This document shows, piece after piece, positions 1 to 64,000 of a stretch of 64,000 nucleotides of DNA. The notes beneath the pieces are model-generated. The model saw nothing but the letters and a program-made list of their open reading frames with translations, did not search any database and was not told the DNA's origin. Source of the DNA: Parachlamydiales bacterium (GTDB lineage Bacteria; Chlamydiota; Chlamydiia; Chlamydiales; Rhabdochlamydiaceae); assembly GCA_963705295.1 (NCBI GenBank), contig OY970065.1:32001-96000 (forward strand), written 5' to 3'. A program made the position numbers and the translations under genes. How positions within the stretch are numbered: the stretch's first letter is position 1; the number at the start of each line of letters is the position of its first letter.

Positions 1-807
1 ATGACAGTTTTAATTAGTTTTAAGTTTGAAAAAGGGAAGTTATTTCAATTGGAGGGTCCGGAACCTACCCCCAAGTCATTAAAGAAGTTGATAAAAATTT
101 TTGGTAAGCTAGAAGAGACTGATACACAAAAATACGCTAGCCTACAAACCCATGCGCTCATGATAACAGTTCTCACGCAAAAGAACGGTTCTTATTGGGT
201 TGCCATCAAGGGGCATCCTAAGGAAGATATCGAGATGTGTATCATAAAAGAGGCAGCTTTAAAACTAGCAGGTATGGTTGCTGAGGAAGAGTTTCAATTT
301 TATGATGCACCTGAAACACACCACCCTGTTGAGAAGAGTTTAAAACCGATGTTAAAACCTCACGAAGTCGTGCGATTGATCCGTAGTCTTCCACCTGCTG
401 TTCAAATGAACTCCAAAGATATTACTTTTGGGGTCTTCCTCATGGACCATATTTTTACGAACCCCGCATGCACCTCTGAAAATGGATCTTTCAAATTTAC
501 TTTTCCTGCAGACAAGAAAATCCGTTTCAACAACGTTCCTGAAAAATATAAGGACGTAGAGGGGACTCATCTGATGATCGAGAAAGAAGTCGAAGGACGT
601 TATGCCACCGAAGAGCGGACGATTTATTTCACCAAAGGGATCACGATCAAAGGAAAAAAATGTTTTGTTCCGTTTACAGTTCGATTAAACAGTATTCAAA
701 CCAACGATAATTTAATTATTTTCTCAGGAGAAACTTTTTTAGGAAAAGAAACGGTTTCTTTTAACGCTCAAGAACTTGTCGATATCTTATCTTCAAACAT
801 GCAATAG
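1..807 (+). CDS. hypothetical protein (true start may lie at or before the window edge)
   Basis: 268-aa ORF, no recognisable motif; its 3' end overlaps the convergent SNF2 gene. Confidence 0.6.
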   Translation: MTVLISFKFEKGKLFQLEGPEPTPKSLKKLIKIFGKLEETDTQKYASLQTHALMITVLTQKNGSYWVAIKGHPKEDIEMCIIKEAALKLAGMVAEEEFQFYDAPETHHPVEKSLKPMLKPHEVVRLIRSLPPAVQMNSKDITFGVFLMDHIFTNPACTSENGSFKFTFPADKKIRFNNVPEKYKDVEGTHLMIEKEVEGRYATEERTIYFTKGITIKGKKCFVPFTVRLNSIQTNDNLIIFSGETFLGKETVSFNAQELVDILSSNMQ

Positions 808-3003
808 TGCATAAAGCTCTTCCATACTAATAGAACTTATTTCTTCATCAAATTCGAGTAAATTCTCGGAAAGAGATTGTTTGTGCAGTTGGAGTTTGAG
901 GATTTTTTCTTCGATCGTTTCGGTCATGAGATATTTTCGGGCAATCACACGGCTTTTGCGGCCGACCCGGTGGGCACGGTCAATAGCTTGTTTTTCTGCT
1001 GCAAGATTCCACCACGGATCGTATAGAAAGACGTAATCGGCGGCTTGAAGATTCAGACCGACTCCACCTGCTTTCAAGCTGATGAGAAAGATTTGGACCT
1101 TAGGATCTTCTTGAAAAGATGCGACGACATTTTCACGGTCCCATGTTTCACCGTCGAGATAGGCATAAGGCCAGCTCTTTTCCTCAAGCCATCTTTTAAA
1201 GAGCAAAAGCATCGAGGTGAATTGACTGTAAACAATCACTTTGTTTCCCGACAAAACAACATCTTCGATATCGGAACAAACCTTTTCGAATTTGGAGCTG
1301 GAACCTTCGTACTCTCCGGTGACAAGTTTGGGATGGCAACAAATCTGTTTTAGACGGAGGATCAGTTGCAAAACATCCACTTTTTGCGAGGAAAGTCGTC
1401 CTTTCCCCTGCTTTAAGAACGCGTCATAAAAATCCCGCTGCTCTTGATCACTATCTACCCAGACAATTTGTTCCACTTTTTCTGGAAGTTGAAGATCGAC
1501 CTCTTTTTTTGTTCGACGGAGGGTAAAGGGTCTAATCTTTTTTTGAACACGCTCCAGAATCGTCGACATTTTTCTTTCTCCTAAAAGGTCGGGCATCAAA
1601 AATCGGAAAATCGACCACAAATCTTCGTACCGATTTTCAATCGGTGTTCCCGTCAGGGCTAATTTAAAAGGAGCTCTCAGCCGGCACACGACTTCTGCTG
1701 TCAAAGAGTCGGGATTTTTGATCGCTTGAGCTTCATCGAGAATGATTGCACTCCACTCTTTCGACTCGAAGTCGAGTCGATTTTGCCGCAGTTTTGCATA
1801 CGACGTCAGCATGACATGATGAATCAATGTCGGCATGAATTTTTCAATTTCTCTTTTCCAATGAAACTGCAATGAAACGGGCATTACAATCAAAGCAGGC
1901 TCTTTCAAATCGAGCGTCGATAGGAAAGCTACCACTTGAATGGTTTTACCCAGACCCATTTCATCGGCAAGAAGTCCTGAAAACCGGGATCTGTAAAGAT
2001 AAGACAACCACTCAAATCCTTTCTGCTGATACGGGAAAAGATCTCCTTGAAAAGCCGTGGAAGGGACAACATTTTCCCAAGATGCAACTTGATATTCGGG
2101 TGGCATGGAAACGATATCTTCTAATAAACCAACATGATTTCTTTTGATGAGAATGCCTTCCTTAGAGACTTCTTCCTCAGCAAGAGGTGTCCACTCGGCT
2201 GGAATTTCGAGAAGACCGACTTCGGATGGACTTAAATTAACAAATTTTTCTCTTCGATTGAAACTCCCCATGACATCTTGAATACTCGCCTCATGGTCGC
2301 CATATTGCACCCTTCCTCGGACGACGATGGAATCATTTTTCAATTCTGAACTGAGCTCTTCTGATGTTTTCCTGACAACTTTTTTTCCTTGAAAATCTAA
2401 AATGGTCCATCCGACATCCAGAAGAAACGTGAGACTTTTGACAACTTTATCCATCGGACAGAAGTAGTGGGAATCACCTACTTTTTTCTTGATAAAATCG
2501 GTCTCTAAGAGATCTTTTTCCCAAAAAGTTTCTTCACGAGTTGTTACCTGATTTTCGACTTTTCCAAAGGGACCATAGTCCATCCACAGATCAGCAAACG
2601 CACCTGTTCGATCCTTCAGGACCAAAATGGGGAGCGGATCGGGTTTCCATTTGGGAATGGGGCATTTCCAAATGACTCGCTCCTCCTGAAGTTGGTCAAA
2701 CCATTCCTTTAACTGTGGCAATGTTAGAATTTCCGAACGGTCCATCCAGTCACTTTCTTCTTTCCAAAATCGGAAAATCTGCCCCTCTAAGACACCCGTC
2801 TTGAATACCTGGCAAGACGTTTCTCGAGAACCGATATAAATCAATCTTTTGAGACAATAATCTTGTCCCGCTGCTTCGACCTGAAAGACGACTTCGGCAG
2901 ACTGAAACGGATCTAGAGAGACTTTCTTTCCTTCCCATGCAAGCTGACCCTTCAAGGCAAGCTGCCTGATCTCTTCCTTCGAGGACTTAAGCAAGGTGAA
3001 CAC
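793..3003 (-). CDS. SNF2/SWI2-family helicase-like ATPase
   Basis: LLADEMGLGKT (motif I), ILDEAQAIKN (II), LTGTPIEN (III), SLKAGGVGLNL (V), QAIDRAHRVG (VI). Confidence 0.9.
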   Translation of the reverse strand: MFTLLKSSKEEIRQLALKGQLAWEGKKVSLDPFQSAEVVFQVEAAGQDYCLKRLIYIGSRETSCQVFKTGVLEGQIFRFWKEESDWMDRSEILTLPQLKEWFDQLQEERVIWKCPIPKWKPDPLPILVLKDRTGAFADLWMDYGPFGKVENQVTTREETFWEKDLLETDFIKKKVGDSHYFCPMDKVVKSLTFLLDVGWTILDFQGKKVVRKTSEELSSELKNDSIVVRGRVQYGDHEASIQDVMGSFNRREKFVNLSPSEVGLLEIPAEWTPLAEEEVSKEGILIKRNHVGLLEDIVSMPPEYQVASWENVVPSTAFQGDLFPYQQKGFEWLSYLYRSRFSGLLADEMGLGKTIQVVAFLSTLDLKEPALIVMPVSLQFHWKREIEKFMPTLIHHVMLTSYAKLRQNRLDFESKEWSAIILDEAQAIKNPDSLTAEVVCRLRAPFKLALTGTPIENRYEDLWSIFRFLMPDLLGERKMSTILERVQKKIRPFTLRRTKKEVDLQLPEKVEQIVWVDSDQEQRDFYDAFLKQGKGRLSSQKVDVLQLILRLKQICCHPKLVTGEYEGSSSKFEKVCSDIEDVVLSGNKVIVYSQFTSMLLLFKRWLEEKSWPYAYLDGETWDRENVVASFQEDPKVQIFLISLKAGGVGLNLQAADYVFLYDPWWNLAAEKQAIDRAHRVGRKSRVIARKYLMTETIEEKILKLQLHKQSLSENLLEFDEEISSISMEELYALLHV

Positions 3004-3904
3004 GCCTAAAAGGTTTGGGACGGTCGGTTCTTTGGAAGGGTCGAAGCCGCGGTGCCGATTGACACGCCTGAGAGCAACACCCTACTGTCTTTTCGGCACA
3101 AGCAAGACAGCTGAGGAAAAGCTCGTTGCAATCCATATTGGCACAGTTGAAATACAGATCGGATTTTTCCCTGCAATGAAGACATTCTCCAATCACTTCA
3201 GATTTTTCATCGATCGGTACTGCCAGACGGTCATCAAAAACAAACAACTTTCCTTTCCAATGCTCACTTCCTTCTTCAAGTCCGTAGTGGATGACCCCGC
3301 CTTGCAGCTGGTAGATGTTCTCAAACCCTTCTTGTTTCAAAAGAGCAGAATAGACTTCACACCGGATTCCGCCCGTACAATACATCATGATTTTGGTTTT
3401 TTTAGGATCTTTCTTTTGGCTGAGCTGTTTGGCATACGCAGGAAATTCACGGAATTGATTCAGCGGAGGCGTTTCAGCCCCTTCAAAATGTCCAATTTTC
3501 CACTCATAAACATTTCTTACATCGAGAAGAACGGTTTCTTCGTCTCGGGTTTCCAGCATTTCTTTCCATTTTTTAGGAGAGACATGTTCCCCTCTTTGAC
3601 CCATATCGACCGGAGCATCGATCGCCACCAGCTGGGTCCTGGTTTTCACCGTAGCCCTGGGAAAGCAGTGTTCGTGGTAAGTATGAATTTTAAATTCTAT
3701 CCCTTCGAACCGGGGATCGGCATGCATCCAGTCGATATACGCCTTGGCTACCTCAGGAGGGGCACTCATCTGCCCGTTAATCCCTTCCGTAGAGATGTAA
3801 ATTCTTCCTTTAATATCCCGCGATGAAAAAAATTCTTTATGCCTAAGAACTTCCAAGGGAGGATTCTCAATCGGTGTGAAGTAATAAAAGGCTAAGATCC
3901 ACAT
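2987..3904 (-). CDS. trhO: rhodanese-domain tRNA U34 hydroxylase TrhO (YceA/UPF0176)
   Basis: KGRIYISTEGING, LLDVRNVYEWKIGHF, MYCTGGIRCE, WKGKLFVFDDR, Cys-rich C-terminus; divergent from rpsD. Confidence 0.9.
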   Translation of the reverse strand: MWILAFYYFTPIENPPLEVLRHKEFFSSRDIKGRIYISTEGINGQMSAPPEVAKAYIDWMHADPRFEGIEFKIHTYHEHCFPRATVKTRTQLVAIDAPVDMGQRGEHVSPKKWKEMLETRDEETVLLDVRNVYEWKIGHFEGAETPPLNQFREFPAYAKQLSQKKDPKKTKIMMYCTGGIRCEVYSALLKQEGFENIYQLQGGVIHYGLEEGSEHWKGKLFVFDDRLAVPIDEKSEVIGECLHCREKSDLYFNCANMDCNELFLSCLACAEKTVGCCSQACQSAPRLRPFQRTDRPKPFRRVHLA

Positions 3905-3975
3905 AGGAGAATTATCAGCTTGTTAAAAATTTAAAGCTAGTCTAACATTATCCATCTTATTGGAGAAAATATACA

Positions 3976-4596
3976 ATGGTACGTTACACTGGCCCTAAAA
4001 ATCGGATTGCAAGGCGCTTTGGCATCAACATCTTTGGCCGTGCCCGCAACCCCCTTCTTCATAAAGCCAATCCTCCTGGACAACATGGCGCTAAGAGAAA
4101 GAAAAAGTCTGATATCGGCATTCAGCTCGATGAAAAGCAAAAACTCCGCGCTGTTTACGGCATGCTTCCACAAAAACAACTCGTCCGTTATTATCAAGAA
4201 GCCCTCAAGAAAAAAGGGGTCACCGCACACCTGTTTCTCCGACGTCTCGAGTGCCGCTTGGACAACATCGTCTATAGACTCAAATTCGCACCGACCATTT
4301 TCGCAGCACAGCAGCTCGTCTCTCATGGGCATGTCTATGTGAACGGAAAAAAAGTCGATAGACGTTCGTTCGAAGTCCGACCTGGAATGACGATTTCTAT
4401 CAAAGCGAAATCGCAACAGCTGGGCCTGGTCAAACATGCTCTAGAAAGTGGCGTCCGTGACGTCCCTGAATACCTCTCCCTCGATGCAGCCGGTTTCAGC
4501 GGAACACTTGCGTCTGAGCCAAATCTAGATCAAGTTCCGTTTCCCCTCCCTATCAATATATCACTCGTGTGCGAGCACCTGGCTCACACAACATAA
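3976..4596 (+). CDS. rpsD: 30S ribosomal protein S4
   Basis: [42 protein letters not shown]. Confidence 0.98.
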
Positions 4597-4600
4597 AGTC

Positions 4601-4658
4601 TAACTCCTTCGCCGAAGCATACCCCTCCCCTCCTTTTTGGCGAAGGGGTTATTTTTTT
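4601..4658 (+). terminator. intrinsic terminator of rpsD
   Basis: TAACTCCTTCGCCGAA pairs with TTTGGCGAAGGGGTTA (G-U allowed), followed by a T7 run. Confidence 0.7.
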
Positions 4659-4662
4659 ATCC

Positions 4663-5112
4663 CTAAATAATCTGATTCAAATGGTAGCCTTGATTCACAA
4701 ACGTGATATCAGGAGATGGTGGACTTTCTCCATCCTGCATCCGCTGGATCCAAACAGCGTACGCTTTTTGCTCGTACTCCGTTCTCCGTTTGAGATGGTT
4801 GAGTGCATGACCATAGAGGACAATTGCATCAAAGAAGTAACCTTGAAGTGCTTCTCTTCCACTTGCACGCAAATCGAGCTCGAACTTAATCTGTTCTTCA
4901 CGTGCTCGGAAGATATAATACGTTTGTGGATCGAATGTTTTCGCCGGTCGCTGCTCAGAGAGTTTGCTCAGTTCTTTTAGTTTTCGATGAACAAAGGAAC
5001 TCAGATCTGTTTCATTTGTTTTAGGAGATTCAGGTTCACACCGATCCCACCGTTCGTAATTGGTATTTATTTCCATAAGAAGCATCGTAAAAGTGTGATC
5101 GAAAACGGTCAA
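4663..5112 (-). CDS. hypothetical protein
   Basis: 149-aa ORF (TTG start) filling the gap between rpsD and the next gene; no motif. Confidence 0.5.
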   Translation of the reverse strand: MTVFDHTFTMLLMEINTNYERWDRCEPESPKTNETDLSSFVHRKLKELSKLSEQRPAKTFDPQTYYIFRAREEQIKFELDLRASGREALQGYFFDAIVLYGHALNHLKRRTEYEQKAYAVWIQRMQDGESPPSPDITFVNQGYHLNQII

Positions 5113-5197
5113 TGATTTTTTTCAGATGAAATTAAAGGAGACGTTAAGATATAGTGATCGACGTATGACATTATTAAAACCAAAAAGGAGTCTAAAG

Positions 5198-6016
5198 ATG
5201 AAACAAACATCTATGACATTGCTAGCGACTGCAGCATTTCTTTCTCTCTCCTCACTTGTAGGAGCTGATGAAGTTGCTACGGTTCCAACCGAGAATATTC
5301 CTATTCCAACCAATCGTGTCTATGCAGGTCCAGAATTTTTCTGGTCGCATTTTCGTGGTGAGCTCGACTCTAAACACGACGTCATCGATTACGAACTCAA
5401 AAACAACTCGTATTATGGCGGTATCCGACTTGGATATGAATACTTAAAACCTGATGCGTTTTATGCAAACACAGATATTCTTCTCGCTCTTGGAGAAGAC
5501 CATGGAAAACTCAGCAAAGAAAAAGGACCCAAAAGAAAAGAAAAGAAACTTTGGGAAAAAACAAAAGATGTTTTCCGTGGAAACCATGCTCACTTCTGGA
5601 GCCAGTATGAGCAACGGTTCGGATATACTTGGAGCAGCACAATCCTTCCAACATGCACCCTCACATGGTATGGAGCACCTGGATTTCACCTTGAGCATGA
5701 ACGATCAAAAAATGCTTATTGGTGGTATGCAGCAACAGGTTTGAAAACCCTGCAACAATTCTGTAAAAACTTCTTCATGGGTCTTGATTTCAAAGTGATG
5801 TATAACTTTGCAGCACATGATGAACATCAATTGATTAAGCCTACGACTCTCGGAAGAAAACAATTCTGGGGATATCAAGTCGACGTTCCTTTCAAATGGA
5901 CCGTTGGCGACAGCCAAGCCTTTGATGTCGAAGTTAAACCGTATCTCTTAAAACTCAATACTCTCAGCCCAGAAACCATTTTGGGTATCCGAGTTGAGTT
6001 AGGGTACAACTTCTAA
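5198..6016 (+). CDS. outer-membrane beta-barrel protein
   Basis: ATG 5198 after AAGGAG; signal peptide; alternating aromatic beta-strands; C-terminal beta-signal LGIRVELGYNF. Confidence 0.75.
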   Translation: MKQTSMTLLATAAFLSLSSLVGADEVATVPTENIPIPTNRVYAGPEFFWSHFRGELDSKHDVIDYELKNNSYYGGIRLGYEYLKPDAFYANTDILLALGEDHGKLSKEKGPKRKEKKLWEKTKDVFRGNHAHFWSQYEQRFGYTWSSTILPTCTLTWYGAPGFHLEHERSKNAYWWYAATGLKTLQQFCKNFFMGLDFKVMYNFAAHDEHQLIKPTTLGRKQFWGYQVDVPFKWTVGDSQAFDVEVKPYLLKLNTLSPETILGIRVELGYNF

Positions 6017-6023
6017 TCCCTAT

Positions 6024-6051
6024 GATGGACCCCCATTTCGATGGGGGCATC
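6024..6051 (+). terminator. stem-loop after the beta-barrel gene
   Basis: CCCCCAT-TTCG-ATGGGGG hairpin extended by GATG/CATC; U-tract is weak. Confidence 0.5.
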
Positions 6052-6145
6052 TAAGCTTTAATTCCTTGAGCATCAGCTGTTAGCAATAATTTTACGACAT
6101 ATTTATGCTGATTTTGTCATAAAAATTGTCGCAAAAACGTCATAA

Positions 6146-6301
6146 AAAGGTGATTTCACAATTCAAGACTATGAGTCCCTCTGCCCAGGGATAAACAGAC
6201 GATCTTTGCAAAGAGACCTATCCGATCTCATAAAAAAAGGTCTTATTACTCAAGAAGGGATTAAAAAAGCAGCACGTTACAGAGTTAACCGGTTGCATTG
6301 A
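6146..6301 (+). pseudogene. start-less winged-HTH fragment, resembling the C-terminus of Fic-family proteins
   Basis: Hand translation [51 protein letters not shown]; in-frame TAA at 6143; absent from the ORF track. Confidence 0.6.
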
Positions 6302-9113
6302 TACCTAAAATTTGCCTGAGCACATAAGGCATAATACCCCCATGATGGTAGTAATCGACTTCGATGGGGGTATCTAATCTGACGATCAATGGGACCATTC
6401 TAGTTTGTCCATTTTTTTCGACTTTGAGCTGAACCTCGCTTCTGGGACCGAGGGTTCCTTCGACTGAAAAAATTTCTTCGCCGGTGATTCCTAGCGAGTC
6501 AGTACTTTCGTCATTCTTGAATTCTAAGGGAAGTACACCCATCCCAATCAAATTGCTCCGATGGATCCTCTCAAAACTCCGCGCAACGACAACGCGCACG
6601 CCGAGTAGAGCTGTCCCTTTAGCAGCCCAGTCTCGAGAACTGCCCATCCCATAATCTTTTCCAGCAAAAACAATGAGGGGGATATTTTCTCCCATATATT
6701 GTTGGCTCGCTTCGAAAATCGTGGTGATGGTTCCGTCCAAGAGAAATTTGGTATACCCTCCCTCTTTTCCCCCCGCCATTTTGTTCCGAATGCGAACATT
6801 GGCAAAGGTGCCTCGCATCATCACGTTGTGATTTCCGCGCCTACTTCCATAGCTATTAAAATCTTGGGGTTTGACGCCCAAAGAAAGGAGATATTTTCCA
6901 GCGGGGGTCTCTTCAGAAAAAGCCCCAGCAGGTGAAATGTGGTCCGTCGTGACAGAATCTCCAAAAATCGCCAATCCTCGCATCCCTGATAGTTGGGGAG
7001 AAGGTGGTAAGGTTTTTGAAAAGTTATCAAAATAAGGTGGCTTTTGAATATAGGTGCTTTTCGGATCCCATGGGTATTGGGCGGTTTTTGTCACCTTCAT
7101 CTGTTGCCAGACAGGATTATCTTGCATGATAAATGAGTACCGCTTCTTAAACATCTCGGGTTGGAGAAATTGCTCAATCTCCTTCTGTATTTCTGCAGAG
7201 GTTGGCCAGATATCTTTGAGGAAAACCGGATTTCCTTGATTATCGTCACCGACCGGTTCCTTATCAAAATCAATTTGCACTCTGCCTGCAATAGCAAAGG
7301 CAACAACGAGGGGTGGAGACATCAAAAAGTTGGCTTTAACTGCGCTATGGATTCTCGCTTCAAAATTCCGATTACCACTTAAAACGCTGGCTGCAATGAT
7401 ATCGTACTGTGAAATGGCTTTGTCAATCCTCTCTTCTAAGGGTCCACTATTTCCGATACACGTCGTGCATCCATAAGCAACCAATTGAAATCCCAGTTTA
7501 TCCAGATATTCTTGGAGCCCACTTTTCTGCAAATAATCGGTGACAACACGCGATCCGGGGGCCAAGCTCGTCTTGACCATCGAATTCACTTTTAAACCTT
7601 TTTCTACGGCCTTTTTCGCAAGCAAACCAGCTCCCAACATCACACTCGGATTACTCGTATTGGTACAACTGGTGATCGCAGCAATAACCACTGAGCCGTG
7701 CTCTAAAACAATATCGACCTTTTTTTCATCGGCATATCCTGGACTGACCACCGCTTCTGTAAACGGCCGGTTGGTCACCATCTCATCTTCACTCCAGGGT
7801 AAAACACCTCCTCCATTGAGAAATTGTTTCCCACCCGTTTCATGATGAACATTCGGTGAAAAAATTCCCGATTCGTGAATAAAAACTCTCCGGCGGAGTT
7901 CGTTTTTATCTTTCGCGTACCCACCCTCTGGCACAGGAGCCGTGAGCAAATCTTCAAATTTTTCCTTGAGATCTTGAAGTACAATCCGATCTTGCGGCCG
8001 TTTCGGTCCAGCGACACACCCTGTCACTGTCTGGAGATCGAGCTGCAACACCTTCGTGTAGTCGATCTCCCCCTTGCGAGGAATTCCAAAAAGCCCTTGA
8101 GCTTTTAAATAATCTTTGACTTGGCTGATATGGTCTTCACTTCTTCCCGTCATCCTCAAATAATCGAGTGTTTTCTCATCGCTCGGAAAAAATCCCATGG
8201 TTGCTCCATACTCCGGAGACATATTTCCAATTGTCGCCCGATCTGCCACCGACAATGTCTCTGTCCCCTCGCCAAAAAACTCGACAAATTTCCCGACAAC
8301 TTTTTCCTTTCTCAAAAGCTCCGTGATCCGCAACGTCAAATCGGTCGCCGTCACCCCTTCCTTCAATTTTCCACTCAAATGAACCCCGATGACTTCGGGC
8401 GTTTGAATCGATACAGGCTGCCCCAGCATCGCCGCCTCAGCCTCAATCCCTCCCACTCCCCAACCGACAACTCCCAAACCATTAATCATCGTGGTATGCG
8501 AATCAGTCCCTACCAATGTATCAGGAAAAAGGACCCCATTTTCTTCAATCACCACCGACGCTATATGTTCCAAATTGACCTGATGACAAATTCCAATCCC
8601 GGGAGGTACCACTTTAAAAGTCTTAAAAGCCTCCTGCCCCCATTTCAGAAACTCATACCGTTCTTTATTCCGCTGAAATTCGATCTCCAAATTAAACATG
8701 AAAGCATCATTCGTCCCCGACCTGTCAACCTGCACCGAATGATCCACCACCAAATCGACCGGCACATCCGGCTCAATCGAGCTCGCCTTCGCCCCTTGAT
8801 CTCCTATCGCATCGCGCATCGCTGCCAAATCGACCAGCAGCGGCACACCCGTAAAATCTTGCAACAACACCCGCGCCACAATAAACGGAACATCCCTCTC
8901 CGATGGCTTCATTGCATTCCACTTCGCCAACGCCTCAACATCTTCCCTCTTCACCTTCACATCATCACAATTCCGCAGCACTGACTCCAACATGATCCGT
9001 ATCGACACCGGAAGCCTCTTGATTTTCCCCATCCCTTGCTCTTCGAGCGCCGGCAAAGAATAATACTGTTTCCCAGACTCCAGTTTCTTAAGCGTCTTGA
9101 AATGATCTTGCAT
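6285..9113 (-). CDS. acnA: aconitate hydratase A
   Basis: [69 protein letters not shown]. Confidence 0.97.
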
Positions 9114-9172
9114 AAAGCCTTCTTTTCTTCCGATATAGCTTATAGTGACAAAAAAGTCTTAGAAAAAAGTTA

Positions 9173-9202
9173 TTGACATAATGTAACCAAATACATTACA
9201 AT
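9173..9202 (+). promoter_or_regulatory. sigma70/sigma66-type promoter of higBA with palindromic operator
   Basis: TTGACA(9173)-18 bp-TACAAT(9197); inverted repeat TAATGTA-N6-TACATTA (9179-9198) between the boxes. Confidence 0.7.
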
Positions 9203-9220
9203 GAGAGCAATTGAGACAAT

Positions 9221-9502
9221 GTGGCGATAAAATCTTTTAAGCACAAAGGGCTGAGAAAGTTTTTTGAATCAGGGAGTAAGGCTGGCATTCAAGCTGCTCA
9301 TCTAAAAAGGATTAAACTTATTTTAGATCTTTTGAATGCTGCTACTGAACCAAAAGATATGAACTTTCCTGGATCGGATTTTCACCCTTTGAAGGGTGAT
9401 CTTAAAGGATTTTATTCGGTCCATGTGAATGGGAACTGGACGATTATTTTTATGTTTGATAAAGGGGAACCATATAACATAGATTTAATCGATTATCATT
9501 AA
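9221..9502 (+). CDS. higB: HigB (RelE-like, plasmid killer type) toxin
   Basis: IKSFKHKGLRKFF...HPLKGDLKGFYSVHVNGNWTIIF; toxin-first order. Confidence 0.92.
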   Translation: MAIKSFKHKGLRKFFESGSKAGIQAAHLKRIKLILDLLNAATEPKDMNFPGSDFHPLKGDLKGFYSVHVNGNWTIIFMFDKGEPYNIDLIDYH

Positions 9503-9514
9503 TGGAGAATTATT

Positions 9515-9850
9515 ATGACTAAAAAAAGGAAACCGACACATCCAGGAGAGATCCTTGACGAACTCTATATTAAACCGCTTAAGCTCAATTTACAAAAACT
9601 TGCTGATAGACTTGGTATTGCTCGAAATACGTTATTCAAAATCAGGGCACGTGAGGCTAGCATTACTCCATTTCTAGCCCTTTCTCTGGCAGAAGCTTTT
9701 GATACTACACCTCAGCTATGGCTTAATCTACAAAATAATTACGATCTTTGGGTTGAGCAGCACGATCATATTCACATTATTCCCATTCTGAAGAATGGCG
9801 AAATTCTCCCAATCAAACAGAACATTGGGATCGCACGTCTTTCAGCCTAA
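9515..9850 (+). CDS. higA: HigA antitoxin (Xre HTH)
   Basis: PTHPGEIL, HTH, TTPQLWLNLQNNYDLW. Confidence 0.92.
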   Translation: MTKKRKPTHPGEILDELYIKPLKLNLQKLADRLGIARNTLFKIRAREASITPFLALSLAEAFDTTPQLWLNLQNNYDLWVEQHDHIHIIPILKNGEILPIKQNIGIARLSA

Positions 9851-9889
9851 AAAAGCCAATGCCAGAAATAGCACTGGCTTTAGGAGAAA

Positions 9890-11386
9890 TCAATCAAAGA
9901 AATTGGCAGGGATCACCGTTCCAAAAACCTGCACCAGAACATCATTGGGATCATTGCGGGCATCTAGCCATGCAACACCAATGTTACCTGTTGTTTGATC
10001 GATGGCGATTTGAGGTTCGTATTGCGTGTGTTTATTTTTGGTGATTTGAAATGGCTCGCTCCAGGTTTGGCCATCATCATCTGTAAAAGCAATAAAGATG
10101 TCGGTATTGTTCGGTTCATTCACAGGATCGAGATTATCAACATAGACCATGTAGGCACGGCCGAAGTGTTTTTTATGGGACACATAGGCAAGTCTGGGCT
10201 GACACCAGGTCTTACGATCGGGCTGAGGAGGATAGGTGGCAAAATACCCAACATTGACATCTCCAAAAAGTTGAAACTGGGTATCTTTAGGTATTTTCTT
10301 TGCTCCTTTTGGAATAAAAGAAGTCCATATAGTTGAATGATCTTGGATCGTGCTTCCCAATTCGCCATTGAAGGATGCTTGAGAAATTAAGATTCCCCCT
10401 GTTGGATTAATTGCTACGGAACCATAGCCGCCTTTTAATCCTTCAGGATTCTGAATATGAACTGGGTCTCCGAGTTGTCCATTTTTTTTCTTGGGAAAGA
10501 TAAATATTTGCGAAGGATTTTGTGTACTAGCAGCTGTAGAAACATTTCCCTGATTAAAAACACTTGCAAGCCAAACAACTTGATCATCGCCAGCAGCCAG
10601 TAAAGGATAATCATATGCAGCTTGTTTTTTACCTAATTTGATAGGATTGAAAACATATTGAACTTCGAAAGTTTTTCCATGATCTTCACTCATTGCAAGA
10701 ATTCCCATAAGAGGATGTTTACGGTTAACACTAAATACATCAAAAATACTATGAGTAAATATTGTTAAATAGGTTATATAAAGATGACCCTGAGAATCAT
10801 AAACAAGACGAAAATCTCCATTATCAAATCCTAAGGGCAATTTATTTTTGGAATTTCGAGGATTGAATATTCGGGCAAGACTTTTATTTTGTACCCAAGT
10901 TTCTCCACCATCGGATGTATTTGCAAATAACATTCCTTTGCTGAACTGATGTATTTGTCCCAAAGGCTTATTTACAAAAGAAAGAGGAACATTAAAAGAA
11001 CATACTGAAATATTATTCTTATTTGTTTTGTCTATGGCTAAAGTCGGTTCACCTTGAAAATTAAAACGATGAGGGGCAATGACCAGATTTTGACTGACGA
11101 TCACATCGTGTGGATTATTCACTTGGATAGAACTATAACCCAGGTTTGAGGTGGGTGCAGGAGGATGATTCACTAAAAGCTGAGAATTATCCGCCCAAAC
11201 ACATCCGATCTTTCCATCATGAAAATCAAATCCGAAATATTCCAAAAAGTCCGCTCCAAGTGCCGGTAGAGTTGCCGGTCCATCTGACTGGAACTCCGCT
11301 ATCTGAAAAATATGCAGATCTTTTGCCTCAAGACTTGTCAAAAGGGCAAAAATTGAAATGAGCAATGCACTCCATTTTCTTAACAT
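9890..11386 (-). CDS. secreted BNR/Asp-box (sialidase-like beta-propeller) protein
   Basis: Start moved to ATG 11386 (GGAGG RBS, signal peptide MLRKWSALL...LEA); Asp-boxes TSDGGETW, SEDHGKTF, TDDDGQTW. Confidence 0.75.
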   Translation of the reverse strand: MLRKWSALLISIFALLTSLEAKDLHIFQIAEFQSDGPATLPALGADFLEYFGFDFHDGKIGCVWADNSQLLVNHPPAPTSNLGYSSIQVNNPHDVIVSQNLVIAPHRFNFQGEPTLAIDKTNKNNISVCSFNVPLSFVNKPLGQIHQFSKGMLFANTSDGGETWVQNKSLARIFNPRNSKNKLPLGFDNGDFRLVYDSQGHLYITYLTIFTHSIFDVFSVNRKHPLMGILAMSEDHGKTFEVQYVFNPIKLGKKQAAYDYPLLAAGDDQVVWLASVFNQGNVSTAASTQNPSQIFIFPKKKNGQLGDPVHIQNPEGLKGGYGSVAINPTGGILISQASFNGELGSTIQDHSTIWTSFIPKGAKKIPKDTQFQLFGDVNVGYFATYPPQPDRKTWCQPRLAYVSHKKHFGRAYMVYVDNLDPVNEPNNTDIFIAFTDDDGQTWSEPFQITKNKHTQYEPQIAIDQTTGNIGVAWLDARNDPNDVLVQVFGTVIPANFFD

Positions 11387-11538
11387 AGATACGCCTCCAA
11401 GGTTAAAATTTAATATTACCCCCCCCCCGCAAAAAAAGAAATTAAATTTCTTCTCGTAAAAGTAATAGTAAAGCAATATAATGAAGTTTATCTGCGCGAA
11501 TCGAGAATTTTAACTGCTCGAAATTTGGAGGTTATCAC

Positions 11539-12108
11539 ATGGAAATCGATGCAATTTCATTAGAAGTGGCTTTGAATGCACTGGGACAATTGCTTACAGA
11601 AAGGAAAGATCATCATGAAGTCGTTGCAATAGGCGGAGGGAGCCTATTACTTCTTGGTCAAATAGATCGTACTACGAAAGATTTAGACATTGTTGCACTT
11701 TTTAATGCCGGTCAATTGGTTTCGGCCCATCCATTACCCTCAAGTCTGCTTCAAGCAGTAAAAGAAATAGCAAATGCTTTTGAACTGGGTGAAGAATGGA
11801 TCAATGAAGGTCCATCCTCTTTATTTGAAGCAGGACTACCGTCTGGATTTGAAACACGCTTAGAAACACGTTATTATGGTGGCCTGATTGTTCATCTTGC
11901 CGGCCGTTTTGATCAAATTTGCTTTAAACTTTATGCAGCGGTAGATCAAGGCCCTCGTAGTAAACATTTTGCCGATTTGAAATCTCTACTTCCGACGCTA
12001 GACGAATTATTAGAGGCAAAGAAATGGTGTTTAACTCAAGATCTCTCTGAGCCCTTTCGTGAAGAATTAAATAAGCTCATAACTCCTCTTGGAGTTCCAA
12101 ATGAGTAG
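11539..12108 (+). CDS. nucleotidyltransferase-fold protein (DUF6036/AbiEii-like)
   Basis: GGAGG RBS; VVAIGGGSLLL...RTTKDLDIV (GG...DxD), FKLYA, KHFADL. Confidence 0.75.
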   Translation: MEIDAISLEVALNALGQLLTERKDHHEVVAIGGGSLLLLGQIDRTTKDLDIVALFNAGQLVSAHPLPSSLLQAVKEIANAFELGEEWINEGPSSLFEAGLPSGFETRLETRYYGGLIVHLAGRFDQICFKLYAAVDQGPRSKHFADLKSLLPTLDELLEAKKWCLTQDLSEPFREELNKLITPLGVPNE

Positions 12109-13006
12109 TCTAAGGGAAAAATTTGATAAAAACCTTCTGGATCTTGCTTGGAGTCTTTGGACTGAATTGGGTGTTGCAGGAGTTAAAAGGAAACATCAAA
12201 AATTTTTAATTATTCCAGAAGAGCTCGTTATATTAACCGCAGCACTTGGAGATATAGATCCTCGTCTTCGTGATGAAGCACTGGACTGGTGCAGTCGAAA
12301 TCACCATTTTATTTCAATTAGCCGCTTAAAAACACTCGCAAAATCTTTTGATAGATCGATACAACACTCTTTTTCAAAATTTTCTGCCACATTGAATTCG
12401 GTATCAAGCGCAAATTGGCCAATTTTAATAAAGGCTGACCCTCTCAAGTTTATACCAAGTAAAAAATCTAAATCTCCCCCATTTCAATTACCTGCTCTAC
12501 TCTGTTTTAGACTCCGTGAATTATTTGGTGTTGGTGCACGGGCTGATTTAATTTTATTTTTTTTGTCGCAAGAAAAGGTTGATTTTGCTGTATCGGATGT
12601 AACAGAAATCGGTTATAGCAAACGAACTCTAGCCAATGTATTGGAAAGTTTTACTCATGCAGGAATCTTCAATGTTTTTATGGCTCGCAATCAACAACGT
12701 TATCATTTTGCAAAACGAAATCAAATTATAAGAATTTTAGATCCGCTTCCCGAATTCATGCCACCTTGGCGTCACATCATTGAAGTCCTCTTATCATTAC
12801 GAGCTTGTATTCAACACATTGAAGATAAGTCCGAAAGTTCAAAAGTCATAGAAATTCGAAATACTTTGATGGGACTTCAAAATAAGTTAAATAAGTTGAA
12901 GCTTATTGCCCCACCATTCCAGGCCGATTTAAAAGTATATTTGAATGTCTTTAGTGAGTGGATACTACGCCTATCTGGATCACTTGCTCAAGGCGATTTC
13001 CAATAA
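12101..13006 (+). CDS. hypothetical protein with probable wHTH; coupled partner of the nucleotidyltransferase
   Basis: ATG 12101 after GGAG overlaps the upstream stop; ARADLILFFL...AVSDVTEIGYSKRTLANVLESFTHAG resembles an HTH. Confidence 0.6.
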   Translation: MSSLREKFDKNLLDLAWSLWTELGVAGVKRKHQKFLIIPEELVILTAALGDIDPRLRDEALDWCSRNHHFISISRLKTLAKSFDRSIQHSFSKFSATLNSVSSANWPILIKADPLKFIPSKKSKSPPFQLPALLCFRLRELFGVGARADLILFFLSQEKVDFAVSDVTEIGYSKRTLANVLESFTHAGIFNVFMARNQQRYHFAKRNQIIRILDPLPEFMPPWRHIIEVLLSLRACIQHIEDKSESSKVIEIRNTLMGLQNKLNKLKLIAPPFQADLKVYLNVFSEWILRLSGSLAQGDFQ

Positions 13007-13055
13007 AAAAATATTAATGAAAACTTAATTCAATATTTATTATAATTATCAGATT

Positions 13056-14117
13056 ATGGCTATTGCTGCTGTATCTTTTTCTAATTTCGTTGAGCCGAAA
13101 GCTACTCCTTTAGAACGGTATCATGAAGTTGTTAAAAGGGCTTTATGGGATCCTTTGGGAATAAATTTTTTGAATTTGGCTGGGCGCTATGTGGTGATTC
13201 TGACCGTTTTTCCAGGTTATCTCATTGCGAGTCTACTTTCGATTCCGTATTGGAATGAAGAGAAGAGAGTGATGGATCTTTTGCATACCCATAAAACAGA
13301 TGTGTCGCTTCCGAGAGAACCGATCCGTGAGTTATGCCATCAGATGGATGTGGAATATTTGTATGAGGGGCCGCTCGATACTGAAAAACGGGTGATGGAT
13401 CGGAAAATGCAAGACCCCAAGTTTCAAAGACTGATTCGGTATATTCGAGAGACAAAAAACGCGTATGCAGTTTCCGCGTTAATGGTCATCCTTGGTATAA
13501 AGCCTGCTGTAGTTTTTGAAGTTCTAAGCCATGCTCCTGCTGAACTCTTTTCTATTCTTGAAGAAATTGCAGGGGGATCTCTCGTTTTGAGAAAAGACCT
13601 GGGGGGAACTTATTTTGTCAATGAACACCCGCTTTCTCAATTCGATCCACGAAAGTATTTAAAACTTCCTAACCGTCCACTCATCGACATCGCGATCGAA
13701 AATTTTCCAAACCAAAATCAACTCCTCACCGATCAAATCTTATCCTACGTTTTGGGATTTGGTCCCTCTTGGGAAAGTTATTCGGTTAACTGCCGATACA
13801 TCCAGAATAGACAAGTGGTAAAGTGTTGTTTTTCTGAACATCACTTCACCCAAATAGGCCGTATCATATATCAAAAGCTCTTCCATAAGAGAGCGACCTA
13901 TCACCAAGCGGTGATGCTGGGTCATGCCTACCATTGTCAATATGTCAACATTATCAAATATAGAGAATATATCTATAGAGGCCACACCAGATCCGCGGAT
14001 AGACTTCTAAATAGGACGGGAACCGGAGGTATATACGACGGGCTAGCCTTGCAAACCGACTACTTTAAACAAAGTTATACCCTAAAAAAATGGGTGATGG
14101 AAACGTTTTTTCCTTAA
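13056..14117 (+). CDS. hypothetical protein with an N-terminal hydrophobic segment
   Basis: 353-aa ORF; hydrophobic stretch YVVILTVFPGYLIASLLSI. Confidence 0.65.
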   Translation: MAIAAVSFSNFVEPKATPLERYHEVVKRALWDPLGINFLNLAGRYVVILTVFPGYLIASLLSIPYWNEEKRVMDLLHTHKTDVSLPREPIRELCHQMDVEYLYEGPLDTEKRVMDRKMQDPKFQRLIRYIRETKNAYAVSALMVILGIKPAVVFEVLSHAPAELFSILEEIAGGSLVLRKDLGGTYFVNEHPLSQFDPRKYLKLPNRPLIDIAIENFPNQNQLLTDQILSYVLGFGPSWESYSVNCRYIQNRQVVKCCFSEHHFTQIGRIIYQKLFHKRATYHQAVMLGHAYHCQYVNIIKYREYIYRGHTRSADRLLNRTGTGGIYDGLALQTDYFKQSYTLKKWVMETFFP

Positions 14118-15670
14118 ATTTCTTCGGAGAGGGTTTTCTTGAGGCCGAGGAATTGGAACGCTTCTTGGACATTGAGCATCCAGGCGTAGGAGAAGTAGAG
14201 GAGGGAGAAGATGCCGCCGAGGACGAAGAGTTGGAGGATTTGGGGGAAGAGGGCGCGGGGAAGGTCGGTTGAGATGAGGAAGTAACGGATCGCTCCGGTG
14301 AAGAGGGTGGCAAGGATGGCGCAGAGGCCAACTTTGCTGAAGGAGGTGAGGGGGAGTTTGATATCGGTTTTCTTAGAGAGTTTGAACCAGAGGAAGAAGA
14401 AATTAACGAAGGTTGCAAGGCTGGTGGCAATGGCAATACTGGCAGAGCCGCCATCCAGCGCGAAGATGAGGAGGGCATTGAGGAGAATGTTGACTCCGAC
14501 AGAAATAAGAGAAGCATAGAGCGGAGTTTTAAAATCTTTTTGGGCATAGAAGGCGGGCGCGAGGAGAAGGACAAAGACGGCGGGCGCAAGTCCGATGGTA
14601 TAACCCCAGAGGCACGACGTTGTTTGGGAGACGGCCGTTGAATCAAAGGCTCCACGACCATAGATGAGATTGACGACGGTGTCACCGAGAATAAAGAGGG
14701 CGAGGGTGACGGGGAGGATAAATCCAAAACTGCGCGTGAGGGAGAATTGGAGAAGTTGCCGGTATCGATTTAAGTCTTTCTGTTGAAGAGACCGTGCTAG
14801 CGGTGGAAGAAGGGCGGATGAGAGAGCAAGTCCAAAAAGAGCCAGAGGGAGTTGGTAGAGCCTGTTGGCAAAATAGAGATAGGCAGGGCCGGAGAGATCG
14901 GCATACCGAGCAAAGAGGGCATCGATCATACTATTGATTTGAACAGCACCGATGCCGACGATCGTGTACGTCATCGCAGAAACCATCTGCCGAAGTTCTG
15001 GGGCAAAAAGACGTGCTTTAAACCACTGAATGCCTCGGAGGAAGGAGGAGGCTGGTGGCAAAACGATCATCCATTGAACAAAAAAAGCAAGAACGACTCC
15101 AAGGGCAAGCCAAGCAGCTGCTGTCTCATGGGGAAGATCTTTCACAAACCACATGGCAACAATGAAGATGATATTAAACAAAACGGGTGCACTGCTGGGT
15201 AGAAAATATTTTTTTTCGGATTGGAGGAGAGCGCTAAAGAGGGCGTAAAGACAGACGAAGATAACACCCGGTAACATGACCATGGTTAGGAAGAGAATTT
15301 GCGCGGTATCTTGGGATACGCCACTCCATTTCCATACGTAGAATAAGATGACTTCGAGGGTAAGAACCACCAGAAGTAGGATTGTCGACAAAGAAGCAAA
15401 GAGATCTCTGAAAAAAGCTTTCCCTTTTTCTGGAGATTCAGCGCGCAGGGCTTCAAAGTGGGGGCTAAAACTGGAGAGGAGAGAACTCTCTCCAAAAAGC
15501 CGCCGGAGGAGTTGGGAAAATCGGTAGGCTATGAAAAAAGCAGCCATGAGCGGTGTCGCGCCAAACCAGGCACCTAGAGCCATCTCTCGAAAAAACCCCG
15601 AAAATCGACTGAGGAGTGTTCCAAAAAAGAATTGGAGAGCCGATTTTACGACGGTTTTTGGTTGATCCAT
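14114..15670 (-). CDS. murJ: lipid II flippase MurJ (MviN)
   Basis: GTLLSRFSGFFRE, LLRRLFGE, ANRLYQLPLALFG; polytopic; start placed at ATG 15670. Confidence 0.93.
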   Translation of the reverse strand: MDQPKTVVKSALQFFFGTLLSRFSGFFREMALGAWFGATPLMAAFFIAYRFSQLLRRLFGESSLLSSFSPHFEALRAESPEKGKAFFRDLFASLSTILLLVVLTLEVILFYVWKWSGVSQDTAQILFLTMVMLPGVIFVCLYALFSALLQSEKKYFLPSSAPVLFNIIFIVAMWFVKDLPHETAAAWLALGVVLAFFVQWMIVLPPASSFLRGIQWFKARLFAPELRQMVSAMTYTIVGIGAVQINSMIDALFARYADLSGPAYLYFANRLYQLPLALFGLALSSALLPPLARSLQQKDLNRYRQLLQFSLTRSFGFILPVTLALFILGDTVVNLIYGRGAFDSTAVSQTTSCLWGYTIGLAPAVFVLLLAPAFYAQKDFKTPLYASLISVGVNILLNALLIFALDGGSASIAIATSLATFVNFFFLWFKLSKKTDIKLPLTSFSKVGLCAILATLFTGAIRYFLISTDLPRALFPQILQLFVLGGIFSLLYFSYAWMLNVQEAFQFLGLKKTLSEEI

Positions 15671-15699
15671 CTGCTGATGATCAACTATACTTTCATTTT

Positions 15700-16563
15700 G
15701 TGTCAAAAACATCTTCGAACGATTTATTAATCGGTGCTCACACCTCTGCGGCAGGAGGGCCTCAAAATGCTCTTTTAGAGGGGCAAACCATTGGAGCAAC
15801 GACCATCCAATTTTTTACGGCCAACCAAAAAACATGGCAAGGGAAAGCAATCACTCCCGAAGCCGTAGCCCTTTGGAATGAAGCCGTGAAGGCAACAGGC
15901 ATCAAACAAGTGATGAGTCATAGTAGTTATCTCATCAATTTAGGATCTCCAAATAAAGAGGGTCTGCACAAGAGCCGGAAAGCCTTTCAAGAAGAGATCC
16001 ACCGGTGCCATCTGTTGAAAGTCGCTTATTTAAATTTTCATCCGGGTGCTGCGCTAGATCAATCGGTCGAGATGTGTCTCGATACGATTGTGGAAAGTCT
16101 GATGGAAATGGAAAAACTCGTCCATCAAGGACACACACGCCTTCTCATTGAATCAACGGCGGGGCAAGGCTCTTCGGTGGGTCACCGTTTTGAACAACTC
16201 GGCTATTTGATCGAAAAGGTGCACAAAAAAATTCCTGTGGGAATTTGCTTGGATACATGCCATCTGTTTGTCGCCGGTTACGATATTCGAGATACGGAAG
16301 GTTGGAAAAAGGTTTTGAAGGAATTTGATGAACTTGTCGGAATTAAACATCTGTATGCTCTCCATGTCAACGATTCTGTAAAACCTCTGGGAGCAAGGAG
16401 CGATCGGCATGCAAGTTTGGGTGAAGGGCAGATTGGCCTAAAAGGGTTTCAAGCCATGATGCAGCACCCTGATCTTCGCGATCTTCCGAAATATTTAGAA
16501 ACCCCCGAAGGTCCTGCTGTGTGGGAAAAAGAAATTGCTCTCTTGAGGAAATTCGCCCAATGA
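15700..16563 (+). CDS. nfo: endonuclease IV
   Basis: [49 protein letters not shown]; start placed at GTG 15700. Confidence 0.95.
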
Positions 16564-17930
16564 AAAGGACAAAAATTAGTCGCATTTCTTCTTCTGATAT
16601 CGGTAAAGAATTAAAAATCGGGGGGTGGGTTCGCACCGTCCGCGACCAAAAGAATTTTGCGTTTGTCGAGGTGAATGATGGGTCGTCCATGGCGAGTCTC
16701 CAAGTGATTGTGGAAGGGGCACTACCTGCAGAAGTCACAACAGGGGCTTCGGTTCTCATCCAAGGAAAACTTGTCGAAAGTCCAGGGGGGAAACAAAAAT
16801 GGGAACTGAAGGCTTCGAATTTAGAGATTTTAGGTCTCTGCTCTGCAGAAGATTATCCGCTGCAAAAGAAGCGGCACTCGTTTGAATTTCTCCGAACAAT
16901 CGCTCATTTGAGACCTCGGACAAATACACAAGGGGCTGTCACGCGGGTTCGCAATGCACTTGCTTTTGCAACCCATGAGTTTTTTCAAAAGCGTGGATTT
17001 CTCTATGTCCAGACTCCGATTATCACCAGCTCAGATTGTGAAGGGGGCGGACAACAATTTTCTGTTTCAGGATTCAATCTCAATGCAGTTCCAAGATTTG
17101 AGGATGGGACGGCCGACTTTTCTCAAGATTTTTTTAGCAGGCCCACATATCTGACGGTTTCGGGGCAGCTCGGAGGAGAAGCGATGGCGTGCGCTCTTTC
17201 TGATGTTTATACTTTTGGGCCTACATTCCGTGCAGAAAATTCGAATACGTCGCGTCATCTGGCAGAATTTTGGATGATCGAACCGGAAATGGCTTTTGCC
17301 GACCTCAAAGATGACATGGAATGTGCAGAGAGTTATCTCAAATATGTGATTCAATCGGTCCTTGAAAACTGCCCTAAGGATATGGAATTTTTCGATGCGT
17401 TCATTGAAAAAGGGGTGATCGGTAGACTTCAACATGTTGCAGCGTCTCCTTTCGCTCATCTGACATACACAGAAGCGGTTGAAATCTTAAAAAATTCGGG
17501 CAAAAATTTTGAATATTCTGTCGAGTGGGGATCGGATTTGCAGTCGGAGCACGAACGGTATCTTGCTGAAGAGTATTGTAAAAAGCCGGTGATTTTGACC
17601 GATTACCCCAGCAAAATCAAAGCGTTTTATATGCGGATGAACCCCGATGGAAAAACCGTTGCAGCCATGGATGTGCTTGTTCCGAAGATCGGAGAGATCA
17701 TCGGCGGAAGTCAGCGTGAAGAAAGATATGACCTTTTAAAAGAAAAAATTGTACAATATGGCCTAAAACCAGAAGATTACTGGTGGTATCTGCAACTGAG
17801 GCAATATGGAACGGTTCCCCATGCGGGTTTTGGAGCGGGATTTGAAAGGCTTGTCCAATTCGCAACGGGTATGGAAAACATCCGTGATGTCATCCCTTTT
17901 CCACGCTATCCAGGCCATGCAGATTTTTAA
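16560..17930 (+). CDS. asnS: asparagine--tRNA ligase
   Basis: [54 protein letters not shown] overlap with nfo. Confidence 0.97.
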
Positions 17931-17946
17931 TAGGAAGAGGTAGTTT

Positions 17947-18582
17947 ATGTCTGTTAAATCTCTCGTAGATTGTTATCGATGTAACAAACCTTTAATTCCC
18001 TCAAATGCTCCTCTCATATTCACGAAATGTTGGCATGTCTTTTGTAGTTGTATAGACGCAACGCGGAAATCTCATGTCTGTCTGTACAATTGCGGAAAAT
18101 TTGTTCCAACAGAGAGTAACCGTTACTCAACTCTATGCTTATCCATTTTGCGCTCCAATTTATTGCACGATCCGACAGCTTTTCAAAATTTAGTCAGACA
18201 ATTAGCCGAAGAAGATAAAGATGAAGAAAAAGTGTGTATCGGCTGTTTAGATACCCCCTTTCCTTCTTTTGGTTGCACGGAAAAAGGTCTTGTTCACAGA
18301 GAATGTCTTATCGCGACAGAAGAATGTCCCGTTATCTATGGTAATCAGGTGGCTAAGTTGGCCATGCGCCTTTTAAATACCCCGAATCGGTCCCTGCCTA
18401 AAGCTTTGGCCGTTACGATAGCGAACCTCGCCGTCTGGTCGTGGCTTGTGAACCATTTAGTTTATGAAGATAACAATTTCAAATTGAAAATCTTATCTGC
18501 ACCGGCAGAATTTTCTTTCCGCGCAGTTTACTACATCATGACCATTTTCAGAAAAATTTTGGCAGTGCAAACTGCCAGGTGA
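17947..18582 (+). CDS. RING-finger-like protein with C-terminal hydrophobic region
   Basis: CYRC-x15-CWHVFCSC-x9-CLYNC, plus a second degenerate CIGC...C...HREC...CP. Confidence 0.65.
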   Translation: MSVKSLVDCYRCNKPLIPSNAPLIFTKCWHVFCSCIDATRKSHVCLYNCGKFVPTESNRYSTLCLSILRSNLLHDPTAFQNLVRQLAEEDKDEEKVCIGCLDTPFPSFGCTEKGLVHRECLIATEECPVIYGNQVAKLAMRLLNTPNRSLPKALAVTIANLAVWSWLVNHLVYEDNNFKLKILSAPAEFSFRAVYYIMTIFRKILAVQTAR

Positions 18583-18588
18583 AAAAAA

Positions 18589-18748
18589 ATTAACCCGAGG
18601 GGTCAAAAGGTGACAAGATGCGCTGCGAGGCAAAGCCAGATTGATTCTCGCGAGGAATAACATTCTTGAATACGAAGGATTCCGAGCGAGAATCAATATG
18701 GCGAAGCCGCAGCAAGCAGGTTGTCACCTTTTGACCCCTCGGGTTAAT
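18589..18748. mobile_element. 160-bp palindromic MITE-like / structured repeat, copy 1
   Basis: Perfect 28-bp terminal inverted repeat ATTAACCCGAGGGGTCAAAAGGTGACAA; near-identical copy at 54896-55055. Confidence 0.85.
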
Positions 18749-18752
18749 AATG

Positions 18753-19580
18753 TCAGGTTGTGAGCTTCATCCAAACCCGGTACGCTTTTTTCCCCTCTTC
18801 ATCGGGAATACCATTTAAGCCTTCCGCTTCCGGATTATAAAACAATGTATGAAAAATCGTACCGATTTGACCCAAGAAAAAATAATAGCTGTAACTGGGA
18901 GAAACTCTCAATTGAAATAGAGTCGTAAGTATGCTTAATCTGGGAGCTACTAATCGAGAACAGCCGATTGTCAAAGCCAAATATAATAATGTACTTCTTG
19001 AGCTTAAATCAGATAGAAAATCGAGCTGACTATTGACAATCAAGTAGATTCTAATAAGCAGATTCTCCGTGTCAGGATTAAAGTCTACCCTCTGCGGTAA
19101 CACATATTTATGGAAAATATCTGTAACTCTAGGAAACGCCTTATGATAGAGATAAAAAGCACCCAGCCCTACAAGAATAACTGCACCATCTTTTACATAC
19201 TGATTTCTCAGACAAAATGAGATGAGTTGCTGAATTTTGATTTTTACTAGATCGACTCGAGATGAAAATGAATTTAGAGTTGGGAAAAGAGGTTGTGCCC
19301 TTTGAACGATTGCCGCTCTTTCTTGTTGATTTGCCCTGCGATACACGTCTTGAAATACAAAACTACTCAGTTTTTTTCTTCCATAAGAGCTTTCATATTG
19401 TATCAAGGGTACCGAAGATAAAAGTGCTACATTCCATTCGAGTCGGTGTAATCGATATAATACATGAAGAGCATTGGGGTCACTCTTTAAACCATTTTCG
19501 ACGACTTGAGTGTCAGGGAAGTGGGTTTGATCAAATTGAGTGATAATCGGAGTAATAAAATTTACGACGGGTGGCGCCAT
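18753..19580 (-). CDS. hypothetical membrane protein, paralog of 19562-20593
   Basis: Shared FVFQDVY...PxLxSFS block and hydrophobic segments. Confidence 0.7.
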   Translation of the reverse strand: MAPPVVNFITPIITQFDQTHFPDTQVVENGLKSDPNALHVLYRLHRLEWNVALLSSVPLIQYESSYGRKKLSSFVFQDVYRRANQQERAAIVQRAQPLFPTLNSFSSRVDLVKIKIQQLISFCLRNQYVKDGAVILVGLGAFYLYHKAFPRVTDIFHKYVLPQRVDFNPDTENLLIRIYLIVNSQLDFLSDLSSRSTLLYLALTIGCSRLVAPRLSILTTLFQLRVSPSYSYYFFLGQIGTIFHTLFYNPEAEGLNGIPDEEGKKAYRVWMKLTT

Positions 19581-20593
19581 AATGTTCCTTTTTTGTTATC
19601 CATGACGGCTTTCCAGAGTTGGAAAGTTCTTATTCCTTGCTCTTCGTAGTAACGGGCTTTTTTCTGGTCGTGGAGGGTTTGCAAGCTCACGGCGATCGAA
19701 TTTTGAGTTTGCCAGGAGAGGGAGAAGGTGCGGCCAATACCCCACCACAGAATTTTACCGGGAATTTCGGTGAGATATTGGGTTGCGTTGACGGGAAAAA
19801 GGATCACCCTATACGCTCGATTCACGACAGGTCTCGCTTGTCCTGGTAATATCCATTGAACCGCGACAAAAGACAACCAAATCATCCACTGTTTTTTGAC
19901 GAGATAGTCAAAGTATCGGATCGATTTGTCGATGACCCGAATGAGAGGAAGTGGGGCGCGGGCCATTAAGAAAAGGGCACTGCGGGGAATGATATGATTC
20001 ACCAAAGCATCTGTCGCCATCCCTTTGGCAAATCCATAGAATCTGTAAGTGGCGATGACGGCGACGCCGGAGATAGCATACCGGACGATTGTGTTACTGA
20101 AAAACCACGAGGTATATCCGTGTACCTTATAAAGGGATCGACGAAACTTGAAGGAGAATGAATCGAGCAAAGGATTAAAAGGGGAAGTGAGTTCGATCAG
20201 TCTGTCTTTTTCATCGGAAGTGGCGTGGTTATACACATCTTGAAAGACAAAGGTGACGAGCTGATCGGTTGCAGATCTGAAATGGTCTCGATTTTGACCT
20301 AAACTCTTCAAACGGTCTTGCGCACTCCATTCGATGGCCCCTCTCATATGAGAGCTGGGGTCTTTGGACCTGTGCACAAAACGAGTGAGGGCAAACCACT
20401 CAGAAATATTGACCCCGTTATTATAAATGGTTTTTTGAGGAATGACCGGAAGATTTGTTATTCCTCGGATAAACGGATCTCTTTCATTGGGCAGTAGAGT
20501 GATATCCTTCGTTGGCACTCCAGGATAATGGCGTGCATCAAATTTTGAAGCGATAAAATTGACAAAGGCGCCCGGATTTGTTCGTAAGGTCAT
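19562..20593 (-). CDS. hypothetical membrane protein, paralog of 18753-19580
   Basis: Shared FVFQDVY block; two hydrophobic segments. Confidence 0.7.
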   Translation of the reverse strand: MTLRTNPGAFVNFIASKFDARHYPGVPTKDITLLPNERDPFIRGITNLPVIPQKTIYNNGVNISEWFALTRFVHRSKDPSSHMRGAIEWSAQDRLKSLGQNRDHFRSATDQLVTFVFQDVYNHATSDEKDRLIELTSPFNPLLDSFSFKFRRSLYKVHGYTSWFFSNTIVRYAISGVAVIATYRFYGFAKGMATDALVNHIIPRSALFLMARAPLPLIRVIDKSIRYFDYLVKKQWMIWLSFVAVQWILPGQARPVVNRAYRVILFPVNATQYLTEIPGKILWWGIGRTFSLSWQTQNSIAVSLQTLHDQKKARYYEEQGIRTFQLWKAVMDNKKGTLWRHPS

Positions 20594-20624
20594 ATTGAGG
20601 AAGGTATTTTAACCTTTTTTTAAA

Positions 20625-21578
20625 TTAGATGGGAGTTAAAGTTTTTGATTCATACCGAGTAGCAGCCTGATCGACAGCTTCTTGAAGAAAATCTTTGATC
20701 GACTCGACTTCTGACATGCGGAGGGTATGATGATGGTCAAAAAAGTGTCCGATCTCCTCCATATTGAGGAGAACCAGTTCTGGGTGATATCGGAGCGAGG
20801 GGTCCACCGTGCGGGGAACACTGAGATCGAGAATCAGGTGAGTTTGAGTTTCTTTGGGAACAGATGTGATGAGGTGTTTTTCTGATGTTGTTGCTGAAAT
20901 GACGACATCATAGGTGTGCCAATTTGGAAGCTCGGCATAATCCTTTAGCGAAACGGCATAATCGAGAGCAAACGGAGTTGCTTTATCGAGTTGGTGGGTC
21001 AAAAGGGTCATGTTTTTTTGACCTTTTCTCCAGAAGTAGTGGATGATTTTACGATTGATATCCGAATTTCCGATGAAAAGGAGTTTGTCGGAAGGGAATT
21101 TTTGGGCGAGTTTGAAAATCAGCCCTTCCAGATGAAACGTTGTATGAAAAAGAGGGAACGTCGAACGGAGTTTTTTGCCGAGCTTTAGAGATTTTTGAAA
21201 GAGAAAGTGGAGGGGTGAAGGGAGATGCTGGCGGACCCGCTCTTTTTCATAGGCGATTTTAACCTGGCGCTGGATATCACTTTCAGCCAGTATGGCACTA
21301 TCGAGACCGGCTGTAACACAGGCGAGGTGAAAAAAACATTCTTTTCCGAAGTAAGAGTAAAACGCATGTTCATGGGAATGGGGAATTTTCGATTTGATGT
21401 CCTGAAAAAGCTCCGATTGGATTTGGGCTAAATCGTCATGACTGAAATAAATCTCGGTACGGTGGCATGTGGTTAAAATGATCTTATTCGAAGTGTCCCA
21501 CTCGATTTGGGCTATTTTTTCTCGTAGATGCAAAGGTGCAGATCGGTAGTTAATTCCGAGAACTCCGATTTTTTTCAT
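20625..21578 (-). CDS. hemA: glutamyl-tRNA reductase
   Basis: GINYRSAPLHLREK, LTTCHRTEIY, GLDSAILAESDIQRQVK, DLSVPRTVD. Confidence 0.93.
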   Translation of the reverse strand: MKKIGVLGINYRSAPLHLREKIAQIEWDTSNKIILTTCHRTEIYFSHDDLAQIQSELFQDIKSKIPHSHEHAFYSYFGKECFFHLACVTAGLDSAILAESDIQRQVKIAYEKERVRQHLPSPLHFLFQKSLKLGKKLRSTFPLFHTTFHLEGLIFKLAQKFPSDKLLFIGNSDINRKIIHYFWRKGQKNMTLLTHQLDKATPFALDYAVSLKDYAELPNWHTYDVVISATTSEKHLITSVPKETQTHLILDLSVPRTVDPSLRYHPELVLLNMEEIGHFFDHHHTLRMSEVESIKDFLQEAVDQAATRYESKTLTPI

Positions 21579-21958
21579 CGAAAAACCTCTATGATGACTT
21601 CGAGATCGAAACCGCGCCGCTGTAGTGCTCCCATCTTCTTCATCCGGTCTTTCCGTTCAAAAGAGGGAGTTGTAAGAATTTTTTTAATCGACGCCTTTTG
21701 TTCATTCGGTGAAATGGAGCGAGGCGCAAGGCCTTGGGTAAGCAATTTTGCGGCAATTTTACGGGGGCCATACCCTCTTTTTTTATACTCTTCAAGCCGC
21801 CTTTCAGCAAGCTCGGAATCATTGAGATACGCTGCAAATTTTTTTAGTGCAGGCTCTATCTCTTCGGGTGTAAAACCTTTATTTAGTAATTTCTTTTTTA
21901 ATTCGTAAGTACTGTAGTTTTTAAGACTTAAGAGTCGCAAAATTGTTTTTTCTATCAT
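21575..21958 (-). CDS. recX: regulatory protein RecX
   Basis: LRLLSLKNYSTYELKKKL, YLND, GYGPRKIAAKL, LQRRGF. Confidence 0.85.
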   Translation of the reverse strand: MIEKTILRLLSLKNYSTYELKKKLLNKGFTPEEIEPALKKFAAYLNDSELAERRLEEYKKRGYGPRKIAAKLLTQGLAPRSISPNEQKASIKKILTTPSFERKDRMKKMGALQRRGFDLEVIIEVFR

Positions 21959-22000
21959 TGTTGAACTTTATATTCTATAATTGAGTTCGAGGCAAGAAAT

Positions 22001-22279
22001 ATGGCAAGTACACCCCCTGTCGGTCCAGGTAGTAGATCAGGTTCTGAAGGATCTCAAGAACAACTTCCTCCTATTCCGAAAGGATTCCGAGCTAGTCCAG
22101 CGTGGGTTGCATTTTTTATGAAAATGTTTCCAACTTGTAGTGCAGCCGATGCTCAAATGTATGCAGCTGCCTTCCAAAATAACATGATGCAAATGCTCTC
22201 GCACCAGATTCAGCAACAAACAGCCAAAGCGCATGAAGCTTCGCAATATATGAAAGATGTCATCGAAGGAAATGAGTAA
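22001..22279 (+). CDS. small hypothetical protein (Ser/Pro/Gly-rich N-terminus, helical C-terminus)
   Basis: 92-aa ORF coupled to rluD. Confidence 0.65.
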   Translation: MASTPPVGPGSRSGSEGSQEQLPPIPKGFRASPAWVAFFMKMFPTCSAADAQMYAAAFQNNMMQMLSHQIQQQTAKAHEASQYMKDVIEGNE

Positions 22280-23174
22280 CACAGAAAATTTCATTGTTAC
22301 TCCGGAGATGTTAGACGTCAGACTCGATCGGCTTCTTACAGGACATTATAGAGCGTGCTCGCGCACGTACTTTCAAAATTTGATTGAAGACGGATTTGTT
22401 CTCGTCAACGGCCATCCTGTCAAAAAGAAAGACAAACCAAAAACCGGCGATGAGATCGAGATCTGCTTCCAGCTGACTCCAGAACTCTCTTTAGAACCCG
22501 AGAATATCCCTCTCGATATCCTCTATGAAGATGAACACCTTTTGGTTATCAATAAACCAGCGGGCATGGTGGTCCATCCAGCTCCAGGCCATCCTTCCAA
22601 GACATTTGTCAATGCTCTTTTGTTCCATTGCAAAACACTTCCCTTCAGCACCGATCTCCGTCCAGGAATTGTCCACCGGTTGGACAAAGATACTTCGGGC
22701 ATTTTACTGGCAGCCAAGACCACCGAGGCACACCGAAAGCTCGTCGCCCTGTTTTGTGAGAGAAAGATCGAGAAAACATATCTGGCTCTTTGTGTGGGAA
22801 CTCCTTCCAACACCACGATCGATGCTCCTATCCGAAGACATCCGACGCGGCGGAAAGAAATGGCGATCGATCCCTTGGGTAAGCCGGCTATTTCGATCTG
22901 CAAGGTCGTATCCTCAAAAGGATCCCTTTCTCTCGTCGAAATTAAACTCATCACGGGAAGAACCCATCAAATCCGTGTCCATATGAAACACCTGGGAACC
23001 CCCGTCCTGGGAGATCCTGTTTATGGGTCGAAAAAATATCACGCTCCGCGCCAAATGCTCCATGCTCACCGTCTCCAATTTCTACATCCGATCACTCAAG
23101 CATCGATCGACTTGATCGCTCCCCTTCCTCCAGATTTCAATGAACGGGCTGTTAATCTAATTCTTGATAAATAA
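22272..23174 (+). CDS. rluD: RluA/RluD-family pseudouridine synthase
   Basis: S4-like RLDRLL, NKPAGMVVHP, RPGIVHRLDKDTSG, TGRTHQIRVH. Confidence 0.92.
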   Translation: MSNTENFIVTPEMLDVRLDRLLTGHYRACSRTYFQNLIEDGFVLVNGHPVKKKDKPKTGDEIEICFQLTPELSLEPENIPLDILYEDEHLLVINKPAGMVVHPAPGHPSKTFVNALLFHCKTLPFSTDLRPGIVHRLDKDTSGILLAAKTTEAHRKLVALFCERKIEKTYLALCVGTPSNTTIDAPIRRHPTRRKEMAIDPLGKPAISICKVVSSKGSLSLVEIKLITGRTHQIRVHMKHLGTPVLGDPVYGSKKYHAPRQMLHAHRLQFLHPITQASIDLIAPLPPDFNERAVNLILDK

Positions 23175-23224
23175 TAACTACCGGCGTATCCTTGCTTTAA
23201 GTCTTTTTTTAAATAGGATCGAAA

Positions 23225-23488
23225 ATGAAAGAATTTGTTGAATATATCGTCAAAAATCTGGTTGATAATCCTGACAAAGTACGGATCAATGAAGTCGGTG
23301 GTACGCACACATTGATCATCGAGCTTGCTGTCGACAAATCAGACATTGGCAAGATCATTGGTAAAAAAGGTAAAACCATCAATGCCATCCGCACGTTGCT
23401 CATGTCTGTTGCTAGCCGTAATGGGATTCGAGTTTCTCTAGAAATTATCGAAGAGCCGAAGACTGCGACTGCACCTACTCCTGCCTAA
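23225..23488 (+). CDS. khpA: KH-domain RNA-binding protein KhpA (UPF0109)
   Basis: MKEFVEYIVKNLVD, DIGKIIGKKGKTINAIRTLL. Confidence 0.92.
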   Translation: MKEFVEYIVKNLVDNPDKVRINEVGGTHTLIIELAVDKSDIGKIIGKKGKTINAIRTLLMSVASRNGIRVSLEIIEEPKTATAPTPA

Positions 23489-23518
23489 TTGCGTCGGCCT
23501 AATTGCGCCAGCCTAATT
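23483..23518. repeat. 14-bp-period tandem repeat between convergent stop codons
   Basis: GCCTAATTGCGTCG GCCTAATTGCGCCA GCCTAATT. Confidence 0.7.
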
Positions 23519-26101
23519 TATTTTAGGAAGGTAAGGGGAAATCATCGCCTTACGGGAGTTTAGAGTTCCCGCTTCATATTTGAGTACGGCGATGGGAATT
23601 TTTACTTTCAAGATTTTGCTGCGGATCGGTTTAAAGCTTTCTTCGAAGATCTGTTTCAGTTCTCGGGAGTTATCTCCTAGAAACTCAACTTCCATCACAT
23701 TGTTCATGACTTGAGGCGCTGTGCGAAAGGCGCTTAAAAACGCTTTTAAGTGTTCGATGCCTGATTCTGTTGAAGGGATCCAGATCCAGAGTTCATCTTG
23801 GTGTGGATAACTTCCCTTTTCACCGCGATACAGTTCTTCTGCTCCAGGAATTGTACTGATCATATGGAGATGGAGATCGACTTCGGGTCTTTCTGCATGG
23901 GCCACCGAGGCTTCTGAATACCATTGTTTTTGCAAATGAGATGAAAGCTTAACGAATGTTGAAAAGTTTTTATCGAATAATTTTGTTTGACCGACACGGC
24001 AACACCCATTCTGCTCTTTGGTGTCGGCAAAAATATGGGACGGTTTTCCTTCTGCGGCAAGCTGGAGATTCTCTTCGATATCTTTCTCTTTGGAGAGATA
24101 GATTTTTCTGTAAAGAGAGTACATATCATCATTTTGTAAAATCCGGGCTGCGGCGAGCGTTTTGAAATTCTCATCTCGAGGGATGTCGTCTAAATGGATG
24201 ATTTCCGTTTCTCGCGATTCGACCAAGGTTTTGAGCCGATTGAGAAGTTCGGCAATACATTCGACATCTTTCGTTGTGATTTTAGTTAGAAGGTCGGTGT
24301 CGTCTAAGATAGCGTAGAGATAATGGAAATATTCGACGATTTCCCGCTCTGGAGCGATGTAGTACGGTTCATTTTTTTGGGAGACGAGATATTTTTGAAG
24401 AAGCCGTTGTAGAATCCGTTTGCTGGAAGGCTTTTCTAGATTTTTTTGAACCTCTTTGAACTGCTTCTCAATTTCCTCCAATGTCATTCCACCGGTGCTG
24501 TATTGATCGGTGATTTTAAAACTCTGCTCGGCGACTAACGTATTGGAAGATTGGGAATCGCCTATCACGACAACAGGGGGCATCGAGGTGGATAATTGTC
24601 CTTTGTGGTGGTCGATCAAACTAATTACTTCCAAAAAGGGAGGAATTTTTGTCTCTTCTCGGTTTGAAAAATCCCGAAGGGTGACGGTTCCGAGTGCCGC
24701 TTTAAAAATGTCGGCGGCGTGAATAATGCCGACAGGAAATAACTTTCCTTCTTTACTGGTCGCTGTGACCGTTAACGATGCAAAACCATCGATCTTGGTC
24801 CGAATCTCACCCAAATCGGCCCGGTAGTTGACATGTTGGGGGGCGAGACCAAATACTTTTGATTTGACTTGAAGAGCGACTTCGAGTCTGTCGACATACG
24901 AACGGATGCTAAAAATCCCTTTTTCCAACGCTTCGATGATTTTTGCCAAATGGCCGAAAAGCCTCGGTCTGTCTTCAATCAGATGTCCTTTCGAGTCAAA
25001 AAAGGCGGTACTATCGATCAAACCAACAAATTCTTGAAATTGAGGTATCTCAAGATGAGCCATCGCCTTCGCAAATTCAGCAAATGTACATTTTAACCCT
25101 TGAGTCACACCCAAAACCTTGGCCAGATAATCTTCTGAGAGTTCCCTTTCTTTTGACGAGAAATCTTTAGCAGGTTCACTCTCTTCGATGGTCATTCCCA
25201 AGATATCATCAAAGAAACTCTTGAGTTCTTTTTGAGTCAATTTCTCTTTCGCAAAAATTGAAATCAATTTCACATGGAGACTATTTTCATACCACCGGAG
25301 ACATTGATTGAGAAGATTGATGACCGATTCGACTCGATCAACATCGGAACTTCTCCATTCTCCGATATAATACCCTTCCTCATCGACCAGCACGACAGCT
25401 CTGGGACCTTTTTCCGGATCAATGTCATAGACCGATTCCTGGAGAAGTTTTTTCTTCATCCCTTCTTGGGTGACGATGTCAAGACTCGACACAGAAAGGG
25501 CAGTCCGGTGTTTGGCAAGATAGGTGAAAATCCCCGATCCGAAAATATGATCGAAAAGAAACGACACTTCGACCTGTGTCGGGGGCTCTCCGCCTGGCAG
25601 ATTCCAAATATGAAGACCTTCGGAGACCCGCGCAGCGAAAGCATCGACCCATCCCCAAAATGAAGCGACGGTTGTATCTAAATCGGGAGAACCGTGAGCC
25701 GTCACATAGTGACTCCCCTGATAAACCTTTCCCATTCCGACAGGAAAGAAAACCTGATACGCATCGCGAGGGACAAATCGGCCAGAAATTTTTCCCCGCA
25801 CGCGACTATTTTCCTCGCGCGACAGTCCAGAAAATTGATTGAGCCACAGCTCAAAATTATTGAAATGAAAATGTTCGAGAATATTTTCTTGATGGATCCG
25901 CTCGATGAAATCGAGCACGTAAATCAAAGGAAAAGAGTTATCCGGCACATCGCAGAGAAGCTCCAAAAGAACACGACCCACCCCGTCAAATTTTTCTTGA
26001 TCGGGCAAAGCCAGAAAAGAGCTCTTTTTCAGCTCCTTCAAGGCAGCCTCGATTTTCCGAAAACTATCCTTTTTTAAAACAAAGTCGCCTAAATATTTCA
26101 T
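23513..26101 (-). CDS. large DHH-superfamily phosphoesterase (family II pyrophosphatase-like)
   Basis: HGSPDLDT, LIDHHK, AILDDTDLL; CBS-like VVLVDEEGYYIG. Confidence 0.65.
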   Translation of the reverse strand: MKYLGDFVLKKDSFRKIEAALKELKKSSFLALPDQEKFDGVGRVLLELLCDVPDNSFPLIYVLDFIERIHQENILEHFHFNNFELWLNQFSGLSREENSRVRGKISGRFVPRDAYQVFFPVGMGKVYQGSHYVTAHGSPDLDTTVASFWGWVDAFAARVSEGLHIWNLPGGEPPTQVEVSFLFDHIFGSGIFTYLAKHRTALSVSSLDIVTQEGMKKKLLQESVYDIDPEKGPRAVVLVDEEGYYIGEWRSSDVDRVESVINLLNQCLRWYENSLHVKLISIFAKEKLTQKELKSFFDDILGMTIEESEPAKDFSSKERELSEDYLAKVLGVTQGLKCTFAEFAKAMAHLEIPQFQEFVGLIDSTAFFDSKGHLIEDRPRLFGHLAKIIEALEKGIFSIRSYVDRLEVALQVKSKVFGLAPQHVNYRADLGEIRTKIDGFASLTVTATSKEGKLFPVGIIHAADIFKAALGTVTLRDFSNREETKIPPFLEVISLIDHHKGQLSTSMPPVVVIGDSQSSNTLVAEQSFKITDQYSTGGMTLEEIEKQFKEVQKNLEKPSSKRILQRLLQKYLVSQKNEPYYIAPEREIVEYFHYLYAILDDTDLLTKITTKDVECIAELLNRLKTLVESRETEIIHLDDIPRDENFKTLAAARILQNDDMYSLYRKIYLSKEKDIEENLQLAAEGKPSHIFADTKEQNGCCRVGQTKLFDKNFSTFVKLSSHLQKQWYSEASVAHAERPEVDLHLHMISTIPGAEELYRGEKGSYPHQDELWIWIPSTESGIEHLKAFLSAFRTAPQVMNNVMEVEFLGDNSRELKQIFEESFKPIRSKILKVKIPIAVLKYEAGTLNSRKAMISPYLPKIN

Positions 26102-26111
26102 CTACACCAAT

Positions 26112-26184
26112 CGGATTGAGCAGGATTCGAACCTGCGACCACCCGCTTAGAAGGCGGGTGCTCTATCCACTGAGCTATCAATCC
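26112..26184 (-). tRNA. tRNA-Arg(TCT)
   Basis: GGATTGA/TCAATCC acceptor stem, TAGCTCAGTGGATAGAGC D-arm, CCCGC-CT-TCT-AA-GCGGG anticodon arm, GGTTCGAATCC; CCA not encoded. Confidence 0.95.
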
Positions 26185-26281
26185 ACTCAATAGCAAAATT
26201 CTATCTCTCTTGGGAAGAAAGATCAATTCAAAAAAAGAAAAATCATTGGGTTTCCACTAAAGATTTGCTAAGCTCGGTTCT

Positions 26282-26914
26282 ATGAGGACAACTATTTTTA
26301 TTCAAGGAGTGACTGGACGGATGGGGAAAGCGGTATGCGCCGCTCTTGAAAAAGACCCCTCATTTTCTCTTAATACCCTTGAAACAGCCGATGTTGTGAT
26401 CGATTTTTCTGCTCCTACGGCTCTTCACGATTTACTGGCTCGCTGCTCCCAAAACCAAAAACCCCTGGTCATTGGGACGACCGGCCATCCCGGAGACGCC
26501 CATGAAATCATTGCCCATGCCGCTCAAAAAATTCCCATTCTTTTTTCCCCCAATTTGAGTCTGGGCATGGCCGTCTGCATAGAGGCTGCGCGCCTCATTA
26601 AAAACCTTCTGGGTCCTTGCAACATCGAAATCATCGAAGCCCACCACGTTCATAAAAAAGATCAGCCCAGCGGAACCGCCCTCGCTCTAAAAAAAGTTCT
26701 GGGGCCGATCCGTATCCACTCCATCCGTGCAGGCGACATTCCAGGGGATCATACGGTCTTATTTGCTCTCGATGGGGAAAGGATTGAACTCAAACATCAA
26801 GTTCACTCGCGCGAAGCTTTCGCAAGAGGAGCTTTAGTGGCTGCCAAGTTTTTAAAAAACAAACCTCCCGGTTTATATTCCCTGAAGGATATCTATGAAA
26901 CTCGTCAAAGTTAA
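26282..26914 (+). CDS. dapB: 4-hydroxy-tetrahydrodipicolinate reductase
   Basis: GVTGRMG, VIDFS, VIGTTG, EAHHVHKKDQPSGTA, SREAFARGAL. Confidence 0.95.
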   Translation: MRTTIFIQGVTGRMGKAVCAALEKDPSFSLNTLETADVVIDFSAPTALHDLLARCSQNQKPLVIGTTGHPGDAHEIIAHAAQKIPILFSPNLSLGMAVCIEAARLIKNLLGPCNIEIIEAHHVHKKDQPSGTALALKKVLGPIRIHSIRAGDIPGDHTVLFALDGERIELKHQVHSREAFARGALVAAKFLKNKPPGLYSLKDIYETRQS

Positions 26915-27713
26915 AAATTTTTCTATTGGAAAAGGACAACCGCTCGCCGTGATTTGTGGCCCGTGTGTGATTGAAGGAGAAGACCATGCTCTCCGTGCCG
27001 CTGAATTTTTAAAAAATCTATATGATTCTCTGGGGCTCAATTTCATTTACAAGTCGAGTTACGACAAAGCGAATCGGTCGTCGTACCACTCATTTCGCGG
27101 TCCAGGCCTGGAAAAAGGGTTGAAAATCTTAGAAAAAATCCGAAAACAGTTCGATGTGCCCATTCTTACAGATATCCATACGACGGAAGAAGCCACAGCG
27201 GCGGGAGAAGTTTGCGATGTGATTCAAATCCCGGCATTCCTCTGCCGTCAAACCGATCTCGTGACAGCTGCAGGGAATACAGGCGCTGTGATCAAAGTCA
27301 AAAAAGGGCAGTTCATGGCCCCGTGGGATATGCAAAATGTCGTCGATAAAATTGTCGCCACAGGGAATGAAAATATCATTCTGACCGATCGAGGAACGAG
27401 CTTTGGGTACAACAACCTCGTCAGTGATATGCGGGCCATTCCTATTTTGCAAAAGATGGGCTTTCCTGTCTGTTTTGATGCATCCCATTCTGTGCAACTT
27501 CCCGGAGGACTTGGAACTTCGTCGGGTGGACAAAGGGAATTTATACCAACCCTTGCCAAAGCAGCGATCGCAGCTGGCTGCGACTGTCTCTATATCGAAT
27601 CGCATCCGAATCCTATGGAAGCCAAGAGTGACAAAGAATCGGTCTATCCGTTCGATGGTCTGCGCGATCTCATGGAACAACTCAAACAAATTTATCAGAT
27701 AGTGCATGTTTAA
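26895..27713 (+). CDS. kdsA: KDO-8-phosphate synthase
   Basis: GPCVIE, KSSYDKANRSS, QIPAFLCRQTDL, KKGQF, RGTSFGYNNLV, FDASHSVQ. Confidence 0.97.
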   Translation: MKLVKVKNFSIGKGQPLAVICGPCVIEGEDHALRAAEFLKNLYDSLGLNFIYKSSYDKANRSSYHSFRGPGLEKGLKILEKIRKQFDVPILTDIHTTEEATAAGEVCDVIQIPAFLCRQTDLVTAAGNTGAVIKVKKGQFMAPWDMQNVVDKIVATGNENIILTDRGTSFGYNNLVSDMRAIPILQKMGFPVCFDASHSVQLPGGLGTSSGGQREFIPTLAKAAIAAGCDCLYIESHPNPMEAKSDKESVYPFDGLRDLMEQLKQIYQIVHV

Positions 27714-28308
27714 AAAGGCGAAATTTTTCACAGCGCTCATTCTGGGACTCTGCTCACTCGGATGGATCTATCACTTGATGCATCTCTCGATGGACGATAT
27801 CAAAAAATCTAAAGCCATTAAAATAACGGCCAAAGCAGCAAAAGGAATCACTCCCGAAAAAACGCATCAACAACGGACCAAAGTCCGGAAAGATCTTTGG
27901 CTCTCTCAATCGGATCGGACGCGGCTCCATTATCGGATCGATTGCAAATCGTCGCTTTTGACCTTGGTGCCGATCGATGACAAACTCGATATCATCGAAA
28001 ATCTTCAAGAGTTGCAATGTTGGATGCAAGATAAGATCTATAACGATACGACTCCGATGCAACAAGTCCGTTATTTCCAAGCGGATGCAGGAACCTATCA
28101 GTATTCACTCCAAAAATTCGGTGCAAATACGGTGGTGCTCTCCCTCTTCCGATTGCCTGGCACGGATCTTCCAACAGGCCCTTTTCCAAATACAGCATTT
28201 CTTAAAGGAATTGCTAAGGACGTCTCTTTTTCTCTTGCAGGAAAAGCCACACAGTTCCAAGCTCAGCAATTTAAGGCTAGTCTATTAACCCAAGAGGTCA
28301 GCCCATGA
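27706..28308 (+). CDS. LptC-like membrane-anchored protein
   Basis: N-terminal anchor, beta-rich; position between kdsA and lptB. Confidence 0.55.
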   Translation: MFKKAKFFTALILGLCSLGWIYHLMHLSMDDIKKSKAIKITAKAAKGITPEKTHQQRTKVRKDLWLSQSDRTRLHYRIDCKSSLLTLVPIDDKLDIIENLQELQCWMQDKIYNDTTPMQQVRYFQADAGTYQYSLQKFGANTVVLSLFRLPGTDLPTGPFPNTAFLKGIAKDVSFSLAGKATQFQAQQFKASLLTQEVSP

Positions 28309-29663
28309 TTTTACAACTCGGTTTCTTAATCCTCTGCACCGTTGTTGATACGGGATCCATCTCATCGTCAAATGCCTCGTATGACGGCACTGCTTTGGTT
28401 CTGAAGGGACAAGTCGTGCTCGATCATGGCCTCGGTAAAATGCAAGCCGAAGAAGCGATCTTACAAAAACAAGAAGCGAATAAAGATTTTCCATTCTCAG
28501 TGATCCATTTAAATCGAGACGTTCTCGTCAAACTCACCCAGCACGGCCAGCTCCAATGCGACAAAGCAGAGCTCGACTTTTCTAATCTTCAAGGAACTCT
28601 TTCCTCTGCTAACAGGGCCAGTTACACCGATACCTTGAAAAAGAAAAAAGGGAAACAATCTCCCCTTCAAATTCTCGCATCGACCTTCCATCTCAAACTC
28701 ATTAAAAAAGGTGAGACACCGAAACCTGTCTACGATATTCAAAATATTGTCGCCGAGGAGAATGTCGCCCTGACATATGATACCGATTATACCCTCTTTA
28801 CCGATTCGATCCTGTATCAGATCGAGGGAGCACAAAGTCACATCGTATCTCAAGGGAAAGACCGGTGTAAACTGATCCACCTCGCCGATACGATCGAAGC
28901 GAGCCGGTTTGATCTCGATATTGTGCACAACAAACTGACCCTATCAGAGCCGCAAGGCGTTCTACCCTCTTTTTCAAAAGGCGAAGTCCGTTTTAGCTCC
29001 GAGACTCTTCTGTGGGATCATGATAAAAATATCTTGGTTTTAAAAGGAAACCCTCATGTCTCTGAACCTGCTCTTGGCACTCTTGAATCCGATCAAGAAA
29101 TCCATTTTTTCCAAAAAGAAAAACAACTCATCGGCTTTAAAAGTTATGGAAAAACGGCACTCACGTATTTGAACGAACACAAACTCATTTCCAATGGAAC
29201 TCTCACGTTCGATCGTGAAAAACACATTGGGACCGTTGAAAGTAGTCCAGATCAACAACTGTATTACCAAGAAGGAGAAATGGGAATCTTAGCCGATAAA
29301 GCCCATATCGAATATACCGAAGAGGAAAACCGGTTCAATCCGATTTCGATCGCCTTGAAAGGTCGGATCAAAATCTCTTCTTTGGCCTCCGATCATCCTG
29401 CACGTTTCGGTTTAGCCGATCGCCTCACCTATATTCCAACAACCCGCACGTTTATTCTTGGAGCGGATACTGGGAAAAAAGTTCTCTTTGTCAATGCAGA
29501 AGATAATCTGCAGCTCAGCGCTCAAGAAGTCCATATCACCCAAGATCCGCTGACAAAAAAACAAACCGTCAAAGGGATTGGAAATGTTCAACTCGCCCTT
29601 TCTGCAGAAGAAGAAACACTCCTAAAAAAAATCTTCGGTTCTCATGCAACAGCCACTCCTTAA
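28305..29663 (+). CDS. LptA/OstA-like beta-jellyroll protein
   Basis: Signal peptide; repeated motifs such as ASYDGTALVLKGQVVL, LVLKGNPHV, ADRLTY; directly upstream of lptB. Confidence 0.6.
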   Translation: MILQLGFLILCTVVDTGSISSSNASYDGTALVLKGQVVLDHGLGKMQAEEAILQKQEANKDFPFSVIHLNRDVLVKLTQHGQLQCDKAELDFSNLQGTLSSANRASYTDTLKKKKGKQSPLQILASTFHLKLIKKGETPKPVYDIQNIVAEENVALTYDTDYTLFTDSILYQIEGAQSHIVSQGKDRCKLIHLADTIEASRFDLDIVHNKLTLSEPQGVLPSFSKGEVRFSSETLLWDHDKNILVLKGNPHVSEPALGTLESDQEIHFFQKEKQLIGFKSYGKTALTYLNEHKLISNGTLTFDREKHIGTVESSPDQQLYYQEGEMGILADKAHIEYTEEENRFNPISIALKGRIKISSLASDHPARFGLADRLTYIPTTRTFILGADTGKKVLFVNAEDNLQLSAQEVHITQDPLTKKQTVKGIGNVQLALSAEEETLLKKIFGSHATATP

Positions 29664-30372
29664 AGTCGAGAATCTTAAGAAATCTTACGGCGGAAAAACA
29701 GTCGTTGATGGACTCTCGTTTGAGGTAAAAGCGGGCGAAGTTGTCGGTCTTTTAGGTCCCAATGGAGCAGGAAAAACGACCGCATTCTATATGACCATCG
29801 GACTGATTCACCCCGACGACGGAACGGTGTTTTTCAAGGGACACGATGCGACATCTCTTCCTATACACGAACGGGCTGAGCTCGGAATGGGATATCTTGC
29901 ACAGGAGCCGTCGGTCTTTCGATCTTTGACCGTTGAAGAAAACATTCTCTGTATTCTTGAAACTCTTCCTCTATCTTCCTCGGAAAGGACAAAGCGGCTA
30001 GAGCACCATCTCCATGAACTCCATCTCGATAAACTAGCCAAAAAAAAAGCTTCAAATCTCTCCGGTGGAGAAAGAAGACGTTTAGAAATTACCCGCGCTC
30101 TCGTCACAGAACCTTCCCTGCTCCTTCTCGATGAACCGTTCGCAAACATCGATCCCCTCGCCGTTGCCGATGTCAAAAAAATGATCCGGCTTCTCAAAAG
30201 CAAAGGTATCAGCATTCTCATCACCGATCATAACGCCCGGGAAATTTTTTCCATCGTTGACAGGTCTTATCTGATCCGCGAAGGGAAAATCTTAATCTCA
30301 GGGACCGTTCAGCAGCTCCTTCAAAACCGAGAAGCTCGCCTCTCTTACTTTGGGGAAGATTTTAAGTTGTAA
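29644..30372 (+). CDS. lptB: LPS export ABC ATPase LptB
   Basis: GLLGPNGAGKTT, GYLAQEPSVFR, LSGGERRRLEI, LLDEPFA, ILITDHN. Confidence 0.95.
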   Translation: MQQPLLKVENLKKSYGGKTVVDGLSFEVKAGEVVGLLGPNGAGKTTAFYMTIGLIHPDDGTVFFKGHDATSLPIHERAELGMGYLAQEPSVFRSLTVEENILCILETLPLSSSERTKRLEHHLHELHLDKLAKKKASNLSGGERRRLEITRALVTEPSLLLLDEPFANIDPLAVADVKKMIRLLKSKGISILITDHNAREIFSIVDRSYLIREGKILISGTVQQLLQNREARLSYFGEDFKL

Positions 30373-30404
30373 TAAATTTTCTTCATGTTAAAATCGTTGA
30401 GCAT

Positions 30405-30848
30405 ATGACCTTCTTCATCCAACCAGCCTTAGATCTCATAACTCCCGCCTATAAAATTTTCACGGGAGATCGGTATGATCGTCCAATCCAAGCCCAAAAA
30501 TTCATTCATACAACCCTGCGCATCACAACGGCGGCTGCTTTTTTCTTTACGACACAAGTCATCCTGAATTATCTCCGCTTAAATTCTACAATCTGGAGCA
30601 AGTTTGCTCCGAATGTCTTTCAATTTACCTTAGGTCGATTCGTTCCTTATTCGGCCGAACTCTACAGTGGTTACGCAAACCTTGCACTCGCTTGTCGGGC
30701 TAAAAAACCCGGCTTTATTGTATGGTTCCTCGCCAACGGAGCTCTGTCTCTCTATTGGGCGGAGCGGAATAAATATAACTATCAAGGCCGGCTTGAAAGT
30801 CAGTATTACCACTTATCTAGGCGAGTTGCAGCTTGGCTCTTTTCTTAA
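30405..30848 (+). CDS. hypothetical membrane protein
   Basis: 147 aa with hydrophobic segments; similar to the next ORF. Confidence 0.6.
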   Translation: MTFFIQPALDLITPAYKIFTGDRYDRPIQAQKFIHTTLRITTAAAFFFTTQVILNYLRLNSTIWSKFAPNVFQFTLGRFVPYSAELYSGYANLALACRAKKPGFIVWFLANGALSLYWAERNKYNYQGRLESQYYHLSRRVAAWLFS

Positions 30849-31324
30849 ATGTGATTCTGCCCGTCAAAGATCTGATCTCTCCAGTTATTTGGGATCTAGC
30901 GACGCCTCTCGTGCGACCTTATTACGACCTGATAAATTCCGATCTAAAAAGTCAGCAAGCCTGTAAAAAACTCCTCCAAACCATCACCCGTATCGCCCTT
31001 GCAACAGCAGGATTCTTTGTTTATAAAACAGGTTGGCACCTCGGTGTCCGTTATTTAGGACTCCTTGGCGGAATGGGAACCTTTTGCATTCTCTATATCA
31101 TCGGGAATAAAATCGACGCCCCCGCTAACTACACAGCAGCAACGTCGTGGTTTCTCTATGAAGGCATCTTAGGCCTGCTGCGAAGTTGGGGAGCCAGCCC
31201 AGCTGCGATGCTCTGTCTTCTTCTTGTCCGGGAAAAAAAAGATTCTCAAGAACCACAAGGAATCATGAAACTCTTAGACCCTTTCTTCACGACCGCAGCA
31301 GCTTCTCTCGCTGCCAGTCAGTAA
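30833..31324 (+). CDS. hypothetical membrane protein (start uncertain)
   Basis: Hydrophobic segments; QACKKLLQTITRIALATAGFF resembles QAQKFIHTTLRITTAAAFFF of the upstream ORF. Confidence 0.6.
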   Translation: MALFLNVILPVKDLISPVIWDLATPLVRPYYDLINSDLKSQQACKKLLQTITRIALATAGFFVYKTGWHLGVRYLGLLGGMGTFCILYIIGNKIDAPANYTAATSWFLYEGILGLLRSWGASPAAMLCLLLVREKKDSQEPQGIMKLLDPFFTTAAASLAASQ

Positions 31325-32356
31325 TTCATCTACAACTCTCATAATACGACTCACAGGCAGTGTATGGAGACAATCGCTCATCTTGCTGCCGCCGCAACCA
31401 TCCATAAAACAAGGACGGCATGAGAAATTTTGTGCAACAACACGACTCTTCGGATGGAGCCAGGGGCCCCAATTAAGATCCGAAGATGGACCAAACAAAG
31501 CAACGACCGGTGTTTTTGTCGCGCTGGCGATATGAAGAGGAACCGAATCGACACAAATCAGAAGGCGGCTCCCTTCAATAATACCTCCCAACTCTTTCAA
31601 TGATGTTTTTCCAGCACAATTGATCACGGGAACTGCAGGAATTTCTTTAATAATTTCCTCAATCATCTTCATTTCATTCGTATCTGAACTGGCCGTGAGA
31701 ACGATCTGATTTCCTCTTTCATGGAGCTTTTTTATGAGCTCTGCAATGAGACTTGTCGGCGGACATTTAAAACGCCATCTTGAAACAGGGTGAAGAACTA
31801 TATAATTTTCCTTCTCCATTTTTTGACGGCATTCCGGTGGAATATAAAAATATAGATCCCTTTCTTCTGGCGTCGGAAAAATGCCGATTTTACGAAGGCT
31901 ATCCAAATTTTTCTCGACGGTATGACGGGGTGTTTTACAATTTTTTACGACATGGGTATAGATCTTTTTCTTCCCGATAAATCCTTTCCCCTCCGGATCA
32001 AACCCAACACGGATTTTGGCACCCGAAAACCACGCAACGAGCGCTCCCCGATCCCCTTCGGTTAAATTGATGACCAGATCGTATTTTTCTCGGCGGATTT
32101 CTCTCAAAAGTGAAAACTCTTTTATCCATTTCTTTTTCCAACTTCGATCGTAAATGACAAATTTTTGAATAGCCGGATGTCCTTCCAGCATTGGAATCGT
32201 ATCTTTATAAACCATCGCATGGATTTCAGCCTGCGGCACTGCTGCTTGCAAATTGGAAAAAACCGGGGATGTCAAAAGAACATCGCCATGATGTCTCATT
32301 TTCACCACAAGTATTTTTTTTACACACGTCAAGTCCGGATAATTTCCATATGTCAC
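31274..32356 (-). CDS. GT9 LPS heptosyltransferase (RfaQ/heptosyltransferase III-like)
   Basis: ILVVKMRHHGDVLLTSP, VLHPVSRWRFK, CVDSVPLHIASA, VALFGPS. Confidence 0.85.
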   Translation of the reverse strand: MTYGNYPDLTCVKKILVVKMRHHGDVLLTSPVFSNLQAAVPQAEIHAMVYKDTIPMLEGHPAIQKFVIYDRSWKKKWIKEFSLLREIRREKYDLVINLTEGDRGALVAWFSGAKIRVGFDPEGKGFIGKKKIYTHVVKNCKTPRHTVEKNLDSLRKIGIFPTPEERDLYFYIPPECRQKMEKENYIVLHPVSRWRFKCPPTSLIAELIKKLHERGNQIVLTASSDTNEMKMIEEIIKEIPAVPVINCAGKTSLKELGGIIEGSRLLICVDSVPLHIASATKTPVVALFGPSSDLNWGPWLHPKSRVVAQNFSCRPCFMDGCGGSKMSDCLHTLPVSRIMRVVDELLTGSERSCCGREERV

Positions 32357-33267
32357 AAAATTTTCTCCAAAGATTCTAGAATTTGTCCTTCAGGAATCGA
32401 GTTTACATTATACGGATCCCCCAGACACATAGCTTTCTCAGATAAGGGCGCCCACTCCCAGATCTTCGTGCCGCCAAATAAAACCACCTGAGGCTTATCT
32501 AGAGCTGCAGCCAAATGCATCGTTCCCCCATCCCCCAAGAAAAATCGATCCACGGAAGCAACCAAGCCCATAAAATCATCAAAATTCTTCGTCGCAATCA
32601 CCTGGTTTTTCATCTCGAGTTTTTGTGCAAGCTCTTCCGCCTCTACTTTATGCCTCAGCTCACAATTGATCACGACCTCAAAATCTTTCCTAATCCCATT
32701 CAAAATTCTCGCCATCCGTTTACTTTCTAAAATGCTCCCTTCTCGATTATTCGTCACCGATACAAACAGACTCTTCTTTTCAAACGTATACCTAGGCTTG
32801 ACATTCAATCGTGGCTTCAAACGATCAGGCACTTCTTCCAGAGACGGATCTAAAAGCCTAAGACCTTTCACCATTTGATGTCTTTTATCTGTTTCAAAAA
32901 CCCTCGCCTGGTCAATCCACTTCCCATGCCATGCCCCATCGACATACGCCATCCGCCGCTCACTTCTCAACAAATAGAGAAATATATTTAAGAGCTTCAT
33001 CGGAGTCGGTCTCGCCGAAATAACCAAATCGAATTTCCTCTTCCGTAGCCCCCACGCAGTCTTCCCCAGTGCAAGATATTTATTAAAGGACCGAGCCATC
33101 ACCACACCCTCGACTCCCTCCAAATACGGAAGTAAAGGCGCTCCTCTCTGATCTACGATCAGAGTCACTTCAACATCTGGAAACCGCTCCTGACACAAAT
33201 AAACCAGGGGCATGACACATAAAAGATCCCCCAGTCCATTTCTACGAATGATTCCGATCTGTTGCAT
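32353..33267 (-). CDS. GT9-family glycosyltransferase
   Basis: IIRRNGLGDLL, GDGGTMHLAAALDKPQVVLFG, WAP; start placed at ATG 33267. Confidence 0.85.
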   Translation of the reverse strand: MQQIGIIRRNGLGDLLCVMPLVYLCQERFPDVEVTLIVDQRGAPLLPYLEGVEGVVMARSFNKYLALGKTAWGLRKRKFDLVISARPTPMKLLNIFLYLLRSERRMAYVDGAWHGKWIDQARVFETDKRHQMVKGLRLLDPSLEEVPDRLKPRLNVKPRYTFEKKSLFVSVTNNREGSILESKRMARILNGIRKDFEVVINCELRHKVEAEELAQKLEMKNQVIATKNFDDFMGLVASVDRFFLGDGGTMHLAAALDKPQVVLFGGTKIWEWAPLSEKAMCLGDPYNVNSIPEGQILESLEKIL

Positions 33268-33375
33268 AGCTCTTAGTGTGCAAAATTGTGAAATAAACAG
33301 ATAGCAAATTCCACAATCTGAATAACTTAAATAAGATTTAATTTTATTTAAAATTATGATAAAACTATCCACCAT

Positions 33376-34788
33376 ATGACACAATTAACTGCAACAAAAC
33401 CAATCATTTTTAGTAATTTTGAAAATCCAGAGCAGAATTGCATCACACTCAGGCTCAGGGATTTATCTCCTGGGCTTCGAAGGGTTCGAGAAAATTGGTG
33501 GAAAATCCACAAACAACAAAATGATGAAGAAAATGACGATGATATCAAACAAAGAGAGCCTTTTGGTCTGAAACAGGCCGTCATGCTTCCTGTCGGGCTC
33601 ACTTATGCCACTGCCTTATCCTTTATTTTTAGAAATGAACCGGTCATTAGAACAGGACTCACAGGAATTCTCTTAGATTTTGTTAAAACGTCGTACGCTT
33701 ATATTCCTTCAGGATCTGGCGTACAATGGGGATTTCGTCTGACGGCAGCTGCTTCCCTCATCACTTTAATTACTTTGAACTATGTCCCCCAAGACCCTTA
33801 CTACATTGTACAATTTTTAAAATATCTTCCTTTTCTCGACATGACAATGGCAGTTTTCGTTAAAGGGGATCTCAAGCGGTTCAAACTCGATGCAAAAATC
33901 GTTCAACTTTTTGCGAGATGGGACATTCAGCTTTCTAAGAAAAAGGTGAAGTTTGTCAATTCCTTGGTACAGGGATCACTAGCTGCAAGTCTTATGATGC
34001 CTCAGATTTTTGGTATTTATCTTGCTGCTGTCGGGGGAGTTTTGTTTCGACCCCACATGCGCGTGCTTGTTTTCACCGGTTTAAAACGGATTGAACAGAT
34101 CGAGGATAAAAAAACTCAAAATATTGTTTTAGCAACCCTTCATAGTTCTTTAATCGGCGGGGCAATTGGCACCTATTTTTTACTAAAAAATGATCTCATT
34201 TCCCATTCGCCGCTCAATCTTCTACCTTTAACATTCAATATCGTTACGGTTTATATTCTGCTAAGAACTATCAAACAAGTCATCAAAGCCTATATCGGAA
34301 TCGAAGGGGCAGTTTCCAGCGAAATACCCCCTACTTGTCGCGAGAGAAGCATCATCTTCGGTAAGGGGCTCTGCATTCTTGGTATCGTCATTGGATTTTC
34401 GATCCTCTTTGGAGATCAAATCGTCTCTTCAGCAACATCCTCAGTAACATCCAGGGGAAATTCCATTACCACAAATCCAGGCTTTTTGGTCGTTTTACTC
34501 CAAGAAGTCGTCGAAGTTTTGAAAATAGGGACCATTAAGATCATGCCCCAAAACGTTGCCCTCGGTATGGTCACAGCAATGGTTGGAATTGGAGCGGCCT
34601 TAAATATCTTCAGGCAACCTCTCTCCATCAATGAAGATACGGTAGGTTATGGAACCTGTCTTTTTATGGTTCTCTGCTTCATGAATTTAAGCCTAGCCTT
34701 CGTCAAGCGAGACCTTAAACCGCCCCGAAAAAAACAGACCCCTCTACTCCAAATTGAGGCTCGACTAGAAGGCCTAGCCGAGCTATAA
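33376..34788 (+). CDS. hypothetical polytopic membrane protein
   Basis: 470 aa, hydrophilic N-terminus followed by many hydrophobic segments. Confidence 0.7.
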   Translation: MTQLTATKPIIFSNFENPEQNCITLRLRDLSPGLRRVRENWWKIHKQQNDEENDDDIKQREPFGLKQAVMLPVGLTYATALSFIFRNEPVIRTGLTGILLDFVKTSYAYIPSGSGVQWGFRLTAAASLITLITLNYVPQDPYYIVQFLKYLPFLDMTMAVFVKGDLKRFKLDAKIVQLFARWDIQLSKKKVKFVNSLVQGSLAASLMMPQIFGIYLAAVGGVLFRPHMRVLVFTGLKRIEQIEDKKTQNIVLATLHSSLIGGAIGTYFLLKNDLISHSPLNLLPLTFNIVTVYILLRTIKQVIKAYIGIEGAVSSEIPPTCRERSIIFGKGLCILGIVIGFSILFGDQIVSSATSSVTSRGNSITTNPGFLVVLLQEVVEVLKIGTIKIMPQNVALGMVTAMVGIGAALNIFRQPLSINEDTVGYGTCLFMVLCFMNLSLAFVKRDLKPPRKKQTPLLQIEARLEGLAEL

Positions 34789-34791
34789 TGG

Positions 34792-35250
34792 ATGGATTAT
34801 ATGACAATCGAACAGACATTATCGATCATTAAACCCGACGCCGTGAGCCAAAATCTCATAGGGGAAATTTTAACCAGGTTTGAGAAAGCCGGACTCAAAA
34901 TTGTGGCTGCCAAGATGGTCCATCTCACCCTCGATCAAGCCAAAGCGTTCTATGCCGTCCATGCCGCTCGACCGTTTTACATGGACCTCGTCACTTTCAT
35001 GACCGAAGGCCCCGTCTTCATCTCTGTTCTCGAAGGAGAGAATGCCGTGGCCCTGCATCGTTCCATCATGGGAGCGACCAATCCCAAAGATGCCGCTCCA
35101 GGCACCATCCGCCGCGATTTTGCCCAATCGATCGATCGGAACGCCGTCCATGGATCCGACAGCCTCGAAAACGGCAAGAAAGAAATCGATTTCTTCTTCA
35201 ACCCCTCCGAAATTCACTCTCCACAATCAGCGTCCCAGAATCAGCGTTAA
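34792..35250 (+). CDS. ndk: nucleoside diphosphate kinase
   Basis: [28 protein letters not shown]. Confidence 0.97.
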
Positions 35251-35661
35251 AGGCCCATCGTTAATCAAGCCGACCTCCATCTCCGCCCCGAAAACCCCTG
35301 TTTGTACAGGAATCTCAAGCCCGACTTCTTTGATAAATTTCTCATAAATGGGCTTTGCAACTGCTGAAGGCGCCGCCTCCAAAAAATCAGGCCTCCGCCC
35401 CTCATTACAATTTGCATAGAGGGTGAATTGAGAAACCACCAATACCGCACCCCGAACATCTTTTAATGAAAGATTCATCTTCCCCTGCTCATCCGAAAAA
35501 AACCTTAGATGAATAAGTTTTTCCGATAACCAAACAGTATCGTCAGGTTTGTCATCTTTGTGGACCCCAAGAAAAACTAGAGCTCCCTTTTGAATTTGTC
35601 CGATTATTTTTCCTTCCACCATCACATGAGCTTCTTTGACTCTTTGTATGACGAGTTTCAT
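35227..35661 (-). CDS. dtd: D-aminoacyl-tRNA deacylase
   Basis: VIQRV, VSQFTL, GRRPDF, FGAEM, INDGP. Confidence 0.97.
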
Positions 35662-35816
35662 AGAGGAGATTATACCGCATTATTGATTTTTTTACTGTTC
35701 ATTATATATTGAACAGCAAAGGGGAGTGAACAGTATGAGAGGGAAATCGTCTTGATTCGGGTGAGAGATAAATTCAGGCTTTTTTGAAGCTCCAGTTGCA
35801 TCAACCTAAAAAAAGG

Positions 35817-35879
35817 AAATTAACAGGAAACAAAAATCCTAAATTATTTATCCTGTCCATCCTAATATCCTGTTAATTT
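35817..35879. repeat. AACAGGA/TCCTGTT inverted repeat with internal ATCCT units
   Basis: AAATTAACAGGA ... TCCTGTTAATTT (12-bp perfect); ATCCT occurs four times; right arm overlaps the pckG 3' end. Confidence 0.55.
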
Positions 35880-37589
35880 TTCTAAGGATAATCTCTGTTT
35901 GAGTTCATGGAGTTCGGTGCGGAGCTCTGGGGGGAAGTGGGAGCCAAAGAGGGAGAAATAGTTTTCGAGTTCGGAGGTTTCATTGAGGTAGGAGGGGCGG
36001 TCGATGTGGAAGAGGGATTCGGGTTGGAAAGTGCCGGGGAGAGGGAGGAGGCCGATGGGAGAGGTAGCGGCATCGACGGAGTTGCTGACTCGTTCGAAGA
36101 TCCATTTGAGGACGTAGGTGTTGTGGCGGAAGCCGGGCCAGAGGTAGTGGCCTGAGGGGTCTTTTCGGAACCAATTGACATGGAAGATTTTGGGGGGATG
36201 GCGGAGTTTGGTGCCCATGTGGATCCAATGGGAAAAATAATCTCCCATGTTGTAGCCGCAAAAGGGGAGCATGGCGAAAGGGTCGTGACGGAGCTTGCCG
36301 ACGGTTCCTTTGGCGGCGGCGGTCATCTCGGATGACATGGAGGCACCGAGGAAGACGCCATGGTTCCAGCTGAGAGATTCGAGGATGAGGGGAACGAGGG
36401 TGCTACGACGGCCACCGAAGATAATTGCGGAGATGGGAACGCCGTTTGGATTGTTGAACTCGGGGCTGAGAATGGGACATTGCTCGGCGGCCACGGTGAA
36501 GCGGCTATTGGGATAGGCGGCGGGTTTGCCAGAAGTGGGATCCCAGGGAGTACCTTCCCAGGAGGTGAGATGGGCTGGAGGGATATCGGTCATCCCTTCC
36601 CACCAGACATCGTGGTCCTGGGTTAAAGCGGTATTGGTGAAAATGGTTTTTTTCTGGATCATCTCCATAGCAACAGGGTTGGTTTTGTAGGAGGTGCCGG
36701 GGGCGACTCCAAAGAAACCGTATTCGGGATTGATGGCGTACAGTCTTCCGTCACGACCGATATGGAGCCAGGCGATGTCGTCGCCGACCGTATCGATTTT
36801 CCAACCTGGCAAGAGAGATTGGAGCATGGCGAGATTGGTTTTTCCACAGGCGCTCGGAAAAGCGGCGGCCATATATTTTTTTTCGCCTTTTGGATTGGTC
36901 ACGCCGATGATGAGCATGTGTTCCGCCAGCCAATCTTCCTTCTGTCCGATGGCAGAAGCAATACGGAGTGCGAAACATTTTTTACTGAGAAGAGCATTCC
37001 CGCCGTATCCACTTCCGAATGACCAAATCGATGGCTCGTCGGGAAAATGGACGATATATTTGTTTTCGGGGTTGTTGGGCCAGGGTACATCTTTGAGAGG
37101 TGCACCGACGGAATGGATACACGGGACGAATGATTTTCCCTGCATGGCGACTTCTGCTTCTTTTCCCATCCGGGTCATGAGGCGCATGCTGCAGACGACA
37201 TAGGGCGAATCGGTGATTTGAATACCAAACCGGGCATACGGACTGGTGAGAGGGCCCATACAAAATGGAATCACATAGAGGGTTCTTCCCCGCATACACC
37301 CCTTGAAAAGATTTAAGAGAATATCTTTCATCTCATCGGGATCTTTCCAATTGTTGGTGGGACCGGCGTCTTCTTGTCTTTTAGAACAAATATACGTATC
37401 TTCTTCGGTGCGGGCAACATCATCGGGTGTTGAATGACACCAAAAACTGCCTGGTCGTTTTAAAGGAACAAACGTTTCTTTTTCGACTAAATGTTCGGAA
37501 AGAACTTGAAATTCGGTCTCTGATCCATCGCAGATATGAACCGCGTCCGGTTCACATAAACCTGCGATCTCAGGAATTAAAGACTTCAT
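35862..37589 (-). CDS. pckG: phosphoenolpyruvate carboxykinase (GTP)
   Basis: [55 protein letters not shown]. Confidence 0.97.
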
Positions 37590-37590
37590 T

Positions 37591-38685
37591 TTATGTTAAC
37601 GATTTTCTCTTTTTGAACTTATCAAGATATTCGAGCGCTTTGCCGGTTCCAAGGCAGACTGCAAGAAGTGGATGGGGAGCAACGTGACAGGAAGGCCTGT
37701 TTCTTTGATCAGGGCCTTGTCGAGTCCTTTAATGAGGGCGCCACCGCCCGCGAGAACCATCCCTCGCTCGACGAGATCGGCTGCGAGTTCAGGAGGACAT
37801 TTTTCGAGGGTGAGTTTGACACTTTCGATGATTTGTTGGAGAGGTTCTGCAAGACATTCCCGGATTTCAACCGAATTGATTCGTCTTGGTGATGGGAAGG
37901 CCTGCAACTTGATCGCGACCGCGCACTTCCATTTCGAGTTCGTGTTCGCCGAGTGGATAGGCGGAACCGATCGTGATTTTAATATCTTCGGCAGTTCGAG
38001 GGCCGATCATGAGGTTATAGGTGCGGCGCATGTAGTTGATGATGCACTCATCAAATTCATCACCTGCAATGCGCAGCGAACGAGACTCGACAATGCCGCC
38101 CAGAGAAATAATGGCGATTTCTGTCGTACCACCGCCGATATCGATGATCATGTTGGCAGAAGGTTCATGGACAGGGAGGTCGACGCCAATCGCAGCTGCC
38201 ATCGGCTCTTCGATGAGGATAACTTCTTGAGCGCCAGCGCGGAGTGCTGAATCTTCGACAGCTCGTTTTTCGACACCGGTAATTCCGGAAGGGACAGCAA
38301 TGAGAATTTTGGGACGGAACAGACTTCGAGCATGGAGTGACTCGTTTGAGAAGAGCTTTGATCATTCCTTCTGCAATTTCAAAGTCGGCAATGACGCCGT
38401 CTTTCATGGGTCGGACAGCATGGATTTTTCGAGGAGTTTTGCCGAGCATCGCTTTGGCTTTATGGCCGACGGCCAGGACTTCATTGGTCACAGAATCGAC
38501 AGCAGACAACGGAGGGCTCTGCAAGAACAATCCCTTTGCCTCGCACATAAACCAAGTGTGTTCGCTGTGCCAAGGTCGATTCCAATATCATTGGAGAAAA
38601 ATCCAGAAAGTTTTCCGAACTTTTCCAGATCATGCGTCCGAGGTTTGCAATGGAATCTTTGAGATTAAATTGGTTTTTGACTCAT
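37591..38685 (-). CDS. mreB: rod-shape protein MreB, multiply frameshifted in this sequence
   Basis: Fragments in different frames: [48 protein letters not shown] 38685 to TAA 37591. Confidence 0.9.
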
Positions 38686-38688
38686 AGC

Positions 38689-41600
38689 TTAAGTTCTTAG
38701 AAGTTCTAGAACATCTTCCCAGGTTAATTTAGCAATGGCTTCATCATCGCAGCTTACGACTTTCTTGACCAATCCTTTTTTCCGCTTCTGCATTTCGGCA
38801 ATTTTTTCTTCGATCGTTCCGAGAGTGATCAGTTTATAAGCGGAAACAGAATTTTTTTGTCCCATGCGGTGAACCCGGTCGGTCGCTTGGTTTTCGACAG
38901 CTGGGTTCCACCACATATCGTAATGGATGACAGTATCAGCGCCGACGAGGTTGAGTCCCGTTCCGCCGGCTTTCAGCGAGACTAGGAAGACGGGAATCGT
39001 TTCATCTTCATTGAATTGTTTGACGATCTCCAAGCGGTTTTTGCTCGATCCATCGAGATAGGCAAATCGAATGCCTCTGCTGTTCAAAATCTTCGCGCAT
39101 GATCTGGAGCATGCGTGTGTATTGACTGAAGATGACCGTTTTATGTTTTCCTTCGACAAGAGTTTGGAGCAGCTCCAGGAGCATCTCATATTTTGCCGAA
39201 TCGCCCGGCTCGGCTTTTTCTTTGGCAAAAATCGCTGGGTGACAGCAGATTTGTTTGAGACGTGTCAGTGTTGCAAGCACATGGATCTGAACTCTGTCAA
39301 ATCCATCTCGTTCGACCAGTTTGACCAGTTCATCACGTGCAGATTCGGCATAAGATCGGTAGAGCTCTTGCTGAACATCGGAAAGCTGGCAGTGGTAGAC
39401 AATTTCCGAAACAGGAGGAAGATCGTCTAAGCACATCGCTCTTCATGCGGCGCAAAATAAAGGGAGAGACTTTTTTGCGCAGATATTCGAGATTTTTCGA
39501 TCTGTTCATTGCCCGTAGACACGGATATATTTTTCAACGAAATCGATCGTAAGTACTCAAGAAGCCTGGCATCAAGAAATCAAACAGACTCCACAGCTCA
39601 TCGAGCGAATTTTCGATCGGCGTTCCGGAGAGGATCAAACGGTGCTCTGCTTGGATCATCTTCACCGATTTCGCATTGCGCGTGCCGCGGTTCTTGATAT
39701 GTTGCGCTTCATCGAGAATCGACGTAACGAGAAGGTGCAGCGTCTTATAATACTCGATATCTTTTTGCAGCAGTGTATAGGAAGTGATGACCACATCGTA
39801 CTTCTGCATATTTTCGATCAGCTGTTTTCGAGCTGAGGGGATCCCATCGATCACCAATAGCTTTGAGCTTTGGATTGAATTTTGCAAACTCTTCTTTCCA
39901 GTTATAGAGAAGCGAAGTGGGACAGACAATCAATGAAAGCGCTTTTTTCTTCTCGCACGGTACTGGGTAATGGCAACGATCGCCTGGAGCGTTTTTCCAA
40001 GACCCATATCGTCGGCCAAAATTCCGTTCAAATACATCATGCGGAGACTCTCGAGCCAGTGAACTCCCTCTTTCTGATACGGCCGCAGTGTTGCCTTGCA
40101 CCTCTTCGGGTACAGGGGTGAATGTCAATTTTTTCTCACCGAGCATTTGTTTCCGGATATCGACCAATTTATCTGAAATCGTAAAGGTTACGGGAAGCCC
40201 CTTGAATTGATCGGCATCGATATTCGCTAAACTCCAGAGTGGACGTTCCAACTTATGGTCGTTTAAGACGGTTATTCCGAGCTCATCAAATAGCTGGACA
40301 ACTCCGCCGATCTTCTCCAAATCGAGGACGAGAATTTTGGGCATTTTATTCCCTTCAGCAGCTTTTTTCGCTCGGAGCTTCGGATTGTCCATTTCGAGAT
40401 AGGCCCGCCTGGAAGCAATACATTCCCAAAGCAGATCGACTTTGGCCCCTTTGAGGGAACCTTTTACTTTCAGATCGATTTCATACATATCGATTCGATC
40501 GGTGTGAGAGAGGCTTAAACTGTATTCGGTCTGATCGTAAATAAATTGATCGAGAAGATTTTGAGGACAATTAAATGTCACCCGTTGTTGATACCGAGGA
40601 ATGATGTCGGTCATGAATTCAACGATTTTCTTTTCCGATTTCGCGATGAAAAATCCTTCATCAGCATTGAAAATAAAATCTTGGAAAAGTTCTTCGATGA
40701 GCTTTCTTTCTTCGACCAGATTCCGAGCTAAAATCCCAGACGGTGTCACAAACGAAGAGACGTGGTCGTATTCCAGTTTTGTCGGAGCTGCCGGTATTTT
40801 GTATTGATCGTAATGGAAAAAGAGCATCGCCTCTAACTCACCGTCCAAATAAACTAGATCGCAGGTCGCTTTTACCGATTCGACATACGGCAAGGTGACA
40901 AAGTCTTCGATCGCTTTACCATTTTCGATCTGAGCAAACCGGGCCAGTTCAGGCATCGCATTTTCAACAAATGTACCAAACAGTGGCTCTGGAATTGTGA
41001 GATCGAGGAGGGTTTTGAGATTTTTTAGGTGAAGACGGGTGATGTGTGGAGGGAAAAAATAATACGTATTTTGATGCAGCATTCCCGGATTTGCACAAGC
41101 AAACAATTTTGCTTCATCGACTGAAATTTGTTTTTGTTCGACCATCAGCGTGGGTTGCAATAAAATTTTTGAAACAGGGGGTTTCAAATACTCTATGATA
41201 AACTTTAGTGAGGCAGCTTGTGGGGAAAATTTCAAAGGATTTTCAAAAGTTGCATCGAAAAGCCCAGGAAGGAGGGGAAGATCGTCTTCTTGGAAATTGA
41301 ACTTACTCTCCTTTAGACACGCATTTGCCACCTCAAAATTCCGTGCAAGGACAATCCCAAAGAGTTCCACATCGATTTGGGCAATCCGGTGCCCCTTTTC
41401 TGTACTCGGCTGTTCTTGAAAACGGGCTTGTTCCATGATCATTTTCAAAACTTGCCTTTGCCCTTCTTCAAACGATCGGAGTGAAAAACAATACCGTTTA
41501 CTTCCAATGAAGATCGGCTCTTCAAAACGGAGCGCTTCAAAAAATTTTTTCAAATATGGAACATGGAGAGGCTTAGAACGGGAAGGAAGCCTGAGCGCCA

Positions 41601-42192
41601 ATTGCAATTCAACAGGTTGTCTTCCATCGAGATTTTGCGGAAGGAGAAAAACCCACGCGGTTTCGGCTCGATCGATCTCGTAGCTCTCTTTTGGTTTGAA
41701 GAAAGGAGAGGTCGAGAGCATTTCGGAGGAGGCAACATACTCTTGGAGGACTTGTTTCTGATACAGTTCTTCTTGTTTTTGAGTTTGTTTGGTCTCAGCT
41801 TCTTTGAACTTGTCGATGAGCTGACGTCTCTGCTCATCACTCAAGTCGTGTTTTTCAGCCAGATCTTCTAAATTATTCTCTTTAGAATACGAGACCATGA
41901 TTTCATCGAGTCTCTCTTCCAAATAAAAAATAAGGGCAGCTAAATGTTGACAGTCGTAGTTATAAGGGCAATCGCAATCCGAATCGATTGTCTCGCACTC
42001 TAACCGGTCGATCTCAATTTCACTCTCGTAATGGTTCTCATATTGCCCTTGAACCCTGCCGCTGATCCGGACAATCCGATGGTCAAGATGGAGGATTTTA
42101 GCGGCTACAACTTTCTGTTTATCAAACAGTTCTTTTCCTTCCTTGACAATCCCTGAAGCAAAATCTTGTCTGAGTTTCCGAAAATTCAACAT
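38689..42192 (-). CDS. SWIM-domain SNF2 helicase (CT708-like), frameshifted in the helicase part
   Basis: [22 protein letters not shown] (SWIM); [18 protein letters not shown] and [11 protein letters not shown] fall in successive frames. Confidence 0.88.
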
Positions 42193-42353
42193 CTTTTCAT
42201 CCTACGTATTCGGTGATCCTTAAAAACCGACTTGTGAACTTGTGTTTTACTTTATTTTTTAAACTCTCGCAACAAAAAATTTGCAGCTCTCTGGTAAAAT
42301 ATTTTTTAGGAAGTTGATGAAAAAGTTCTTTTCAACTTATACTATCCACCTGC

Positions 42354-42425
42354 GCGGGTGTAGCTCAGTGGTAGAGCATCACGTTGCCAACGTGAGGGTC
42401 GTGAGTTCGAACCTCATCACCCGCT
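42354..42425 (+). tRNA. tRNA-Gly(GCC)
   Basis: GCGGGTG/CACCCGC acceptor stem, TCACG-TT-GCC-AA-CGTGA anticodon arm, GTTCGAAC T-loop; CCA not encoded. Confidence 0.96.
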
Positions 42426-42442
42426 TTCTCAAAAAAGGTTAT

Positions 42443-43771
42443 ATGGAAAAAGTTGAAACAGAAGCCCCTTCTGAATTTTCGAATGAACTTCTTCAAGTGA
42501 AGGTTCATTTCAAACCCAATTGTAAGGTTGAACTGGAGATTCAGGCTGTCCCTTCGATTGTTCAGGAAGCCCATACGAAAGCTGTTAAAGCCGTTGGAAA
42601 AGAAGTTACGCTTCCCGGTTTTCGTAAAGGAAAAGGGCCCGAATCGTTGGTAGAAAAAAATTATCCGAAGCAGATCGAAGAACAAAGACAAAAAAGCATT
42701 GCCGATGTTGTTTTCCGAGAAAGCATGAAGCTTGTGAAAGTTCCCCTCCTCAATAATGAACCGAAAATTGGGTATAATATTAAAACTCATTCTCTTACAG
42801 ACGGAGCCAATCTGATCCTTTTCTTTGAAACAGAACCGACCATTCCAATGATTAATCCCCAAGATATCACCCTTAAAAAAGTGGAGCGGCCTGCAGTCAA
42901 TGAAGATAAGGTGAATGAAACGATTCGGCAAATCCAACTCTTTTTTGCCAGCTGGAAAAAATTAGATCGGCCGATCCAAGAAAATGATTTTGTGCTGCTC
43001 GATGTCGACTTGATCGAAGAAGATCCTCCGAGAAAGCTTTTTGCCGATGTTCGGTTTGAAGTGACCGATCGGTCGATGGCAAAATGGATGAAAGATCTCG
43101 TTCTTGGCCACTCGCGCGGAGAAATTCTTGAAGGAGTCAGCATTCCCGATAAGGAAGCCTCTACTAAAGACCAAGAAGAATTAAAGCCGAAAAAAGTGCG
43201 CGTCGTGATCAAGGAAGTTGAACAAGCAACACTTCCTGAATTAGGTGACCCGTTTGCTCGGCAACTCGGCGCTTCCTCCGTCGATGATCTTCGAAATCGG
43301 ATTGAACAACTCCTCCATCAAAAAGCCGAAGCCCATGTTCAAGAAAAATTGCGCGAGGAAGTGAGTGAAATGGTCATCACAAAATACCCTTTTGATGTTC
43401 CGATGAGTTTGATTGATCGAGAAGTCCGTTACCGGATGCAGCAACTACTTCAAGATAAAGAATATGGACAACATTGGAATAGCATGACTCAGGAAGCTAA
43501 AAAAAGAGCTGTCGGGGCGATTGCAGAACAATCGGAAAAAGCTGTTCGGATGTTTTATATCTGTCGAAAAATTTTGGCCGACGCCCATATTAAAGTCTCT
43601 CCGAATGATATTCCAAAGCCTCCCACCACTCCTTTGGATATGCTGCTCGGAGATCACCGCGAATTTCATCCACAAGAAAAAACCGAAGTGCATGAAGCGG
43701 AAGCATATTCTCGTCTTCTTCTTGAAAAAGCCGAAGATTATATTATTGCGCATGCCGCTATTGCGGAATAA
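42443..43771 (+). CDS. tig: trigger factor
   Basis: LPGFRKGKGP ribosome-binding motif; upstream of clpPX; start placed at ATG 42443, after the tRNA. Confidence 0.92.
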   Translation: MEKVETEAPSEFSNELLQVKVHFKPNCKVELEIQAVPSIVQEAHTKAVKAVGKEVTLPGFRKGKGPESLVEKNYPKQIEEQRQKSIADVVFRESMKLVKVPLLNNEPKIGYNIKTHSLTDGANLILFFETEPTIPMINPQDITLKKVERPAVNEDKVNETIRQIQLFFASWKKLDRPIQENDFVLLDVDLIEEDPPRKLFADVRFEVTDRSMAKWMKDLVLGHSRGEILEGVSIPDKEASTKDQEELKPKKVRVVIKEVEQATLPELGDPFARQLGASSVDDLRNRIEQLLHQKAEAHVQEKLREEVSEMVITKYPFDVPMSLIDREVRYRMQQLLQDKEYGQHWNSMTQEAKKRAVGAIAEQSEKAVRMFYICRKILADAHIKVSPNDIPKPPTTPLDMLLGDHREFHPQEKTEVHEAEAYSRLLLEKAEDYIIAHAAIAE

Positions 43772-43815
43772 CTGTCTCATCGGCAATATACTGAAAAAAC
43801 AGACAATAGGATTTT

Positions 43816-44412
43816 ATGTATCAAGTCCCCTATGTAGTCGAAGATACTGGCCGTGGCGAAAGGGCCATGGATATTTACTCCCGTCTCCTAAAAGATCGGA
43901 TTGTATTTCTCGGTACAGAGATCAACGATGCCGTTGCAAACACCGTGATTGCGCAGCTGCTCTTTCTTCGAGCTGAAGACCCCAAAAAAGACATTAGTAT
44001 CTATATCAATTCTCCGGGCGGTATCATCTCTTCCGGACTTGCGATTTATGACACCATGAAATATATGGGTTATGACATCAATACATACTGTATCGGCCAG
44101 GCAGCTTCGATGGGAGCTCTTTTACTCTGTGCGGGAACAAAAGGAAAAAGGTTTGCACTACCCAACAGCCGCATCATGATCCATCAACCCGCTGGCGGAG
44201 TCACCGGTACAGCAGCTGACATCCAACTTCTTGCAAAAGAGATTTTGACACTAAAAGATCTTTGCGCACTCATTATCAGTGACAATACAGGTCAACCGAT
44301 TGAAAAGGTCAAAGAAGATTCTGAGCGAGATTATTGGATGAATCCTGGGCAAGCTTTAGATTATGGACTGATCGACAAGATCGCTTCGCAGCCACAGAAA
44401 CTACCCAAATGA
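43816..44412 (+). CDS. clpP: Clp protease proteolytic subunit
   Basis: [35 protein letters not shown]. Confidence 0.97.
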
Positions 44413-45645
44413 CGAATAACAACAACAATAATAATAACAAAAAACAACCCGCGAGTTGTTCATTCTGTGGCAGATCTGAAGAAGCCGTTGAAAAACTCAT
44501 TTCAGGTCCTCAAGCCTTTATTTGCGACAAATGCGCTCGTCTCTGCATGGATATCATCGATAAAAAACCTGTCCATCACGAACTCCACCTTTTAAAGCCG
44601 AAGGAAATCAAGGAAAAACTTGACGAATATGTGATTGGTCAAGAGAGAGCGAAAAAGACGATTTCCGTCGCTGTCTATAACCATTATAAGAGAATCCGCT
44701 CCTTAACGAAGGAGAAGGACGTTGCTTATAGCAAATCGAACGTCCTTCTTTTGGGACCGACAGGATCGGGCAAAACATTGATGGCTAGGACGCTGGCTCA
44801 AATCCTCGATGTCCCGTTTGCCATTGCCGATGCGACGACTCTAACAGAAGCCGGCTATGTCGGCGAAGATGTCGAAAATATTATTCTACGCCTCGTTCAG
44901 GCCGCCGATTACGATGTCAGCAGAGCAGAACTCGGGATTATCTATGTCGATGAGATCGATAAGATCCGTAAAACAACTGGCAATGTCTCTATCACACGCG
45001 ATGTCTCGGGTGAAGGAGTTCAACAAGCTCTCCTCAAAATCGTCGAAGGCACCATCGCTAATGTTCCTCCCAAAGGAGGGCGAAAACATCCCAATCAAGA
45101 ATACATCAAAGTCAACACCGAAAATATCTTGTTTATCGTCGGAGGAGCCTTCGTCCACCTGGATAAAATCATCGCCAAACGACTCGGCCGAAGCACGATT
45201 GGATTTAGATGCCGGAGAAACCCAAGTCTTTGATACCCATGAAACCAACTATCTCCTCTCCAAAGTCGAACCCGAAGACCTCATCCAGTTTGGAATGATC
45301 CCTGAATTTGTCGGCCGTTTCAACAGCATTGCCAATTGCAACGAACTCACGATCGAAGACCTCGTCGATATTCTCATCAAACCCAAGAACGCGATCGTCA
45401 AACAATACCAACAGCTTTTTGCCGAAGAAGGGATCCAACTCCACTTCGACCCAGAATCCCTCAAATACATGGCCGAAAGAGCCAAATCGACCGGCACCGG
45501 CGCCCGCGCCCTCCGCATGATCGTCGAAAGCATGCTCCTCAATCTCATGTTCGAGGCCCCCTCCGATCCCACCATCAAAGAAATTACCATCAATAAAGAG
45601 TGCGTTCTCGGAAACGCCCCTCCCCTCGTAAAGCGCTCCGCCTAA
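44409..45645 (+). CDS. clpX: ClpX ATPase (one +1 frameshift near 45207)
   Basis: CSFCG zinc finger, [35 protein letters not shown] loop then an extra A (GGA TTT A GAT); GARALR lies in the second frame. Confidence 0.95.
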
Positions 45646-45662
45646 GGGATTTAGGAATTTTC

Positions 45663-45736
45663 ACCACAGAGAATACAGAGGGCGCCGAGTAAGGAGAGGA
45701 ATTTCCTGAATTTTCCTTCTCTGTGACCTCTGTGGT
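45663..45736. repeat. REP-like palindrome (ACCACAGAG...CTCTGTGGT family)
   Basis: ACCACAGAGAATACAGAG ... CTCTGTGACCTCTGTGGT after clpX. Confidence 0.7.
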
Positions 45737-45827
45737 AAATCTTCTTTCCTAAGCAGTTATAAAAACAAATAGCTGATAGTTATAAATAATTAAATATGAT
45801 ATAATACTCTCAAAATAAGAGGAACTA

Positions 45828-47744
45828 ATGTCATATTCTAATTTGCTAGATAGTATTCGATCTTTTTCGTTCGATACAATAACCGATCAATCTATTGAAA
45901 CACCCTTGCATCAGGCTATCGAGTCGTTATCGACCCGTTCTAATAAAGAATTAGAAACGGCTGTAAAGGAAAAATTTGAACAGGCGGTTGAAAGAGAACA
46001 AAGACAAGCTCTTGAAGTATTAACCAGGTACGCGTTAGAACACGGTAAAACCAAAATGATCGACGTCTGCCAAAGAATCGTTTCTGCTGTGCAATTGGAA
46101 AAGTGTTGTGGTGTTGTAAGTTCGACGGCTCTGGCTAAAAGAGAAGCCATGGTTGTCCCAAGACCTCCCAAGGTATCGGATGTTGCAAAATCGCTTTTTT
46201 TCCGTCTCCGGCATTCGCCCACCTTTGACCTTATTCTCGAAAAGATTATTTCAAATCCGATTTTGCTCGTTACAGGAACCCTCCAAGGATATTTAACGAT
46301 TATAGCCCGTTTTCCACCCGAGCACGTCATGGAAATTAAGGATTGTCTCCACCTTTTTAAAATGATGTTTAAGGATATGGCATGGGTTTTAAAAAGCTAC
46401 CTCAGCTTCTTCTCTTCCAAAACGAAGGCTGCAACTGCGGGAGCAGGCATTGTGGGAGTGTTTTTAATCCTCAATTACCTCCGCAGGTATCTTCAATTTA
46501 CGGCTAGAAATCAAAGAAATGGATTTCGAGCTATTGAAAACAAAGAACGGAACCTGACAACTGAAGCACGGCATGGTCAAATCCAAAGAATCGAAGGAAG
46601 AAGAAAAGAAAAAGAAATCATCTATTCCTGTTTGCACGGTAGCAGAATTCGAATCCCATTCCTTGTAGCTGAGACAGGGTCTGGCAAATCAGCATTGGTC
46701 GAAGGATTAGCATGGGATACCGCTTTTGACACCACGTCGCCTTTCTATGGGAAAACCATTATTTCGGTCAGCATGGCTACTTTTTATCAAGCCCAGGATA
46801 TCGATGCTTTCTTAAAAAAATTTGAAGGGCATGAAGATGAAATCATTCTATTCCTAGATGAGGCTCAAATTGCAGGGATGTCAGCAGGTAGTGCTTATAC
46901 TTTGCTGGAATATTTTAAAACGACGCTCCTCGAAAAAAAATTACGGATTATCTTCGCGACTACGAAGGAAGAATTCGACAAATATATTGCGACGAATCGT
47001 CCCTTTAAAAGACGCGTCAAACAAGTCCCATTGGATACCTTTCCCGACTCAGATACCAAAGCTGTTTTAAGAAGGCATATAAAAAAAGAAAATAGACAGG
47101 CCGACGAGGGAGTCTTTGATGCCATCGTAAGCATCACGCACAGGCCCGGCTTCCAAGATCAGGAAAATCCAAGTAAGGCGATAGATATCTTAGGTGAATT
47201 GATCAATTTTTGTGATGATTGGGTGCCCGTCAAAATCGGCGATGAATTGGCAAAACAAGAACAGCTTGAAAATGATCTTGATGATGAAATCCAGCTTGCA
47301 AATGCAAAACCCGAATGGAGCTCCTCGGCGAAAGGGATCGCTGCATTTCAACAACTCGATGAGGTGCGGGCCCATATCATTTCCTTACAAGATAAACAGC
47401 AAAAACAACGTGGTGACCTAACAAAAATCAAAGATCTGAAGGATCTTTTAGCCAGTTATAAAACCAACCTGTACCGGGCAACGCACGTGCTGGCCGACCA
47501 AAAGGGCCCCACCGATGAAAAAGTAGCCAGAACATTCCTTTTCTTCAAGTTCATCGTGATTCCAACCATGCTTGCCACTTTAAATGACACGGCTCGTCAC
47601 TTCGAAGAAACCTACGGAGAACGAATTCCTCTGAAAATCGATCTCGCAGCTGTCAGAAAACTGTATCCTGCTCCAACAGAGCCTTCGGATCCTGCTACAT
47701 CTTCATCCACTTTGACTTCGGCGGCGGCTTCCGCTTCTCACTGA
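45828..47744 (+). CDS. single-module Clp-like AAA+ ATPase with upstream hydrophobic segment
   Basis: NLTTEA..GQI..IEGR, Walker A AETGSGKS, Walker B ILFLDE, ATTKEEF, PFKRR, PSKAIDIL, coiled coil. Confidence 0.8.
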   Translation: MSYSNLLDSIRSFSFDTITDQSIETPLHQAIESLSTRSNKELETAVKEKFEQAVEREQRQALEVLTRYALEHGKTKMIDVCQRIVSAVQLEKCCGVVSSTALAKREAMVVPRPPKVSDVAKSLFFRLRHSPTFDLILEKIISNPILLVTGTLQGYLTIIARFPPEHVMEIKDCLHLFKMMFKDMAWVLKSYLSFFSSKTKAATAGAGIVGVFLILNYLRRYLQFTARNQRNGFRAIENKERNLTTEARHGQIQRIEGRRKEKEIIYSCLHGSRIRIPFLVAETGSGKSALVEGLAWDTAFDTTSPFYGKTIISVSMATFYQAQDIDAFLKKFEGHEDEIILFLDEAQIAGMSAGSAYTLLEYFKTTLLEKKLRIIFATTKEEFDKYIATNRPFKRRVKQVPLDTFPDSDTKAVLRRHIKKENRQADEGVFDAIVSITHRPGFQDQENPSKAIDILGELINFCDDWVPVKIGDELAKQEQLENDLDDEIQLANAKPEWSSSAKGIAAFQQLDEVRAHIISLQDKQQKQRGDLTKIKDLKDLLASYKTNLYRATHVLADQKGPTDEKVARTFLFFKFIVIPTMLATLNDTARHFEETYGERIPLKIDLAAVRKLYPAPTEPSDPATSSSTLTSAAASASH

Positions 47745-48108
47745 CGGGGGCTTTCGGTTCTTCGGCGGGCGGCTCGGTTGCTAAATAGAGTAGCAACCGG
47801 CCCACTATCTCACTGAGCTCACCTTTGGACTCTTGCACCGCTTGCCATTCCTCCTTATCAAATAAATCGGGATTGTCGAGCGAAGCGATGAGGGTTTCCT
47901 CATTGACAGAGACTCGGTTGATATAAGGATTTAATTGAAGGGCGAGTTGTTGTAAATTTTCTACTGTTATCTGAATCTGCTCTTCTTTCTTTTCTGCTTG
48001 TTCGATGAGTGATAGTTCTTTTTGAAAAAAACCGACGATTTCCTTGGCAACGACAGGAACAGAAATCTTCCCTGCATCAAATTCTTTTAAAACTTCAGAA
48101 AGACTCAT
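47695..48108 (-). CDS. hypothetical protein
   Basis: Acidic helical ORF with a basic tail; start placed at ATG 48108, outside the palindrome. Confidence 0.6.
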   Translation of the reverse strand: MSLSEVLKEFDAGKISVPVVAKEIVGFFQKELSLIEQAEKKEEQIQITVENLQQLALQLNPYINRVSVNEETLIASLDNPDLFDKEEWQAVQESKGELSEIVGRLLLYLATEPPAEEPKAPVSEKRKPPPKSKWMKM

Positions 48109-48123
48109 ATCTTTTAGGTTAGG

Positions 48124-48212
48124 GAGAAACCACAGAGGCACAGAGGGGGAAGAGGTAAGAGGAGAGAATTACTCTTCCTATCTCATCTTTCTCTGTGTCT
48201 CTGTGGTTTCTC
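48124..48212. repeat. REP-like palindrome (ACCACAGAG...CTCTGTGGT family)
   Basis: GAGAAACCACAGAGGCACAGAG / CTCTGTGTCTCTGTGGTTTCTC, 22-bp arms with one G-U pair. Confidence 0.8.
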
Positions 48213-48270
48213 TTAGTCCTTATCATATTTTCTTTTAAATTGCATTTTTATTCGGCTAACCGTACAACAT

Positions 48271-48678
48271 ATGGCAGGGACGATGATTAAAGGATACTTA
48301 GAGCAGCTCTTTCAGGAATTAAGTTTAGGGCCGGTTCCGGCCGTTGACGAACAGAAACTCTACCGGATAAAACTGGGGGAATTGGAGGTGGCTGTCCGGC
48401 AGCTCGATCCGGGGTGTTATCTTGCTTCAACGGTGGCTCCCATGCCAACGAAGAAAAAAGAAGATTTTCTCTTAATGCTGATGAAAGCCAACTTTCTCGG
48501 TCAGGGAACGGGAGGGGCGACTCTTGGACTCAAAGAAGATGAAAGTTTCTTGACACTCTCTTTGGGTTTACCTTATGAGATGAATTACAAGATGTTTAAA
48601 GAGAGCCTTGAGGAGTTCACCAACTTCCTAGACTATTGGAAAAAAGAAACCGCGAGGCATGAGGTCGAGGCCGATTAG
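48271..48678 (+). CDS. scc4: type III secretion chaperone Scc4 (CT663-like, CesT fold)
   Basis: LMKANFLGQGTGGATLGL...FKESLEEFTNFLDYW; first gene of the cds operon; TTGCAT-17-TACAAC promoter suggests ATG 48283 as the start. Confidence 0.85.
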   Translation: MAGTMIKGYLEQLFQELSLGPVPAVDEQKLYRIKLGELEVAVRQLDPGCYLASTVAPMPTKKKEDFLLMLMKANFLGQGTGGATLGLKEDESFLTLSLGLPYEMNYKMFKESLEEFTNFLDYWKKETARHEVEAD

Positions 48679-48680
48679 GT

Positions 48681-50363
48681 ATGGCAGGATATTTCATTGG
48701 AGAAGAAGGGCCTTTAGCGGGCCATATTTTGCGTTTTGAAGAGGGAAATGACTGGTCTTTGGGCCGGGATCGCGATGTTGTGACCCATGTTCTCGAAGAT
48801 CCGATGGTGTCCCGCAAACACGCTACTGTCCGCCTGACTCCCGAAGGTTATGTTCTTGAAAACTTGAGTTCTGTCAATCCTGCTACCCAAAATGGCAAAA
48901 TCATCACCGAGCCCGTTCTCCTCAAAGATGGGGATATCATTCAAATCGGAAATACCTTTTTCAGATTTACCGAAAAACTCCCCCAAGAAGAAATCGAAGC
49001 TCCCAATTTATTAGAAGAACCCTCGAATTTATCGAGTCTATCGATGGCAACCCCTCCCGAATCCCGCTGGATGTTGAAGGTCATTACAGGACCGAATGCG
49101 GGTGCCGAGTTTTTCATGCAAGCAGGCAAAACCTATGTGCTGGGGAAAGATCCAGAACTGTGTGATATTGTCTTCCAGGATTTGAGTGTTTCAAGGCAGC
49201 ACGCCCGGATCACGGTCGATGAGTCGGAGCAAGTCTTTATCGAGGATTTAGGGAGCCGCAATGGAACTTTGGTCGGCGGAAAACCGATCACCGATCGGCA
49301 TTTACTCTCTTCACAAGATGTTGTCGCCTTAGGAACCACATCGTTTTTAGTGATCGATCGACATCAGACTCGGGAAACAATTATTTCTGAAGTGACTCCT
49401 TCTGCAGAAGAAAAAGCTCCTGAAGCACAACCGGCGGTGCGTGACTGGCGCCAAATGGTCATTCCGAAAAAGTATCTGATCATCGGTGGTTTTTTAGGAT
49501 GTATTCTTTTGGTCTTTTTCGTAGGCATGGTCTCTCTTTTCAAAACAGAAAAAGTCGAAGTTTCTACGAAAAATGAAAATGAAAGAATCGGTGAAATTGT
49601 CCATAAATATCCTGGTGTTCAATTTTCCTACAACAAAGGGTCCGATAAACTTTTCTTGACAGGACACGTCATTACACCGATCGAAAAGCAAGAGCTACTC
49701 TATCAACTCCGAAGTCTTTCTTTCCTGAGTAAGGTCGAAGATACGGTGGTGATCGATGAATATGTCTGGTCGAATATCAATGCCCTTCTCATGAGCAATC
49801 CAGCTTGGCAAGGTGTTTCTATCCATTCGGTTGCTCCGGGTAAATTTGTAGCGCGGGGGTATTTGCAAACCCTTGAACAGGGACAAGCGTTGTCCGACTA
49901 TCTGAATATCAATTTCCCTTATCTCGATCGGCTCGACAATCAAGTGGTGATTGAAAGCAATCTCATGACGCAGGTGCAAAGCTTGCTCCTAGAGAAAGGT
50001 TTTAACAATGTGACCTATCAACTCACCGATGGGGAACTCGTTTTGAGCGGACGTGTGAATGGAAGAGATTCATCGAAATTTGAGCACTTAGTCAAAGATT
50101 TTAAAAATTTGAGCGGGATTCGGATTCTCAAAAATTATGTCATCTTCACAACAGAGGAAAGCTCTCTTGTCGATTTAACGAGCAAATATAAAGTGATGGG
50201 TTATTCAAAAAAAGATGGCGAAAATCACTTTGTCGTGATCAATGGAAAAATCCTCACTTTGGGAGACAATTTAGACGGAATGACTATCAAGGAAATCTCT
50301 CCCCAGACTGTGCTGCTCGAAAAAGATGGATTAAAATATAAGATTAACTACAATCTGCAATAA
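48681..50363 (+). CDS. cdsD: T3SS inner-membrane ring protein CdsD/SctD (two FHA domains, TM, BON-like)
   Basis: LGRD..VSRKHA and LGKD..VSRQHA..DLGSRNGT FHA motifs, TM, LEKDGLKYKINYN. Confidence 0.92.
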   Translation: MAGYFIGEEGPLAGHILRFEEGNDWSLGRDRDVVTHVLEDPMVSRKHATVRLTPEGYVLENLSSVNPATQNGKIITEPVLLKDGDIIQIGNTFFRFTEKLPQEEIEAPNLLEEPSNLSSLSMATPPESRWMLKVITGPNAGAEFFMQAGKTYVLGKDPELCDIVFQDLSVSRQHARITVDESEQVFIEDLGSRNGTLVGGKPITDRHLLSSQDVVALGTTSFLVIDRHQTRETIISEVTPSAEEKAPEAQPAVRDWRQMVIPKKYLIIGGFLGCILLVFFVGMVSLFKTEKVEVSTKNENERIGEIVHKYPGVQFSYNKGSDKLFLTGHVITPIEKQELLYQLRSLSFLSKVEDTVVIDEYVWSNINALLMSNPAWQGVSIHSVAPGKFVARGYLQTLEQGQALSDYLNINFPYLDRLDNQVVIESNLMTQVQSLLLEKGFNNVTYQLTDGELVLSGRVNGRDSSKFEHLVKDFKNLSGIRILKNYVIFTTEESSLVDLTSKYKVMGYSKKDGENHFVVINGKILTLGDNLDGMTIKEISPQTVLLEKDGLKYKINYNLQ

Positions 50364-50380
50364 AGGATGGTATACCCTCT

Positions 50381-50617
50381 ATGTACGGCTTGGAAAAAAA
50401 ACCCCAAATGGTGTTTGAGTTCGACCTAGAAAAAGAGCTCAAAAAAGATCCCAATAAACTGAAAGAATATTTGAAAAAAGCAGAAACAAGAATCCAAGAA
50501 ATCAAAAGTCTGCTTCGCGAAGGGACTAAAGGTAAAGATTTAGATGATCTAGGAGTTCTTCTCCATGGTTACACAGCTTTACAAAAAGTTCTCAATAGAT
50601 TAGCCCAAAAGAAATAG
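50381..50617 (+). CDS. cdsE: T3SS needle chaperone CdsE (CT665-like)
   Basis: MYGLE..FEFDLEKEL..IKSLLREG..LLHGYTALQKVL; position. Confidence 0.85.
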   Translation: MYGLEKKPQMVFEFDLEKELKKDPNKLKEYLKKAETRIQEIKSLLREGTKGKDLDDLGVLLHGYTALQKVLNRLAQKK

Positions 50618-50626
50618 GAGAAAATT

Positions 50627-50875
50627 ATGGCATTAACGAATTGGTGTACCCTTTCCTTTACGTCTCTGATTAACATGTACAAAGCGATTCAGAGCCAATT
50701 GGCTGTTCAAGTAAAATCGCTGGCGACAAACAATTCCCAGGCACAACCTGGTAAATTTTTAATGGTCCAATTTGCCATGAGCCAAGTGACGCAGATTGGT
50801 GATTCGATTTCAAACCTGATTTCACAGGTGCAATCGATGATCAATAACGCCGTCCGGAACCAAAAAACATCATAA
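50627..50875 (+). CDS. cdsF: T3SS needle protein CdsF/SctF
   Basis: 82-aa helical hairpin, QFAMSQ..ISNLIS....MINNAVRNQK; lies between cdsE and cdsG. Confidence 0.8.
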   Translation: MALTNWCTLSFTSLINMYKAIQSQLAVQVKSLATNNSQAQPGKFLMVQFAMSQVTQIGDSISNLISQVQSMINNAVRNQKTS

Positions 50876-50890
50876 TAGAGGAATTAAAAG

Positions 50891-51346
50891 ATGGCACAAC
50901 TACAAAAATACAAAGACGACTTCTTCTTATTTTTGGAAGGTGGCTTTATCGCTGCCAGCCAAACCGATGAAGATGCAGCTCTCAAACTTTTCCGTACTGC
51001 AGAGCTGATGAGACCCGATAATAAGTTGATCAAAGTGGGATACGGTTATATCCACCTTTTAAAACTCGAATTGCAACAAGCGATTAAGACATTCGAAGAA
51101 GTTTTAAAAACCGATCCAACCAATGACATGGCACGGGCAATGTTGGGGCTGAGCACAGCGTTGACTGGAAAAGAAACCGATAAAGGTGAAAAAATTCTGC
51201 ACGAAGCAGCGGAAAGAACTCAAGATTCAACCGTAAAAAATATGGCGAACACCGCGATAGAATTCGTTGAATTTTTCGTGAAAAAGCAACCTGGTCCTCT
51301 TCAAGCGCCTCAACCGAAGAAGAAAAAGAAAGGAAAGAATGGTTGA
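50891..51346 (+). CDS. cdsG: TPR chaperone CdsG (CT667-like)
   Basis: DFFLFLEGGFIA..DEDAA.KLF; TPR pattern. Confidence 0.85.
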   Translation: MAQLQKYKDDFFLFLEGGFIAASQTDEDAALKLFRTAELMRPDNKLIKVGYGYIHLLKLELQQAIKTFEEVLKTDPTNDMARAMLGLSTALTGKETDKGEKILHEAAERTQDSTVKNMANTAIEFVEFFVKKQPGPLQAPQPKKKKKGKNG

Positions 51347-51977
51347 TCGTCCTGACCGCCTAGATCCCGTTCGCCGCGTTGGAGAAGAGAAACTTCCTGG
51401 AGGACCCACACCTCAGCCTCCTGGGCCTCAACCGTTTGAAAAATATATGGAACAGGCAGGTCAGCAGCCTGCTCAAGCCGGTAAAGCCCCTGGAGTTTCC
51501 CCTTTTGAACTCCCCCAGGCGACCACTCCTCTAGGCCCTCCGACGTTTGATAGCTTACTTGGGCAAGTGAAATCGGCCCAAGGGATGCTCGGTGATATCA
51601 ACTCAGGTTTGCAAACGAAAAACCTTAAATTGAAACCGTCGCAACGGTACCTTTTGCGCAACAAACTGACCGACGCCAATGCCCACCTCCAGGCAGCCAA
51701 TGCTAAAATGGGCGCTGAAGTCGTTGCACCTCCCCCCTCAACGGGCGGAGGTATCATGGGAAAATTTCTCGATTATGTTGCCCAAGGACAAACCAACCTC
51801 GCTGCAGCTCAACAGCAGATCGGGAGTCTCAAAGATAAAGGAATGAGTCTCAAGCCTGCCGATTTTCTGGCCGTCCAATTAAAACTAGCACATGCGCAGC
51901 AAGAGATCGAATACGCTTCGATCATGCTCTCTCAAGCCGTTAAGGATATGCAAACCCTCTTTGGCGTCCAATTGTAA
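51339..51977 (+). CDS. T3SS-associated protein (CT668-like)
   Basis: Pro-rich N-terminus; LKPADFLAVQLKLAHAQQEIEY..LFGVQL; directly before cdsN. Confidence 0.75.
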   Translation: MVDRPDRLDPVRRVGEEKLPGGPTPQPPGPQPFEKYMEQAGQQPAQAGKAPGVSPFELPQATTPLGPPTFDSLLGQVKSAQGMLGDINSGLQTKNLKLKPSQRYLLRNKLTDANAHLQAANAKMGAEVVAPPPSTGGGIMGKFLDYVAQGQTNLAAAQQQIGSLKDKGMSLKPADFLAVQLKLAHAQQEIEYASIMLSQAVKDMQTLFGVQL

Positions 51978-53293
51978 TGGATCCCTCTTCTCATTTTGAC
52001 AAACTCCTCAACCAACTGGAAGATCTAGAACTCACCACTGTGCATGGGCGCATCACCGAAATTGTCGGGATGCTCATTCGAGCGGTGGTCCCTCAGGTGA
52101 GGATGGGAGAAATTTGCCTCATCAAACGAGACGTTGAACCTCTGATGGCCGAAGTTGTCGGTTTTACGAAAGATGAAGTGATTCTCTCCCCTCTTGGTGA
52201 AATGTCTGGGATTGGACCGTCCTCGGAGGTCATCCCGATGCGCATTCCGATGCGGATTAAGGTAGGACCCGCTCTACTGGGCCGAATTCTCAATGGACTC
52301 GGCAATCCGATCGATGAAGAAGTCAAAGGGCCCTTAGTTCTCGAAGAAACGTTTCCTGTTATCAATTCTCCTCCTGATCCTTTAAAACGGCAGATGATCG
52401 ATGAACCCCTTTCTGTGGGTGTTCGTTGTATTGATGGCGTGCTGACCGTGGGTAAAGGGCAGCGGATGGGAATTTTCTCAGCTGCTGGTGTCGGAAAATC
52501 GACTTTGCTAGGGATGATTGCTCGGTATGCAAAAGCTGATGTGAATGTGATCGCTCTCATCGGGGAGAGGGGCCGCGAAGTCCGGGAATTCATCGAAAAA
52601 GATTTGGGACCCGAAGGATTAGAACGATCGGTCATCATCGTTTCGACATCCGACCAAGCCGCTCAAATGAGACTGAATGCCGCATATGTGGGCACCGCTA
52701 TCGCCGAGTATTTCCGCGAGCAGGGCAAAACAGTCATTTTGATGATGGACTCGGTCACCCGTTATGCACGGGCGCTCCGAGAAATCGGTCTTGCAGCAGG
52801 AGAGCCACCGGCCCGTGCTGGATATACCCCCTCGGTTTTTGCAACCCTTCCTCGCTTACTCGAACGTTCTGGAAACTCAGAACATGGTTGGATGACCGCT
52901 TTCTACACTGTCCTTGTTGCCGGCGATGACATCAATGAACCGATCTCCGATGAGGTCAGATCCATTCTCGACGGTCAGATTATTCTCTCTTCCGAGCTTG
53001 CTCAAGAAAACCACTATCCCGCCATCGATGTCCCTCGCTCTCTGAGCCGCGTCCTCGGCAGTATCGTCGATGAAGAACATCTCCAACTCATTGGAAAAGT
53101 TCGGGAAGTTCTTACCAATTACAAAAAAATCGAACTCTTGCTCCGGATTGGAGAGTATAAACCGGGCTCTGATAAAAATGCCGACTTTGCGATCAAATAC
53201 ATCGATAAAGTTAAACGATTCTTAAAACAAAACGTTGAAGAGCGTTCTTCCTACGAAGAAACCCTCCAACAGCTCCGCGCTCTGTTCAGATAA
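51977..53293 (+). CDS. sctN: T3SS ATPase CdsN/SctN
   Basis: GQRMGIFSAAGVGKST, ALIGERGREVREF, MMDSVTRYARA, LPRLLER, RSILDG. Confidence 0.96.
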   Translation: MDPSSHFDKLLNQLEDLELTTVHGRITEIVGMLIRAVVPQVRMGEICLIKRDVEPLMAEVVGFTKDEVILSPLGEMSGIGPSSEVIPMRIPMRIKVGPALLGRILNGLGNPIDEEVKGPLVLEETFPVINSPPDPLKRQMIDEPLSVGVRCIDGVLTVGKGQRMGIFSAAGVGKSTLLGMIARYAKADVNVIALIGERGREVREFIEKDLGPEGLERSVIIVSTSDQAAQMRLNAAYVGTAIAEYFREQGKTVILMMDSVTRYARALREIGLAAGEPPARAGYTPSVFATLPRLLERSGNSEHGWMTAFYTVLVAGDDINEPISDEVRSILDGQIILSSELAQENHYPAIDVPRSLSRVLGSIVDEEHLQLIGKVREVLTNYKKIELLLRIGEYKPGSDKNADFAIKYIDKVKRFLKQNVEERSSYEETLQQLRALFR

Positions 53294-53297
53294 TACT

Positions 53298-53804
53298 ATG
53301 CAAGAACCAGAAAAATACCCGTTGGATCAACTTCTCTCCATCAAACTAAAACGGCTTGAAGAGTCGGAAAAAGTTCTTTTGGAGAAAAAAAAAATCCTCG
53401 CCGAAGAAGAAAAAAAACTCGCCGATCTTGAAAAAAAACGGGATGAAGTTAAAGAACATTATCAAACAAAATTGAATCAACTCCGAGAAAAACTCGATGC
53501 TGGTACCGCGACCGATAAAATCCAACAAATGAAACAATATCTCAAGCTTGTTGCTGAAGATCTTAAAGTTGAAGAGCATAAAGTTAAAAACCAACAAAAA
53601 GCGGTCGAAACTGCGAACAACCAAGTCGAAATCGCACGTCAAGATCTGTTTAAAAAACAAAAAGATGTGGAAAAATTAAAGATCCATCATAAAGAATGGG
53701 AAAAAGAGATGCATGCCATCGCTGAGCATAAAGAAGGCATTGTCCATGACGAAATTGGCGGTGCCATGCATATCCTGAAAAAAAAGAAAAAAAACCATGG
53801 CTGA
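53298..53804 (+). CDS. cdsO: T3SS stalk protein CdsO/SctO
   Basis: YPLDQLLSIK, charged coiled coil, HDEIG; start placed at ATG 53298. Confidence 0.85.
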   Translation: MQEPEKYPLDQLLSIKLKRLEESEKVLLEKKKILAEEEKKLADLEKKRDEVKEHYQTKLNQLREKLDAGTATDKIQQMKQYLKLVAEDLKVEEHKVKNQQKAVETANNQVEIARQDLFKKQKDVEKLKIHHKEWEKEMHAIAEHKEGIVHDEIGGAMHILKKKKKNHG

Positions 53805-54765
53805 CGTGCCCAAAGTACCAGGACCCACCCCCCAACAACCATCTCGAGGACCCCGCGAACCGGCAAAACCGGGTACCGATAAATTCAAAGAACTCATGAA
53901 AGTGGGAGAACCCGAAGAACAGCAAAAAAAAAGACCCCAGCAAAAAGAAGAAGAAAAGGAAGAAAAAAAAGCTAAAGCCCAACCCAAAGAAGAGGGTATG
54001 AAGACACCGCCCCTACCTAAAGAGCCGGAAAGGACTAAAGAACCGGAAAAGCTTCCTCATGTCAAGGCCGGTGAACCACCACAAAAGAAAGAATTCAAAC
54101 CCAAAAAGCTCCCCGAGAAAGTTCCAGAACCTGAAGAGGAGGAAGAAGAAGAGGCCCCCCCTCCTGCTGGAGAAAAAGAGGAGCAAGTCGAAGAGCAGCC
54201 CCCACCCCCTCTTTTTATACCAGAAAAAAAAGTGCAGCCTGAAAAGGGTCCTCCCGAGAAAAAAGTTGCCGGACCAAAACATGAAAAAAAGATCGAGAAA
54301 CCGACCAAAGAAGCGGAAGCTCCACTGACTGCTGGTCTTGGGCCCCTCTTTATTCCACCTGCGACGGAATCAGCTCCTGCCTACACTCTCCTAAAACCCG
54401 AGGCTTTGGCCCTCTTTGAAAAAATGGTCAGCCAGATCGTTGTCATGCATACAAGCGGTATCACGGAAACGACCTTCACTTTAGATACCCCTGAATTTGC
54501 TAGTTCTCCTTTCGCGGGGGCCCGTGTCATCATTCGGGAATATAGCACGGCCCCTCTCGTCTACAATATTGAGTTTGAAGGGTCTTCACAAAATATTGGA
54601 ACCTTCGCCCAAAATATTGGCTCTCTTCGTGCCGCCTTCGATAGTGAAAAACGGAACTTTGCGATTAATAGAATCGACACCCGCCTCCTAGAACGGGGTT
54701 CCGAACGGTCCCGCCCCGTCGAAAGAAAAGAAAAACCGTCCGATAAAGGCGAAGAGGGATTCTAG
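53797..54765 (+). CDS. cdsP: T3SS CdsP-like (CT671-like) needle-length/ruler protein
   Basis: Pro/Glu/Lys low-complexity N-terminus and compact C-terminal domain; follows cdsO. Confidence 0.7.
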   Translation: MADVPKVPGPTPQQPSRGPREPAKPGTDKFKELMKVGEPEEQQKKRPQQKEEEKEEKKAKAQPKEEGMKTPPLPKEPERTKEPEKLPHVKAGEPPQKKEFKPKKLPEKVPEPEEEEEEEAPPPAGEKEEQVEEQPPPPLFIPEKKVQPEKGPPEKKVAGPKHEKKIEKPTKEAEAPLTAGLGPLFIPPATESAPAYTLLKPEALALFEKMVSQIVVMHTSGITETTFTLDTPEFASSPFAGARVIIREYSTAPLVYNIEFEGSSQNIGTFAQNIGSLRAAFDSEKRNFAINRIDTRLLERGSERSRPVERKEKPSDKGEEGF

Positions 54766-54862
54766 TGACTACTCCCAGGCCATCTAATCCTTAGACATCA
54801 AAAATTTAGAGCGTTTCGAGATTCAATTGAAGATATTTCAAACATAAATTATTATTTTTCGC

Positions 54863-54891
54863 GTTTAGCGGATTGGTGTCAATCTGCAAAC
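54863..54891 (+). terminator. hairpin downstream of cdsP
   Basis: GTTT-A-GCGGATTG-GTGT-CAATCTGC-AAAC. Confidence 0.4.
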
Positions 54892-54895
54892 ACTT

Positions 54896-55055
54896 ATTAA
54901 CCCGAGACGTCAAAAGGTGACAAGATGCGCTGCGAGGCAAAGCCAGATTGATTCTCGCGAGGAATAACATTCTTGAATACGAAGGATTCCGAGCGAGAAT
55001 CGATATGGCGAAGCCGCAGCAAGCAGGTTGTCACCTTTTGACGTCTCGGGTTAAT
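54896..55055. mobile_element. 160-bp palindromic MITE-like / structured repeat, copy 2
   Basis: Perfect arms ATTAACCCGAGACGTCAAAAGGTGACAA (30 bp with the flanking TT/AA); five substitutions relative to copy 1. Confidence 0.85.
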
Positions 55056-55078
55056 AATACAATTTTATGAGGTAATTT

Positions 55079-55309
55079 ATGAGAATTGATCCAGTTAATT
55101 TTTTTCCAAAGTTCCCAGAGGACAAGTCTACAGAAAAACTAACCGATCCTTATGATTTGAATATTGAATTTGATGTTATAGATTCTGAAACTTTGGTCGA
55201 TCAGAAAGACGTACCTCCTACTGGTAACTCATGTGTTGCTGGTTCTACCTGTTGGTGTACAACTGGAGGAAACACATGCAGCACGACTTGTGTTGGTGGA
55301 AAATGTTAA
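55079..55309 (+). CDS. lanA: class I lanthipeptide precursor
   Basis: GAGGT RBS; acidic leader with YDLNI (FDLD/FNLD-like); core TGNSCVAGSTCWCTTGGNTCSTTCVGGKC (6 Cys, 10 Ser/Thr); directly upstream of lanC-lanB. Confidence 0.9.
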   Translation: MRIDPVNFFPKFPEDKSTEKLTDPYDLNIEFDVIDSETLVDQKDVPPTGNSCVAGSTCWCTTGGNTCSTTCVGGKC

Positions 55310-55355
55310 ACAATCTTTCGATAGAATAGATATATTAGGATATTAGAGATGCGAT

Positions 55356-56741
55356 GTGATTGATTGCGAGGTGCCATTTCAAGAGAAGGTCTTTTTTTTA
55401 GCAAAAAAAATGGCTGATAAATTGAGTAATCCTGATGAATTATTAAGCTATATTTTAGATCCTGGTAATTTAAATCCCCATTCGGTGATACCAGGGCCTT
55501 ACTGGGAAGAGCTTTCTTTAGCGAGCGGTTATCCAAGCATTCTATTGTTTTTTTCAACATTGGACAAAATATTTCCAGAAGAAAACTGGGATGAAATTTC
55601 ACATAAATATGTTTTAAAGATTAAAGATATCCTAGAAAAAAGGCTCAGAGAAGGAAACGCTTTTCAAGCTTCTCCTTCTCTATTTTCTGGATTATCAGGT
55701 ATTTGTTTTTCCCTTCAACATGCCTCAAAGGGATATACGAGGTACTCTAGACTTATTCATACTTTGAATTCTTTCCTCGTGGATCAAACGGAAAGATTCT
55801 ATCTTTCTCCCCTTATGAAAAAGATTGAAAACAAGGAACCGTATCCAACAGCCTTATTCGATTTAATACAAGGAATCATTGGTGTGGGTCTATATGAACT
55901 TCAAATGGTTGATTCTGGTTTATTTTCCGAACAAATACAGAAAATTCTAGAAGTTCTCGTCTCTATGACATTTTTCTTGCATATCAGAAACTATAGTGTA
56001 GTTGGATGGTTTACCCCAGCCGATTTTCAATTTACTGAAAAAGACAGAATGCAGTTTTCCAATGGAATTTTTAATTTGGGTTTAGCTCATGGAATTTCAG
56101 GAGTTCTTGCATTTTTGTCTCTAGCTACCTTACGTGGTATCGTAGTAGATGGCCAGTTAGATGCTATCAAAAGAATTACACTTTGGGTTAAAAGTAAGCG
56201 CGTAAAATTAGAAGGATCCTTTTTATGGCAGAACTGGATTTCTTTTGAAGAGGAAGTGGGAGAAATAACATCAAATACTTGTCTTTCTAGGGATGCTTGG
56301 TGTTACGGAACAGCAGGGGTTGCAAGAAGTCTTTTTTTAGCCGGAAAAGCTTTAAAAGATAAAGAAACCCAAGACTTTTCATTAGAATCCTTTTCTTCAA
56401 TTTTCAAGCGAAGTGAAGAAAGCTGGTATTTACCAGGTCCTACTTTTTGCCATGGAATCTCAGGACTTTTAATGATTACTTTTATGATGGCGCAAGATAC
56501 TCAGGATCTTTGTTTGAAAGAAAAAGTTCATTTGCTCCAAAATCGCCTCATGTCCTTTTATCGGCCTGAAAGTTTTTTTGGCTTCAATGATGCCGCTCTT
56601 TCTTCTAAGGGGGGCTATATTGAAATAAGTAAAGCGGGCCTATTGGATGGTGCTACTGGTGTCCTATTATCTCTTTTATCTAGTTGTGGTGGTTGTTCTT
56701 CTTGGGCTATTCCTTTTTTAATTGCAGAAACATCAAAATGA
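55356..56741 (+). CDS. lanC: lanthionine synthetase C (cyclase)
   Basis: SLFSGLSG, DLIQGIIG, LGLAHGISG, DAWCYG, FCHG (Zn ligands), GLLDGATG. Confidence 0.93.
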   Translation: MIDCEVPFQEKVFFLAKKMADKLSNPDELLSYILDPGNLNPHSVIPGPYWEELSLASGYPSILLFFSTLDKIFPEENWDEISHKYVLKIKDILEKRLREGNAFQASPSLFSGLSGICFSLQHASKGYTRYSRLIHTLNSFLVDQTERFYLSPLMKKIENKEPYPTALFDLIQGIIGVGLYELQMVDSGLFSEQIQKILEVLVSMTFFLHIRNYSVVGWFTPADFQFTEKDRMQFSNGIFNLGLAHGISGVLAFLSLATLRGIVVDGQLDAIKRITLWVKSKRVKLEGSFLWQNWISFEEEVGEITSNTCLSRDAWCYGTAGVARSLFLAGKALKDKETQDFSLESFSSIFKRSEESWYLPGPTFCHGISGLLMITFMMAQDTQDLCLKEKVHLLQNRLMSFYRPESFFGFNDAALSSKGGYIEISKAGLLDGATGVLLSLLSSCGGCSSWAIPFLIAETSK

Positions 56742-59700
56742 TTACACCAAAGAACGATAGACTCTTTTTGTCTGCTCCATTTTTTTTAGTAAGAATTCCA
56801 ACTCTTTCGAAAGATGATTTTTTCTTTCTTTTTCAAGATCTTAAAACCCGACTTTTACCATTTTACCTAAATGAACCAGTTCTTCAAGAAGCTCTTTTAA
56901 TTGCTTCTCCCTCTCTTTCCCAAGCTTTGGAAGGTAGGGGGAGATTAGATGAGAAAAAAACAAAACAAATCACCTCCAGTCTTCTTAAATATATATCTAG
57001 AATGGCAACACGTGCTACACCCTTTGGTCTTTTTTCTTCTGTGTCGATTGGCTCATGGGGAAAAACATTCGGCGATCTGGATCTAACTAAGATTCGTAAA
57101 AGAGCACGGCCGGATATGGAGTGGTTATTTAAAATTTCGGAGCTTATTTATTCTGACAATTCAATATCAGAATTAATTTTAATTAAAAGACATCCACTTG
57201 TTTTTTTTAGTAAAGATCGTATTATTCTGAATTACAGATTGAAGAAAGACGCAGAGGATAACATCTCGAGTGTTTCTATAGGTTCTAGTTCTCTAATGGA
57301 CAAAATATTTGAATTTACTGAAACTCCAATTCCTTTTGTGGAACTAAATAATAAGTTAATGGAATATTTTCCATCATTAGATAAAAATAAAACAATAAAT
57401 GTTATTAAAACACTTATAGAGCAACAATTTTTATGCCCTGCCTTACTCCAGTCTTTAGTAACGGATCAGGCCTTTCTTGATTTTCTCATGAATATTCCAT
57501 CAATTTGTTCAATTCTTCCTGATTTGCAGAAAATTTCTTCTTTAATTCAAGAATATAACACTCAGCTTGTTGGAGAAAGTGGCTCTCTTCTTAAAAATCT
57601 TCAAGAAGAACTGGGAAAAATCAAACCATCAAATACACCGCTTCAAGTGGATTGTGTATATTCGGGCAACAAAATCACTATTTCCCCATCGATAGCTAAA
57701 GAGCTGGAAGAATCAGCAGAAATACTTTGGAGGATATCATCTTTTTCTGATTTTTCTTTTCTTAAGTCTTATCATCAGAGATTTCTAGAGAAATACGGGA
57801 TTAATAGACTCGTACCTCTGTTACAGCTTTTGGATGCTAATGAAGGTCTGGGGATTCCCAATGAATATAACCCGTCTTACCCTTACCAGAATATAGATGT
57901 GAACCCTAAGGCATGGCAATGGAGACAGTTGCTAAATAACAAGCTTTTTTCTTGTATAAGAGATGGGAAAAAAGAAATTATACTGACCGAAGCCGATCTC
58001 GAAGGAAAAATAGATTTCACCAAAGCCCTTCCTTCAATTGAACTTTACTGCGAAGTGCTTGCCGATAGTGCTGAAAATGTGGATAAAGGAGAATTCCTTC
58101 TACACCTTCCCTTTAGCGGTTGGCAAGCTGGTGCTAGTTTTGGCAGATTTGCGGATATACTGGAAAACCCTTCCAAAAAAGCTTTAGAAAGCCTTCTCCG
58201 CAAAGAAGAAGATCTTGATATTAATTGTTTATTTGCAGATGTCTCATTTTTCCCATCATCACCCAGATTATGCAACGTTACAATGCATCCTAGACTAAGA
58301 CGTTACACGATGGACATTGGTTTTGCTAAGGAAAACAATGGAACTATTAAGATACAAGATGTTTATGTAGGTGCAAAATTTAATCGTCTTTATCTTACTT
58401 TAAAAAATATCAATAAAGAACTCATTATTACTGCAAATAATCTCCTTCGTTCTGACTTAGCCCCCACACCTGTCAGATTTTTACGTGATGTGTCAAAAAT
58501 GAAATATCAAATGCTGTATTCTTTTTCCTGGCCTGCTTTAGAAGAAGCTGTCTTCTTGCCACGAGTTAAATATAAGAGAAGTGTTTTTTTTGCAGCCCGT
58601 TGGAAATTAATTCCTGCATTAGAAAAGATAAACCCAAAGGAAAAAGAAGACCAAATAAAGCTTAAGTTTCTTGACTGGGCAAAAAAATGGGAAATTCCTC
58701 GCTATGTCTATATTTATGAATTAGACCAAGGTATGTTATTAGATTTAACACACGCAGCCCATTTAAATGAAATCTGCTCTCAAATAAAGAAAGGCAAAAC
58801 CCTAATATTAATAGAAAAATTAAACCAGGAAAATGGTGATTGGATAAAAAGTCAAAGAGGAACCCATTGCTGTGAATTTATTTTTCCCCTGCTTAAAAAT
58901 CCCAAATACAGTTTACCCGAAGAAATAGAGTTTCCTCAGCCAGACTCTGAAATTAAAACAGAAGATCGGAGGAAACTCCCGGGAAGTGAATGGCTCTACG
59001 TCAAATTTTATTTAGAATGGAAGCGAGAAGATAAATTTTTAGCTAATCATTTATTACAATTTATAATGCCATTCATACAAAATAAAGTAATTAAAAAGTG
59101 GTTTTTTGTTAGATATAATGATGAAAATGGAGATCATCTGAGAGTAAGGTTTTTATTGTCTGAGTATCTTCATACAGATTTTCTTTCTCCTTTCCATAAA
59201 TGGACAACTTCCCTCTTCGAAAAACAGGTAATTCATGATTTACATTTCTGTACTTATGAAAAAGAAATTGAAAGATATGGGGGAATAAATGTAATTGAAG
59301 AAGCAGAAAACTTTTTTTGCGCTGATTCTAATACAGCACTTTCTTTTATTCTAGCTTCTTTATATAAAAAACACACCCTTCCTAGCTATGTGATCGCAGC
59401 TCTAAGTATCATTGAACTCTTAAAAAGATTTGGTTTAGGTATAAATGATCAAGTTTCCTTATTTAATAATTTTAATCTGGATACAACCCAATTAAAAGGT
59501 TACCGATTATGGAAATCCGAGCTTCTTTCTTTAGTGTCAGCCATATTCGATCATTCGAACCCTAATTCAGAAAGCTTAGGACCTTTGGAAATTATATTAG
59601 AAGCTTGTAACCAAAGGTTGAATGCTCAAAGAGCATATTTGGAAAAAATAATCACATTGCAAAAAGAGCAAAAGCTGTCTGCTTCTGTAGAACAGATCTA

Positions 59701-59848
59701 CGATAACCTTATTCACATGCATTGCAATAGGGTGATGGGGTTTAACACCAAGCTAGAACAAAAAGCGCGGCTTTATGCTGCTGCATCCTTAAATGCTCTT
59801 TTGAATAAAGAAAAATTACCGAGAGAAAATAATGCAGTTCTTGTTTAG
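56738..59848 (+). CDS. lanB: lantibiotic dehydratase LanB (glutamylation and elimination domains)
   Basis: YISRMATRATPFGLF, FGRF, FLPRV, WLYVKFY, WFFVRY..HLRVR, YEKEIERYGG, IHMHCNR; ATGA overlap with lanC. Confidence 0.93.
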   Translation: MITPKNDRLFLSAPFFLVRIPTLSKDDFFFLFQDLKTRLLPFYLNEPVLQEALLIASPSLSQALEGRGRLDEKKTKQITSSLLKYISRMATRATPFGLFSSVSIGSWGKTFGDLDLTKIRKRARPDMEWLFKISELIYSDNSISELILIKRHPLVFFSKDRIILNYRLKKDAEDNISSVSIGSSSLMDKIFEFTETPIPFVELNNKLMEYFPSLDKNKTINVIKTLIEQQFLCPALLQSLVTDQAFLDFLMNIPSICSILPDLQKISSLIQEYNTQLVGESGSLLKNLQEELGKIKPSNTPLQVDCVYSGNKITISPSIAKELEESAEILWRISSFSDFSFLKSYHQRFLEKYGINRLVPLLQLLDANEGLGIPNEYNPSYPYQNIDVNPKAWQWRQLLNNKLFSCIRDGKKEIILTEADLEGKIDFTKALPSIELYCEVLADSAENVDKGEFLLHLPFSGWQAGASFGRFADILENPSKKALESLLRKEEDLDINCLFADVSFFPSSPRLCNVTMHPRLRRYTMDIGFAKENNGTIKIQDVYVGAKFNRLYLTLKNINKELIITANNLLRSDLAPTPVRFLRDVSKMKYQMLYSFSWPALEEAVFLPRVKYKRSVFFAARWKLIPALEKINPKEKEDQIKLKFLDWAKKWEIPRYVYIYELDQGMLLDLTHAAHLNEICSQIKKGKTLILIEKLNQENGDWIKSQRGTHCCEFIFPLLKNPKYSLPEEIEFPQPDSEIKTEDRRKLPGSEWLYVKFYLEWKREDKFLANHLLQFIMPFIQNKVIKKWFFVRYNDENGDHLRVRFLLSEYLHTDFLSPFHKWTTSLFEKQVIHDLHFCTYEKEIERYGGINVIEEAENFFCADSNTALSFILASLYKKHTLPSYVIAALSIIELLKRFGLGINDQVSLFNNFNLDTTQLKGYRLWKSELLSLVSAIFDHSNPNSESLGPLEIILEACNQRLNAQRAYLEKIITLQKEQKLSASVEQIYDNLIHMHCNRVMGFNTKLEQKARLYAAASLNALLNKEKLPRENNAVLV

Positions 59849-59861
59849 TTGGCCCCTTGAT

Positions 59862-60260
59862 TCAGTTATGAAAGACAAATCTATCTGAGTCCATGAGCTC
59901 TACTCGAGTAATTGTTTTAAGCAAACTTGGGATATCATCAAAATTCTCTTGATCGAGAGTCATAGTGTTGCCATTACGATACTTGATCACGATGTTGCTA
60001 GGTTCTACCCTTAAATCCTCAGAAGTTGATACAACACGAACTTTCATTTCTCTTGGGCTATTAATGAGTTCAATTCTTAATGTTTTATTGCCGAAAGTAT
60101 GCGTATATACATTTTGCCCGGTTTGAATAAAAATAGAACTGCAATTTCTCGTATCTGCTGCATTTGCATTAGATCTTTGTTGTGACTCGAGAGCTTTTGT
60201 ATCTCCCGTCCTGGAATAGTGATCAGCTAATTTCCTAGATACATATGGTGGAATCGCCAT
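59862..60260 (-). CDS. small protein downstream of the M4 protease; N-terminus resembles the protease propeptide
   Basis: AGGAGG RBS; MAIPPYVSRKLADHY versus FIPPNLEEKLLRHY. Confidence 0.7.
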   Translation of the reverse strand: MAIPPYVSRKLADHYSRTGDTKALESQQRSNANAADTRNCSSIFIQTGQNVYTHTFGNKTLRIELINSPREMKVRVVSTSEDLRVEPSNIVIKYRNGNTMTLDQENFDDIPSLLKTITRVELMDSDRFVFHN

Positions 60261-60273
60261 AAAAAGACCTCCT

Positions 60274-61497
60274 TTAACTATCTGTTTTTACAGAATTCAC
60301 CCCTAAAAAGCTGCCTACGCAGAATCCTAACAGGAAGCTACCTCCAACCATCAAACCTACTGCAAGACGATAATCTGGAGCGGTTTTAGCTTGTTTTGAT
60401 TTCCTTCGAAGATCAACCCCTACGTCAAACCATGCTTTATTCACAATGTTCTGGATTCCTTCAGGATATTGTAAATCTTTTGCTGCCTGAATAGTACGTC
60501 CCGCAAAAGCACTGAAGTCATCCTGCCTTTGAGAATGGTTGAGCGCTTCGTACCAAATTTTACCAGGTCTCTCCCAAGAATTCCCTCCGATATTCATAGC
60601 AGTGAGAAAGAAGGCATGATTCGGAATGCCTGAGTTTGTATGCACTCCTCCATTATCATCACCAATAGAGGTGATATAAAAATCTCTCATATGCTTAGGT
60701 TGAGGATCTTGCCCTAAAATAGGATGATCGAAAGCACTGCCGGGATCTTGCATTGACCGAAGTGCTCCGCTTTTCTTGTCATTGACGATTAATCCATCCC
60801 CAATAAACCAATTAGCAGTATTTGCTGGAGTTGAGTTCAAATGATGCTTCATTTGAATGGCAAAAACATCAGACATCGATTCGTTTAAAGCACCGCTTTG
60901 ATACATATATTCAAAATCCGCAGTATACTGAGTGACTGCATGCCCGAGTTCATGAGTTGTTACATCCTGATTAAGAACAAGAGGGTTAAAAATATTTGGG
61001 TCCACTTCTCCAAAATAGACGGTTTCGGTAACTGGGTGCCAATAAGCATTATTGAAAGCACCGTCAAAATGAGTATATGCTCGCATTAGTTTTGTTGAAT
61101 TATCTACTGGGTATCTTTGAAAGATAGTGCTCGAGAACACATCAACCCTTTTCATGTTATCAAAGCAAGTTTTAGCAGCAGCATCTGGCCCAAAAGTACC
61201 TGTGCTAGAAATGACCAATTTAGGAGGGGTTCTTGAATAATCCCAAATTTCGATCGGTGAAGGGGTACCTGGTGCTATTGGAGAGATCTTCTTAGCAGCT
61301 CTGTATTCAGATGTTGTACGAAGATCTCTTAAAGCTTTAAGAACTCCAATCGACATTTGCTGCCTAATTAATTTACTGAATAGGCTAGTATCCTTAGTTT
61401 GTTGTGATAGATAATGTCTTAAAAGTTTCTCTTCTAAATTTGGAGGAATGAAAGAATAAGAAGGTAGACCTGCTGTTCCTGATGTTGCCATAAACAT
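60274..61497 (-). CDS. M4-family (protealysin-like) zinc metalloprotease with C-terminal TM segment
   Basis: NNAYW, HELGH, GALNESMSD, ALRSM, DNGGVHTNSGIPNHAF; IPP propeptide motif; no Sec signal; hydrophobic tail. Confidence 0.92.
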   Translation of the reverse strand: MFMATSGTAGLPSYSFIPPNLEEKLLRHYLSQQTKDTSLFSKLIRQQMSIGVLKALRDLRTTSEYRAAKKISPIAPGTPSPIEIWDYSRTPPKLVISSTGTFGPDAAAKTCFDNMKRVDVFSSTIFQRYPVDNSTKLMRAYTHFDGAFNNAYWHPVTETVYFGEVDPNIFNPLVLNQDVTTHELGHAVTQYTADFEYMYQSGALNESMSDVFAIQMKHHLNSTPANTANWFIGDGLIVNDKKSGALRSMQDPGSAFDHPILGQDPQPKHMRDFYITSIGDDNGGVHTNSGIPNHAFFLTAMNIGGNSWERPGKIWYEALNHSQRQDDFSAFAGRTIQAAKDLQYPEGIQNIVNKAWFDVGVDLRRKSKQAKTAPDYRLAVGLMVGGSFLLGFCVGSFLGVNSVKTDS

Positions 61498-61619
61498 ACT
61501 CCCTGTTTGATAGAACTAAAATTCAAAAAAACTATGCAAAAAAATGACTATTAACCACAACCTTTATCAGCTAGATTTTTTTCATTCTTTAATTTCAGTC
61601 ACTTGACTATAATTATAAC

Positions 61620-62423
61620 ATGAAAAAATTACTTGCTCTCCTCTTGCTCATTTTACAAAATACCGTTATGGCGATTCCCTTCGAAGATCATACAATCCCG
61701 TCCAACGCATTAGCCGAGCTGCTGGCGTTCTTTAACATTCCCGAAGACCAAAAAGTTGCACAGACTCAGCAACAATGGCTCAGAAAGGGTGGGAAAGAGC
61801 GATGGGAGATGGAAGAACTTACAGAAGATAGAAGACGATTTGTCCTAGATTGGGCGAAGAAGCAAGGTCTCTACACTGCCTGGAAAGCTTCGCAACCCAG
61901 TTATGATAAAGCCCTTATTTTAGGTGCAAATACGTATCATATGGAGACCCGTCTGGCCTATCTAAAAAAACTCTACCAAGACGGAATCCGTTTCAAAGAA
62001 ATCGTATGGCTAGTCGGCGAAAGACCCCTCGATGCTCGGGTCGATGGCCTCATGGATGTGTGTAAAACAGAATCTCAGGCTGCTCGGCACATTTGGGCAC
62101 ATGCCGATCTCCCTCCAGATATGAAACTCGTGCCAGTCCAATTTGTCGATTCTCCTATGAAGACCGAAAATGGCATCCTTAAACGTCCCACAACAGATGA
62201 CACCATCATCGACTGGTTGAAAACAACACCTGCACCCTGCACATCCCTTTTCATCTCCGATCAACCGTTCTGCGGCTATCAATTTGCCGTCATCAAAACT
62301 CTCCTGCCCTACACATTCCAGTTCGATGTCGCCGGCGATGGCGCTGATCCCTCCAGCCACTCCTCCGCCGCCGCCATCACCCTCGACGCCATCGCCCGCT
62401 GGATTTATCAAGAAAATATATAA
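61620..62423 (+). CDS. secreted hypothetical protein
   Basis: Signal peptide MKKLLALLLLILQNTVMA; alpha/beta pattern (ALILGA, GERPL, RPTT, SDQPF). Confidence 0.7.
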   Translation: MKKLLALLLLILQNTVMAIPFEDHTIPSNALAELLAFFNIPEDQKVAQTQQQWLRKGGKERWEMEELTEDRRRFVLDWAKKQGLYTAWKASQPSYDKALILGANTYHMETRLAYLKKLYQDGIRFKEIVWLVGERPLDARVDGLMDVCKTESQAARHIWAHADLPPDMKLVPVQFVDSPMKTENGILKRPTTDDTIIDWLKTTPAPCTSLFISDQPFCGYQFAVIKTLLPYTFQFDVAGDGADPSSHSSAAAITLDAIARWIYQENI

Positions 62424-62454
62424 AAATAACTCAGAAGAATTTCTTCCCTTCTTC

Positions 62455-62499
62455 CTCTGTGTCCTCTGTGCCCTCTAGAGAGCGAAGCGAACGGGTGGT
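62455..62499. repeat. half copy of the CTCTGTG...GTGGT palindrome family
   Basis: CTCTGTGTCCTCTGTGCCCTCT-AGAGAGCGAAGCGAACGG-GTGGT; left arm missing. Confidence 0.55.
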
Positions 62500-62580
62500 A
62501 AAAAATCCTAATTTCCTAAAGAAAAAGAAGGTCCAATTCACTAACATAGGTAACACTTTCAAAAAACCTTTCACAAATGA

Positions 62581-62769
62581 TTAGATTTCCAGTTCGATAT
62601 CCCTACCGGAATCTCGATCCCTTTCGACTTCGAGTTCAATTTCAGGAAAAGGGGCATTCTTAAAAAAATCGATTAATGTATCTTTTGTTTTCTTATATTC
62701 TTCAAATTCACCTGCCTCTTGAAGCTGCCAAGTTCTATGTCTTTTTCTTCGTGCATTCATTTTCGTCAT
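62581..62769 (-). pseudogene. Phd/YefM-type antitoxin remnant with internal deletion
   Basis: TWQLQEA start motif joined directly to an LIDFFKNAP..IELEVERDRDSGRDIEL tail; no intact toxin downstream. Confidence 0.55.
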
Positions 62770-62859
62770 AAAATTAACTATAACTAATTTGATATATAAT
62801 GAGTTACCCTTGAATTCTTACGATATGTAGGGCATTGTGTATACCAAAGGTCTATGTGA

Positions 62860-64000
62860 ATGCCGGGTGAAATTTTTTCAGAGGAAGATCTTCGGACTGG
62901 ACAGACTCTCGTGGACGAGGGGAAAGTTGGGTCTGTTTTGTTTTCGGGAGGGACGTATCAGGTTCAGGTGAAGGGTTTGGGGAAAGAGGTGTTTTGGCCT
63001 TTTCTACAAATTTCGGATGATGGGTTATTAAAAGATCACTTCTGTACATGTCGCCACGCTGAAGAGACGGGTAAATGTGAACACCTGGCCGCTGCGTGGC
63101 AAAAGATTTTTCATGGGCATGAAGAGCCGATGCATATCCGTTTTCAATCTTCATTGTGGAATCAACTCTGCCAAATGGGAGCTCGGAGGCATGGATACGC
63201 TACGAGCTGTTTAAAAGGGTCTCTTCAGAGTCAATTCGAAGCTTTCTCTACATCGAGGAAAAAACTTTTTTCTTGCAAGCCTTTGGATGGTGACGGGAAA
63301 AAAGTTTTGAGAGAAATTCTGGTCGATCGAAAACCAGAGACAGAAGAGACCTCGCTGAAATTTTCCAATCTGTCCCCGGATGAAATCAAACTATGGAAAG
63401 AAGGAAGACCCAGCCCATTCTTAAGCTATGAACTTTCTTTCTGGGCCGATCTGGCCAAATGGTGGATGCTCATGCAGGAGGAAGGAAGGAAATACACGAT
63501 CGATTTTCACTATGGGGAAGAGGTCCTTCCTAAAGAAATTTCCGTTCATTTTGAAAATAATGAGTTTAGTTTTTACATCTCGGAAGCCAACTGGCCTCAG
63601 ATCATTCCTTCTCTTGCAACGGTTCAATCTCCCTTGAAAGTCCATGAATTTTCGCACGAACAGATCCGCCGCATTTTTTATGATCCTCTTCGAAAGGTTT
63701 TTCACCTTGATATTCTAGTTCCCGAGACTCAAGAAGAGCATGCGGCCTATCAGATTGGCGAGTGGAGTTTTGTCCGTGGAAAAGGTTTTTATCCTTCTAA
63801 ACTCGATCCTTTGCTCAGAGAAAAAATCATTCACGCATCTCAAATCGGTGATTTCCTCCATAGACACCAACATCTCGTGCAGGCCCATCTCATGGGAACC
63901 AAGATCCATTTATCACCCGTCCCTGCGCGCTATGTCCTCTCTTTTGATGGCAACAGATCTCTTCACATCATGTGCCATGTTTTCGAAAAAGGAGACCTTC
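62860..64000 (+). CDS. SWIM-domain protein, N-terminus of a probable SNF2 helicase (CT555-like); runs off the window
   Basis: Hand translation is open from ATG 62860 to the edge: FSGGTYQV, FWPFLQ, CTC-x7-CEHL (SWIM), ETEETSLKFSNL; missing from the ORF track because it has no stop. Confidence 0.8.
   Translation, partial: MPGEIFSEEDLRTGQTLVDEGKVGSVLFSGGTYQVQVKGLGKEVFWPFLQISDDGLLKDHFCTCRHAEETGKCEHLAAAWQKIFHGHEEPMHIRFQSSLWNQLCQMGARRHGYATSCLKGSLQSQFEAFSTSRKKLFSCKPLDGDGKKVLREILVDRKPETEETSLKFSNLSPDEIKLWKEGRPSPFLSYELSFWADLAKWWMLMQEEGRKYTIDFHYGEEVLPKEISVHFENNEFSFYISEANWPQIIPSLATVQSPLKVHEFSHEQIRRIFYDPLRKVFHLDILVPETQEEHAAYQIGEWSFVRGKGFYPSKLDPLLREKIIHASQIGDFLHRHQHLVQAHLMGTKIHLSPVPARYVLSFDGNRSLHIMCHVFEKGDL

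Follow-up and report, generated by a model that had tools for sequence, protein, structure and literature searches.

The nisin gene cluster carries NisT, NisP, NisI, NisFEG and NisRK in addition to the precursor NisA and its two modifying enzymes, NisB and NisC. Within Chlamydiota, a lanA-lanC-lanB cluster of Parachlamydia acanthamoebae was published in 2010 from in silico analysis only, and its LanB and LanC were judged to be nearest to Firmicutes in the sections of that paper considered here (PMC3091789). Dharamshi et al. 2022 (Data S10) list regions that antiSMASH labelled 'lanthipeptide-class-i' in several chlamydial families (PMC9666466). The main text of Walker et al. 2020 (PMC7268733) makes no mention of Chlamydia, and we found no report in the literature of a chlamydial lanthipeptide characterised by experiment, in agreement with a preliminary description of the DNA studied here. 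That description also implied that a chlamydial system of this kind would be new. However, chlamydial class I lanthipeptide clusters are already known, from the two sources above and from the presence of LanB in 41 of the 401 genomes of the phylum sampled here, and the present cluster is an example of them rather than a discovery.

We analysed a stretch of 64,000 nt (the window) from the genome of a Parachlamydiales bacterium (G000), which consists of one 2.13-Mb contig with an estimated contamination of 0.48%. The window contains a three-gene lanA-lanC-lanB cluster with type III secretion genes on both sides; all three frames are intact and their positions are as first read (Table 1). The P. 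acanthamoebae cluster comes from the same phylum and, as described in part of its report (PMC3091789), has the same A-C-B order. The nearest LanB anywhere is only 43% identical to that of the window, so the two clusters are not orthologous copies, the former having been compared by description.

Table 1. Features of the lan locus and its surroundings, in window coordinates.
Feature	Position	Strand	Evidence
MITE/REP-like dispersed repeat, a palindrome of 165 nt lying after the secretion operon and before lanA	54894..55057		Arms, fold, copies
Ribosome-binding site GAGG, 6 nt 5' of the lanA ATG	55069..55072	+	Read from the sequence
lanA, precursor peptide, 76 aa	55079..55309	+	ORF and translation
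Leader recognition box D23-P-Y-D-L-N-I-E30	55145..55168	+	Chlamydial leader HMM, alignment
Probable core, residues 46-76 (exact cleavage site not fixed)	55214..55306	+	Residue count
lanC, lanthionine cyclase, 461 aa, GTG start	55356..56741	+	PF05147 (E 2e-60)
lanB, predicted full-length tRNA-Glu-dependent dehydratase, 1036 aa	56738..59848	+	PF04738 (5e-141, long-frame residues 64-696); PF14028 (2e-48)
132-aa ORF, downstream of the M4 gene, convergent with lanB	59862..60260	-	GC 0.371
M4 (thermolysin-type) zinc metallopeptidase, 407 aa	60274..61497	-	PF02868 (1.6e-44); PF01447 (7.8e-12)

The ATG of lanB overlaps the stop codon of lanC in an ATGA at 56738-56741, and the longest lanB frame opens at TTG 56684. 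Both the glutamylation and the elimination domain are present. LanB residues R92, T94, D126, D305, R470, R804, E843, R846 and H993 are identical to the aligned NisB residues R87, T89, D121, D299, R464, R786, E823, R826 and H961, whose numbers and catalytic roles we take to be as generally given for NisB. Over its whole length LanB matches the PDB chains 9g04 (3e-109), MibB 5ehk (8e-77) and NisB 4wd9 (1.5e-54). LanC matches 8byk (1e-56), which the title of PMC9889658 suggests to be MadC of Clostridium maddingley, and NisC 2g02 (2e-25). Its GLAHG, WCYG and CHG motifs line up with both, giving the zinc ligands H245, C316, C365 and H366 (counted from the GTG start); H-C-C-H occupies the ligand columns in the window LanC and in 35 of 51 chlamydial LanC-like ORFs. 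The window locus shares both enzyme families with the nisin system (PDB 4wd9, 6m7y, 2g02) and with chains 9g04 and 8byk. Every catalytic residue checked is the same, and the precursors follow one plan, in which a leader box precedes a core rich in Cys, Ser and Thr. On its LanB domains and residues, LanC zinc site and adjacent precursor, the locus is a predicted class I lanthipeptide cluster. The usual but non-defining accessories (LanT, LanP, LanI/LanFEG) are missing from it.

The DPYDLNIE box of LanA is the counterpart of the FNLD/FDLD box in class I leaders, and the last 31 residues of the peptide hold six Cys and ten Ser/Thr. We built a 17-column HMM of the leader box, using 42 precursors encoded at other chlamydial loci; it ranked the lanA frame first among 1459 window frames with a modest E-value of 0.012, the runner-up scoring 0.49. 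With E-values up to 1 allowed, the lanA frame matched none of the Pfam/NCBIfam precursor families, nor the FDLD-leader model NF038155, nor the gallidermin/nisin models TIGR03731 and PF02052. The latter two match five of 17 chlamydial precursors tested (that of the window and 16 from other loci), which places the window lanA outside the gallidermin/nisin family. A word-indexed database search gave no candidate relative of LanA. The sole match in an exhaustive phmmer search, P0123, is a 556-aa tandem-repeat translation that is not lanthipeptide-like, and we rejected it as spurious. The core shows weak similarity to the precursors of two chlamydial loci (L040 and L054) and is otherwise without a detectable relative.

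Because the frames are intact, the catalytic residues are kept and the leader box is common to chlamydial precursors, we consider it likely that the locus is a minimal class I lanthipeptide cluster that is functional and belongs to a chlamydial LanB/LanC lineage; it would have arrived comparatively recently together with the M4 metallopeptidase. A recently imported passenger, silent or decaying and yielding no product in its host, is improbable. Such a passenger could account for the lack of an exporter, immunity gene or regulator and for the patchy occurrence of LanB (one of 18 congeners), and some lanB copies elsewhere in the phylum sample are indeed broken (four in-frame stops in G233; a split copy in L001). 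Promoter-like sites (17 versus 20.4 expected) and terminator-like sites (7 versus 5.5) were also at chance level. Against decay, all three reading frames are uninterrupted although the DNA has a GC content of 35%: lanB has no in-frame stop, whereas 2000 mononucleotide shuffles of its DNA gave about 76 (mean 75.6, minimum 48). The retained catalytic residues, the ATGA overlap and the ribosome-binding site of lanA argue in the same direction, and the minimal architecture is the norm of the phylum and not a sign of decay.

This norm is apparent from the other chlamydial clusters, which are fairly common in environmental members of the phylum and mostly similarly minimal. LanB and LanC of 42 other chlamydial loci are 26-46% identical to those of the window and, as in the window, lanC usually lies directly 5' of lanB and the leader box is common; 28 of the 42 have at least one small ORF with a leader box and a Cys-rich tail beside lanB or lanC. 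The box shared by chlamydial precursors reads (D)(P/L)(Y/F)DLD, followed by (I/L/V). These loci also resemble the window in usually having neither protease nor exporter: a Pfam scan of lan-locus neighbours, covering 126 of 282 ORFs at 18 of 41 loci, found an ABC exporter at two of the 18 and an S8 or C39 protease at none. Some relatives carry a LanD-like flavoprotein with gallidermin/nisin-type precursors, and others have an ABC exporter, or an extra LanC-like gene whose product lacks the zinc ligands; the window locus has none of these. The window locus is, in turn, the only one among those compared with an M4 peptidase and secretion genes as neighbours.

The preliminary description had associated such systems with Bacillota, Actinomycetota and Bacteroidota, but the nearest LanB relatives are chlamydial. 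The best match (43% identity) is named 'Chlamydiales bacterium', and all named matches ranked above the first from Bacillota (Marininema, 31%) bear chlamydial names. We constructed a LanB tree with FastTree, using an outgroup drawn from named matches only, without unnamed matches and other phyla, and a single branch with a support of 100 parts the 44 chlamydial from the 11 Bacillota sequences. By the order of matches and by this tree, the window LanB groups with the chlamydial LanBs. The nearest named non-chlamydial LanBs belong to paenibacillin-type clusters of Bacillales (PaeB, Paenibacillus polymyxa, P0074), which share 30-32% identity across 97-99% of the length; that branch sets them apart from all 44 chlamydial LanBs. 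The Firmicutes affinity reported for P. acanthamoebae, in the sections considered (PMC3091789), agrees with Bacillota being the nearest non-chlamydial LanB group here.

The cluster lies in an AT-rich block of 6.5 kb that runs from lanA to the M4 metallopeptidase gene, with a GC content of 34-40% compared to 43.8% for the genome (lanA 0.381, lanC 0.362, lanB 0.342). For lanC-lanB together the GC content is 0.349 against 0.438, a difference of -0.089; the median difference over 43 lan loci is -0.009, and the second of the two lan clusters in the G000 genome shows 0.000. PF04738 was found in two of 19 genomes of the genus including G000, LanB not being found in 17 of the 18 congeners. The sctN-sctO-cdsP-sctQ operon is otherwise colinear, and the block lies at the point where it is interrupted. 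In all six congeners examined, sctQ follows cdsP by 0.3-3.9 kb on the same strand, whereas in G000 it is about 20 kb from cdsP and inverted. The low GC content, the absence of LanB from 17 of 18 congeners and the operon break support horizontal acquisition of the block, as had been proposed beforehand. Since the closest relatives of LanB are chlamydial, the donor pool looks chlamydial, and transfer from one chlamydia to another appears to be the better reading.

The left edge of the block is formed by the palindromic repeat, the arms of which (54894-54965 and 54986-55057) are predicted to fold at -104 kcal/mol (z -15.4). Copies occur at 41 places in the genome including this one (at least 126 nt aligned, at least 84% identity), one of them 64 bp 5' of lanC in the second cluster. 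No Rfam family matched the repeat or the whole of 54000-62000, no hairpin was detected between lanA and lanC (z +1.09), and we found neither flanking direct repeats nor att-like sites at the island edges. We suggest that the 6.5-kb block, with the M4 metallopeptidase, arrived comparatively recently and may have landed beside this dispersed repeat, at a rearrangement breakpoint splitting sctN-sctO-cdsP from sctQ-pkn5-sctC.

That the block instead reflects contaminating foreign DNA or a chimeric assembly junction, the latter of which the preliminary description had allowed for, is scarcely credible. Nothing but the sharp drop in GC content speaks for it, and against it stand the single contig with its low estimated contamination, the genome's own repeat abutting lanA and the chlamydial relatives of LanB. 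The flanks also match congeners: on the left of the block, SctN shares 77-86% identity with its counterparts in six congeners, and on the right the homologues of the secretin and of pkn5 share 54-72%. As for the secretion genes themselves, the other 42 lan loci contain no homologue of sctN, sctO or cdsP, and we therefore reject any association of lan clusters with such genes.

Domain scans of ten flanking ORFs found no LanT, LanP, LanFEG or regulator family, and no immunity gene or exporter in the AT-rich block; the window cluster has no counterpart of NisT, NisP, NisI, NisFEG or NisRK. This bears out the minimal lanA-lanC-lanB system of the preliminary description, with its intact genes, domains, motifs, ATGA overlap and low GC content, and the lack of LanT, LanI/FEG and regulators. 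Across the whole genome there is neither a C39 peptidase domain nor an S8 (subtilisin-type) protease, so maturation and export must be non-standard, as had also been anticipated. Three general ABC exporters are encoded at 0.88, 1.03 and 1.09 Mb, distant from the cluster.

The claim that no LanP is present stands for the LanP families, which are missing from the flanking ORFs, but it overlooked the M4 gene and the 132-aa ORF directly beyond lanB, inside the same AT-rich block. The M4 peptidase has HELGH and NESMSD motifs and thus an intact zinc site, as well as a hydrophobic C-terminal segment, and no signal-like N-terminal segment. For the 132-aa ORF, Pfam gave nothing at E up to 0.01 and the Atlas no usable match, and none of the 43 lan loci contains a homologue. 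A role of the M4 peptidase in leader cleavage is possible but unproven. It is rather unlikely that the co-acquired enzyme is a dedicated leader peptidase, substituting for LanP as a new family, with the 132-aa ORF as its partner or inhibitor. This idea draws on the GC content of the two genes (0.400 and 0.371, compared to 0.483 for the next gene), on the M4 gene having been found in G000 alone of 19 genomes in the genus, on the intact zinc site and C-terminal membrane anchor, and on the absence of S8 and C39 proteases. However, M4 homologues occur in 48 of the 401 genomes, often in several copies, and co-occur with LanB in five, where chance predicts 41 x 48 / 401 = 4.9. In the other four of these genomes (G110, G133, G220 and G373) the two genes are on separate contigs, and in homologue comparisons no M4 homologue was found across the 43 lan loci. 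The gene is also convergent with lanB and so not in the same operon. With the two genes apart in those four genomes, we reject the view that lan clusters have the M4 peptidase as a constant companion; no conserved lan link was found.

Under the preferred reading of a functional minimal cluster, LanB would recognise the leader of the 76-aa LanA through its DPYDLNIE box, glutamylate Ser and Thr of the core with Glu-tRNA(Glu) and then eliminate glutamate, leaving dehydroalanine and dehydrobutyrine. LanC, a zinc enzyme, would then add the six core cysteines to these dehydro residues, forming up to six thioether rings. We infer from sequence that these reactions occur, and likewise the number of rings and the site of the leader cut. 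Leader removal would most likely fall to a non-dedicated protease, and export to one of the three general ABC exporters or to cell lysis.

The product may be made without being an antibiotic, acting instead on the eukaryotic host, in the inclusion, or as a signal or structural peptide, which we regard as a minority possibility. To our knowledge, members of Chlamydiota are known only as intracellular symbionts, which would fit such a role, as would a core that lacks relatives and falls outside the lipid II-binding gallidermin/nisin family to which five of the 17 chlamydial precursors belong. On the other hand, no sequence feature indicates a host target, and the secretion-gene neighbourhood is not conserved at the other 42 lan loci. 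It is a long shot that all of these elements combine, such that an old lanthipeptide lineage proper to environmental chlamydiae, working in an obligate intracellular bacterium without dedicated exporter, protease or immunity gene, has gained a tail-anchored M4 enzyme as a new leader peptidase for an orphan six-Cys peptide acting in the host cell or inclusion and not as a classical secreted antibiotic.

Being compact and intact, with three genes and an orphan core, the window cluster would be a suitable candidate to express in a heterologous host. Such peptides might target competing bacteria in the same host, the host itself, or the producer's own lipid II-dependent division. LanB is present in about a tenth of the species sampled across the phylum, and the function of these clusters would bear on how the symbionts compete and persist.

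The window lanA, lanC and lanB are real, intact genes, as the preliminary description had held. The lanB product matches the profiles PF04738 (5e-141) and PF14028 (2e-48). Its longest frame opens at a TTG at 56684, and from the ATG at 56738, which overlaps the lanC stop codon as ATGA in line with the preliminary description, it encodes 1036 amino acids. The real lanB frame has no in-frame stops, against a mean of 75.6 and a minimum of 48 in 2000 shuffles of the lanB DNA. The C-terminal 31 residues of LanA include six cysteines and ten serines or threonines. Coordinates are collected in the table.

Features of the window (positions in window coordinates) and of other chlamydial lan loci (L-numbers, fetched stretches)
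Feature	Location	Coordinates	Strand	Remarks
Secretion genes, first half	window	51977-54765		
Palindromic repeat, 165 nt	window	54894-55057		near-perfect; 22 bp before lanA
lanA	window	55079-55309	+	76 residues; GAGG 6 nt upstream of ATG
lanC	window	55356-56741	+	PF05147 at 2e-60
M4 thermolysin-type peptidase	window	60274-61497	-	
M4 thermolysin-type peptidase, other examples	genomes G063, G312, G055			
Secretion genes, second half	beyond window	68834-75951		L082 8834-15951
Second class I cluster of same genome (G000)	C1	702710-709371		L006 2710-9371
Repeat copy near second cluster	G000	709435-709597		64 bp upstream of its lanC
Gallidermin/nisin-family precursor	L037	11948-12151		
Gallidermin/nisin-family precursor	L043	12941-13141		
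Gallidermin/nisin-family precursor	L062	5298-5531		
Gallidermin/nisin-family precursor	L071	5284-5502		
Gallidermin/nisin-family precursor	L075	10473-10679		
Tandem precursor genes	L065 (G170:C1)	9087-12875		six genes
Broken lanB	L071 (G233:C1)	7222-10071		four in-frame stops
Split lanB	L001	8007-11158		two frames
Nif11-domain ORF	L052	5961-6527		188 aa

Among solved structures, the window LanB matches chain 9g04 (3e-109), MibB (5ehk, 8e-77) and NisB (4wd9, 1.5e-54). In a position-by-position alignment, R92, T94, D126, D305 and R470 are identical to NisB R87, T89, D121, D299 and R464, which we take to be the essential glutamylation residues, and R804, E843, R846 and H993 are identical to NisB R786, E823, R826 and H961, presumably essential for elimination. 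The window LanC matches 8byk (1e-56) and NisC (2e-25); its GLAHG, WCYG and CHG line up with the corresponding motifs of both, and its ligand columns read H-C-C-H.

The window lanA matched no curated precursor family at E values up to 1, which holds for the gallidermin/nisin family as well as for the FDLD-leader model, and no relatives turned up when 5.8 billion proteins were searched by word index. Exhaustive comparison with 1.84 billion representatives returned a single hit, which was rejected as a spurious repeat translation. The comparison set has 42 loci (40 regions of other genomes in the phylum, each surrounding a LanB match, L001 and the second cluster of G000), in which small ORFs beside lanB or lanC were filtered for a box resembling [FY]D[LI]D and a cysteine-rich tail, and hits lacking a plausible box were removed by eye. 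This yielded 42 accepted ORFs from 28 of the 42 loci; in the other 14, motif filter and inspection gave none. The accepted ORFs have (D)(P/L)(Y/F)DLD(I/L/V) in common. A 17-column leader HMM trained on them, with the window lanA excluded, placed the lanA frame at the top of 1459 window frames, with a modest E of 0.012 from a motif-filtered training set, against 0.49 for the runner-up. The lanA core is weakly similar to the L040 and L054 precursors (E about 1e-4; alignment A1). Context thus shows the window lanA as a predicted member of the chlamydial lan precursors.

Of 401 genomes sampled across the phylum, 41 have a PF04738 match (40 above the cut-off); they represent 30 of 212 genera. Among the 335 genomes with a completeness of 90% or more, 38 have a match. 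Two large families gave no match (0/30 and 0/17 genomes), and within the genus two of 19 genomes carry it, G000 counted, several of the others being incomplete. A Pfam scan of 126 neighbouring ORFs from 18 loci, out of 282 ORFs at 41 loci, identified a LanD-like flavoprotein at four loci, an ABC exporter at two and a beta-lactamase-family protein at two, and an S8 or C39 protease at none. On these counts minimal clusters are the usual form in the phylum.

These loci vary in other respects. Eleven (L039, L042, L043, L044, L046, L050, L051, L058, L062, L071 and L075) pair an intact LanC with a second LanC-like gene without zinc ligands, which may be a conserved non-catalytic paralogue; at two lan loci (see L073 and L074) no LanC copy has the full ligand set. 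Five chlamydial precursors exceed the gallidermin/nisin family cut-off, and in L037, L038, L039 and L043 the gene for the LanD-like flavoprotein separates lanB from lanC. The tandem precursor genes of L065 have near-identical leaders and different cores and adjoin one lanC-lanB pair. The broken lanB of G233 and the split lanB of L001, which may be a sequencing error, both adjoin precursor genes that are still open. No YDLD-type precursor was found for the lanC-lanB pair of L052; the Nif11-domain ORF adjoining it may encode another kind of precursor.

The lanC-lanB GC content (0.349) is 0.089 below that of the genome, while the difference from flanking sequence has a median of -0.009 over 43 loci and is 0.000 for the second cluster of G000. 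The AT-rich block extends from lanA through a 132-aa ORF (0.371) to the gene for the M4 peptidase (0.400), beyond which GC rises to 0.483 in the following gene. The best LanB relative (43% identity) is named "Chlamydiales bacterium", and all named hits ranking above the first Bacillota hit are chlamydial by name, many hits carrying no name. In a FastTree phylogeny of 55 LanBs, with named Bacillota hits of our choosing as the only outgroup phylum, 44 chlamydial and 11 Bacillota sequences are parted by one branch with support of 100; family codes are interleaved on the chlamydial side, within which the position of the window LanB is not resolved. Our reading is that the genes belong to an old chlamydial pool with transfers between members of the phylum, and that this cluster reached G000 fairly recently. 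The initial interpretation, a horizontally acquired system of a kind best known from other phyla, stands in part, with the amendments that the nearest LanB relatives are chlamydial and that such clusters are already in print.

G000 is a single 2.13-Mb contig (94.7% complete, 0.48% contamination, GC 0.438). A chimeric contig had been raised as a possible objection; no sign of one was seen, and the genome's own repeat abuts lanA. Left-hand neighbours of the cluster encode the type III secretion ATPase SctN, a YscO-like protein and a protein of 322 aa. In all six congeners examined, sctN, sctO, the 322-aa gene, sctQ, a pkn5-like kinase gene and the secretin are colinear on one strand. In G000 this order breaks off behind the 322-aa gene, and the part from sctQ to the secretin is inverted, about 20 kb away; the lan block therefore occupies a point where a rearrangement has broken the secretion operon. 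No direct repeats flanking the AT-rich block were found. The palindromic repeat before lanA (folding energy -104 kcal/mol, z -15; no Rfam family match) occurs at 41 places in G000, each with at least 126 nt aligned at no less than 84% identity. The second cluster has a lanC of 378 aa, a lanB of 883 aa whose N-terminal domain match is interrupted by a gap, a TPR/AAA protein of 771 aa, and three small ORFs holding four leader-core units with FDLD/YDLD boxes and short tails of two to four cysteines.

No C39 or S8 domains were found in the G000 genome, and its three ABC exporters are all far from both lan clusters. The adjacent M4 peptidase, which has an intact zinc site and lies within the same AT-rich block as the lan genes, might be the leader peptidase of the window cluster. 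However, of the 401 genomes sampled from the phylum, 48 carry M4 homologues and five carry them together with LanB, which equals the chance expectation, and in the four other genomes with both, the genes are on different contigs; we therefore consider this role unlikely. The enzyme has a C-terminal hydrophobic segment, its sequence shows no N-terminal signal-like segment, and no homologue was found in the 18 congeners. Some chlamydial genomes have several copies of such M4 thermolysin-type peptidases without a signal segment, at up to four places per genome.

Chlamydial class I lan clusters are already known, and the window cluster adds an example. Marsh et al. 2010 (PMC3091789) report lanA, lanC and lanB in Parachlamydia acanthamoebae and count Chlamydiae as one of four phyla with type 1 clusters. 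Data S10 of Dharamshi et al. 2022 (PMC9666466) lists regions that antiSMASH classed as "lanthipeptide-class-i" for Parachlamydiaceae, Rhabdochlamydiaceae, Sororchlamydiaceae and Anoxychlamydiaceae; a 2025 mBio study (PMC12506125) notes that Chlamydiota have nisin-like clusters, and PMC11317633 mentions a dinoflagellate symbiont with a lanthionine synthetase. The literature searched, with subscription journals mostly outside its coverage, contained no experimentally characterised chlamydial lanthipeptide, in agreement with the preliminary description. The interest of the window cluster lies in the orphan six-cysteine core of its lanA, in its position at a secretion-operon break beside a dispersed repeat, another copy of which stands ahead of the second lan cluster of G000, and in how an intracellular bacterium without a dedicated exporter or protease would use such a peptide.
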